Shown here: in pieces, positions 1-64,000 of the stretch | Position numbering within the stretch: position 1 is the first letter of the stretch | How the letters are laid out: every line of letters starts with the position of its first letter | From: Geosiphon pyriformis uo1 | Taxonomy: Eukaryota > Fungi > Glomeromycota | Direction: 5' to 3' | Assembly: GCA_016748015.1 (NCBI GenBank) | Contig: JAAOMT010000441.1 | Location: 372,001-436,000, forward strand | DNA length: 64,000 nucleotides | Made by a program: the position numbers and the translations under genes | Notes under the pieces: generated by a model | The model's database searches: none | What the model saw: only the letters and a program-made list of their open reading frames with translations | Told to the model about the DNA's origin: nothing

Positions 1-196
1 ATATAGTTTAAAGGATATTGGCTTTAAGTAATTTTATTTCTATTGTAATAATATAATATAGTCTGAACTGGTTTGAGTTACTAATTACATGTAAAAAGCA
101 TGTAAACTATATTTAGTCTAGAATACTAAGTTTATTTTTAATTTCTAAATAGTAGTTGGGCCATATTTATTAAACCAAAATAAAAATAAATAAATA
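1..196 (+). mobile_element. Heavily eroded 3' end (3'UTR plus TAAA-type tail) of the LINE family
   Basis: 61-120 (gtctgaactggtttgag...acatgtaaaaagcatgt...tttagt) aligns by eye to the reverse complement of the LINE 3'UTR at ~48040-48100; followed by aaataaaaataaataaata. Confidence 0.6.
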
Positions 197-1320
197 TATA
201 ATATTATATTTTATAATTTAATTATATTATTTAAAGTAGTTGAGCCATACTCATAAAATGCATAATAATAATAAAATTATTTAAAGATTTTATTAATTTT
301 AAAATTTTTACAATTAAGTTTTTTGTATAAAAAACAGAAATTTATTATTAATTATTTTTAAATGTTTTATTTTTTAGTATAATAATTAGTTTATTTTGGT
401 GTTTTTTATTTTTTTAATAAGTTATTAAACTTGTTATATTTTAATTTTATATTTAAATTTATATTTTTTATTAAATTATTTATAATATTATAATTTTGAT
501 ATTTATTTTTTATTTAATTAATTTAATAATAATAACAAAATACAAACAAAAAATAAAGCAAAAAAATTATATTTTATTAATAATTCTAATTAAAAATTAT
601 TATTTTAGTATATTAAAATTCTTAAATATTTATTTTTAATATTAATTACTTGTAAAATAAGATAAATATTATAATAAATAAAATTTATGTAATTTTTTCT
701 GGTTTTAATTAATAAGTTTTATTAATTTATAAATTGAAAATAACAAAATAAGTTAGATTTAAATTAAGTTAATTGTTTTTAATAAATTAAAAATTAATAA
801 AATTAAATAAAATCAAAAATGGTTTTTTTATTTTTAATAATAATATTATATATATATAAATAATATAAAATATTTTGGTATTTTTGGCTATTTTTTTACT
901 TTTTTTTAGCTATTATTAATATTATTAGTATTTTTACTAGTATTTCTATAATTTTTAATACTTTTAATATTTTTAAAATTCTTATAATTATTTTTAAAAA
1001 TTTTGATATTAAATTATTTTATTAACTTTAATATATAATTGGCTAATATATTTTATATGTTTAATATTAATTATTTTTTCTATTTTTTATTAATAACAAT
1101 AGCAATTATTTTATGTAATAAATATTTAATAATTAAAAGATTATAAACAAAACAAAAACAAAAATTTAAAGTCTAATTTTTTAATAATATTATATGTTTA
1201 CTTTGTTTAATTTTATTATATATCTTATATATTAAAAATAAAATATTGTAAAATATTTTAAATTTTAAATATTTAAATTATTAATTTTTTTATTAATTAA
1301 TATAATTAAATATAAATATA
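197..1320. other. Extremely AT-rich desert, probably terminally decayed repeat DNA
   Basis: Almost no C/G and no ORFs in the track; flanked by eroded LINE ends. Confidence 0.6.
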
Positions 1321-1321
1321 A

Positions 1322-4074
1322 ATTTTTTTTTTATTAACTTTTAATGAGTAAGGCCCAAAAGCCACTTAGTACAATATATCAAACTAAGTGATCTAAACTA
1401 GGCACAAATCATGCATTTTCTACATGTGACCAACCACTTGGACCAATCAGAGCAACACTATGAATCTAACAGAACAGAAACCATACTATTTACATCAGAA
1501 AAAAAACAGCAATGTTTACAAAAACCAAAACAGACACCAAGTGCTTCAGCAATTCCAAGCAATTTAATCACCTCAACTAAAAACATACATGACAAACCAC
1601 AAGTTGCAGAATACACAGAACCATCAAGTAAAATTAAACCGCTTTTTTCTATCAAAGCCCTATATTTAGCACTAATCAACTAAATATCCATGCAGTAAGC
1701 AGTACCCAATTCTTGAATAAAATCAACAATAAATTTTCTTGCGACCTTGGCATTACCCAGAATGGACGTAGCTTTCTGAACCCAATCTTTGAACACAAAG
1801 TCTTTGCTTACGGTGGTATACAATACATTATCAGATATACACAAAAAAAGCACCTATAAGACACAAAATAAAGGTAAGTTCAATTCAGACACATAATGCT
1901 ACTTGGCCAGATAAGATGCAAAAATGCTTATATAGGCATTAAAGTTAAATGTACAAACAAAAAAGTGGTCAGAACTTTTCACTTCATTACAGTGCAGACA
2001 CAAAACACTCAAATAAACCTTACTATATAAATGTTTCCATACAGCAACCAGTAAACAGTAGTGGAGAGCCTTTAAAAAATACAAGCACAAACAAGCCATA
2101 GACTTACTAGTAAAACCAGAAGCCATATGAGAGTTAGGATGCCACACCAAAGCAGTATAAGACCAATCCATATCACCAAATAAACTGTCATTAATAACAT
2201 TAAATCCAGGACCAATCTTCTAATGAGCATGATTAACAGACCTAAAAATCTCATAAGCAAAATAATGAACATTCTTAGACACCACCATCCCACCAGCCTT
2301 GATAAATCTTTCCTTAACCAACACAAGAAGTACCAAATCAGAACCCGCAGCCAGATTGGCTAACTTATTAGCATATTCATTACCTATAACACCTGAATGC
2401 TCTTTAACCTTGCATTAAGAAACATCAAACTGCTTTCCCTTAATTAAATTAATAATGCTATGCTGTTCCATCCAGCAGTGGTTGTGGAAGTTCAGAGACA
2501 CTAGAGCTAATTCAGCTACACAAGCATTCAGGACAGCCTAACTGTCTGAAAAAACCACTACTGAACTGCCAGAAGGAACACACTTCAAAGCCAAAGCAAT
2601 TGCCTGTAATTCCACCATAGTTAAAGACACCAATCTACCAACCTTAGCACTAATACTCAGATTCAGATTAGGGAAGTAAGTAGCAGCACCACATTTCATT
2701 TCACATGAACCCAAATCTCTTAATGATCTATTTGTGTAAACACTAATAACTCTCATATTCACAGAAGAGAGACACTGACCCAAACTGGAGACTTTACTTG
2801 AGCTGCAAACATCTATAGTCTGCAAACCTTTAATGCACAAATTATCAGAAAGAGAGAAACAATTCAAAAAGTCACAAGTCACAGTAAACCAATGAGAGAC
2901 AGAGCCCCTTGGATCAAGTTTCTTCCAATGTTGAAAGCTTTTCCAATCGAAAACCAAACCTTTTTTGGTATATAACTGCTTGGCAAAGACAACTCCAAAC
3001 TTTTTAAGAGAAAAAGAAACATCATAAAACAAAGAAGCTCTCAGGACTGTAAACATCAGCATTCCACCAAAAAAATGGAACACAAAAACAAAAAAATTGT
3101 CAAGAGACATATTATAGTCCAAAAAAATTTTAATGACACCTGCCAAAAAATTATTGACTGGACTGATATACAACTTAACCAGACAACATAGAGGGTGAAT
3201 AGGCAACCAACTCAGAACTTAAAGATCCAAAAATCTATAATTGAACAAATAACTGAAAACACCACCAGCATTTGAAAAACACAGCACAGAAGCTATCTTG
3301 CACTCAGTCTACAACTGTTCAAATGATTTTAAGCCATATAGAGATGGATGGTAAAAAGCCTTATTGGAAAAGTCTCTCAAAAGTTCAGCCTTAAGTCTTA
3401 ATCTTCTCCTAATCAATATATTCCACCTTGTACACACATTCCTAAAAAGGAAGCTGAACTGAGTTCTATAACTGACAATAAGTTGCAATACAACTAATAC
3501 TAGATAAAGAAACTGCTTGTCTAAAATAGCCTTTTTCAGAACCAAATTGACAAAAAACCTGATATCTGCATGTGTTTTAGCCAAACTGGGTTTGAACAAA
3601 TCTTCAGATGATAAATAAATACCAAGGTACTGATGAAACTCTTTTTTGCAAACAACTGAAATTGGCAGACCACTAATTGACAATAATGCATCACTAACTC
3701 TTTGATTGATAAGAATGGCCACAGTTTTTTTATTATTAATAGAAATATTATTTACCTTGAAAAATTCACTCGCTATGTCCAAAATATATTGAGTGGCAGC
3801 CTGACTGCTATCCACCCAAATAGTATCATCAACAAATACACCAGCAGCCAGAAACAAAATCAAACTGCCTTGGTTTTCTATTTTATCTGTCTTAGCAACA
3901 AATTTAGTATCAATTTGGTATCCACACAAACTTTCCTGTCTCTTGACCTCACACAAAAAGGGATTGTAAAAGATTTTCCACAGTAAAAGAGAGAAAACCT
4001 CTCCCTGGTCAAGACCATTATGCACCCAGTATCTATTAGTTAGACCAAAATCAGTCATAATCTGATTAACATGG
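1322..4074 (-). mobile_element. LINE copy 1, 3' half (RT C-terminal part, RNase H, C-terminal Cys/His finger, 3'UTR, A-rich tail); pseudogenised
   Basis: ORF fragments GLDQGEVFS...AAGVFVDDTIW (RT), VYTNRSL...ELQAIALAL...FSDS (RNase H), CLHC...DHFFVC; colinear with 48102-50831. Confidence 0.93.
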
Positions 4075-4957
4075 TATTACAAGTGACAATTTCTGGTGTT
4101 GAATTAAATACAAACCTGTAACTTGGTGCTCAAAGCTATTCTTGTTGTTGATGATCTGAAGGTTTGATATCTGAAAGTTTTGTATCTGAAGGGTTTGGTT
4201 GAGTTTTTTGTATAATGAACAGAGATTCAATGGTGATGGTTTTATCTGTAGCTTCCCGAAACCACAGTTTTGTCAATTTTTTTCTCAGCTTGATGGCCGG
4301 TATTCCTCCTGGTAAGCTATCCTCAATCGAATGTTCTACCCTTATTTCTGGGTCTTTTACCAGTCACGTTTATCCTGATGTCAGTATCCTGTGCATTAAT
4401 CCTCAATAGAATTAGTAAACAACAATAAAATCAAAGCAAGAAAATAAAAAAATAAAAAAATAAAAAAAAAAAAAGAAATAAGCCAAGGTGATTTGTAAGT
4501 TAGTATTCCGTCAATAGCCATGATCAAGAGCTATTGTTCCAGTGTGGTTAAGTATCAATTACTATCAACATAAAGTATTAATAGTGGAAATGGGTTTGAG
4601 ATAACAAATAGTTATTTATTAGATGTTTGTAATTTGGAGAGTTGCTTAGATTAAATCTAAACTAAGAGGTCTGTCTTTTCAGCTTCTAATCCTGCTGCTA
4701 TATATACATAATTGAGATTCTTCAATTCCTCGATTCTTCATGACAGAAATCCTGGAATTCCTGGAATCCTGCAATTTCTTTAAGAGGAATTCTGGAATTC
4801 TGGAATTCTGGAATCCTGCGATTCCTCATCAGGGAATTCTGAAATTCCTGGAATCCTGCAATTCTTAAAAGGAATCCTGGAATTCCACATTTACTACGCC
4901 TACTTCTGATTGGCTAATAATCATGCTAATATATTTCTTATATTTCTATGAGTAACA
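4075..4957 (-). repeat. 3' LTR of element A
   Basis: Direct repeat of 23023-23866; begins tattac (tgttac with G>A), ends gtaaca. Confidence 0.95.
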
Positions 4958-4972
4958 TTATTCTCTCTTTTT
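4958..4972 (-). promoter_or_regulatory. Polypurine tract of element A
   Basis: Minus strand AAAAAGAGAGAATAA immediately before the 3' LTR. Confidence 0.8.
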
Positions 4973-5534
4973 AATATTGAGCTCCATTGAAATTCAACTT
5001 GTTTAATTTCCCCTCTTGAAGTATTTTCTGGATTTTGTTTTCGAGAATTACTTGTATTATTTGGGTCTGTAATTCTTCAAATTGAGCATTGGTAATCTTT
5101 CCCAATTGATTACTGGTAACCATATCTATTGCTTTGTTGAGTAATATTTCTGGTCTATCCTGAAATGCTGTGTGTATTCGGTATATAACTTGGGCCTGTA
5201 TAGATAAGTTGTTTTTTCTCACAAAATGTTCTAATTGTTGTAGTATTCTTTTGTCGAATAATCACTTTGTTTTATCTGTATATAGATTCTGGATATTTAT
5301 GTGTTGTTCTAAGTAAAAATAACAATAGTTTCATGGAAATTGTTGTATCCACCAATTCCAAGTTTCTTTAGTCAACTCTTGATATAGTAACTCTTTTGTC
5401 AACTCTCTTATTACTAACTTTACTTTCACAATGATTTTGTCCACAGTATTTTCAGTTTTCTTTTGTGTTCTGGGTTACAATATCTTTCTAGTATCTTGAT
5501 ATCAAATGGTTTGTTAATTGATTGTAATCTCCAT
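4971..5534 (-). pseudogene. ORF3 of element A (env position, unknown function), several in-frame stops
   Basis: ATG at 5534 is in frame with track ORF 4971-5222; motifs CYFYL and YRIHTAF...LGKIT...F match ORF3 of element B. Confidence 0.65.
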
Positions 5535-5579
5535 TTCCTGGTGTTGGATCAATTGAAAGAGTTGTTGTGCTATGGTTTT

Positions 5580-6050
5580 AGTCAATCTCCATATGCTGCT
5601 TTGGTTAAGATTTTGTTGTCCAGTCTTAATTTGTAAGCTCCATTTCCTAGAATTTCTTCTATGTGAAATGGTCCATTTCATTTGGGGTCAAATTTTCCAC
5701 TCCATTGTTTTTCCGCTTTGATATGATATAAAAGTATTTTGTCTCCAATTTTGAATTCAACTGGTTTGTCTGGTAGTTGATTATCATGTCTTTCTTTCTG
5801 TTTTTCTTGTGATTTTTGTATGTTATCAGCTGCTCTTCTTTATTTGTTTTCCAATGTTTCCATTAAGTCATATGTTCTTCTTAACAATGTTTCTTGGAAA
5901 TTCTCTTCTGTTATTGGTTCAGTTGGATATGTATTGACCTCTATTTTTACTGGTAATATTGCTGTTCTACCATATACTAATTCAAATAGTGTTGCTTGTG
6001 TAGTGTTTTGTTTCATTGTTTGATAAGCAAATAGTACTAATAGTATCAAC
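5580..6050 (-). pseudogene. Integrase of element A, C-terminal part (GPF module)
   Basis: LFAYQT...LFELVYGR...FKIGDKILL...GPFHIEEILGNG; continues from 15945 once element B is removed. Confidence 0.85.
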
Positions 6051-6054
6051 ATGT

Positions 6055-7033
6055 TGTTACCAGAGGTTTTTGGTCTTTTTTCTTGAATGTTGTTGATGTT
6101 GATTTGCTGTGAATTCACGTTTTCAGGAAGTAGTTGAATCTCCAGTAACTGAATTTATCTTCAAATTATCTCCTATAATTTGAATTGCTGGGCTTATTAG
6201 TGAAATGGCCAATTCTGTGTCAGTTGCTTTGTGTAGTTACGTTGTAGTAAACGTCAACTCTTTTTCAGGAATTGCTTGTCTGAAAGCTCACTAAAAATGT
6301 GTAGTTACTTTACTGTAAAAGTCAACTCTTCTACAGAAATCTCATCTGTAGGCTACTCCAATGATTATACTAAGAAAAAAAAAAAAAAAATGAAAGAAAT
6401 GCAAAAGAACTAGAATTTTGTCAAGAGAAACGTTTTCTATTCAGGCCTGGAGTCACTAACAGTTTACTGAAATTGGTAGTTAATCAATTTCAAAATGTTA
6501 GTTGAATTTTGGAGATTTTCCAAGTACAATAATTAAAAAATTTGGTTTTTCGAATTATTTGATATTTTTTTTTTGTGTGTATAGGAATGGTTCTAAGTGA
6601 TAAATCTAAAGTAAGATACATTTTCTTGAAGAGAGAAGCTCTTCTTTTATACAACTTGTCATAACACTATTCTATGAACTTGAACTTTGCTATTTTCTAT
6701 AATTTTGTTGAACTAAAGATATATTTCAGCAAACTACAAGTTATTTCTGCGAACTATTAAATATTTCGGCGAACTATCAATTATTTTGGCAAATTTCTTA
6801 CAAATTTCGGCGAACTTTTTGAATGTTACATAGTTTGGGATATTGCATGATTGATCATCATAATTAGATCACATTTGTGTTATGTACAAATTGGGTTATT
6901 AATTAAATGATAATTTTGGATATTTTGCTAATGTAATAAGTGATAATTTGAAACAATAATATACGCTAATTAATGATAAGATTTATAAGGATAATTTTAT
7001 GTTAAACAATATCTCTAATTTCATCTGGTAATA
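6055..7033 (-). repeat. 3' LTR of element B
   Basis: Direct repeat of 14963-15940; tgttac...gtaata (gtaaca with C>T). Confidence 0.95.
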
Positions 7034-7721
7034 TAACCTCCTTCTTAAGACTGAGCTCCGTCAAAGTCCAAGTACTGTCTGTAATTTCCAGATAATAATC
7101 CAAAATTATTGAAGAAATTTGGTCTGAAAATTGTTGAAATTTCAGTTCTGTGAGCTTTCCAATGTATTGAATCTTCAAAGGCTGTAAAATTGGGTTTTGT
7201 AGGACGTTTTCACAGGTGTGAAATAGGTCATAAAGTCTAAGAACAGCTCTTAGTTTATAATGACTGTTTGTAGGTCCAGCTGTCGTCTTGAATTCATTGT
7301 AGAGTTGTTTCCGAATAGTTTTTTTTGTGAGGTTTGCTGTTATAAGCTCTAGTTTTCACTCATGAAGCATTTTTCCAATATAGAAATATCTATATATTGG
7401 AGGATATTTGCCATTTTCTTCATTAAGACACAGTTGAAGTTTTTGTTGAATAGTAGCATTTGGTGGAATACTAATAGGGGTGAGCAATAAGTTTTCTCTT
7501 AAAGCAAGCTTCAAAAGTTCTGGTAAATGAATTCCAGAATAACTTCTTGTTTTCTTTCTATAAGGGTGATACTTTCGTGAATTTGGGGCTAGATTTGTAA
7601 CTATTTCTGTTAGGGTATAATTAATATGTTTTCCAGTGATAGTAATGGATAATTCAGGTATTGTTTTTAAAGCTAACATTAATTTTTGAGATAACTGTTG
7701 AATATTTTGAGGGATAGTCAT
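7002..7721 (-). pseudogene. ORF3 of element B (~239 aa, one internal TGA), running through the PPT into the 3' LTR
   Basis: Track ORF 7356-7721 continues in frame past the TGA (KLELITANL...RAVLRLYDLF...IGKLTELKF...) to TAA at 7002. Confidence 0.7.
7034..7046 (-). promoter_or_regulatory. Polypurine tract of element B
   Basis: Minus strand AAGAAGGAGGTTA abutting the 3' LTR; near-identical tract at ~29741-29753. Confidence 0.85.
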
Positions 7722-7867
7722 TATAATGAAATTAGAAAAAAAATAAAATTGAAATTATTTTTGGTATGTGGGTTTTTATGTTATTTTTGTTTTTTTAGCA
7801 TGTTTTGTTTTGTTTTTGTTGTGATATGTTTCTAAATTATAAGGGAATAACTATAATAAAATTGAAA

Positions 7868-9253
7868 TTAAGTGTTCAAGTTGGGGGGTTGTTCAATGAC
7901 AACTATTGGTTCTAAGTTTCGGGGAATGTCTTTGGGATTGATTAAAGGAGAATGTGTACCAATTTGTGGAATTAATGATTCAGAATTGTTTCTGGAATTA
8001 TAGTGTTTCAAACAATCTCCATGTGCAACTTTTGCTAGGATTTTGTCATCAAGTCTTAGCTTGTATGATCCATTGCCTAAAACTTCCTGGATAAAGAATG
8101 ATCTATCCCATTTATTCTCAAATTTTCCACTCCATTGTTTTTCAGCTTTAGTTCTGTGTAAGAAAACTTTGTTTCCAATTTTAAATTCATTGGTGGCTGG
8201 AGGCAATTTGTTATCATGCCATTTTTTTTGTTGAGCTTGGGAGTGTTCAATATGGGTGGCTGCTATTCGTTGTTTTCCTTCTAATGTGCTAAGCAGAGTA
8301 TAGGCTCTTTGCTAAAGCGTTTCCTGAAAATTGTTTTCATCAATTGGTTGTGCTGGGTATGTTTCCACTGTAAAACTGATTGGTAACATTGCTGTCCTTC
8401 CATAAGTTAAATCAAATGGTGTGTGTTTTGTGGTATTTTGTTTTAGTGTCCTATATGCTAGTAACATTGATGGGATAAAGATATTCCATTCTTGCTTAAA
8501 ATCAGTTGAGACTTTGGCTAGTGATTCACACAGTGTCCTATTAAAACGTTCTACAAGCCCATTTGTTTGTGGATGGTAGAATGAAGATAATGGTCTCTTG
8601 ACATTAAATTGTTCACAAATTTTCTGGATTAAATTGTTTACAAAATGTGTTCCTTGATCAGATAAAAGTTCTATTGGACATCCATGTCTACAAATAATGT
8701 CTTTGTAGATGAAGTTTGCTACTGATTTTGCATCTGTTCATTGAATAGCTCTGGCTTTGGGCCATTTGGTGAAATAGTCTACAGCTACTGCAATATAATG
8801 GTTTCCTTGGTTTGTGATAGGTAGTGGTCCAACTAAATCGATACCAACTCTGTCAAAAGGCTGTCCAACTTTGATTGGGTTTAAAGGTTCTGTAGGGTGA
8901 GTTCCTTCTCTTCTTTGACAACTATCACAAGATTTAATGTATTCATGAATATCTTTTTTTATTCGAGGCCAAAAGTAATATTCTAATGTTCTCTGGATGG
9001 TGCTGTTTTTTTCTAGGTATGCTGATGAAGGATCTAAGTGCATGTTATATAGAATAGTTTCTTTTTTATGTTCTTGTATTAATCTGAGTAAATTGTCTGG
9101 GTTTCTGAAGTTTTGATAATAAATCATGTTGTTGTGTAGGAAGTATTGTTTGGCTTGTTGTTGTAACTGATGTTTTTCATCTGAGAACCAATCTGTTGAG
9201 ATTGTTAATGTCTTCAAATATTGTTTAAGATTGTTGTAGTTTTTGGGGTTCAT
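7868..9253 (-). pseudogene. Integrase ORF of element B (HHCC, rve core, GPF-type tail)
   Basis: MH..P...YFWP..CDSCQ, RVGIDLVGPLP, SDQGTHF, HPQTNGLVERFN, FKIGNKV. Confidence 0.92.
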
Positions 9254-9299
9254 TGTTTGTTGTTTTGTTGTTAATTCAAATAGGTGTTGTTTTTATGTT

Positions 9300-12200
9300 C
9301 TAATCTTGTCTCATTCTTGAGAGACAATCAACATTGGTGTGGAGTTTTCCTGGTTTGTGATGTACAATGTATCAGTAGTTGGCTAAAAATCCTGTCCATC
9401 GGGTTTGTTTTGCGTTTAGCTGAGTGTTTTTGTTCTGAAGCCATTTGAGTCCAATATTATCAGTAATAATATCGAATTCTTTAGGTCTGAGATAAAGGTT
9501 GAAGTGGTGTAGAGCCCAGATTACTACTGCAGTTTCTAATTCTGTTACAGGGTAGTTTTTTTCAGCTGGCTTCAATGTTCTGCTAGCATAAGCAATTACT
9601 CACTCATTTTCATTGTCATCTAACTGTGATAGGATGGCACCAAAGACAGTATAAGAGACATCTGTTGCTAACCGGAATCAATTGCTGAAATTTGGGTAGG
9701 TGAAAATTGGAGCTGTGATTAGTTTTTCTTTGAGGATTTCAAATGCATTTTGGTGTTTAGCAGTCTATTTGTATTTGACATTTTTGGTGGTAAGCTGGTT
9801 GAAAGGTTTCACAATTTCTGAAAATCCTTTGATAAACTTCCGATAGTAGGAGGCTAATCCTATGAATCCTCTTAATTCTGTAGTGTTTTAAGGAGTTTTG
9901 AAGTTTTTGACAGTGCTGATTTTTCCAGAGTCCGGTTTGATTCCATCTTTACTAATGATATGACTAAGGAAGGCCAAGCTTGTTTTTTCAAAGTAGCATT
10001 TTTCGATGTTGAGTTTTAGTCCTGCTTTTTGTAATCATTGAAAAACTTCTCGCAGGTGTTTTAAGTGTAATTCAAATGATGGAGAATAAACATCAGTATT
10101 GTCAAGATAAACGACTACTGACTTCCAAAGGAGTCTTTGGTACACAACATCCATTAATCTCTGAAACATTGCTGGTGTATTGCATAATCCAAAAGGCATT
10201 ACATTGAACTTGTAATTTCTGTTTTGGGTGGTAAATACTGTTTTGGGGCGATCTTTGGGATCCATAGCAACTTGCCAGTAACTGCTTTCTAAATCTAGTG
10301 TTGAAAAGTATTTGGATTTTCCAAGAGCATCTAACATGTTATCAATTTGGGAAAGGGGGTAAGCATCTCCAATTGTAACACTATTGAGTTGTCGATAGTC
10401 AACACAAAATTGTATTTTTTCATTTTTCTTTTTAACTAGTACTATAGGTAAAGCCCAAGGACTCATGAAGGGTTGAATAAGCCCATTGTTAAGCATTCAT
10501 TGTACTTCTTCTCGGATGAATTGGTGGCTTTCTAGAGCAGCTTGATAGGCTTGTTGTCATCTTGGTTTGACATCTCCTGTGTAGATTTGATGTTAAACCA
10601 AATCGGTTCTTCCTAAGTCATTGTTGTTTTTGGCAAAGATATCAGCAAATTCTACAATTAGCTCTTTAAGCTGGTTTTGTTGTTGTGGTTCAAGTTGTCC
10701 CATGTTGATTTGAGATAGTTTTTCTATGACAACATGATAGTTTTCAGAGCTGAGATTTGGGTTGATTTTTGGTAGTAAATGTTCAATAATTTCAGAAAAA
10801 TTGGGGACTGTTTAGGGTAATTCTTGTTGAAATATATTACGGTGAATAACTCCAATTTCTAAATTATTTAATAGAACTATGGGGTAATTGTTGGGATTGT
10901 AAAAAGTAACTCGGACTTTCTTTGTTCTTTCTGGAATATAAATGTTTGGGATCAAAATATTATGTTCCAAGCAGACTTGTTCATTGGACTCAAAAATTTG
11001 TTGTGTGGTTGTTGGTTTTGGACAAGTGTAGATTTCCAGATGTTCTCCAAAGGGTGAGATGGTAATTGGTTGTGGAAGTCTGAGAATCTGGTGGGATTCG
11101 TTCTGTGTGTTAAGAGCTATATTAACTGGAACTGTGAATCATCTAGTTGAACCAAAACCTTGGGTTTTTCTATTGCTTTTTCCTAATTGTTCTCTTTGAT
11201 TGACTAGTTGCAAACCCGAAATGTTGATTAGGAGTAGGTAAATAGCTTGGGCAATTTTTTCAGCATGTTTGATCTTGAATGGTTTGTCAGTTTCATTTTG
11301 GAGCATCACTGTAATGTTTCCAGTATATCCAGCATCAATTATTCTTTCTCTGACATTGATTTCTTTGCTTGCCAGAAAGAACCAGAAGGCAATTTGAATT
11401 ATTGCTTCTGGTGGAATTTCGAGTGCAATTTTTAGATTGATTTTTGTGAGAGATTTGGGTTTGAGAACAAAAATATCCTTGTCTAGATATCTTAAGTCAT
11501 ATCCAACATCAATTTCATGTGCTTTTTTGGGTTTTATTCCTTGTCCATTATTGTTGAAGTATTTGAGTTGTAAGGCAGGCTGACTTTTGATAAGATAGAT
11601 GGATGTTGTTTCAATTTCTTCTGTTGCTTCAAGTTCTCCAAATTCAATTTTGTTTTTATCATTTTTACTGGACAGAAGAATGCTAAGAGCATAGCATTCA
11701 GGGCACCATTGCTCATTACAGGGCATTATGTATTCTTCACACAATTTGACGTTCATTTGCTCTAGCCATTGAGCTTGAGCTTCTTTAGTCGAGTAAGTGT
11801 AACTGGCAATTTGGTGATATACTTCTACTTCATCTTCATAGTTGTATCTAGCAATTTCAAAGGTGTATGCAATGTATTCTGATTCTTTCATTTGATGAAC
11901 ATTTTCTTGAGTGGCTCTGTTGATTAAAGTCATTGCTAAGTTGAAAATCATTTTGGCATCATGAGAGTAATGGTACAGTTTGTTGAGAGCACTGTTGTAT
12001 GCTGCATCAAAGGGTGTTCCTCTTTTGACTTTTTCTGAAATTGATAAAGCATATTGGCAGGTTTGATCACAGACTCCTCCTCTCATTGTTACATCAATCC
12101 AATTGCATTCTTCTGGTAGCATATCTCCACAAGTCAAACAAAGGGTGTTGTCCCATTTTTCACTTCTTTTTATTAGATGGCCCTATCATTCTCTGTGGCA

Positions 12201-14917
12201 AGCCTTGCAGTAATAACAAGTAAGATTTTCATATTCTTTTTCAGGTGAAATGCAGACTTCTATTAATGATAGTTTCTTGTGGTATTCCTTATATTTAAGG
12301 GAAATATAGGAGCGTTGTTTCCTTGGTTCAGGCTTTGAGTAAGAGATATTCTATCTAGGGGTTTTGGGTTCAGAATGTGATGTAAAATGTTCTTGTTCAG
12401 TTTCCTTGGGCCAATTGGATGTTAATCCAAGAGCCATGAATGTTTCGATTATTGGTTTTTCTTCTTCTGGTTCAAATTCAAAAGCTGGGGCTTTTTCAGA
12501 GCATTTGTTGAATGTACCACAAGTGACAGGTACTTGGGCATGTTGTCCTTGGTAAGAGATTTGTAGTTCTTGGGTTTCCCAGTCTAATTTCACATTGGCT
12601 TTTTGGAGCCAAATGTTTCCAACAAGGGCTTGATACTGAGGAGCATCTATTATAAGAACTTTGACTGGAATGGTAATTCCATCAAGAGTGAATGGAAAAT
12701 TGTCAATTTCTTCTACTGGAGTCTTTTTCATGCTATTGGCAGTAACAATTACTGTCTGAGCTGGTCGGTCAACATTTTTTTTAACTGTTGTATCAACTGG
12801 TAGATAATGATGCTTCCGGCGGATCCACTGTCTAGGATCAAGCGAATTGGCTTTCCTTCTGCTTCAGCTTCTGTGTATATTGCAGTAATGGCTTTTTGCT
12901 TATTAGCCACTGCACTGCTAAGCAAAAATGGTGATTCATTTGCTTCAAATTCGAAAGAGAATATATTAGAAAGATTGGCATTTTCAGCAATTCTGGCTAA
13001 TGGAATAGTAGTGTGGTTATGAGAAAGATTTTGTTGTTGTGCTGTAGCTCTACCTTCCAAAGGTGCAGTATGGTGAAAATCTTGTTCTTCTGGCATTGTT
13101 AAATAACTGGGTTGAGTGTGATAGTGGTTGGGTCTTGATTGAGTGGAATTTTGGGAAACCAATTGGTTGTTTAAACTGATTCTATTGTTGTTTACTTGGT
13201 ATCAGTTTTGTGGTGTGAATTGATTTTGTGTAATAAGTCTTCGAGCAAGTACTTGATAATGTTGTGTGGGCAGTTGTTGGTATTGCTGTTGGATTGGCTG
13301 TGAAGTGAACTAATAATAGTTACTTTGGTATTGGGGTCTTAGTAGATAGTAGGCTGGTGGTAGTGATTGATAATAAAATTGCTGTAGTGGAGGGTAACGT
13401 TGATTACTCCTATTTGGTTGGTCTTATTGTAGCTTTCTGCAATCTTTTTTCCAGTGGCCAGAGATTCTACAGTAATGGCAATTCTGAGGCTGGTTATTAG
13501 AAAGTGGTGCAAAATTATTTTGACTTTGTCTTTGGGGTGGTTGATATCTTTGGGATTGCTGTTGTTGTTAATTGGTGAAATAGTTTTCAACCTTCTTTGT
13601 GAGTTGGTCAATTTTTTCCTCAGCTGCTGAGCTGGTTTCTTCAATTGCCAAATTTACAAGTTTTGTGCGATTGGCCTCTTCCATGGCCATTTCATATCTT
13701 TTCGCATGCTGTATGACAGAGTTTAAATCTTCTGGAGCATGTGGGCAAATCTTTTTAATTAGCTTATCTTTTAGACCAGCAATAAATTAATTCAAGATTT
13801 GAGCATCAAAATAATAATTATTGGTTTCGAGTTGGCAAATTTGTCTGAAAAGTTTGTTGAATTTTTCAATATAAGTCATAACAGATTCAGAGGATTCTTG
13901 TTTAATATTGTAAAACCAATTTCGAAGGGTGATGGAGGTATTATTGTCGGTGAACTGTTTAAGGAAGACTGCTTTGAAAGTGTCCCAGTCATTGAATGGA
14001 GTGGCCAAGTTTTCAAACCATTTTCCTGCTGTTCTTTTGAGAAAGTAGAGAATTGTTCTTAACATTCTGGCAGCATTCCATCCATTTGCATCTCCAGCTT
14101 TAGTAACTTGGTCAAGCCATTCTTGGGAACTGGTCTCAATATCTTCTCCATTAAATTCAGGAATTTTTGTGATGTATGCTGTCATTTCATCTTCTTTGTT
14201 TTCACTGTCTATTGATTCTTCTTCAGTTATTTCAGAGTCATTTTTTTCATTTGCTGCTGTCTTAGAGTGTTCACTTTGATTTTTAGCTAGAAAATCAAGG
14301 AGATTGGAATTAGTTTGAAGGGGTTCTTGCTGTTTGGTGGGACTTCTGAGTGATGTAAAATCTTCTGGTCTTGCAAATCAATTCAAGGGTAAATTAAGTG
14401 TTTGTGCTTGTGCAAGTGAAGCTAGAAAAGATGTGATGGTGAGTGGAAGTTTTGAACTGGTTCCTTGTTCAGGTGTTTGTAAGTGTTTGGCAGTTGTTTT
14501 TGGTAGTATTGAAGTATTTAGGGTGGTTTTTGAGTATTGCTTTAATTTGTGTTTGCCTTTGTTGCTTGTTTCTGTCTTTGATTCAAAATCAATAGAGTAT
14601 TGAGACTGCACTGGATATGTTTCTTCACAGTACTTGATAATGTTAAAATTAAGTTTTTGAAAGTAAGTGGCAAGTGTTTCACTGTTAAGATCTTCAGTTC
14701 CCAACTGTGAATAGTGTGCTAAATTATTGTAAAGGTTGCTTTTAACTTCTGAGATATTGTAATTTCCAAAAAGATAATTGTTGATACAGTTTTTAATATA
14801 TTGGTATACTGATTTCTTGACAACTTCAATTCCGTTTGGAATGTTGAATCTTTGCTTGCAGTAGGTGTAAATTGACTGGTAATACTCTAGAGTTGTTGCA
14901 TCTGGTGTGGTCACCAC
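9300..14917 (-). pseudogene. Gag-PR-CysRich-dUTPase-RT-RNaseH polyprotein of element B (fragmented)
   Basis: Gag IPEFNGED..WLDQV; CCHC knuckle CHYCRISGHWKKDC; protease LILDSGSAGS; dUTPase DVGYDL/IIDAGYTGNI/KIAQ/GFGST; RT MPFGL/YLDN; RNase H AEKNY..TELE. Confidence 0.92.
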
Positions 14918-14946
14918 TTTGAAGTTGTTTTTGTTGTGTTGTTTCT

Positions 14947-14960
14947 GTAGGAGAGCACCA
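14947..14960 (-). promoter_or_regulatory. Primer binding site of element B (TGGTGCTCTCCTAC)
   Basis: Starts with TGG 2 nt downstream of the 5' LTR; the tRNA was not identified. Confidence 0.8.
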
Positions 14961-14962
14961 AA

Positions 14963-15940
14963 TGTTACTGGAGGTTTTTGGTCTCTTTTCTTGAATGTTG
15001 TTAATGTTAATTTGCTGTGAATTCACATTTTCAGGAAGTAGTTGAACCTCCAGTAACTGAATTTATCTTCAAATTATTTTCTATAATTTGAACTGCTGGA
15101 CTTATCAATAGAATGGCCAATTCTGTGCCAGTTGCTTTGTGTAGTTATGTTGTAGTAAATGTCAACTCTTTCCCAGGAATTGCTTGTCTGGAAGCTTACT
15201 AAAAATGTGTAGTTACTTTACTGTAAAAGTCAACTCTTCTACAGGAATCTCATCTGTAGGCTATTCCAATGATTATACTAAGAAAAAGAAAAAAAAAATG
15301 AAAGAAATGCAAAAGAACTAGAATTTTGTCAAGAAAAACGTTTTCTATTCAGGCCTGGAGTTACTAACAGTTTACTGAAATTGGTAGTTAATTAATTTCA
15401 AAATGTTAGTTGGATTTTGGGGATTTTCCAAGTACAATAATTAAAGAATTTGGTTTTTTGAATTATTTGATATTTTTTTTTGTGTGTATAGGAATGGTTC
15501 TAAGTGATAAATCTAAAGTAAGATACATTTTCTTGAAGAGAGAAGCTCTTCTTTTATACAACTTGTCATAACACTATTCTATGAACTTAAACTTTGCTAT
15601 TTTCTATAATTTCGCTGAACTAAAGATATATTTTGGCAAACTACAAGTTATTTCTGCAAACTATTAGATATTTCGGCGAACTATTAATTATTTTGGCAAA
15701 TTTCTTACAAATTTCGGCGAACTTTTTAAATGTTACATAGTTCGGAGTATTGCATGATTAATCATTGTAATTAGGTCACATTTGTGTTATGTACAAATTG
15801 GGTTATTAATTAAATGATAATTTTGGATATTTTGCTAATGTAATAAGTGATAATATGAAATGATAATATACGCTAATTAATGATAAGATTTATAAGAGTA
15901 ATTTCATGCTAAACACTATCTCTAATTTCATTTGGTAACA
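14963..15940 (-). repeat. 5' LTR of element B
   Basis: tgttac...gtaaca, 978 bp versus 979 bp for the 3' copy. Confidence 0.95.
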
Positions 15941-15944
15941 ATGT

Positions 15945-16713
15945 TCTAATCATTTTGGTTTTCTTGGTTGAGCTTAGCTATTGCTTCACACAATGTTCTG
16001 TTGAATCTTTCAACTAATCTGTTAATTTGTGGATGGTATGGTGATAATAGTGGTCTCTTAATTCCGAATCTTTGGCTCAATTTTGTTAATGTTCTGTTCA
16101 CAAAATGAGTTCTTTGGTCTGATAATAATTCTTTTGAACATCTGTGTCAACAAATTAAATCTTGATAAACAAATTTAGCAACAGATTCTGCATCCACTCT
16201 TTGAATTGCTTTCGCCTCTGGCCATTTAGTGAGATAGTTCATGGCTACTGCTATGTACCTGTTTCCTCCTCTGGTGATTGTTAATGGTCCGACTAGATCA
16301 ATTTCAATACAGTTGAATGGTTGTCCCATTTTGATTGGTCTTAATGGTTCACTGGATTTTATTCCTTCTTTTCGCTGACAAGCATCACAATTTTGAACAT
16401 ATTGGATGATGTCTGGATACATTGATGGCCAATAGTATTTTTTTCTGGTTCTTTCTATGATTGCTTCTTTGTGAAAGTGTCTTGCTGTTGGATTTGAGTG
16501 CATGTTGAATAATATTGTTTCTTTTTCTGGCTCTGTAATTACTCTGGTTGGTTGTTCTAACTCTCTTCTATTTTTTTGATAAAGTATATTTTGGTAAGTG
16601 ATAAAATATTTTGATTGTTTTTTGATACTCTTTTGTTCTGTTTGAGATAAATTCTCCTTGAATTGTTGAGTGTTTATATAATGTTACAGTTGTTGATATT
16701 TTTGTATGTTCAT
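15945..16713 (-). pseudogene. Integrase of element A, N-terminal part
   Basis: ATG at 16713 (MNIQKYQQL); MHSNPTARH..YYWP..CDACQ; IDLVGPL; HPQINRLVERFN. Confidence 0.9.
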
Positions 16714-16775
16714 CTTTTGTTATATTTTTTGTTTGGTATTGTTCTGGTTTGTTATATTTTTGGGTTGAAATGTTC

Positions 16776-19700
16776 TTAGATTTGTCTCATTTGCGACAAA
16801 CTGTCAGCATTTCCGTTGTTTTTTCTTTTTTTATAATGTATAGTATAATTATATGGTGCGAATGCTATTTTCTATCTTGACTGTCTTCTATCTCCAAATT
16901 TTTGTTTTTGAAGTAATGTTAATCCTTTGTGATCTGTGTATACTTCAAACTTCTGGCTCAAGTATTCTTTCTATTTCATGACTGCCCAGTATATTGCTAA
17001 GTGTTCTTGTTCCGGTGTTCCATAGTTCTTTTCGGCTGGTGTTAAACCTCTACTGGCATATACTACTAGATGTTCCCTGTCATCTGGTTTTCTCTGAAAT
17101 AGTACTGCTTCCAATGCTTGGCCAGATGCATTGGTGGTAATAATGAATGATTTGCTGTGATCTGGATAGATCAGTATTAGAGCTTAAATGAGCTTTCTTC
17201 TTAAAATATCAAAAGCTTCTTGTTGACTTTCTGTCCATTTATATTTTGTATTCTTGGTTTGCAGTTGGTTGAGTGGCTGCACTATCTTGGAAAAGTTTTT
17301 GATAAAATGTCAATAGTAGCTGGTGAATTCCAAGAATGATTTCAGTTTTGTCATATTTGTTAGCACTAAAAAGTTCTTTACTATCTCTATTTTCTCTAGA
17401 TCCGTTTTGATGCTGTCTTTGCTGACTATGTGTCCCAAGAATTTTAGTTCTGTTTTGCCAAAAAAACACTTTGTTGTATTTAACTTTAGTCCTGCTTTTC
17501 TTAGTCTTTCAAACACTTGTTGAAGATAATGAAGATGATCATCAAATGTTTTTGAGAATACATTGGTGTCATCAGTATACAACTACTGATTTCCACAATA
17601 AGCCAATATAAACAATTTTCATTAGCCTTTGGAAAGTGGCTGGTGCGTTGGTTAAGCCAAATGGCATAACTTCAAACTCAAAGTTTCTCTCTTTTGTGGT
17701 GAATGCCATTTTTTTTTGTTGACTGAATCCATAGCTACTTGCCAGTAACTACTATCTAAGTTTAATGTTGAGAACCATTTGTTCCTGCCGAAAGCATCAA
17801 ATAATTCCTGTATTTGTGGAGTTGGATAGCTGTCTTCATGAGTTACACTGTTGAGTTTCCTGTAGTCCACACAAAATCGGATTTTTCCATTCTTTTTATA
17901 GACAAGTACCACTGATGATGATCATGAGCTTATTGATGGTTGAATTAGTCCGTTGTTCAGCATTCAGTTTATCTCTTAATAAATGATCTCGTGGCTGGCT
18001 GGTGGCACTTTGTATGCTTTTTGTTTAATTGGCATTATATCTTCAGTCTTTATTTGATGTTGGATGATGTCAGTTTAGCCAAACTCGTTTTTACTGGCAA
18101 AGATGTTATTAAAATTGTTGAGCAACATCTTAAGCTACATATGTTGTAATGGGTCCAGATTTGCCATGTTCATTTGTTCTAATTGTTTTGGTTGAAACAA
18201 ATAACATTTGTCTTGTCCAAAGATGGTTTGTGATGTGATGTCAACATATTCACAAAGTTGTGGAAAGTCTGGAATGGGGTTTGGTGGTTGATCTTCTATT
18301 TCTGTGGTTAAATATCCGATGGTGGTTCCTTCTGGTATGTTAATGACATTGCCAGTGTTGTTGTAGATGGGAATTTTTATGCAGCTATAGCTTTTGGCTG
18401 GTATGTGGAGATTGATCAGTCTGATTTCTCCTGATTCACAAAGATTTGCTTCTGCTTCAAAAATCTGTTCTTGCTCTTTTTTCTTCTTTTCTATTGCTAG
18501 CATGTACTGGCTATATGGTGGAATGGAAATAGCTTGACTGGTTGAGATAATTTCTCCTTGGTCAACAATTTCTTTCTCCACCATATTAATTGGTACATCT
18601 ATTCTACCCATTGACCCAAATCCCTGTATCTTTCTTGCTGTTATTCCTAACTCTTCCCTATTTCTCACTGACACTAATTGAGCTATTTTAACCAGAGGCA
18701 GAAATATTGTCTGTGCTATCTTTTTGTTTGGCTCTATAATATAGGTCTTTTCTGAATTATTTTGTAGCATGGCGATAATATTTCCTACATATCCTGCATT
18801 AATTATTTCTTCTCTTATATTAATCTCTCTTTTTGCTAAACTACTTTGGGATGCTAGTTGAACCATTGTTGTTGCTGGGATTTCCAGCACTATTTTCAGA
18901 TCAATACAGGTGCGCGAATGTGGTTCCAATTTGATGGCATTTTTTTCTGGATACCTTAAGTCAAATCCAGCATCAGTATCATGCATGCATTCTGGCATAA
19001 TACCTTTATTATTATTGCTGAACCATTTCAATTCTTGTTCCTTGGTAAGATCAGGAAGTGCAATATATTGTTCATAATTTGAGTCAGAGTTTGAATCTGA
19101 GTTGATATTGTTGTCATTGTCATTGCCATTTTGAATGAAGCTGGAACTGTTATTCTCGTCATTATCATTGTCGGAGTTTGAATTGGGATTGAACGGTGAT
19201 TCCAACTCCAATGCGCAGCTGCTGATTGGTTCTTCCTCTTCGGGGATCATGTAGATCATGTGTGGTGGTGGATTGTAAATGAGGTTACAATTGTCACAAT
19301 ATTCAAAGTCATTGGGAATTAAACAATGGTGACACAGTCTTGTATTTAACTGTACTAGCTGTTGTTTTTGCTCCTCTCTAATGGGTGCCAAGTTTTAGTA
19401 GTATTCATGGAACTCTTCTGGTTCCAGAGAATTTATGATTGGCTCTGCATTCCAGTCAAGCTCGATGGGTTTTAGTGAGTTGTTTTTAATTGTTCTGATT
19501 TCTTTTGGCACCTTCAATTTTGGTGATTGCTATTTGCTATAATTTATTGTTGTTGTGTGGACAGCTGTTCAATTGCTGTACAGCTCTTCTCCAGGCGGCT
19601 TCTATTGGTGTCCCTTTTTCAACCCAGTTACTGATGAAGATTGTGTATTGGCAGAACACATCGCACATTCCTTCTCTCCCAGGAATGTTATTCCACATTC

Positions 19701-22700
19701 CTTTGTCAAGGAAAGTTTTTTCACATGCTAAACATGGTGTATTATCCCATTTTCCCACTTGTTTTGGTTTTCCAAAACGTTCGATGAGGCATGTGTAGCA
19801 ATAAAACTTGGTTGCCATCCAATATTCTTTATTGTCGTCACAGCATGTGCCCATTGACGACAATTTCTTGTTGCAATCAATGCATACAAGCCTTGGTCAT
19901 CAATAATTGGATTGTTGTGGAGTGGGGTGGATGTAGGAATTATAAATGGCGGTGGTTTGAGTGGTTTCTTCTTTTTTTTTTCCTTTCCCTTTATCTTCTT
20001 TGTTTTCTTCCCATTCCCAGTTTGCAGTTGGTTCACTCTCGTTGTTGTCAGTCCATGTCAGGTCATTGGTTTCCCAGGTAAGTTCTTCTTTATGTTTCCT
20101 TTTTCCATTGTCATTGTCGTCTCAGGAGAGTATTGGCGGCAGTTCATTGTGCTCTTCTTTGGCCCACAATACTTGGTAGGCTTCTCAGGTAGGTTTTGGT
20201 TTTTCTTTCTCGAAGTTGATTAGTGTGTTGGTAGCCTTGAAATGGCCACATGTTGCTGTATATACATGTGTTATCTGTTCTGGCTAAGTTGAAGCTCTTG
20301 TGTGTTCCAGTTTAGAGTAGTATTTGTCTTGAACAGCCAGTCATTACCAACTAGAACTTGGTATTGGGTGGCTTCCATGACAAGTACTTTGATTGGTACT
20401 ATAATGCCATTAATTTCAATTGGTAAGCCGTCAATTTTGCCGATTGGAGTCTTGGTTACTCCATCAGCTGTGATGATTCTGACACTGGCAGCTTGATCAA
20501 CTTGGCAACCTAATTGATCCATGAGTTGTCGTGTGATGATGCTGTCTGCTGAACCACTGTCAAGAATTAGTTTGATGAAATGGCCATCAATTTTCACATC
20601 AGTGTATATGGCAGTAATTGGCTTTTCTTCCAGTGCAGCTCTACTGAATAATAGTGTGGTTGATGGTTCCTTGAGTTTAAATGGAAAAATGGTGTTCAGA
20701 GATTCATCTTCTGTGATCGTAGCAGGTAGAATGTTGCTGGTAGGTAGTTGTTTGAGTTCCTGGTTGTTGGGTGTGGCATTTTCTGGAGTAATCAGGAGAC
20801 TTAAATAGTTTTGGGAATTCAGGTTTTGGGTGGTATTTGTACCCGAATTCCGAGAATAGAGTCCGGAGCTTTGGTGAGAGGGGCTGGGGATTGGTTGATG
20901 AACAATCATCGCTGATCTCCAATTTTGAGGAATTCTGGGTCTCAGGTTTTCTGATGTCATTGTAGCTGAGTTTTGGATTAGTGTTTGGATTGATAGTTGA
21001 AACTGATAAATTATTTGGAACTGCGGCTGATAAATTATTGAAGACTGCTGTTAATAAATTGCCAGTGGCTGTGGTTGATAAACTGGAGGTTGATAGATTG
21101 GTTGCTGCATCATTGGTAGGTAAGTATTTTGATATTGGTATTGATCTTGATTTAGATAATAGTTCAGAGTTTGGAACCAACGGTTGGGGTTTCTGTATTG
21201 ATTTTCCGATCGTTGGTTGCTATAAGTATGGCAATTAACTCAAATATGGTCTCGTTTACCACAATAGTGGCAGATACGCATTTTCTGTTGTCACTGTTGA
21301 TTGGTCAATAAAGATGAATGTGGTTAATTTTGGGCACAATTAGAGTTTCCTTGATTATTGTGTCGTTGAGGAAGCTGATAAATGGTGTGATTTTCAGCTA
21401 AGTATTCTTCCAATCTCTTATTAATTGATTCACTGAACTTTTCCAATTTGGAATCCAATTCAGATGATCCATTCATTACTAGATTAATGGCTTGGGTGTG
21501 GTTGGCCTCTGACTCAGTGGATTCAAAATCTTTGGTGTGTGTAACTGCGTTTTAAAGTGTGCCTGGATGCAACGAATGTATATGTTGTAAGATGCTGCTG
21601 CACAGGCCACGGATAAACTGTTTGAGGATTTGTAGTGCTGTGAAATAGTTGGTGTCAATTGCTTGAATTTGGCATAGATTTCAATGAAAGCATCCTAGAT
21701 AAGTAGTGACTGCTTCAGTTTCTCCTTGTTTTATGGTTGTAAATGTGTTGACTAGGGAATTAATACTGTTATTGTTGTTAAAGTATCTTAGGAATTCCAC
21801 TTTGAAGGCATTGAAATCTTGTGGTTTATTAATCAAGCTTTGATACCAGGAATTGACGGTATTCTTGAGAAAGTAGGGAATGGCTGTATTGCTTGGGCAT
21901 CATTTCATTCATTGGCTGTGATGGCCTTTTCTACATCATTCAGCCATACTTAAGTGTCATCCTCTTTGCTGGTAAAGTTGTTAAGTTTTGCGATTGGTGC
22001 GTAAGCCATTGGATCTAAGTTGGATTGTTGTGGTACTGGTTGTTGGGGTGGAAGTGGCTGTTGTATGGATTCAGCTATTGGATTAATTGGTAGTTGATTG
22101 ATAACAATTACCGGAGGTAAGTTTTGTTGATTAATTAATTCAGAGTTTAGATTGTTCTGCCTTTGATGATTCAGAGTTTCGATTTCTGAATTTTCTAGAT
22201 TTAGATTTTGTTGAGTTTCAAAATTCGGAGTTTCAACTTCTGAGTTTTCAGTGATCAGGTTCTGGTAAGTAAATTCTTGTTCCTCAGATTTTTCTTCCTT
22301 TTTTTTTGATTTTGTTACTTCTTACAGATCAGAAATTCCGAAATCTGGTGACAGTGGTGGTGATTGGAGGCCTAATGGAGTTGGTAATTGCAAGTTAAAT
22401 CCTTCAAAGTATTTGCTATATGGTCCTAATAAGTCTGTTTTCTCTTGTTTATTTTGAAATAGAAATCTTCCAAATGCTGATGTCACATTTGATGTGAACG
22501 TGCCTGTAGATGTAATATTAATGGCACTTTTCAGTGTGTAGTGATAGGATGGAGCAGTTGGTGATTCAACTCTTGTTTTCTTCCAAGTGGGTGGTTGTAT
22601 CTTTTTGGGTGTTATTGCTGGTATTTGTAGTTTTCCTTTGCCTTTACTGGCATAAGTAATTGAATATCTTTGTTGGGTGTGATGTTTAATTTTTTTGTTG

Positions 22701-22960
22701 ATCTCAGTAATGATAAAGGCAAAATTGTGATTTGTTGGCAGGTTGGTATTTTGAATTAATTCTCTATAGAAAGTTTCCCTGGCTGATTTAGTATTCACTG
22801 GTGTTCCTAACAAAGAGGAAATCTTTTTGTTAACGTAAAAATTAAAGGCTAATTCAATGGATATATTATTGTGGTTTAATCCCAAGTATTGACAATAGTG
22901 TTGAAATAAGGATTTTGCGAATCCTAAATGGTTTGCTCCTATATTTTCTAATTCTGCCAC
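16776..22960 (-). pseudogene. Gag-PR-CysRich-dUTPase-RT-RNaseH polyprotein of element A (fragmented)
   Basis: Gag MAYAPIAKL..WLNDV (~22008); CCHC CHYCGKRDHI (~21270); protease LILDSGSADS; dUTPase DAGFDL/IINAGYVGNI/KIAQ/GFGS; RT RFCVDYRKLN/MPFGL/YTDD; RNase H. Confidence 0.92.
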
Positions 22961-23003
22961 TTTTGGATAGTGTTTGTTGGTGCTGGTTCTCTGTAAGATT
23001 ATA

Positions 23004-23020
23004 CCTCACAGGAAGCACCA
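23004..23020 (-). promoter_or_regulatory. Primer binding site of element A (TGGTGCTTCCTGTGAGG), resembling the 3' end of elongator tRNA-Met
   Basis: Complement CCTCACAGGAAGCACCA resembles eukaryotic elongator tRNA-Met 3' ends as I recall them; not searched. Confidence 0.75.
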
Positions 23021-23022
23021 AA

Positions 23023-23866
23023 TGTTACAGGTGACAATTTCTGGTGTTGAATTAAATACAAACCTGTAACTTGGTGCTCAAAGCTATTCTTGTTGTCAAT
23101 GATCTGAAGGTTTTGTATCTGAAGGATTTGGTTGAGTTCTTTGTATAATGGACAGAGATTCAATGGTGATGGTTTTATTCATAGCTTCCCGAAACCACAG
23201 TTTCATCAATTTCTTTTTCAGCTTGATGGCCAGTATTTCTCCTAATAAGCTATCCTCAATCGAGTGTTCTACTCTTATTTCTGGGTCTTTTACCAGTCAC
23301 ATTTATCCTGACATTAGTACCCCACATGTTAATCCTCAATAGAGTTAGTAAACAACAATAAAATTAAAGCAAGAAAATAAAGAAAATAAAATAAAATAAA
23401 GAAAGAAAAGAAATAAGCCAAGGTGATTTGCAAGTTAGTATTCCGTCAATAGCCATAATCAAGAGCTATTGTTCCAGTGTGGTTAAATATCAATTACTAT
23501 CAACATAAAGTGTTGATAGTGGAAATAGGTTTAAAATAACAAATAGTAATTTGGAGAGTTGCTTAAATTAAATCTAAACTAAGAAGTCTGTCTTTTCAGC
23601 TTCTAATCCTACTGCTATATATACATAATTGAGATTTCTCAATTCCTCGATTCTTCACGATAGGAATCCTGGAATTCCTGGAATCCTGCGATTTCTTTGA
23701 GAGAAATCCTGGAATTCTGGAATCCTGTGATTCCTTGTTGGGGAATCTTGAAATTCCTGGAATCCTGCAATTCCTGAGAGGAATCCTGGAATTCCACATT
23801 TACTATGCCTACTTCTGATTGGCTAATAATCATGCTAATATATTTCCTATATTTCTATGAGTAACA
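23023..23866 (-). repeat. 5' LTR of element A
   Basis: tgttac...gtaaca; repeat of 4075-4957. Confidence 0.95.
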
Positions 23867-26800
23867 ATGGTTATTGTGAATAGAACCAAAAAATCTAATA
23901 AAACACCTGGACATTTTGATTTAAACCAAATTATTATGCACATGATGCCAACCCACAGAATCATAGGCTTTATGCATATCTTGCAGCACAAACCAAAATT
24001 CACAATCCTTCTCCAAAGTGTCTTTAACAACCAAACCAATAGCAAAAATAGGAAACTAAGTAGTAGTGCTCTTAAGCACAAAAAAATTGTCCTCACAAAG
24101 AACATTGAATAGACTGCATGCTGACAAAATCCTGTCAGACAGCAACTTAGAAAGAATCTTATGAGCAGTCTTAATTAAAGCAATTGGTCTAGTATTTGTT
24201 AAAATGTCTTTCCACTTATAGGGCTTAGGAATTATTAACACCCAAGCTTCTTTCCAACAATGGAGAACTAACTCACATACCAAACAAATGTTCATAAGAT
24301 CCAGAAGCAAGTCTAGTACAGATCTATCACAATGTTTCCAAAGTTCATTTGAAATGCCAGACAAGCCAGCAGCTTTACCATCTAATAAATTCTTAACAAC
24401 ACACATCAAGTCATCTAAACTGATAGCATCTATCACACCAGAAAAAGCATTATCATCAACATAATTCAATAGCAGGTATTGACACTGCCACAAATCAGAA
24501 ACACTCTTCAGCATGGCTTTTTTCCTCATCCAGCCCTCTATTATATCATCTACCTTACTCTTAACTTCCACTGGGTCCAAAATCAAATTGCCATCAGAAA
24601 CCAAATGGTCCAACACTACTTTGCAGAATGGACATTTCAAAACACTATGGATTGTGTGGCTTTTGTTAACCACAAAATTCTCCATTCTTCTTTCAATAGC
24701 TGATCTAATGCCTGACTTCTCAGCTCACAATAACTCGGCAAGCTTAAAGACACAATAAGATCTCCTTACACCATAGAGAGCAGAATAGACATAATTCAAA
24801 CTTGTACCAGAACTTACAAGATCCCAAACAACAGAAGCTTTGTCACTATCCAGAGAAATCCAGTGTCTTAAAAAAAATTCAAACTGGCCAGAGTCCACCT
24901 TGCGAGAAGCCTTGACAATTTTTGAGATCAAAATTTCCAAGTTATGCAACTTGGAAGACTTCTTGGTAAACACTCCATTATAACCCTTAAACCATTTTTT
25001 CTTGAAAGTTCCATTAGCCGAAAATATCATTACTTTGTGAACAATGTTCCACATAGCATCCAGATCAGAAAATCTTCTGGCCAATCCAAACTTGTCTAAA
25101 AACATGTCAGCATTGACTGCAGTAGCATCCTTAAATTCACCCCATTTCACTTCATCCACATTTTTGACATCAAACTTCCAATGATTCTTATTTACCTGTT
25201 TGTGTAGTAAACTTAACTAGAAATCAAGCAAACCACCCAAACCCATGAAAACAGAAACAGCTTTGTGATTGGTATCAAAATAGTTTTCAATACTGGTTAC
25301 ACTACTATTCATTATAGCATTGGTCAAACTTGAAAAAACAAGAATGTAATTGAGAGCTTTAGCAATACCACAAAAATTGGTCTATGTAGGCATCTTGGTG
25401 AACAAACTTCCCTTTAAAGAATCAACTAAACCCAAATCAAAGCATTTCCTGAAACTAGCAAACTTTTGGGCACTGTCTTCATTGAAATTACCACTCAAAA
25501 CAATGAAAGAAAACTCATTTACTACTTTTGCAATAAAAGAATTGATTTCACCAGCCTGAGAGAACTGAACCACTGAAGAAACACCAGCATAGAGCCCCAA
25601 AATTGACATGGATAGATTATTTTTAAAGAGTAACTTGAGGAAAAGGAGTTAACCAAATACTTCGAAAATCTTACACATATGTTTTACGAAAGAATTGTCC
25701 ATGACAATTACAACACTAGAGTCCAAATAACCAGAATTCAAACCAGAAGTGAAAACCCAAACACTATCAAATTTATTCATGATCCATGGGTGGATCTTAT
25801 CCTTCAACTTAGTCTTAGTAACAACAGAAATCAAATTGTTTATCTCTTTATACCAACAAATTATATTATCTTGTTTCACAGGATTGTTTATACCTTTAAC
25901 ATTGCATGTGGCAATCTTCCAAACTAGACTAGTCATTAAGAAGAAAGTTTGGAAGATGCACTACCAGCCAAAATTGAATTATCAAATCTTGCTGTTAGAC
26001 TTAAAACCAAAGCAGAAAGTCTTTTTAACATGTTTTCCAATTTTTTTACCTCAGAAAAAGCAAAAGAATCCAAAATCACAGCAGTCTCACCACTTGTGGT
26101 CTTACTTGAGCCCTCTCTCATCATTACATCACCCACCCAATTCTGTGATAAGGGAGTCATCAGCAGCTGACATCCAGGGCTAGGCTGAGAAACTGCTGGC
26201 ACAAATGAGTCTAATCTCTTAACCAACTTACTAATTTGTCCTGCAAGGCTAGCAAAACTGCTTTCTAAAACAGCAAACTTTTTTTCAACATCACTCATAT
26301 CAGGAAGAATAGGCTTTATCTCCAAAAAAGAACCAGAATTGACTAAAACATTTCACACAGGGAGAGGAGAAAAGAAGGGCCCATCAGCAATCTTTATCCA
26401 AGAAACCCCACCAAAAGCAACAGGACAAGCAATCAGAGCCAAATGCTTGGCATAGATGGTTGCCAACTTGCTTTTATCTATGTCTAAGAGAGATCTGCAA
26501 AAAGATTTTCCAGAGAAAAAATTCTCACCTACAGCACAGTCCAAAGATGTATGACTTATTTTCTTACACACAGCATATTTAAAAAAACCCAAGTGAGACC
26601 AATGCAGATTTACACTCCTCAAAACTGAAGTAGTTCCCATAATGACATTCAAGGAATCAGCTGATTCAAAACAAACAACAGCACATCTGGCCCGAGCATA
26701 TGTAACAAGATGACAATCAAATGCACATGTTTTCTCATCCACAAAACCAATATAATCTCAGATGTCATAAGCAGTCATTCCCATTAGTAGAGTATAGAGC

Positions 26801-27870
26801 AGTGCTCTATGTTGATCTCTTGCATCCCACAATTCCTTGTTTTGATCAGTCTTGGCCACATGTACAGCATTCTTTTTAATTAGGATAGACCAACAAGCTG
26901 CAACTAAATCAGTCTGTTCACTCTTACTAAATTCAACTATAGCTTTCTGTTACAAACCCACCAACTGTATTTTAATCGACACCACCATATCAAATACAGA
27001 TAGTGCAGCATGTACAGCCTCAGCCGAAGTCTCAATAAAGATTTTTTTCACTACCACAGCCCAATCTGAGTACTTGATGATTTTTTGAGATTGGTGTTCA
27101 CTAAGATCTTCACTTCCTCAGCTTTTTTAGAAGCCTGCACCAAACTTAATTCAGAAGTAAATGTCACTCTGATGATTCTAGCAAATTTCAAAAGGATAAA
27201 ACCCCCCCCAAAACCATTGATTTTAGAAAATAACTTTTTAACTACTACAAGTTTTTCTTGAGCAGATTTCCCAATAACATTGTCCAAACTAATGTCCAGA
27301 GCAAAAGATCTTCTAGCAGAAACATTGACCAAGTTCTTTAAAGAGAGAAAGAGGACCACAGGTTTGTCTAACAGTATGTCATTATTATTATCACCCAAAA
27401 AGTTAATTTTCTTTAGCAGTTTTTCCAGTGCCCTCTTGGTAAGAATTTTTGAACTTTTAAGCATTTGTTCCAAGTCCTCTTTAGTGAAAGCTTCACCATC
27501 TCCATAATCAAAGCTGGTTTCTTCAACCAAACATTTTTTCTCTATGTCTACACTATCAAACTCAATAGTATCACCAGTTTCAGAACTCCAAGAATGACTA
27601 TTTGACATCTTAGCAGTAACAAATTTTCTATTACCAATATTATTCTTCAAAGCACCACCTCTTCTCTTTTTTCTAGACTTAGCAAACTTAACACCAATAT
27701 CAGAACCAGGCTCCATAATAGACCTGTTTAGAATGGCAATACTAGGGCCAATGGTGGTCTTATAATTAAGCAAAAATGGTTTGAATTTATTGTACTGAAT
27801 AATGAAAAAACTTCTTTCAAAAAATATTTTGGCTCTTTTTTGGGAATTTGGGATGAATGAGAGAAAGAAA
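23867..27870 (-). mobile_element. LINE copy 1, 5' half (5'UTR, ORF1, APE endonuclease, RT N-terminus)
   Basis: ORF1 fragments homologous to 52776-54740; ORF2 MTSLVWKIATCNVKG, GNFNED, IIPKP..TRPIAL; 5'UTR matches 42485-42600. Confidence 0.93.
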
Positions 27871-28819
27871 ATTTTTTTTAAATTATATTGAATTTAATAA
27901 AAAAAATTATTTAAAAAAATATTTTATACATAAAAGCAATTAAAATACAATTATTTTTAACTATTTTACTTATATTAATATTTTAAACACCTATTTTTTT
28001 TCTTAATTTTATGATCACAATTAGAGCAAAAAGTAAAAAAGTTTTAAAGATTATTTTTTTTATAGTAATTAATAAAGTTTTAACAAAAAAAGTTTTTATT
28101 ATTATTAAAACAATTAAACAAAATATATTAACAGTGTTTTTTTAAATATTAATAATAAAAAGCTGTTTTTGGCAGTTTTTAAATTAATTTTTTATTTTTA
28201 ATTAATAATTTTTTTTCAATTAATTTTAATATTGTTTTTATACTTTTTAAAAACTCCAAAGTTTTTAACAATAAGTTAGTTAACAAACTGGTTTTTTTGT
28301 ATTTATTATTATTACTATTATTATTATTACTATTTTACAAATAACTAAAAAGATTAAAAACTTCAAAAAACAGTAATAATTACTTAAATTTACTATTATT
28401 ATACTGAATTTTTTTGTAATTTTAGATAAAATCTTAAATAAATTTTTACAATAAAATTTAGCTCTTTTTTTAATATAAACAATAACAGTAATAATATATT
28501 TTTTAAGATAAACCAAAATTAATTATTAGTTTTATTGTTAAATATAATGTTTTTTAGCAAAATATTGTTGATTTTAAAAGCAAAACAAAATATATTTTTA
28601 GATATATTTTAATTTATTAAATTATTAATATTTAAAGATTAAATTGATTAAATAAAAACCAAATTAATTTTTTTTTAATATTGTATTTGAAAAACAATTT
28701 TTAATTATTAAAAGTTTTTTAAATAAGTAATAAATATTTTAATATTTAATACTATTTTTAAGATCAAATTAATCTTAATTAATTACTTGTTTTATTGCTA
28801 TTTGGTTTTATTAAACTTT

Positions 28820-29345
28820 TTATTTATTTAATAAATAAAGTCCAAATATTATCTAATATAATACATCAAATTAAGTAATCTAAACTAAATATAAATTATA
28901 TATTTACTACCAGCCACTTAAGCTAGTTAAAATAATACTAAGCATCTATATAAACAGAAATTTTATTGCCAACACCAAAAATAAATGAATACAAAATACA
29001 TATATTAAAACTAATACTTAAAGTTTTAACAATATCAAACAATTTAACTATGCTTTTTAACAGTATATTTAAAAAACTGTCAACAAAAGAAGACAGCAAA
29101 TTATTTAGTAGAATTAAAACATTTTTTTTCATAATTACATAATGTTTGAAACAGATAAGTCAAATATTATTTTTGTATATTAAAATTAAACTGTATACAA
29201 AACTTATAATTTTATCAACAGTCATTTTAAAATTTTTAAAAACAGAGAAAAATTCTAAATACCAAGTTTTAAAAACAAAACTTTTGCACAAGACAGTATA
29301 CATTGCAATATTTGACAAATATAATAATAAATGCCATAACACAAC
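28820..29345 (-). mobile_element. Eroded LINE 3' remnant
   Basis: ORF 28938-29132 aligns to the LINE ORF2 C-terminus (GVGNKISVYIDA vs GIGDLVSVHIDV); 3'UTR motif atctaaacta and tttatttattta tail. Confidence 0.8.
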
Positions 29346-30720
29346 AAAAATTTCTATAGTATCTTAATAAATAGAATAATAAACATACTTTTATATATAG
29401 ATATTTTCATATTAAAAGAACACTTTATGAACAAAAATAGAACTTACAACAATAAACTTCACTCCTAAAGCTATACAAAAACAAATTTACAATGAATTCA
29501 AGACAGCAGCTAGACCAACAAATACTTGCTATAAACTCAGAGCAGCATTTAGATTCTATGATTTATTTAATACTTACAAAAATGTCCTACAATTCAATAT
29601 TCCAATCAATAAAGATTTAATATATTGGCAAACTCATAAAACTGAAATTTCAACAATTTTCAGACCAAATTACCATGATTATTTTGGATTACTATCTCAA
29701 TATTACAAATAATACTTGGATTTCAATAGAACTCAATCTTAAGAAGGAGATTATGTTATCAATAGAATTTTAGCTATTAACTAGTATGAAATTACTCTTA
29801 TAATTTTTATTATTAATTAGTATATATTAATATTATTTCAAATTATCACTTATTATTTAATCAAATTATTAAATATTATCATTTAATTAATAATCCGATT
29901 TATTTAATAAAAATTAGGATGATTAAATTACACAATACTCTAAACTATGTAATATTTAAGAATTCACTGAAATTTGTAGAAATTCACCAAAATAATAAAT
30001 AATTTATTGAAATAATTAATAGTTCATTAAAATAACTTGTAGTTTGTTGAAATGTATCTTTAATTTGTCAAAATTATATCAAAAAAGAAAGTTTAAGTTT
30101 ATAGACTAATACTACAACAAGTTGTATAAAAAAAGAGTTTTTTTCTTCAAAAAAATATATCTTACTTAAAATTATCTTAGTTAAAATTAATCATCTCTTA
30201 CACATCTTTACAAATTAAATAAAAATCAAATATTCAAAAATTCAAATCTTAAATTATTATATTTGAAATTCCTGAAAATCCAACTAATATTTTGAAATTA
30301 ATTAGCTACTAATTTTAATAATCTGTTAAGGACTTCAGATCTAAATAAAAAACAATTTTCTTGACAAAATTCTATTTCTTTTACATTTTTTTTATTTTAT
30401 TTTATTATAATTATTAGAGTAGTCTACAGACAAAATTTTTGTAGAAGAGTTAACTTTTATAGCAAAGCAATTACACATTTTTAATAAGCTTTTAGATAAG
30501 CAATTCCTGAGAAAGAGTTGACTTTTACTACAAAATAACTACATATAGTAACTGATACAGAATTGGTCATTCCACTTATAAGTTTAATAGTTCAAATTAT
30601 AAGAAATAATTTGAAAATAAATTCAGTTATTAGAGGCTCAATAACTTCCAATAAATGTGAATTTACAGCAAACAGACATTAATAACATTCAAAAAAAGAG
30701 ACCAAAAACCTTTAGTAACA
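29346..30720 (+). mobile_element. 3' remnant of a B-family Gypsy element: ORF3 end, PPT and LTR (29754-30720)
   Basis: YKLRAAFRFYDLF matches B ORF3; PPT aagaaggagatta; LTR tgttatc...tagtaaca is colinear with the reverse complement of 6055-7033. Confidence 0.9.
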
Positions 30721-32735
30721 ATAATTATCTATGTTGATATATAATTTTTCAGATTTTTTAAACAGATTTGTATTGATAAAAATAGTTAAAATAAGTAAAA
30801 AAATAGATAAAAAAAACAAATATAACTAAAGCTTTTAAATTTCAGCAGTCTTATTGTAAATAAAAGATTAATAAAACAAAAAGTCTTAAGTAATATATTG
30901 GATTTAAATCAGTTTTAAAAAACAATATAAAATTATTTTATATAAATTTTGTTTTTAATGTTTTTTTAATTGTTATTATAAAATTTTTATTGATAATTTT
31001 TTTTAATTATATTTAAAATTATTAAGTTTTTTGTAATAATTTTTGTTTTTTTTATCTTCTATTGTATTTTATAATATTTTTTTTAATATATTTTTTAATA
31101 ATATTAAAAATATTTTTGATGTTTTTAATATTATTATTTTAATTAATTAATTTATATTAATTAGAAAAAACAATATTAAAAAAATAATTACTTAAAAAAT
31201 ATTTTCAAGACCAAATTAATAATTTTTTTTTAGTTATTGTTTTTGAAATTAGTAATTTGGTTTTTTAAGTTAATAACTATATGTGTTTTATTTCTTAATT
31301 TTTTAATTTTTATTATTATCAATATTTTGTTATTATAATTTTTAGATCTTTAATTTTTGAATTTAATTGTTTTAAAAATTAACACTTTATATAAATATTG
31401 TATTTAATAAAAATTTTTTCGATATTATTATTATTATAAATATTAAGATTTAAATTATTTAGTTTTGAATTACAAAATATTATCTTGTTTTTAAAAAAAA
31501 ATTTTAAATTTATTAGTAATTTCAAGTTTTTTGTTTTATTTTTTGTTAATATAAAGTTTTATTTTAATGTTTTGTCTTTTGGCTTTTATTATTATATTTT
31601 TGGCTGTTTTTGTTATAAATTTTGTGTTTAAATCTAAGTTAAATTCTTTGAAATTTCAAATCTTAAATTTAAGTATTTTAATTAAGTTTGTTAGTTATTT
31701 TGGTTATTATTTTATTAAATACTTTTTTTGTTTTACATAAAAAATTAAGAAATATAATTATTATAATTTAAAGTAAAATGTTTATTTTTAGTAAATTTTT
31801 AAATAAAATTAACAGAAAATTGGTTAAAATTAAAACTAAAATTTACTTATTTAAATAAAATTATCATCCAAATTATTCAAATTATTTATTATTTAATTTT
31901 TATAAATTTATATTTATTTGGTTAAAAATTATTAACTTTTAAGCTAATATTAATAATATTAATACAATATTACTAATAATACTAAATAATAGCTATTAAT
32001 TATAAGTATTAATAAAATACTAATTTTTATTTTCTTATTATTTTGTTTTTTGTTTATTAATTAATTAAAAAAAGCATTAAAATTATAATATCAAAAATTG
32101 TTTAGTAAAAAATACAAAAATAAGCATAGAATTGATTAATTAAATTGCTTATTAAAAGAGTAAAAAACACTAAAATAAATTAGTAATTATGTTGAAAAAA
32201 TTAGATATTAAATATTTCTAATTATTATCTATGAATTTCTGTTTATTATATAAAAAAGTCAATTATTAAAACTTTTAAATAATTAAAATTTTTAAAATTA
32301 TTTAATAACATAAAAACACCAATTTTTAAATTAAGATTAAAATATTTTTAATTACTAATTTTAATTTATATTGTTAGATTTTAGATTTTTATTTAATATT
32401 TATTGGTTTAAAAACTGTAGTAATTGTTGTAATGACCTAAATAATTGTGTTTAATATGTAATCTGTAAATAAAATAGTTGTATTAAATAATATATTAATG
32501 TATATATTAATAATTAAAACATTGAAATATAATATAAATTTGGCTAATATTGTTTTTGTAAAGTTTTAAATCTGTAAATTAGAATTTGGTATTTATTAAT
32601 TGGATTTTTTAACTGATTTTTTTGTCTTTGGTTTTTTAATTAAGACTAGTAATTTACTTTAATATGATTTTGTTTGTAACAATAATTATAAATAGAATTG
32701 TTCTATTGTTATTATAAAGATTAAGTTGTTAAGGC
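30721..32735. other. AT-rich desert
   Basis: Near absence of C/G, no ORFs, between two LTRs. Confidence 0.6.
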
Positions 32736-33720
32736 TGTTATAGCTGAAATTTAAGTCATAATTACTATTAAAAACAATTAAAAAATAAAAATAGAATTAT
32801 TAATAATATTAAATCAAAAATGGGCAGATTATTTTGCAGATCCCGTTTTCACAGCTATTGGAAAATTATCTTAAATTCACAAGTGTAACAAAATACTATA
32901 ATTAGAATATGCATAACTCTAAACTTTGAATTTCAAACAGTTTAGGCTAAAATTGATAGATTTCAAGTAAATTAAACAAAGTTCAACCAGTTCAGATTGA
33001 AATTGACCAAAGTTCTTCAAAATAATGAATAGTTTATTGAAATTCATATTTATTTACAAAAATTAACAAATATTTTAATAAAAACAAAAAGTTCAAGAAC
33101 ATAAAATAGTTCAATAGAAACTTGTATAAAAGAAGAGCTTTTCTCTTCCAAAAAATGTAGCTTACAATAAATATTTATCATAGTAATATTTTTTACATTT
33201 GAAATAAAAACCCCATTTACAAAAACAATCTTTTTTGACTCAAAATAATTAATTCAAAACAAATCTCTTATTTATTAAATTGAAAACTAATGAATTTTAC
33301 GATTGCTTAATTACCAACTGTTATTTCATTAGTTAGCTAGAAATACTGGGGCCAGGATAAATATTATTAAGGAACATTAACTTTTCAAATTTATAGGACC
33401 AAAAAGGTGGTTATTAAATTTTACATTTCAAAAAACAACAGAGTGAGAAATTATCAAACGGACAGCCTTGGACTAGTTCAAACAACCCTCCAAGACTTAG
33501 GTTATTACACCTAAAGACCTCCCACAGCTGGAGCCGGATAGCAATTGCTGAAACAACTTGGATTTGGATATTAACCTCCAGCATTCCCTTGAGAACATTT
33601 TATAAACAATATTGTATTGACGGAATTAGGCCAGATACTAGCAGCAATATAGAACCAGTAAATTGAAAAGTTATTATCAACAAAATAACCGTAATCAGAG
33701 GTAGAGAACCTCTGGTAACA
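32736..33720 (+). repeat. LTR C, a divergent relative of the B LTR with no recognisable internal region
   Basis: tgtta...ggtaaca, 985 bp; shares ttgtataaaagaagagc.t.tctcttc..aaaatgta with LTR B; no matching TSD, so the left boundary is less certain. Confidence 0.7.
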
Positions 33721-33780
33721 ACGGTCATATGGGTCTATGAGAAAAAAAGGCTACCTTCCAATGATGATAATGAGAACTAA

Positions 33781-33999
33781 GTGGAGTCAAAGGCCGAGGA
33801 ATATGGAAAACGAGTGTGCACGGTCTCGGAGGCGTGCAGAAGCAAGACCTGCAGTCGGTGCGGGTGGATCGACGAAAAACTCCGAGGAAAGGAGTCCTTC
33901 CGTTGCCGTGGGTGCGACTTGAATATTGATAGAGATGTTAACGGTGCACGGGGCATCTTTCTTCGAGCTCTATTGAACGGCTGCATAGAATTTGAATAG
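33781..33999 (+). pseudogene. C-terminal fragment of a TnpB/Fanzor2-like RNA-guided nuclease (RuvC-II, zinc finger, RuvC-III)
   Basis: SKAEEYGKRVCTVSE..SKTCSRCG...FRCRGC...DRDVNGARGIFLRAL follows the TnpB pattern V.E..TS.TCxxCG-x-CxxC-DRD.NGA.NI; the N-terminal majority is missing. Confidence 0.85.
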
Positions 34000-35401
34000 T
34001 GGCTGAGTGAAGCTCTGACACTTTACCGAATTCTGTCGTCAACAACACGTCCGCGGGTGGTAGCATTTTTTTTTAAAAAAAAGGAGACGAGATTTATTGT
34101 GGCTCTTATTATAAAAAAAAATATACAGCTGGACAGTGCCGGGGTGGGATAGGGTCGGGGGGCACTTAAAACATACAGCTGGACGAGAGCCTGAAGGATT
34201 TCCTTCGGTGGAGCTGTCCTTGGGGCACCAGTTGGATGATAGATTATGTTGGTTAGTAATGGCCAATGTTGTATATAATTGTACGACTCAAACCATACGA
34301 ACAAAAAGAAAATATTATTTGTTTGGATAGACGTGAAAATTCGGGTCAATTGTTAATCGTTTCATTAAGTTGTGGGTGTGTGTGTGTTTGAGAGCTAACA
34401 TCTCAACGTTTCTCATTGTCTAAATGTTTATTCAACTTTCCAATCAATGTTTTGTATCTTTTGCTTTTTTTTGATTATATGATGAAAATCCAAGTTTATC
34501 TTTATAAATGAAAGTTCAAAAAGATTTTTTTTTAACCTTTTTTGTTATCAACATGTCAAATAAGTTTATCAATTAAATATTATTATTTTTAGAGAATCAA
34601 ACAAATGTGTTTGTACGTTTGTATGAATAAATTTTTAATTTTGATTCCTTGATAGAATTATTTATTTATTTATTTTTCTTCCTAATCTGGAATTAAGCAA
34701 GACCCTTAATCTGTGCAGTTTTAATCATGACGCTATTATGATACTTTTATACCAAATGAAAATCATGACCAGAAATTACTGTGACATCTCCGTCATCATG
34801 CATTTAATCGAGAATTTAAGACAAAAAAACTAATTTTTTTTGGTCTCTATCATTATTACTACTTTACCACCTAATATATTTTACAACTTTCTTCTCGCGA
34901 TTAGCCGAAACATTATAATATAAAATAGAACTTTAGGAAAAAAATAAAAAAAAGATAATGTCTCTCCCTCTAAATGTTGTTAAAACCGTTAGATATCATG
35001 TTTGTTTAATTTGAAAATTTATCCCCCTTTTTCTTTAAACTCTCCTCTCTACCACACAAACGTACAAACATACACAAATACAGAAACAACCGGTAGTACA
35101 TTATTATCAATTGCCAAGAAACTTCCCGTAATTTTTTTATTTATTAGATTATTCCAAAATTTCTTAATTTACAAATAAACACCTTTCCGGTTATACTCCT
35201 CAACAAAGATAGTTAGTAGCAGACCATACACACCAAGTATATTCCACTCCGTTAACTAGTAAAAAATATATAACCTTCCTTTTCATACCTCCTCCCTTTT
35301 TTAAACCTCACCATTTGTCTTCACTCGCATACGATTTCCTTCTTTTTGCGTCTATACTTTTTTTTTTTCCGAGAATATATCTCAACTGATAATCCTTCTG
35401 A

Positions 35402-36802
35402 ATGGTTGACCCACAAGAAAAAAGCGATTGGCTCAAGAAAGAACAAAAAGCCTCTCGAAGAACTCGAATACTAGTTTCAACAATTGGTATAATAGTACTG
35501 GTAGGCGTATTAGCCGCTATAATCTACGTTCTAGTTCATAAAGGAACCTCAAAATCTTTGGCCAACAGTTATTCAGCGAATGATTATTCGGCTGCCAACA
35601 ATAATGCTACTTCAACTAATGGGAAACTTCCTGAAAATCCATTGGGACCTTATTACACGAGTAAAGGAAGACCGGTGAATTTGACTATTAACGCCGATCC
35701 ACGACTTCACAAATCTTTCTACGGTATGAATTACGGACCGATTTTGGCACTGTATCCGTGGTGTACAAACACACTGGGTGATACGATCGAGGATTTGAAA
35801 CAGTTGTCACAATTGACGAATCGACTTCGGTTGTATGGGATGGATTGTGATGCCGCGAATTATACGTTACAAGCGATCGAGTTGTTAAAGCTTGATATGA
35901 CAATTATTCCAACGATATGGGTAGATAGTAATGCTACTACCTATCAACGACAATATGATGACTTTTTTAATAATTTGAAACAACATGGGACAAAGAGGAT
36001 TGATGGGGTTTCAGTTGGAAATGAAGGTAATGTTTCTTTTATTAATAATATGGTGGTGGTATAATCTTTGGTTAAATCGGGCTGAAGGGAAAAAGAGAAA
36101 TATTCATAGATAGGTACTAGTTTGAGTGGATGGAGCCTTCGTGATGGATTCTTTTCAAACCCTAATTCTTATTTTTGTTCAACATATTTACTGATCGATT
36201 CAAATTCCCTATCACGTCACCCATATTTTCCATCTACAGTCCTCTTTCGTAAAGAAATTGAAGCGGCAGATTTATATTCGAGAATAGCCGATATTCGTCA
36301 AAAGATTCAAACATCATATCCCGGTTCAAAAATTCCGGTATTCACCTCGGATATCGGTTCTAACGTTGATAAAGACTTTGTGAACGCTGTTGAAGTCGCA
36401 TTCGCCAACGTACATCCATACTTTGGTGGAATCTCCGTTAATGACGCTGCCACTTGGACATTTGACTTTTATGAAAAGTTCGATGTAAAACCGTCAAAGC
36501 AAGCCGGTAAATCTGCTGTCATCTCTGAAATTGGATGGCCGACTGAGGGAAAAGCAGATTCAAATGCTGTAGCAAGCGTTCCAAATCTTCAAAAATTTTT
36601 GGACACTTTTATTTGTAAGGCCAATGAACAAGGAGAAAAGTATTATTATTTTGAAACCTACGATACTCCATGGAAAACGGATTACTTCACGATATTAGAG
36701 GGAAGTTGGGGTTTATTTAATTCGGATCGATCCTTCAAAAAAGGCATCACTATCCCAAACTGTTCACCGGCGAAGGTGGGAATCTTGGCTCCAAATAATT
36801 AA
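35402..36802 (+). CDS. Membrane-anchored GH17 beta-1,3-glucanase/glucanosyltransferase; exons 35402-36026 and 36240-36802
   Basis: N-terminal TM helix, RLRLYG, VSVGNEV (acid/base, spanning the intron), ANVHPYF, ISEIGWPT (nucleophile), YYYFE; GT-AG intron keeps the frame. Confidence 0.92.
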
Positions 36803-37390
36803 CAATTTTTACCTTGATGGTTTTTTCAAAGAGTAGTAATTGGTAGAGGATAATGGAATGGGATGGAATGATTGGTGGTTTCTTTTATAAAAAAATTTTC
36901 AATAGAAAGTTTTTAAATTTTTCTTTTGGGAAAGAAGACTAATTTGAAAAAGAATAATGGTTTTGTACAGCAATTTATTATCACGGGTCAATCTAATGAC
37001 AGAAAAACATTTGAAAGCTTGAACTTTGCATTTTACACGCTACCATCTATTCATTTAGCATTTTGTGGTTTTATTTATGTCACACCTTTTTGTTCCTTTC
37101 TCTCACATGTAATCTTTTTAATCCATACAAAAATAAAAAATAAAATTAATTTTATGCCATTGGGCGTTGTACAATATAATTTTTCACGATCGAAAATTAT
37201 ACATGCACTCATGATTAGTCAGAGCATTTATGAGTGAAAAATTTGAATAAATATTAATGGTTACATCTCATCTTTACATATTTAGGATTTGAGGCGATAA
37301 ATTAACACACATATCAAAAATAATATTTTTAATTGGTTATTTTTAATGCTTGAATAAATCTCGCAAAAAAAGATTACGATATGTGGATAT

Positions 37391-38470
37391 TTAGAAGGGT
37401 GACTTAGCTAAACGAAGATATGGTTTAAGGGTCTTGAAACCAGGGAAAAGTTTCTCAGCTTCTTCGTTGGAAACACCCGGATGAACAATCACATCATCCC
37501 CTTTTCTCCAGTTGGCTGGGGTGGTGATTCGATGTTTGTCACCAAGTTGAAGGGAATCAATCACTCGAAGGATTTCATCAAAATTACGTCCTAATAATGA
37601 TTTTTATAAGAAAAAAATTTATCAACTTTCCAAACCAGTTTACAAAAATTCAACATAAGAAAAATTACCAGTTGATGCGGGATAAGTAAGGATTAAACGA
37701 ATGGTCTTTTTTGGATCTATGATGAATACGCTTCGAACGGTGAACGGTATTCCTTTGGTATCCACGTTAGTGATATCCTGATAATCCAACATGTCGTAGA
37801 GAGCAGACACTTTACGTTCATCATCGGCGATGATAGGAAATTGGAGATTGACATTGTTCACTTCGTTAATATCAGCAACCCATTTGTTGTGGTCCTCTAG
37901 CTTGTTAGCCGATAGGCCAATCACCTTTACATTACGTGAATCGAAGTCAGCTTGACGACGAGCCACTTCACCAAGTTCAGTAGTGCATACAGGAGCTTTT
38001 TAAGAGATGATCAAGGTTAGTGGGAGAATGAATGATATTGATGGGTTGTTCCGATCCTTTAAAAAGTTCGCACCCAGGGAAAGACTATTCTTTTGGTAAT
38101 TAAAAAGAAAATATGTTTCTGATAATGTATAGTTGTTCTTTGATCAAGGTACATCGACTGGTTTAGCGGACCCAAAAACAAAGAAATTGTCACGATAAAG
38201 TTATTGAAAAATAAAAATGTCCTAATAAAAGATTTTTTTTTTGCTATTCAAAAGACTTCAGAATAAAGTTTAACACGTTTGTTGTTTCTTTACTCGCTGT
38301 CCATTTCCTTTAGCACCTAAGCAACAATAAAATGCTTGACACTTACTAAAGTCGGCAGGGTGTGAGAACAAAACAACCCACGAGTTTCCTATGAACTCGT
38401 GAAAGTCAATATCACCTTTTGTAGTGGCGGCCTGAAAGTTAGGAGCGGTGCTACCAAGACGAAGAGACAT
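37391..38470 (-). CDS. PRX1: 1-Cys peroxiredoxin (Prx6 family); exons 38347-38470, 37669-37995, 37391-37590
   Basis: LFSHPADFTPVCTTE, VRSVFIIDP, YPASTGRNFDEILR, TPANW; canonical splice sites restore the frame. Confidence 0.95.
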
Positions 38471-38845
38471 TATGAGAGAAAGATAAAGAAGTTTGGGAAA
38501 AAAGAGAAAATTTTTATTCTTGCAAGATTTTTGGTGGTTAAAAATGATTATCGGTGAAAGATATCATTGGTCAAAGATGGCACCATAATGAAAATAATCG
38601 TCGAGATCAATTTTTTGATAATGTTCATTTATGGAAATCTCTTGATTACAATGGAGTGGCTATTTGTGGAATAATTTGATTTGAAATCTACGCCAAACAT
38701 CAAATATTTAGGATTCCAGCAAATTCTTCACATTGTGCAATTTTTTGAAATATTGCAAAATCGTAATTTTTTTCGAATACATAAACAAAATACATAAATG
38801 GCGGAAATCAATGCAAGGAATGATCAAAAAAATCACTTTTTTTGA

Positions 38846-39553
38846 TTATTCCGTCGAAATACCTACAGTATCTTTATCCAGGGTTAGATCAACATTCTTT
38901 ACAAGAACGAAAACTTTAGCCTTCTTTCCTTCATCCCAATGATCCTCTTTAGCAATCTGGTTTACAAGATTTAAAACATTTATCAAAGCTCCCCTTAATT
39001 CAATGAACTCTTCTTTCCGTTGTAAATCAACAGCTTCATCATATTCTACAACTCCAACCGCGACAGCGCCCAACACTTTTACAAGTCGCCATGATCGGAA
39101 CAAGAGCAACAATTCAACCACCTCTGCCTCTTTGCCCTTCAAGAACACCTCCAAAAAGAAAGTTACCAAAACCACAACTGCATCGAATCCATGGAGGAAA
39201 CCGAATTCACCTTTATAGAAATAGGTTAAACCGAATACGAAAAGTTTCAATAAAACTTCCACGACAAATATCGTATTAATCACGAATGCGATATCCAGGA
39301 GGATTTTGACAAGCATTGTTTCTTCTTTTTCAGGCTTAAAAAGGGTGATTAGGATTACTCCCATAACCGTAAGAAAGTCAGCGGCAACGAGTAAAAGAAT
39401 CAACAAGTGGGCATTGTATGATTCTAAATTATGCTGCATAAGTTCTCGAAGAGATTTCGGTTGGTTTGGAAGGGGTTGAAGGGTCATGTTGAAGTTGGGT
39501 TCAGTTGAGCTTTCATCAGCATTTTGAGAGGTTGATATGGCACCGTAATTCAT
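38846..39553 (-). CDS. HVCN1: Voltage-gated proton channel Hv1 (stand-alone voltage-sensor domain), single exon
   Basis: Four TM helices, Asp in S1 (LVAADF), S2 F..E, S3 FDAVVV, S4 RSWRLVK, helical C-terminus, no pore domain. Confidence 0.85.
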   Translation of the reverse strand: MNYGAISTSQNADESSTEPNFNMTLQPLPNQPKSLRELMQHNLESYNAHLLILLLVAADFLTVMGVILITLFKPEKEETMLVKILLDIAFVINTIFVVEVLLKLFVFGLTYFYKGEFGFLHGFDAVVVLVTFFLEVFLKGKEAEVVELLLLFRSWRLVKVLGAVAVGVVEYDEAVDLQRKEEFIELRGALINVLNLVNQIAKEDHWDEGKKAKVFVLVKNVDLTLDKDTVGISTE

Positions 39554-40361
39554 TTTGTAAAGAAGAAAGAAAGAAAGAAATTGTTGAAATTTGAAGGCGG
39601 TTTTAAAAGTTGACTAATTTAATGAGAAAAGAAATTGACGAGATGACTTTCGAGCGAAATGAATCGTGGAACATGGAGGTTTTGGAATCTATGCATTGTT
39701 AATCTATTTGTGATACTGTAATAGTGGTTTTCGAAAAATAAGATTTTGAGATAAACGATAAACAGTGCAAAAAATTAGGGAAATTAATTGTTCAACTAAG
39801 AAAATCTGTGCTAAAAAGAATGTTAGGATATCCATCAGATGATTTCTCAATGAGGAAATTATTGACACTTAATCATTGAAATGAAGCGAAAAGGAAATGA
39901 ATATTCAAATTTCTCATACACAACCGTGGTGAAATATTCAAAATACAGACTCTTTTGATGCCAAAAGATCAGAAACTCTTTTTATTTCAGATTCTTGGGA
40001 CCAAAATCAACAATATTCAAAAATCTTCAATAGTCAAGAGATGACTTTGGGACGATTTATGAAAGAAGAATGCTAACCTGGTCTTCCCACACTACTAATC
40101 ATTCAGATCAAGGTCAGATTGATGATAGAAAATGACTCGACAAAAGATTATGTATGGTGAAAGTGGTTTTGTGATTTGTACATCTTTTAACGATAATTAA
40201 ATAAGAACAGCGATAAGATTGGTAACACTTTAACATGTTTCAAGTATACACGTTGTCAAATAAAGATGCTAGTAAAAATTAAAATTAAAATTCAAGGACG
40301 AATTAAATAATTATGGATTTGATTTAAATACATAAAAATTTTATATTTTATGTATATAGTT

Positions 40362-40362
40362 C

Positions 40363-40398
<36 letters not shown>

Positions 40399-40399
40399 T
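40362..40399. repeat. (CTTT)n microsatellite
   Basis: About 9 tandem CTTT units. Confidence 0.95.
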
Positions 40400-40727
40400 G
40401 CAATCAAAAGTAATTCATTGGATATTGTTTTAATAAAGTACAAATTTTTAATATTACATTTTTATTGCTTAAAAAAAAGTTTGACTCAAAGGTTTTCTAA
40501 AAAAAAGAAATAAAACTAATTGACGTTTATCCAGCAATTATACTTATTATTAAGCCGATTAAGAGACCTCATAAATAAGTACAATCTGTAAAATATTTGC
40601 CAATAATCATTCTAATTATATTTTAAAAACTTATCCTATAGTTGAAGAAAAATTTCTTTTACCCTTTTGCGTTTTAGACTTGATTACATTTACTTTCCAC
40701 AGGGTTATCTTGATTATATTCACCTTC

Positions 40728-41187
40728 CTAATGGTTGTCTTGATTATTCTCATCTGATATGAATTATTTAAATGCAAGCCATTAATTTGGAATGATTTTT
40801 CAAAATGGGCATTTGAAAAAGTTTCGGCTTACCATTATCATTATCATTATCATTATCATCCTCATCCTCATCTGCCTGATTAGCCATAGGGATCGGGGGA
40901 TTTGGACCAACGGGAACAATTGGAATACGAGTGTTATTAAAAGTGGGGTGAAGATTTTCAGCCTCATTCATAAAGCCACACGAGTCGTGACCATTGTTGA
41001 AGAAAGAAAAGGCATCATTAGGTTGAATATTTTGGTTAGGGTTATTTTCAACGTACTCCCAAACTTCAATCAACATTTTATTCTTATTGCAAACGATATA
41101 ATGGGATTCAAGAAAGGGAAAAATTATTTCATTAGATTCGTCAAAAAGTTGATTTTGATTCGCGGGAACATTAGGTAAATTGGCCAT
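40728..41187 (-). CDS. Small orphan protein with acidic D/N-rich tail; exons 40833-41187 and 40728-40753
   Basis: ATG at 41187, TATAAA ~50 nt upstream, 79-nt GTAAG...CAG intron that gives an in-frame ...NDNDENNQDNH* end; no family recognised. Confidence 0.6.
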
Positions 41188-41402
41188 AATTTTTTTCAAT
41201 GAAGAAATAAAACTTTAAGAACTTTTGCTTGAAAATTTATATGCATTTTGACCTTCATATAAATAGGAAATTTCTGAGAATCCGTAGTAGTTTTTAACGA
41301 AACTTTTCAGCATTTATTTTACCAAAGAACTTTCTTCATTCCCGATCTAAAATTGAAATTCTCGGCTATAATTTTAATTGGTTTGAATTGATCACCAACT
41401 TT

Positions 41403-41612
41403 TTGCCAATTTCATAAAGGAGAATAATTTTATTCCGATGAATTCATTTTCTATTATCACAACTTTATAAAATGGGAATAATTTATTCCAATACATTCAT
41501 TTTCTATTATCACATTTTCTAAAAAAAAGGAATAATTTATTCATCTTCTATTATCACACTTTATAATTCTTACCAATTTCATAAAGGGGAATAATTTATT
41601 TCGATGAATTCA
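41403..41612. repeat. Imperfect ~45-55 bp tandem repeat (ggaataatttattc...ttctattatcac), about 4 copies
   Basis: Repeated units visible at ~41420, 41474, 41529 and 41588. Confidence 0.8.
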
Positions 41613-42484
41613 GCTATTTGCAAAATACTCAAATATGTTCAGAATAAAAAGGTTGGGGAAACAATTTATCACACTCAAATACTTAAACATATACCATCGC
41701 AGCCCTTCTAATGTTTCTCACGAGGAAAGGACAAATGATTGGGAAAGTGAAAATGGTTTTTTTATAGATTCGGTTATAAATATTTCTGCGCTATCTACTA
41801 ACAGTGTCATTAAGATTTATCACAAATCTTGGTGTTCTGCGCCTTTATGGCCCATTATGATAAAATTGGCTCCACAAATGACGTAATTATGAATTTTCAC
41901 TCTTTGGGCCTCTTTGATGTTAATGGCAAACAAAAATAGTAACAAAGGAACCAATGTGAATAGCAATGCAGGTGGCAACACAAAAAATAATTCAAATTTT
42001 GCAATTTTAAAAAATGCAAATTGTATTTATTATATATATTGTGAAAATTTAAGCACATAAGGGCCCGTTCTTTGAATGCAAATCTTCATAAAAGTATTTT
42101 TATACAAAACTCATTTTATTTAATGTAATGTATTATTACAGTTGAATAAATTATAGTCATTAATGTCACATATTTTAGCCATCTTATTTTTAAAATTAGT
42201 TATTAACTCAATTATAAAATTACTTATTAATTAGATTGTTAAATAAATTATATAAATAAATTCTTTTAAAGCTGTAAAAAAAAATTGAATTTGAATTTAT
42301 TATTTTAAAATAAAAAAATTTTTTATGTTTTAATTTGTATAATTTGCTAAAATAAACAATTTTTAAAAAAAATTAATATTTATTATTTAATATTAAAAAT
42401 ACCAATTAAAATATAATAATATAATAATTTTATTAATTATATAATAATTTTATTTTATTAATAACTTGATTTAATTAAAAAAAA

Positions 42485-45400
42485 CTTCTTTTTCTCTTTT
42501 GTTCCAAATTTCCAAAAAAAAGGCATTAAGTTTTTTTGAAAAAAGTTTTTTACTATTTAGTACAATAAATCTAAACTATTTTTGCTTGATTATGAGACTA
42601 TTGTTAGCTTTAGCATTACTGTCCTAAAGAAATTTGTTATGAAATCTGGTTGTATTATAAATGTCAAGCCTGTGTTATTGAAAAAAAAAAAGAAAAATGG
42701 TGTCTTAAAAGATGATATCAAGACTAATAAGATTTCTACTAAGAGATTAAACAGTTGTTTTTGGAATTCAAAAGTGAGTAACACTATTAAGTTTGATAGT
42801 ATTGACATAAAGAAAGAATGTTTGATTGAAAAAACCAGTTTTAACTATGATAATAAGACATTTTTTGATGGTAAAAATACTGACCAGACACTAAAAGATT
42901 CATATATTAAAACCAAAAAGGCTTTGAAAAAGCCATTGAAAAAAATCAACTTTTTAAATAATGACAATAATAATAATAATATTTTATTAAATGCTTTATT
43001 AACTCTTCTCTTTTTTTTGAAAAATCTGGTTAATATTCTCATTAAGAAGTCATTTGTTTTGAATATTGGTTTGGATAAAGTGGCTAAAAAGTCTTTTCAA
43101 AAAAAATTTGTGATAGTTAAAAAATTGTTTTCAGGAATTAATTGTTTTAGGAGGACATCTACCCTCTCAAAATTTGTTGAGATTATCAAAGCAATATTTA
43201 CTTCCAAATCAAGTTTAATGCAAGCTACCAAAAAGGCTAAAAATGTAAAAATTTTGGTAAACACCAATCTCAAAAAATCTGTAGTGTGGTCAAATTAAGC
43301 TATAGTGTTAAAAAAAATACCAATTGGTATATTAGCTAAGACTATATGTATTGCATTATTTGAGTTTGAATTAATTAAGTCAGTCAAAATACAGTTGATA
43401 GGGCTATGGCAAAAAACAGTAATGGAATTTAATCATGCTGATTATACTAATTCAGTTACAACAAAATAGTCTATCTTAATTGAAAAAAATACAGTATATG
43501 TAGTTAAGACTAATAAAAACAAAAAATCATAGAATTTTAGAAATAATTATAAGACACTGCTCTATATATTGTCAATGAAAACAAATGCTCATGACATTTG
43601 GGATTTTATTGGGTCAGTTGGTAGTAAAACATGTTTTATTAATCATTATTTAGTTTTATATATTTAATTCAGATGTACTATTGTTTGTTTTAACTCTATT
43701 GCTTTATTAGATGCTGTTATAGAAACCACACCAGTGCTAAGAAACTCCAATCTTTGTTGAACTCATCTGGACTTTGTCAAATATGCCAAGTATAAAAAGT
43801 TGGGTTATATTTTATTAAAATATATTGTTGATAGGAAAATGTTTCTTAATAGTTCAATTCACAGAATATTATCAAATACTAATAAAAACAGACTGATCAC
43901 TATTTACACCAAGTATTCAGCTCTTATCACTCATCCTGTCTCTTTTAGTGGTGTTTTTTGGGCAAAAATTGTTGGTAAATCTTTTTTTTCTCTTCTCCTT
44001 ACACGAAATAGTTTGGTTAATTTTGGCTTTTTTTTAGAGATAAAACCTTCTTCTTTAATGTTTGTTAAAATAAATAATAGATTTACTACTCTTGAGCATA
44101 GTCTTACCAGCTTTACAAAACAAGTTAATAAGTTGGCTAAAAAGTTGAACATACTCAGACCAATAGTTTTCCAGCTTAGCCTTAAATATCAGCCATTGAT
44201 AACTTTTTTGTTACAGAATCAAGAGACAGATATAATAATAAATAAGAGTTCAGACCCAGCCATTAGTGGTGAAACTGTTGTAAGAGTAGTGGTTTTTGAT
44301 ACATTAATTGTGTTAAAACTGGAGAAAAACATGAACAATTTGTTAACTACAGTTATGAGTCTAATAGTCAAAGTAAACAATATTAATTTAGATGTAAAAG
44401 ATTTTTCTTCTTAATAACAAATCTAATATAGAAAATTGCTACTTGTAACATTAAAAGTATCAATGTCTTTGCTAAGCAAAAAGACATTGTTTATTGGTAT
44501 GTAAATTTGGATAACATAGTTTTTATTATTACTAAAACAAAGTTGAGATCTAAAATTAGGCCATAAATTGCAAATAAGTTTAGTAAAGTTTGAATTTTTA
44601 CTTCTGGTTTGAATGAAAATTTTCTTAGTGCTAGTGTTATCATAATTATGAATAGTTTTTTAGCTCAATATATTGCAAAAATGGATGAAATCTTAGATTA
44701 GTATGTCTTTTATTCAAAAGCAAATTTTTAGTAACTATTCTGGATTTATATACTGGTATGTTTATTGATATGTGGTTTTGGCCAGGTTTCTGATATTAAT
44801 TCTATGATTTTTAAAGCAGTCAATTTTAGCTTATTTATGGTTTTAAGTAGTGACTTTAATGAGAATGGTTCTAAGAAGAGTGCAAATTATAAGTTCTGTT
44901 TAGATCTAGATTTGGTCAATGCATTTGATAGTTATTTATTGGCTAAAAATTCTACTTAGAAGAATTTTAGGAAAGTTGAAAAGATGTTGAATTTTATTTT
45001 TGTGAATAAAAATCTGGTATCTGTAATAACATATCATAAAATCAATATTGTAACAGAATTTTTTGACATAAATCATAAAGTGGTTTTAGTATTAATTGGT
45101 TTGGGTGGTTTTTTGGATGTTTATTTTAATAGTGTTTATAAACAGACTAATAAAAATTGGTGAAAGTTCAAGCTAAGAAATGCAGATAATACAAAGTAAG
45201 TATAATTTAAGGAGCAATTTTCTGACAAGTTTTTGGCAAATTCAAATGTATTTAAGAAAGCATATATCTGTAATAACTTAAATATAATGTGAATAGTATT
45301 AAAGAAAACTATAATACATGTTACTAATGTGGTGTTTTTTTAGCATTGGTATAGTAAATATAATTGTTTAAAAAACAAACAAACTTCAAAATTTTTTAAA

Positions 45401-46912
45401 TTGGAACTGCTTATTGCAAAGATTATAAAGAAATAAAATTCTGAAGATTTGTTGAAATTCAATTATTTTGTTAGAGTTTGGTTGTCTATTAATAATATTG
45501 AGACATTTATGATTACTGAAATTCAAAATAATATATGCTTAATTAAACTAATTAGATATTTATTAATATTAAAGAAGTAGTATTAGAAATTTAAGTATTA
45601 TAAATCAAAGACATCTGAAAATGCAGCTATTAGAGAGGTAATTAAATGACACATGGAAAGTTTTTGCTTTAACAAAGGGCAGATGATAATAAGTATTTTG
45701 AAAACCCCATTTTACAAGATTGTTTTGTATTACTTGGTAACAAAAGATAAGCTGATGGTAAAGTTTGAAGAGATGAAATTCAAAGTTAACAATATTATAG
45801 AAAGATAGACCAAAGAACAGTTGGTGTTTCTGAGAATGCCCAACTTTTGGTCTTATCAATATATGCTTTTTAATTATATAAATAATAATGCTTTTTTTGG
45901 TGTGATAAAAAAAATTAATATTGAGGAGTTAGCTGTAGTTGTAGATAAATTGCCAAATAGTAAAACTGCTAAGTTGTTAGAAATACTTAATAAACTTTGA
46001 AAATATTATAGTAAAAAGATGTTAAATTGTCTTTTGAAGTTGTTAAATCTGTGTTTGATTTTAGATACAATTTTTATTCCTTGAAAAAGAGTGTAAGTTT
46101 CAATAACTCCAAAGCCTTATAAATAGAATAGTGTATTAAAAATCTTTTTTGATCAAATATTATTAGCATGCAGCAAATTTAACATTCTTCATAATAACAA
46201 CTTTTCAGTGTTAAAAAGTACTTTGACTTAGTTTCCTATTTTTGTTATTGGTTTAGTTGTTGAAAATGCTCTAAAAAAGAATAAAAAACTTTAGTTGGTA
46301 TTACAAAATATGTTCAAAGCTTATGATTTAGTGGACTGATGTCATTTAAGGGCTAGTTTGTAATGTATTAAAATATGCAGTTAGTTTATTAAGTTTTTTG
46401 GTAATATTCATAAGAATTGGATCAACAAAATAATAACAGATTTTGGACTTTCAGATAATTATAAAATACATGATAGGTTAAATTAGAGTGAGGTTTTTTT
46501 TTATTCTTTTGGAGAATTTTCTATGATACACTTTTGTGTGAAGTCAAGAGACATAAACACTTATATAATTATTAAATTAATACTAGGTTTATAACAAGAA
46601 CTAACAAAGTTAAAGCTATTGAAGAAAAAACATTTTTTTTGCTGTTGGTGCCTTTATTGATGATGCAATTTGGATTAAAAGTAGTTAAGTTTCTATACAG
46701 TACATTTTGAATATTGTTAGTAAGTTTTTTGATATTAATAACATCTCAATTAATAATAATAAAACAGTAGTCATTCTTATTAATCAGGATATTAACACTG
46801 TCTTATTGTTGATTAATAGTTTGCCAATCTTAATTGCTAAAAAAAGTGAATTGTACAGGTACTTGGGTATTTTTTTGTCTACTGAAAATTTTTTTAAGCT
46901 TAGCTTGGCTTA
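42485..46912 (+). mobile_element. LINE copy 3, 5'-complete, 3'-truncated after the RT, strongly C>T/G>A eroded
   Basis: 5'UTR and ORF1 match copy 1; KIATCN (44432), SDFNENGS, GAFIDDAIW, YRYLGIFLS. Confidence 0.9.
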
Positions 46913-47182
46913 ATGCTTCAACACAAAAAAAAATCATAAAAATAATTAATATAAGTAGTAAAAAGCTTGTTAAGCTTTAATAAATCTATAATATTACTAT
47001 TGACTTGAAGATTCAACATATTTTTCTAATTTATATTACAGATTTCAAGAAAATTTTGCATAATAAAACTAAAAAAATAAAAAAAATAAAATATTGTTAT
47101 AGTTAAAACTCATACTTTTTATTAGTTATTACATGTATTAGCCACTAATATCATATAATTAGCCACCTTATTTTTAGATAGT

Positions 47183-47325
47183 AATCATTAACCTGATTAA
47201 TAATTTGACTGTTGATCTAATTATTAATTTGATTATTGACCTGATCAATAATCTAATTATTGACCTAATTGTTGACTTAATTATTGATCTGATCATTAAC
47301 TTAGTTATTGACCTAATTATTGACC
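47183..47325. repeat. Degenerate 12-bp tandem repeat (~ttattgacctaa), about 12 units
   Basis: Periodic ttga(c/t)ct(a/g)at motif; variants are mostly transitions. Confidence 0.8.
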
Positions 47326-48101
47326 ATTTTTAATAGCTATATAAGTAATAAGTTTCTTAGCTATAAAAAAACATAATCAAAGTAATAAAATAAAACTCAC
47401 TATTAATTACTTTCTCTAATATCACTTATTTTTTTTTCCCTACCTTCAAGTATTTGAACATCTTAAAATAAAAAATTATTTGTTAATATTCACATACCTT
47501 ATCTTTTTTTCTTCTTAATTTATATTGTTAGAATTAGTCTAAAAAGTGATTGCTTGCTCTTGTGATTTATTAAATAAAGAAATGATTGAAAAGCACAACA
47601 ATATCTGTTATTAATTCTAAGAATTGTTGAGTTAAAGCATAGAATAATAGTAGCAGTGTTATATTGTTGACAATTACAAACTATTTTTCTACTTTCAGAT
47701 TTTCAAAAAAGATTTACAACTATAATTTTTATGAAATTAATCATGTATATTGAATTCTTACTTATTTAATTTGCTTCTATATTATAATTCTTTCTTTGAT
47801 TATTTCTATTACTCTACAATCTTGTTTTCTCTTGCTATCTATTAGCTTGTTACTTTAACTCATAACAATATTATATAAAATACTAAAGTAAAAGTTAAAC
47901 AAAAAAACAAAAATCTTAAAAAGCATTAAAAAGCCATAAAATATAACTTATTTGATTACTTATCTTTTTTTATTTATTTATTTATTTAACGAGTGAGATC
48001 CAAACGTGACCTAGTGCTATACATCATATAAATAATCTAAACTAGGTGTGAATCATGTGTTTTCTACACATGACCAGCCATTCAGGCCAGTCAGGACTAC
48101 A

Positions 48102-51100
48102 CTATACATCTATATGCACAGAAACCAAATCTCCAATACCTGAAAAAAATGGACAAAACCTATGAAACCCGAAACCAACTCCAAAAGCTTCAGCCACTCC
48201 CAGCAATCTAACCACACCAGCCAAAAACACTTTAGACAAACCAGAAACTGAAACAAGAGTTGAGCCATCACGCGGAATTAGACCGTGCTTTTCCATAAAC
48301 ACATGGTGTCTGGCACAGACTAACCAAATGTTGTCCTGAAATGCAAGACAGAACTCACACACAAAGCTCACAATCCTTTTAGTACCCTCATCAGAATCAT
48401 TAAAAACCAAGACAGACTCACGAAACCACCCATCGAAAACAAAGTCTTTACACAGAGCAACACCAATTCCAACCTCAGAAACACAAGAAGCCAAAGCCTG
48501 TAAGACACAAGAAGAAGAACGAGACAGGCCAGAAAAAGCCTTTCAAGCTGAAGCATGAGTGCCCAACAAACGAGCATGACCAACGGCATCCTGAGGACAC
48601 AAAAAGACGTGATCCGAGGTCTCAACATTACCACAAAACAAACAGACCACACTGGAGTATCTCCTATCATACAAATGCTTGCGCACAGCAACAGGAAGCT
48701 GATGATGAAGAGCCTTCATAAAGTAAGTATGACAGCTAGCCATGTGTATGCTGGTAAAACCAGATGCCAAGTGAGAATCGGGGTGCCACACTATAAAAGA
48801 CTTAGACCAATTGATATCAGCGCGCAACCTATCATCCACGACACGAGAACCCACTCCGACCTCCCAACAAGCTCGATGGACTGACCGGAAAACATCACGA
48901 ACAAAGTGTTTAGAATTACCAGAAACTGCCATACCACCAGCACATAGAAAACGTTCACTGACCAAATGAGGTAGGTGCCAAGCAGAGAGAGCAGCATTTT
49001 TAGCAAGTGTATCAGCACGATCATTGCCCGAGACACCTGAATGACCCTTCACCTTGACCCAATTCACATCCAAATTCTTCTGACAAATGACAGTAGTAAT
49101 GTGATAACGCTCAATCCAACAGCGGTTCCTGAAATCTGGATGAGCCAGCAACAATTCCAACCTACACGCATCTAAAGCAGTTTGGCTATCCGAGAACAAG
49201 TCAACCGAATGAGAAAAAGAAACACACTCAAGGGCCAAAGCTATGGCTTGCAGCTCCATCAGAGTAGAAAAAACCAAACCAGACACCCCAACACCCAAAT
49301 CCAAGTTAATGTCCTTAAAAAAAACAGCAGCACCCGCCTTCACGTCAACAGAGCCCAGACCAGAAAGAGATCCATCCATATACACAGAAAGGCAGGCAGC
49401 TCCAATGGTCAGCAAAGCATCACGAACCACACCAAAATCATAAGAAAGACGAATGTCAGACACAACATGACCATCTGCCAAAGAAAAACTTGAGGAGAGA
49501 GATACAACACCACCAAGAAAGTGAATGGAGAGATCAAACCAGAAAGGGACTGGGCCATGAGGGTCCAGCCTCTTCCAACGCTTGAAGGTTCTCCAACTAA
49601 AAACATCACTATTACGGTCCCGAAGTTGTTCCATGAAAGCAATCCTATAACGCCTGAATGAAGAGACACACTTGAAAAAACAGGAATCACCTAAAACCAA
49701 AGACATAGGAGTACCACACCAATGATGAAAAGCACAAGCCAGAGGGCCCCCCAAAGACAAATCACATCTGGAAAAAATACAGACCACACCAGCCAAAAAA
49801 TTATTTGAGAGACTAACACCAACATGAACCGGAAACATTAAGGGATAACGAGGATGCCAGCTGAGAACCTGGAGGTCATGAGACCTATGTGAAAACAAGC
49901 AATCCAAGACACCAGTGGAATTTGCAAAAGCAATAATGGAGGCCGATTTACTTTCAGCCTGGATTTGTTCGAAAGTCTTTAGATTGTACAGAGAGGGATG
50001 ATGAAGAGGATTACTGGGGAAATCACGTGGCAATCCAGACTTGGACTTAAAGATCTTGCGTACCAATGCGTCTTATTTACTACAAACACCCAAAAAAATG
50101 AAACTGAACTAAGTCCTGTAGCTGATGATAGGGAAAAAAACCGCAGACACCAAATATGCACACTGTTTGTCTGAAATCGCCTTCCTCAAAACAAGATTCA
50201 CAAAAAACCGTACATTAGCCTGAACTTTAGCCAAGTTAGGCTTCAAAAGACCTCCAAAAGACAAAAAAATACCCAAATAGTGATGAAATTCCCCTTTCCT
50301 GGCAATGGAAATAGGTGCGTCACTGATAGTTAAATGAGGATCCAACACCCAACAGTTGATAGGGATGGCCACTGTCTTGTCATTATTTACAGAAATGTCA
50401 TTGAACCTGAAAAACTCACTAACAATATCCAGAATGTGTTGTGTAGCAGTCTAGCTGCTACCAACCCAAATAGTATTATCGACGAAAGCACCAGCAGCAA
50501 GAAACGAAGTCAATTCAGCACGAGGATCTACTCGGCCTGTTTTAGAAACATAATGAGAATTCAACCTGTAGCCCCACACACTCTTCTGCCTCTTGACCTC
50601 GCACAAAAGCAAATCATAAAAAATATGCCAGAAAAGAGGTGAGAAAACTTCACCCTGATCCAGCCCATCGTGGACACAATACCCATTAGTTAAACCAAAG
50701 TCAGTCATCACTCTGTTGATACGACCATTGTGAATACTGCCAAAAAATCTAATAAACCTGTCATACATTTTGATCCTAATCAAACTCCTCCTAAGATGTT
50801 TCCAACCAACCGAGTCATAAGCCTTGTGCATGTTCTATAAAACCAGCCAAAGTTTACGGTTCTTCTCCAAGGCATCCTCAACCACAGAACTGACAGCAAA
50901 AATGGGAGACTGCGTCGTCATATCTTTCAAAACCGAAAAATTGTCTCCACGAAGAACATCAAAAGTGCTGCAAGCCAAAAAGATCCTATCTGAAAGGATC
51001 TTGGAGAGAATCTTGCAGGCCGTTTCAATTAAAGCTATAGGATGAGTGTTTGTGAGAACTCCCTCCCATTCATATGGTTTAGGAATCATCGAGACCCAAG

Positions 51101-52779
51101 CTTCCCTTCAAGGCCCAAGAACCCAGACAGAAATTCAAGAGCACCAAAAGCATATCCAAAATAGATTTGTCACAATGTTTTCACAATTCATTGGAGATAC
51201 CAGAAAGACCAGCCGCTTTTCTATCAGGAAGATCTTTAACAACAGTTGACAACTCATCAAAACTGATTGAGCACATGACATCAGAGAAAGCACCATCAAA
51301 CATGTAATCCAGAGGCTGAAATTGATGAATCCAATCCTCAGAGAAGTTAGACACCACCTCACGTTTTCTGGTCCATCCCTCCATAATTTCATCCACCTTG
51401 GACTTAACCAAATCAGGCTCCAAAATCAACTTTTCTTCTACAACCAGATGATCTAGGACCACCTTGCGAAAAAGATGCTCCAAAACACTTCTAATGGTGT
51501 GACCCTTGTTCAGCTCAAAACTCTCCATTCTCTTACCAATAGCCTGCTTGATCGAAGATTTTTCAGCATGCTTGAATTCCAAAATTTTCAAAGAGCAGTA
51601 CGATTTTCTCACTTTGGCTAATACAGAACAAATAATATCAAAATTAAAACCTGAAAGAAACAGAGACTTAATCTTCGATGCACCAGGAGAGTTGAGTCTG
51701 TGCCACATCTCCAACAAAGAAGCAAAACCATTACTCGAAGCCAAATGCGAGGCCTTAACCAATTTAGAAACCAGCAGCTCCAGTTTGTGAAACCTAGAAG
51801 AAGTCCTGGTAAACACGCTGTCAAAACCTTTGAACCATTTTTTCTTGAATGTACCACCCGCTGAAAGAACCATGATCTTGCGAACAATGTCCCATATAGT
51901 GTCCACATCTGAAAACCTCACTGCCACTTCAAAAACATCTGAGAACATAGAGGCATTGGCAGCTGAAGTATCCTTGAACTCCAACCACCTAGCATCATTG
52001 GCACCTTTGATGTCAAACTTCCAATGATTCCTATTTGCCTGCTTGCGAAGAGAAATCAAGTGCATTTCCAAGAGCCCACCCAAACCCAAATCCACTAAAA
52101 CAGCTCGATGGTCTGTGTCAAAATGCTCACTAACATTCAAAATCTTATGATGCACTATCGTATTGACAAGACACGAGGAGACAAACACGTAATCAATTAC
52201 TTTTGTAACACCCCTGAAATTTTCCCAAGTAGACGTTTTCGCAGCTGGGCTACCAACTAAAGAATTGACCAGATCCAAATCAAAGCATCTTTTGAAACTT
52301 GCACTTTTATGAGAACCGTCTTCATTAAAATCACTCTTGAGAATGACGAAAGAAGATTCATTAACAGCTTTTGCAATAAGAGAGTTAATCTCATCAGCCT
52401 GGGAAAACTGCACCACTAAAGAAGCACCAGCATAAAGCCCTAGAATTGACACCGAGAGCTTATTTTTGAAAAGCAATCTAACAGACAAGAGCCAGCCAAG
52501 CACTTCAGAAACTCTGCACACATGCTTTGCCAAAAAAAAGTTCATGACAACCACCACACCAGCACCCAGATAACCAGAATCCAAACCAGAGAAAAACACC
52601 CGAACACCATCAAACTTGTTGGCGATCCAGGAACAAACCCTATCCTTCAACTTTGTCTCAGTAAAAATAGAAACCAAATTTCCCATGTCCTTGTGCCAAC
52701 AAACTATATCCTCTTGTTTCGCAGGAATGTTCATGCTTCGAACATTACACATAGCAATCTTCCAAATAAGACTGGTCAT
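48102..52779 (-). pseudogene. LINE ORF2 (APE endonuclease, RT, RNase H, C-terminal Cys/His finger) with several premature stops
   Basis: CNVR/TETK/SDFN/IDY/TDH; KAYDSV/GLDQGE/AFVDN/YLG; YMDGS/ELQAI/SDS/KGHSG..GNDRAD; CLFC...DHVFLC. Confidence 0.93.
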
Positions 52780-54740
52780 TGAGAAAACGAGAGAACCAAA
52801 GAACCCAAACCAGAACACAACATATCCAGTCTTGCCAACACTGAGCCGACTGATACATCCAAAGCCATCAACTTCGACTCCAAACCACCAACCTTGGCAG
52901 TTAGAACCTTCGAACTACTGGAACCAAAATCAGAATTGGTATTATCAATGGTAGGGCAAAGAGAAAGAGAGGCCACCAATGGAACGTCCAGTGTCATATC
53001 CAAATCCATGCATGAGGCCAGAAAAGCAAACACAACGGGATGAGAGACTAGAGAAGAAGACTTCGAAGAAACCACCTCAACACAACTCAGCTTTTTCGCA
53101 ATAGCAGAAACTCGGTCCGCCAAAAGCTCCAAAGAGTGTTCCAAAATTGCCAACCAACTGCACAAACCAGAGATATCAGAAGGAGAGGATTCTACTGAGG
53201 CAGAACTTGCACCGAAACTAGCACTAACAGAAAAAGAACCCGAAGAAACCACATGAAAGGAAGTGCCACTAGCAACTTGGGCCCATGTCTTGCCACCAAA
53301 GGAAACTGGGTGAGTGATAGGAGCCTGTTTCCTCCTATATATATTAGCCAGACAAACCCAATTCTGAGAAGTTACCACCCACTTACTGTGAGCACCAGAA
53401 TTCCCACCCATAGAACAAACATCAGAAACATGACTGAATTGTTTACACACTGCCCAACAGGCCAAAGATAGACCAGCCCAATGCAAACTCACACTCTTGA
53501 AAACCAGAACCAAATCAATAGCAACCAACTTGGATGCCTCACTCTCAAAACAGATCACAGCACACTGATTACGAATATATGAAAATAAATTACAGTCAAT
53601 AAAACAAGTTTTCCCACCATAGGCCTCCACCAATACAGACAAATCATGGGCAGTGGTGCCAACTGGAAGAGTGTAAAGCAACGCCCGATGCTGATCCCTA
53701 GATACCCACATTTGTTTATCAACACTTGCCTTTGCCACGTGAACAGAATCTTTTCCCATGAGCACAGACCATCTAGCCGCAACCAAATCAGCTATCTCAG
53801 ATGATTCATATTCTATTAGGGCCTTTTGCCAAAGACCAATAAGCTGCACTTTGATTGAAATAATTTTGCCAAACTTGGAGAACACTGCTTCAATCGCTAA
53901 TTTGGGAAGATCCACTGGGATTTCCTTGACAATTACCTCCTGATCCAAATGGCTGTTTACTTTTCTTAGATCATCATTTACCAAAATTTTTTCACTGATT
54001 GCCATTTCCCTTGTCTTAATCAAACTTTTTTCAGATGTAAATGATGACTTTATTATTCCAGGAAATTTTGAGAGAGTCGAAACCCCCCCAAAACCATCAA
54101 CTTGATAAAAAATTTTTTTCACACAAATCAACTTATTACTAACAGTTTTTTCAGGAACAGCAGAAAGTTCAATATCCAATGTAAAAGATTTCACCAAAAT
54201 AAAACTTCGAATATCCTGATCACATGACGTGACTGGCAGCAACTGATTGGATCCATTGAACGTGCGAAGAGGAAGCTCCAAAACGTCGCCAGCACTGCCC
54301 ACATCAACGAAAAAAGGCTGCTTAGGTGGGTGTTCAAATACATACGTTCTTGTTCTCAAACCCTTTGGCATAGCATTACCCATTAGTTCATCATCCTCGG
54401 AAGTGTCGGAATCGACGTAGCTCATTTCTTCCACAATCGTGTTCTTTATGTTCTCAACATCAGAAGTCCCGCCAACACTTGATTCCTTGCTGTCCATTTC
54501 ACTACCCCAAGATTTCTTCCAGTTGTCAATGCCACCATGTAGCATGTCCACAAACAGAGGGCCAGCCAACGAATTCACAACAACACCAGAATCATCAGGT
54601 TTCTTTGCTTTCTTGTAAGATGGACCATGAGTGTAAACACTCTCAATGCGCGCCTTTTTTTTAGTGCCAGAACAGGTCCCCACACCAGCCGAACCAGATG
54701 CTAACCCACCAGCAGAAGAGCCTACTGGATCTATTGTCAC
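52776..54740 (-). CDS. LINE ORF1 (RRM-like domains, degenerate CCHC knuckle, coiled-coil C-terminus); open frame, start codon uncertain
   Basis: VIVKEIPVD..FSKFGKI...ALIEY (RRM-like), ALLYTLP, WAVCKQFSHVSDVC; 654 open codons. Confidence 0.85.
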   Translation of the reverse strand: MTIDPVGSSAGGLASGSAGVGTCSGTKKKARIESVYTHGPSYKKAKKPDDSGVVVNSLAGPLFVDMLHGGIDNWKKSWGSEMDSKESSVGGTSDVENIKNTIVEEMSYVDSDTSEDDELMGNAMPKGLRTRTYVFEHPPKQPFFVDVGSAGDVLELPLRTFNGSNQLLPVTSCDQDIRSFILVKSFTLDIELSAVPEKTVSNKLICVKKIFYQVDGFGGVSTLSKFPGIIKSSFTSEKSLIKTREMAISEKILVNDDLRKVNSHLDQEVIVKEIPVDLPKLAIEAVFSKFGKIISIKVQLIGLWQKALIEYESSEIADLVAARWSVLMGKDSVHVAKASVDKQMWVSRDQHRALLYTLPVGTTAHDLSVLVEAYGGKTCFIDCNLFSYIRNQCAVICFESEASKLVAIDLVLVFKSVSLHWAGLSLACWAVCKQFSHVSDVCSMGGNSGAHSKWVVTSQNWVCLANIYRRKQAPITHPVSFGGKTWAQVASGTSFHVVSSGSFSVSASFGASSASVESSPSDISGLCSWLAILEHSLELLADRVSAIAKKLSCVEVVSSKSSSLVSHPVVFAFLASCMDLDMTLDVPLVASLSLCPTIDNTNSDFGSSSSKVLTAKVGGLESKLMALDVSVGSVLARLDMLCSGLGSLVLSFSQ

Positions 54741-54869
54741 GAACAGAAGTGTATGTAAAGAAATAACTGAAGGGAACAGAAGGGAATAAGGGAAAAGGAA
54801 GATATTTCTTTGACTACTCTATGCTCTCATTATGGTCAGGGGATCAACGAAAGAAAGAGTTTTTTTATT

Positions 54870-57697
54870 TTATCTTTTTTAATTTAATATTTAAAATTAC
54901 ATGAATATATTTACAAATATATTAAGTTTAAATCTATAAACAAAAAAAGAAAAAAAAAGTTATAAAATTAGAACTATTAATTATCTTTATAAAACTTTAA
55001 ATTTAAAATATAATAAATATCTTTTTTATATTATTCTGAATAATTATTTATTATTATATTAATTAATTATAATATTAATAAAAACCTATTACCATTTAGC
55101 TAATATTGTAATTGTTTTTGTTTTATAAAATAAAATAAAACACTCTAATAAATATTATTGTCTTATTTTAATAAAAAAAACTAAAAAATTTGTAGTTTTA
55201 TTTTTTATTTAATTTATAATGATTTTACAAGATAACAAAATTAAAATTTTTCTTGGTATTTCTCTAATTAAAAGAACTTTTTAAATTATACAAAGTTTTT
55301 AAAAGCCAATTATATTATTAGATCATGATTTTTCAATTAATATATAACAAAAATTGATTTTATTAGTCTATTTATTAATAAACTTAAGTAATATAAATAT
55401 ACTTTTCACAATAATCAATTATTAATTTTTATTTATTTATAATATAAAGTTAATACAAGTTCTGTCATTTATATAAATGACTTAAATTTATTAATACAAA
55501 ATGCTTATCTTAATAAAATATTAAAAATTAATAATTAAATTAAACTTATTTGGATTTTTTAGTTAATAAAGACCCAAATAAAAATTTTTATTATATGAAA
55601 AATATTTTTAAATATTATAATACATGTTTTGATTAATCAGCATATAATTTAAATATAATATAACAACATTTTTATAAACCTTATTAAAATAATATTATTA
55701 ATTAATAAATATGATTTTTATCTTAATTCTTAAGGCCAAGTAATTAATTTAAAACTTGTAATAAAAAACTTTTATTATGTTAAAAAAATCTTATTTACTT
55801 TTTAAAAATAAAATTTTATCTTTAAAAAAACAATTAAAACATAATATATTGATAAAAAAAACTTTTTTTGCTAATATTATATTTTTAAAGTATAATAAAA
55901 AAAATACTAATAAATCTGTATTTTGTTAATAACTTAAAAATTATATCAAAATATGTTAATACTTTTTTAACATTAAAAATTGTGAAAATATTTCTTGTTA
56001 TTTACCTAAATAATATAAAAAACAGTTATTTTTCTTATAAAAAATAATAAGTTTTTTCACTTGTAATAAAGAGAAAAAATGATTATTATTTGAATCTGTT
56101 TTATATATTAAAATATTGTAACAAAATAAAAATACTTAAATATGATGTTTATTGTTTTTTAACTATAAGCAATTATATTTATTTCTGTTGTTTTATTTAT
56201 AATACATATTTTTTGATATTTTTATTAATTATATTATATAAGAAAAACCAATATTTAAGATAATAAAGATAATTAACTAAACAAAAACAACTTATTAATT
56301 TAATTAATGATTTTTTTATTAATTCTAAACAAGTATTAGTCTTATAAAATCATAAAATATTCTCAGAAAAAAAATAAAAAAACAACCAAATTATTTATAA
56401 CTTAAAGTTTTAGAAAGTTTTATAATTAGGAAATGAAAAAAAAACTATAGTTTAATATATAAATTAAATTATATTTCTATATTCTAATTAATTAATAAAT
56501 TATATATTATTTAAAGTTATAAGATTTTAACATTTTTATATTCTAATTAATTAATAAAAATCCAAAATTACATATTATATAAATTATATAAGACATAAAA
56601 TTTTGAATTTTTTTTTTTTTTTATAATAATATAATATATATTTATCTCTTAATTTTAAAAAACCTTTAAATCAGACTTATTATACTATTTTTGTGTTTAA
56701 TAAAATTAATTTTTTATGAATTAAATTAAATTAAATTTAATATAAAAATTGTAAGTACTTTGATTATTTTAACTTAAAATATAATTTTTTTAAAAATTTA
56801 ATAAATATATGTTTTTAACAAAAGTTTTAAACTTAAATAATTTTTTTGATTATGTTTTTAAATAGTGTTTTCTTTAAACTTGAATTTTTATTATTAAAAA
56901 CAAAATTAAATATGTTTAAATAATACTTGAAATTTTTTTTGGTTTTTTTATTAGTAAGTTTATTTTAAATAATAATTAATAAAAAAGTAAAATTTATTTT
57001 AATAATTGGATTTTTTTTAATATTATTAATATATATATATATATAACTTTTATAATATAAAATGTCTTAATATTTTTAATAAAACTTTTAATTTTAAATT
57101 AAAGTTTATTAAATAATAACAATATAATATGATTTGCTAATTGGTTTTTATAAAAAAAATAATATTAAGCTTTTTTTTAAAACAAAAAAAAATATCTCTT
57201 ATTGCCAAAACTTTTCATTTTATTTTTTTCAATTTTTACAAAAAACTATTATTAATAGAACCAGAAACAGTTCTTTTAGCTAATTTTTTTTGTTATATTA
57301 TTACTAGTAATAGCTGCCAAGTCCAAAAAAAAAGTAAAATAGTAAAAGATATAACAGAAAAAAACAAAAACTTCTTTAACAAAATTATTTTCTCTTTAAG
57401 GAATTTAGAACAAAGAAGAAAAAAAGTTTTTTATTTTAGTTATTTTAATTAAAATTCAAAAATATTAAATAATTAAAATATTGTAATAAAATGTTTAATA
57501 TTAAAATCAAAACAATATTATTTAAAAAGCAAAAAAATATATACTATTAAATAACTTAAATAAAATTAATTAAAACAAACATTTTTGTTTAAATTATAAA
57601 TAATATATACAAAAATTACTTTTACAATATTTGCTTTTAAAATTTTTATAAATTTTAATATATATGTAAATTCATATTTTTTACTTGAAAAAAAAAT
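54870..57697. other. AT-rich desert ending abruptly upstream of KOG1
   Basis: Almost no G/C and no CpG seen; switches to CpG-containing sequence at ~57698. Confidence 0.65.
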
Positions 57698-57975
57698 ACC
57701 GCGAAATTGGGGATCTGATGGATTAATTACGTTGCAATCTTTCGAGCGGATCAGATATCTGTAATATGTGAGATCAGAGCAGATACATGTATTAAAACAG
57801 TTAACAGATAATCGCACTTCGGAATTCCATTCTTTTCCTTCTCTTGTTGTTTACAACATTCACCTTTTTGAAAATAATAAAGGTTCGTCAAATGCAGGTG
57901 CAAAGACTGGTAAAATCACTTCAAAACTTGTCTTCTGCACTCAATTGGTATCACGAGTCTTTTCCAAATAAAACA

Positions 57976-60900
57976 ATGGACCATAATGGCCACGAAGAAT
58001 TTCAAGCTGGGGATCACGAAATTGCGACCCTAGAAAGATATACATACTATACAGAAAAGCGACATATCTCTTTCTCCAACCAAACCCGAGAGGAGAATTC
58101 CGTTCAGGACTGGCGAATGCGTGAGCGACTGAAGACCGTTTCTGGTGCTTTAGTATTATGTCTTAATATCGGTGTAGATCCTCCGGATATAGTTAAGCCA
58201 AGCCCTTGCGCTAAATTGGAATGTTGGGTTGATCCGTTCTCTTTGCCTCCTCCAAAAGCTCTAGATGCCATTGGCAAGAATTTGCAACAACAATACGAAC
58301 AGCTCAGTATCAGAACTCGTTACAAACAGTATCTGGATCCATCTGTTGATGAGATGAAGAAGTTTTGTACTAATTTAAGAAAAAGTGCCAAAGAAGAAAG
58401 GATCCTTTTTCATTATAATGGCCACGGCGTTCCGAAACCAACAACAAGTGGCGAAATTTGGTGTTTTAATAAACATTTTACTCAATACATTCCTGTCTCC
58501 CTGAGCGATTTACAACAATGGCTCGGTTCACCATGTATTTATGTATATGATTGTTCGGCCGCTGGCAATATATTAATGAACTTTAACCGTTTTGCGGAAC
58601 AAAGATATCTTGAAGCAGCTAGAGCATCACAAGACCCAACCAACTTTCCTCCTCCTGTCAATATTCAACTCGCCGCATGCGGCCCTACCGAAACACTTCC
58701 GATGCATCCTGCACTCCCAGCCGATTTGTTCACATCGTGTCTTACTTCACCCATCGAGATTGCTTTACGTTGGTTCGTATTGCAAAATCCATTACCTTCT
58801 GAACTTACTGTTGAAATGGTTATGAAATTGCCTGGAAGATTACAAGATCGACGTACACCACTGGGGGAGCTGAATTGGATTTTTACTGCAATCACGGACA
58901 CAATTGCATGGAATGTCTTAATACCGGATTTATTCAAACAGCTTTTTCGGCAAGATTTGATGGTTGCCGCTCTATTCAGGAATTTCCTTTTGGCTCAAAG
59001 AATTATGCGACGTTACCAATGTAACCCTATGTCATTTCCGCAATTACCCCCCACTCATGATCACCCAATGTGGGCTTCTTGGGATCTGGCTGTAGATATG
59101 TGTTTAGCTCAATTGCCAGCTCTCTTAGAATCAGAAAAGGGTGGCTCTGAATATCAATATAAACATTCAAGTTTTTTTGATGAGCAGTTAACTGCCTTTC
59201 AAGTGTGGCTATCGAGAGGAACGTTTTTAAAAAAACCTCCTGAACAATTGCCCATAGTTTTACAAGTTCTTTTAAGTCAGGTACATCGTTCTAGGGCATT
59301 AGGACTACTTAGTAAATTTCTGGATCTTGGACCATGGGCTGTTAATTTAGCGTTATCAATTGGTATATTCCCATATGTGCTTAAATTACTACAGAGCCCT
59401 GCTGCGGATTTAAAACCTCCATTAGTGTTTATTTGGGCACGAATTCTGGCTGTTGACAGATCATGTCAACAAGATTTATTGAAAGATAATGGCTACAATT
59501 ATTTCGTTAATATTTTATCACCGAATAGCGTACTGAATATTCCCAATGAAGCGGAACATCGTGCTATGTGTGCATTTATATTGGCTATATTCTGTACCAA
59601 TTTTAATCAAGGTCAAGTGGCTTCTCACAAAGCAAATGTTTTGCAAACATGCTTAGCTCGTCTTATCGATGTCGATGCATTATTAAGGCAATGGGCTTGT
59701 CTCTGTATTGGACAATATTGGACAAATTACGCGGATGCAAAAAGTGAAGGAATCGAGAATCAAGCTCATCAAAAACTTTTTGGACTTTTGACTGATCCGG
59801 TCCCCGAAGTTCGGGCTGCTGCCCTTTACGCTCTCGGAACTTTTATTGGGGACTTGGAACGAACAGAGCAGATAGTTAACATCGAACACAATATTGCCAT
59901 CAATGCGTTAACCACCAACACCGATGGTTCCCCAATTGTTCGTAAAGAATTAGTTATTACACTTTCCTATATAGTAAATGCCTATTCAGATAATTTTGTG
60001 AAAGCGGCCAAAGATGAATTGCAAGAAATACGCAGGCGCTCAAAACAGCGGATTTTAAGAGAGAGTCCTCCTAGTTCGGTCTATACTTGCATATGGAAGG
60101 CTTTTCTAAACTTATCTGCAGACCCTGATCCTGAGGTTGCGCAACTTGCCTCTGTAGTTGTAGATATAATTAATGAACAACTTTTGGATCCTTCAACCGC
60201 AGAAAGTATTGCGGCTACTTTGCGTCATGTAAGCCAAGAACATCTAATACAAGATGTCGATTCGTATCGACTGTCGTCAGATCGACCACCATCCCTTGAA
60301 GATCAAACGCCGCTAAAATCTAAATTTTTCGATTGGAGTTGTGAATATTTTCGTGAACCACAAATGCGGGTAATGTTTTTTCTCGATAAATGTTTTCTTT
60401 TATAAAATTCAATTCGTCTTGATTAAATTCGATTGACCTGTACATTAAACTAGGCTGCAGAATCGGAATTACCCGGTAGTTTGCAGGATCATCAACGTGC
60501 CTGGCGTCGGAACAGGAATGATTTAATTATTAAGCAATCAAAACCTCTCAAGGACGTTGCCGGTATGAATTACGAATTTACACTTATAACCCTTTGAAGT
60601 CTAATGGCTTGTTCCATCAATCTCAAATAACATCATTCGCTAATTCGTCACGATAACATATTCTTTTAGGATCTAGTCGGTGGAACAAGCAAATTGCGTT
60701 ATTTAATAATGAATCAGAGCCAAATAAACTTTTGTTTCATCAGTTTGAGCCGCATCTTGTTGTTGCAAATGATAAGGACGCTATCAGGTAAATTTATTTT
60801 CATTCTCTAGTTTTCAACATGTTTTCTATGAGATAGATGTTGACTTATTTTGTGCTCTACAGTGTTTGGAATTGGCAGGATCATTATCGAATTAATTCCT

Positions 60901-61992
60901 TCGCTAACGGGAACCCTGCCTATAGCAAAGTAACGACTCTGAAATTCATTAATGAAGAACAGGTCTCAATATTACTCACAGGATCAAGTAAGATTCTTTA
61001 CTTTGGTATCAAACAACCATTTTTCACTTACCCGAAGTTAACCTCCTTATTTTGAGATTAGGCGATGGGATAGTACGTCTATTTCGTAATTATGATCAGC
61101 CAACAGCAACTGAATTAATCACATCATGGCGTGCCTTACCTGACATTTTACCAAATAGTCCCCGAGTTGGACTTGTCGCCGAGTGGCAACAACAGAGAGG
61201 TACATTATTGGTCGGGGGAGATGTTAAAAGCATCAGAGTTTGGGACGCTCCGCGAGAAATCAAGTTGAGTGTAAGTTGGCGCAGACCTTTTGAGATTAAA
61301 TATTTTCATTCATTATTAATAAGAATTTTACCGTATGATTAGTTTAACCTGACGTATGATCATTCATTATATTCCTGAAATCCTATCATTTCATATTAAA
61401 GGAAATTCCGACTCGCACTGGAAGTCCAATCACTAGCGTGACAAGTGATGGGGCCGAAGTATTCGTAGCTGGCTTCGGAGATGGTGCTTTACGTGCCTAT
61501 GATCGTCGACTACCACCTAGGGATGCGATGGTGATGGTTTGTAAAGAGCACAAGGCTGCTATCACAAAGGTTGTTTGGCAACGAGGCTCGTTACACGAGC
61601 TAATTTCTGGTTGTAAGTCGGGTGAAATTAAGCTGTGGGATCTGCGACAAAAGAAGACTAAATTCGAGATATCCAATGGAGGGTCGGGAGCTAATAGTGA
61701 AATGAATTGTATTGATGTTCACCATTTCTCGAATGTTTTGGCAAGGTAAATAAATCTCTTTTTTTCGTGACTTTTCATCAATTCCTAAGCTGAACTTTCT
61801 TTTATTTTTAGTGCTTATAGCAATCAATCTATCAAGGTTTGGAACACATCTGGTGTTCAGCTTACGTCAACGCGGTACAGCACTGGCTTCTTGGGTTGGG
61901 GCGCGCAGGTGACTTCAATGGCTCTCGCTGGTCATCACTTGGTGATGGCAGTAGGCGCTACTGACAATTATTTATCTTTGTATGGAATTTAA
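57976..61992 (+). CDS. KOG1: TORC1 subunit Raptor/Kog1; exons 57976-60369, 60454-60562, 60670-60787, 60863-60987, 61062-61270, 61402-61745, 61812-61992
   Basis: RNC domain (DWRMRERLKT..LCLNIGVDPPD, FHYNGHGVP), HEAT repeats (DPVPEVRAA), WD40 exons (DGIVR, IRVWDA, GFGDG, IKLWD, IKVWN); all introns GT-AG and in frame; alternative in-frame ATG at 57892. Confidence 0.97.
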
Positions 61993-62754
61993 TTTTCTAA
62001 AGCGTTATTTATAGTTAACTCATTTTTTTAGAATATTTAATATTATAATTTATCTAGCGAAAATTAACTATAGATATTACAAAATATATCGATGCTATCA
62101 AATTGACTCGTCAAGAAATCAAAAGGACCCTACTATTGGTTATTTTCCGATCGGCGATAAGTCAAGAAAATTATCTTTTATATTTATCAAGTGGAGTTTC
62201 TCCTTGAGGGTTTTGAGTGAATTATACCCACAGCTTAAAAGGCGAACTTTAGACTAGTTGGAATCTATGCAGCATCCGAGAATATCCTAATTTCTTAAAA
62301 AAATCCTCTTACCTATTCTGGCTACCTCGGTTTCTCACGAAAATCCCTGATTTGCGAGCAAAATTTTACACCTCAAGTTTCCGAGATGGAGTAGTTTGCC
62401 ACCGTTTACCACACTTACGCATTGACCTTCTCTAAAGCCGATGAATTGGCTTTTTATTCGCACCTGTCCAATAGAGTTACATAACTCGTTATTTCGACAT
62501 AGATAATTCAATCTAATGCTAATGGATCACTTATCAAAATCTCTAGATTATTCGAATGGTTCAAACAAATCATTCAAAAATAATACTGATGGGCTTAAAC
62601 AATCGTCGTGCATATGCCAGCTTTTCACGGACTTGCTGTTTTTGACATAAATTTCTATTGGTTTGTTCTTTACTCGTTGGTTTCCTTGAGCATATAATAC
62701 AACTTTTGCTTAAGAATTACCTGAGAATTCCCAAAACAGTTTGTTTCTTTGGCC

Positions 62755-64000
62755 ATGAGTGACGGGCGTTCAGTGTCGCTGCAATCTTCAGGTACCATGA
62801 TACTTAAATTTAGAGATTGAACGTACGTATTTGGAGGGCGACCTTTGAGTTTTCCAATTTAGTAGGGACAACTTCAGCAGAAGAGTTGGCCGAAAAGTAT
62901 CAGAAGCTTTTTCAAGATTTTTCAAAGTAAATTTTCCAAATTTTCTGTCAAGTTCAGTTGCCTCCGTGTCTAAATTTAACATCGTTATCCTTTATTTTGT
63001 CCCCTCAACATATCAATGCGAGCAGGATAAAGGCACAGCAAACTGTCTTGAAGAAAGCGGTCATCAAGGTGAGAGGGGAGCTGAACCTCAGTTTCGTCGG
63101 GCGAGTCACGCGTTTCAAACTATTTCTCACATTTAGAAATTGATATATCTCAACAGGAACAAGCCACTAATTCATCGCTACAGGAAGAATTGAAAACAAA
63201 AGAACACGAGTTACGAACGGTAATTTTTGATAACTGGTAGTTCAACATGTCACATTTTAACCTTAATATTAAATTATTGACTCGAATAAATCTTTTGATT
63301 ACATAATTAGTCTTTGCAGCAACTTGATCTCTTAACTTTTCACAATCAACGACTCACCAAACGTATTGAAAGCCTTCAAGATTCGGGAAATGCAGTAAAT
63401 TCAAATTTTGGATCAATTTTTTATTACCTCAATAAATTCAATGATTTGATTTGATTTGCTTCTCTTAAATATAGCGCTTGGCTCCCGGTTGGTTGTTGGG
63501 CTCAACGAAAAAAGAACTTGAAAAGTCAAAATCTATTCTAGAAGCTAATACTAAAGAATTACAAAGCAAAATCGAAGAGAATGGTAAATGGCAGTTAATT
63601 TAATATTTTTTGATGATTAAAAATCTCTAATTTAGACCTCCCTTCTTCAGAACAGCTGCATAAAGATATATACGAGGCCAAAGGTCTCTACAATAACCAT
63701 GTGAACATGTTGCAAACAAAATTGTCAGAATTAGAGAAAAAAACAGAAGACCTCCAGGTATTATTTTATCGAGTACAACTTTTTTTCTATCTTAATTTAC
63801 GATTTTTGGCTATAGGTAGAATTAACAAGGTCACATCTTGCTGGGGAAGAGGCATTAAATATTGTTCGAGATGAAAAGCGTCGCTTTGAACTTGAACTTG
63901 AACAGACGAGAGCAGAGCTCCAACAGTAAGTTCTCAACTCTATATAACAGATTTCTATTGTGCTACATTCCTTAACTTTCACATCTTCCTTAGAACTAAA
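62755..64000 (+). CDS. PPP1R21: PPP1R21 / FERRY Fy-2-like KLRAQ-domain coiled-coil protein, multi-exon, truncated by the window end
   Basis: Spliced N-terminus ELAEKYQKLFQDFSKIKAQQTVLKKAVIKEQATNSSLQEELKTKEHELRTSLQQLDLLTFHNQRLTKRIESLQD matches the KLRAQ domain pattern (KYQKL...SKLRAQN.VLKK.V..EQ...LTF.N..L.KR.E.LQ). Confidence 0.85.

What the first reader, a model, noticed from the sequence alone, without database searches (positions are those of the whole stretch)
6055..6280. RIP-like, transition-only hypermutation of repeats in an apparently non-Dikarya fungus
Seen: over the first ~220 bp of the two B LTRs I count roughly 20 differences, all C/T or G/A, with no transversions. Some are reciprocal CpG decay (tgttacCAga vs tgttacTGga, ancestral CG). 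Many are non-CpG (gttGatgttGatt vs gttAatgttAatt; ctCtt vs ctTtt). Premature stops in the TEs are mostly explicable as TGG>TAG/TGA, CGA>TGA or CAA>TAA. Host genes nearby keep CpG. Known: RIP is described in Ascomycota and RIP-like change in some Basidiomycota; simple 5mCpG decay would not explain CpA/CpT/CpC loss. Inference: a repeat-targeted cytosine modification/deamination defence with relaxed context operates in this lineage. It also inflates LTR-based age estimates.
Basis: partly seen in the sequence, partly recalled or inferred. Interest (0 to 1): 0.75.

Follow-up and report, generated by a model that had tools for sequence, protein, structure and literature searches.

The report
C-to-T hypermutated transposons in Geosiphon
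In Geosiphon pyriformis, a relative of the arbuscular mycorrhizal fungi, the paired ends of two retrotransposons differ almost only by C/T or G/A changes, at CG and at other cytosines, while neighbouring genes and spacers keep their CG sites, which likely reflects a methylation-linked process that mutates repeats rather than classical RIP.

Summary
The host is Geosiphon pyriformis (Glomeromycotina; KOG1 100% identical). The B LTRs (6055-7033, 14963-15940) differ by 56 transitions and 2 transversions, 20:0 in the first 226 columns. The LTRs of the element it is nested in differ 67:2. Other family copies, a relic copy and integrase homologues polarise the changes as mainly C:G>T:A, on both strands and after insertion. 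CpG is hit hardest (39/72), but 84 of 123 events are non-CpG (CpC 28/119, CpT 29/211, CpA 27/215), with a roughly 2-fold 5'-T preference. Host introns and spacers keep CpG (o/e 0.74-1.5, GC 27-35%), while TE relics fall to 10-16% GC. This is not canonical RIP: there is no CpA preference, and the integrase is hit as hard as the paired LTRs. Most likely a CG methyltransferase plus a DIM-2-type enzyme methylate silenced repeats and the 5mC deaminates (0.55). Methylation, enzymes and timing are untested, and no neutral single-copy substitution control was available. Ten literature searches found no report for this lineage; RIP signatures were reported absent in Gigaspora.

The parts
6055..7033 (-). 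3' LTR of Gypsy element B; the finding's 6055-6280 lies in it. Its terminal TG is mutated to TA. The polypurine tract is adjacent at about 7036-7046.
   Evidence: 4-bp target duplication ATGT at 6051-6054 and 15941-15944
14963..15940 (-). 5' LTR of element B, followed on the minus strand by a primer-binding-site-like TGGTGCTCTCC
   Evidence: 56 transitions and 2 transversions against the 3' LTR
7034..14962 (-). Internal region of element B (gag, dUTPase, RT, integrase), broken by stops and frameshifts; CpG o/e 0.19
4075..4957 (-). 3' LTR of Gypsy element A, into whose integrase B inserted; on the + strand it begins TATTAC where the other copy begins TGTTAC
   Evidence: target duplication ATGG at 4071-4074 and 23867-23870
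23023..23866 (-). 5' LTR of element A
   Evidence: 67 transitions and 2 transversions against the 3' LTR
15941..23022 (-). Internal region of element A (gag, dUTPase, RT, first part of integrase); the integrase continues at 4958-6054
29329..30721 (+). Relic third copy of the B LTR plus adjacent internal sequence, in opposite orientation, 76% identical. It has T/A at 96 of 238 positions where both B LTRs have C/G.
27800..33200 (.). AT-rich block (GC 5-26% per 200 bp, at most 1 CpG per 200 bp) built at least partly of LINE and LTR relics, with a sharp border to host DNA
54850..57600 (.). AT-rich block (GC about 12%, CpG o/e 0.00) ending sharply upstream of KOG1. TE origin was not assigned; there is a weak match to the block at 1-1200.
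1..1200 (.). AT-rich block (GC 10%, no CpG), 70% similar over 271-807 to 31781-32306
48102..54818 (-). Least decayed LINE-like copy (GC 42%, CpG o/e 0.42). Related copies at 23873-28073 (34%), 1323-4058 (35%) and 42295-48050 (24%) form a GC-loss series.
57892..61989 (+). Host KOG1/Raptor gene, 7 exons; taxonomic anchor and unscarred control

Best explanation
Integrated transposon copies in Geosiphon carry strand-symmetric C:G>T:A changes at CpG and at other cytosines, likely because silenced repeats are methylated by a CG methyltransferase and a broad-context DIM-2-type enzyme and the methylated cytosines then likely deaminate to thymine. Shown: the direction and strand symmetry; that the changes postdate insertion; the context order CpG >> CpC > CpT ~ CpA with a 5'-T bias; equal load on LTRs and integrase; decay to 10-16% GC; and sharp borders to host DNA that keeps CpG. 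Inferred: methylation, the enzymes, targeting by chromatin state rather than by pairing of the two LTRs, and action in vegetative nuclei. Whether deamination is spontaneous or enzyme-assisted is not resolved.
For: 123 transitions to 4 transversions over two LTR pairs; 84:4 without CpG. This compares with 718:317 in 13 close pairs of related soil-metagenome Gypsy copies (Fisher P = 5e-9). Where the left LTR departs from the family majority, 22 of 28 places are window A/T against family G/C. Of the 56 LTR transitions, 42 are consistent with C:G>T:A by majority (15 positively, 27 by no majority against the left copy's C/G), 4 more by the relic copy, 1 points the other way, 1 has a third letter and 8 are unresolved. 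At 303 conserved integrase columns there are 33 GC>AT, 0 AT>GC and 15 transversion changes; 20 of the 33 are certainly non-CpG, against 132 of 11838 columns in control loci. KOG1 at 384 conserved columns gives 2:2:10. Corrected per-copy change is 0.37 at CpG and 0.083 at CpH, against 0.0011 transversions per bp. Non-CpG load in the integrase (B 9/125, A 15/118) is no lower than per LTR copy (0.076, 0.078). Literature: AMF are stated to hold DNMT1, DNMT5, DIM-2 and RID types (PMC8298701 passage, itself citing another paper); Rhizophagus TEs are CG-methylated (PMC8647823 section 6); Phycomyces TEs carry CG and CHH 5mC (PMC11258239 passages); Dim2 gives over 95% C>T in methylated repeats during mitosis in Zymoseptoria (PMC8016269 passages).
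Against: No methylation data and no Geosiphon methyltransferase were seen here. The one experimental Dim2 mutator is over 98% CpA-specific and spares CG, unlike this spectrum. The 5'-T bias at non-CpG sites (46/203 vs 35/334, P = 1.8e-4, found post hoc) is not predicted by any methyltransferase I read about. Equal load on the integrase does not exclude pairing-based RIP, because the internal region is itself a high-copy repeat. The control loci are from unnamed hosts, mostly coding, not independent and selected for intact motifs; three pairs reach CpH Ti/Tv 6.8-9.5. Restriction to repeats rests on composition and on a gene under selection, not on neutral substitutions. The context table assumes C/G is ancestral at every transition.
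Confidence: 0.55

Rival explanations
1. A true RIP-type process: duplicated DNA is recognised by homology in a cryptic premeiotic stage and mutated by a RID-like enzyme with relaxed context, on top of ordinary CpG decay.
For: The changes are transition-only, on both strands and in both copies, and confined to repeats. A RID-type gene is stated for the AMF clade. In Neurospora, older genomic repeats are mutated by DIM-2 as well as RID (PMC11969663 passages), so the line between this rival and the best explanation is thin. One of four LTR copies shows strand runs (P = 0.043, uncorrected).
Against: CpA is the least-hit context (27/215), whereas RIP-like systems share a CpA preference (PMC12543289 section 9). 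There is no excess in the linked LTRs over the integrase. Three of four copies show no strand runs (P = 0.37-0.58). Decay continues in relics far below 80% identity. LTR elements still cover 41.2% of this genome (PMC11952901 passage). Another review lists RID for Ascomycota only (PMC13297926 table).
Confidence: 0.2
2. A methylation-independent route for the non-CpG part: a cytidine deaminase with a TpC preference acting on repeat chromatin, or failure to repair deaminated cytosine in heterochromatin.
For: 5'-T doubles the non-CpG rate in both elements (22/106 vs 19/165; 24/97 vs 16/169). Non-CpG hits show no relation to distance from CpG (P = 0.39) and no CHG excess (14/117 vs 67/420, P = 0.31). 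Relics are TpC-poor and GpC-rich.
Against: Editing of single-stranded cDNA during reverse transcription would be strand-biased, but the counts are 28:28 and 30:37. The preference is only about 2-fold. No deaminase was looked for or seen. CpG dominance still needs 5mC.
Confidence: 0.18
3. Ordinary biology or an artefact: CpG-only 5mC decay plus a genome-wide transition- and AT-biased mutation rate, or sequencing or amplification damage.
For: The genome is AT-rich, CpG is the top context, and some control pairs have CpH Ti/Tv near 10. No neutral substitution control was available.
Against: CpG decay cannot make CA/TA, CT/TT or CC/TC differences, which are 84 of 123. Introns and spacers sit at 27-35% GC with CpG intact, next to relics at 10-16%. 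In the contigs of run X1, at least 130 non-CpG C/G positions of 433 C/G positions in 6055-7500 show a T/A variant at 3% or more, against 27 transversion places. KOG1 is intact.
Confidence: 0.07

Closest known systems
Repeat-induced point mutation (RIP) of Neurospora crassa and other Pezizomycotina
   Same: C:G>T:A only, both strands, in repeated DNA, leaving AT-rich relic blocks with sharp borders and broken TE reading frames.
   Different: No CpA preference (CpA is lowest, CpG highest); linked LTRs are not hit more than the integrase; little strand coordination; non-Dikarya host; timing and RID dependence are unknown.
Dim2-dependent mitotic C>T mutator of Zymoseptoria tritici (PMC8016269, passages)
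   Same: Over 95% of changes are C>T in repeats (here 123 of 127 are transitions); no sexual stage is needed; non-CG cytosines are mutated.
   Different: In Zymoseptoria over 98% of C>T changes are at CpA and CG is spared. Here CpG is fastest and CpC, CpT and CpA are all hit.
TpCpG hypermutation of Pucciniomycotina TEs (PMC3318451, passages)
   Same: RIP-like C>T in TEs outside Ascomycota, CpG involved, a 5'-T effect.
   Different: TpCpG is not special here (13/25 vs 26/47 for other NpCpG). The 5'-T effect is seen at non-CpG sites, and most events are non-CpG.
5mCG on TEs of Rhizophagus irregularis; CG and CHH 5mC on Phycomyces TEs (PMC8647823, PMC11258239)
   Same: Repeat-focused cytosine methylation in the same wider lineage, CG above non-CG.
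   Different: The passages read report methylation, not mutation spectra; RIP signatures are stated as not detected in Gigaspora or Mucoromycotina.

Membership tests
RIP (Pezizomycotina) | Changes are C:G>T:A transitions, nearly without transversions | tested here: met
   123:4; polarised
RIP (Pezizomycotina) | Confined to repeated DNA | tested here: met
   By composition and by KOG1 codon changes within this window only; no neutral substitution control
RIP (Pezizomycotina) | Acts on chromosomal copies, both strands, both duplicates | tested here: met
   Strand by copy counts 13/15/15/13 and 16/17/14/20
RIP (Pezizomycotina) | CpA preference | tested here: not met
   CpA 27/215, CpT 29/211, CpC 28/119, CpG 39/72. 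In the relic copy CpA 43/98, CpC 14/29, CpG 10/18, CpT 28/92.
RIP (Pezizomycotina) | Classical dinucleotide indices (thresholds of about 0.89 and 1.03 are recalled, not from a call) | tested here: inconclusive
   Elements A and B fail the substrate index (1.19-1.49); the three AT-rich blocks pass both (1.05-1.11; 0.79-1.01)
RIP (Pezizomycotina) | Linked duplicate hit more than the linker (homology-directed) | tested here: inconclusive
   Integrase load is at or above LTR load, but the integrase is itself multicopy
RIP (Pezizomycotina) | Strand-coordinated tracts within a copy | tested here: inconclusive
   Runs tests P = 0.043, 0.58, 0.37, 0.37
RIP (Pezizomycotina) | Premeiotic timing and RID dependence | not testable with these tools
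   No genome held; RID type in AMF seen only as a paper's statement
Dim2-dependent mitotic mutator (Zymoseptoria) | Over 95% C>T within repeats | tested here: met
   123 of 127 LTR differences are transitions, mostly polarised C:G>T:A
Dim2-dependent mitotic mutator (Zymoseptoria) | CpA-specific, CG spared | tested here: not met
Dim2-dependent mitotic mutator (Zymoseptoria) | Needs a functional dim2, non-CG 5mC and mitotic growth | not testable with these tools
   No methylome, gene set or mutation-accumulation data
TpCpG hypermutation (Pucciniomycotina) | TpCpG mutated above other NpCpG | tested here: not met
   13/25 vs 26/47
Passive 5mCpG decay | Excess transitions confined to CpG | tested here: not met
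   84 non-CpG transitions to 4 transversions; 20 certainly non-CpG codon changes

The most novel reading that the evidence does not exclude
Geosiphon runs a homology-triggered, RID/DIM-2-type RIP with its own relaxed target (CpG >> CpC > CpT ~ CpA, 5'-T favoured). RIP-type defence would then predate the Dikarya-Mucoromycota split, and, if it is premeiotic as in ascomycetes, the scars would be a genomic record of a cryptic sexual stage in the arbuscular mycorrhizal lineage.
Probability: 0.2. Interest if true: 0.88.

Novelty: new variant of a known kind. Interest (0 to 1): 0.6.

Why it matters
Published statements place RIP-like signatures in Ascomycota only (PMC12543289) and report none in Gigaspora or Mucoromycotina (PMC8647823). 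Geosiphon did not appear in the 12 of 19 supplement files of that survey that were searched. A strong repeat-confined C>T mutator with a new context in Glomeromycotina widens the range of mutational genome defence, and CpA-based indices would miss it in young elements. It bears on dating: LTR and Kimura ages in this genome could be inflated several-fold, so the lack of young-looking TE peaks reported outside Glomeraceae and Diversisporaceae (PMC11952901) may partly reflect hypermutation. It also gives a testable job to the DIM-2 and RID types said to be kept in AMF. If the timing is premeiotic, it speaks to the long-open question of sex in these fungi.

Tried and rejected
Genome-wide spectra and a DNMT or deaminase gene search were not possible: no genome is held, and no fungal DNMT query sequence came from any call. 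A neutral single-copy control was not possible: the runs found are one sample and one study, and no RNA holder was listed. X1 may be the sample the window was assembled from, so it supplies other copies, not an independent organism. X2 laid only 5 contigs and X3 none; neither was used. Stop-codon polarisation with 45-50% identical homologues was noisy for 20 of 31 stops. LINE copy pairs (65-69% identical) show a GC>AT excess toward the AT-richer copy (262:160, 75:41, 128:31, 406:185) but also many transversions, so they are supporting only. cDNA editing during reverse transcription was rejected by strand symmetry. Spreading from CpG sites and a CHG pathway got no support. Four-fold-site values for the ion-transport gene and glucanase exon 2 were read in the wrong strand or frame; one search replaces them (GC4 0.33, 0.34). 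GC4 separates host from TE only partly (KOG1 0.32; B integrase 0.19; LINE 48 kb 0.34-0.35). The block at 54850-57600 could not be tied to a TE in the window. No tRNA genes were found. Look-ups of earlier notes on this genome returned nothing.

Full report
Host and anatomy. The KOG1 frame at 57892-60360 is 100% identical to a protein that the source names Geosiphon pyriformis. The next named hits are Ambispora, Cetraspora, Rhizophagus and Gigaspora at 81-83%, so the window is Glomeromycotina. The finding lies in the 3' LTR of a minus-strand Gypsy element B (LTRs 6055-7033 and 14963-15940, target duplication ATGT). B sits in the integrase of an older element A (LTRs 4075-4957 and 23023-23866, target duplication ATGG). 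Both carry a dUTPase domain; gag, RT and integrase domains were confirmed for B. The window also holds four LINE-like copies, a relic third B LTR and three blocks of 10-16% GC. No whole genome was available.

The observation. The first 226 columns of the B pair show 20 transitions and no transversion. The whole pair shows 56:2 and the A pair 67:2. Against a null with 80% transitions, P is 2.8e-4 and 3.4e-5. Taking C or G as ancestral at each transition, changed sites are CpG 39/72, CpC 28/119, CpT 29/211 and CpA 27/215. CpG is thus the hottest context (Fisher P = 4e-12), but 84 of 123 events are elsewhere, and CpG decay cannot produce them. Events are split evenly between strands and between copies. 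Because the two LTRs are identical at insertion (established retrotransposon biology), the changes postdate insertion. Both 3' LTRs have lost an invariant terminal TG...CA base at a CpA site.

Direction. Logan contigs of run X1 were laid on the left B LTR (12,065 records). At 28 places the majority differs from the window: 22 with window A/T and family G/C, 5 the reverse, and 1 transversion. Of the 56 LTR transitions, 15 have the family majority on the right copy's C/G and 27 have the left copy's C/G with no majority against it. Four more are backed by the relic copy, 1 (6095) points the other way, 1 has a third letter, and 8 are unresolved, 4 of them at CpG. At a 3% threshold over 6055-7500, X1 shows C>T or G>A at 160 of 433 C/G positions, only 30 of which lie in CpG; A>G or T>C at 75 of 1013; and transversions at 27 places (only 40 of 290 rows were shown, so I use the summary counts). 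The relic copy has T/A at 96 of 238 shared C/G positions and G/C at 18 of 651 shared A/T positions, with 52 transversions. Against 120 integrase homologues, the window's copies show 33 GC>AT, 0 AT>GC and 15 transversion-type single changes, plus 13 multi-step or ambiguous ones, at 303 conserved columns; 20 of the 33 are certainly non-CpG.

Controls. Eighty related Gypsy loci from metagenomes (unnamed hosts, selected for intact motifs, the best 80 of 591) show 316:78:424 at 11,838 columns. The window's excess is in non-CpG GC>AT changes (P = 1e-9), not in transversions (P = 0.21). All 13 close pairs among them (at least 82% identity, at least 250 bp) give non-CpG Ti/Tv of 0.7-9.5, pooled 718:317, against 84:4 here (P = 5e-9). 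These pairs are mostly coding and share members, so this is a rough control. KOG1 shows 2:2:10 at 384 conserved columns, under selection. KOG1 introns (537 bp) have 28.7% GC and CpG o/e 1.1, and seven host spacers have 27-35% GC and o/e 0.74-1.51. TE segments have o/e 0.04-0.57, and relic blocks drop to 10-16% GC with borders resolved within about 200-400 bp. Parts of those blocks align to LINE and LTR copies well above shuffles; 54850-57600 does not. The missing control is a neutral substitution spectrum in single-copy DNA.

Mechanistic clues. Corrected per-copy change is 0.37 at CpG and 0.083 at other cytosines, against 0.0011 transversions per bp. Non-CpG hits favour a 5' T (46/203 vs 35/334, repeated in both elements, post hoc) and show no CHG excess and no dependence on distance to CpG. 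Non-CpG load at amino-acid-changing sites in the integrase (B 9/125, A 15/118) is at or above the per-copy LTR load (0.076, 0.078), so the linked repeats are not singled out. Strand runs are marginal in one of four copies. With transversions as a clock and Ti/Tv = 2, the divergences are 9.7- and 11.5-fold inflated; with only 2 transversions each (upper 95% limit 7.2) the floor is about 3-fold.

Interpretation. The shown pattern is a repeat-confined, strand-symmetric, post-insertion C>T excess in all contexts with CpG on top. I infer methylation of silenced repeats by a CG enzyme plus a broad-context DIM-2-type enzyme, followed by deamination (0.55). Rivals are RID-type premeiotic RIP with relaxed context (0.2), a deaminase or repair gap for the non-CpG part (0.18), and ordinary decay or artefact (0.07). 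It works like RIP in outcome. It fails the CpA test for canonical RIP and for the Zymoseptoria Dim2 mutator, and the TpCpG test for the rust and anther-smut pattern, so I do not file it under any of them.

Literature seen. PMC8647823: passages and section 6; RIP signatures not detected in Gigaspora or Mucoromycotina (citing Venice 2020, not seen), and TEs CG-methylated. PMC12543289: abstract, passages, section 9 and 12 of 19 supplement files; signatures only in ascomycetes, CpA shared, no Geosiphon in the text or the searched files. The 7 unsearched files could bear on this. PMC8298701: passages and part 1 of 7; AMF hold all five 5mC MTase types (citing its reference 5, not seen). PMC13297926: passages list RID for Ascomycota only and DIM-2 also in Phycomyces, so the RID claim for AMF is not settled. 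Passages only: PMC8016269, PMC3318451, PMC4352252, PMC7862722, PMC11258239 (54, plus a supplement search), PMC11969663, PMC11952901 (no mention of RIP; LTRs 41.2% of the Geosiphon genome), PMC12344493, and two preprints (56, 67; supplements not seen). Ten searches found no report of such hypermutation in Geosiphon or Glomeromycotina. The Geosiphon genome papers did not appear in these searches and were not read, so the claim of novelty is limited to this library.

Earlier scan notes. Six unchecked AI notes describe a similar CpG-plus-non-CpG pattern in another early-diverging mycorrhizal fungus; five place it in Endogonales or Jimgerdemannia. I did not test them. If they hold, the process is wider than Geosiphon and may lean to CpA and CpC there. 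They are leads, not support.

Verdict. The signal is real and strong, and it is a new variant of repeat-directed C>T mutagenesis in a lineage where none was reported in the papers searched. The mechanism is inferred, not shown. Interest 0.6.

Noticed in passing
window 33418-33999 (+): Broken TnpB/Fanzor-like fragment (PF07282 Cas12f1-like TNB at 33781-33996, E 2.7e-15). It keeps CpG (o/e 0.83, GC 42%) directly beside an AT-rich relic block: a TE-derived gene that seems to have escaped the mutator, useful as a test of copy-number dependence.
   Followed up: partly
window 11139-12182 and 18135-19394 (-): Both Gypsy elements carry a dUTPase domain (PF00692) upstream of RT, inside a long insert in the pol region.
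   Followed up: partly
window 7356-7754 (-): Extra 132-aa frame between integrase and the 3' LTR of element B, with no Pfam match; element A has comparable extra sequence at about 4960-5500.
   Followed up: no
window 54850-57600 and 1-1200: Blocks of about 10-12% GC with no CpG, ending sharply at host genes. They resemble RIP-made AT isochores but are more extreme; the origin of the first is unassigned.
   Followed up: partly
window 35402-39553: Host gene cluster: GH17 glucanase (+), peroxiredoxin with introns (about 37391-38470, -) and a small ion-transport-domain protein (38846-39553, -; 'Hv1-like' is my recalled label).
   Followed up: partly
window 6055-7500, run X2: X2 holds only five low-depth, divergent contigs of the B family, with more transversions than X1; possibly another library type or organism in the same sample.
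   Followed up: no
L001, L007, L018: A few metagenome Gypsy loci have low CpG o/e (0.20, 0.08, 0.34), and L001 and L018 lean to non-CpG GC>AT changes; these may be other hosts with the same process.
   Followed up: no
window 4717-4885 and 23633-23794: LTR A contains degenerate short tandem repeats around an AATTCCTGGAAT-like motif.
   Followed up: no
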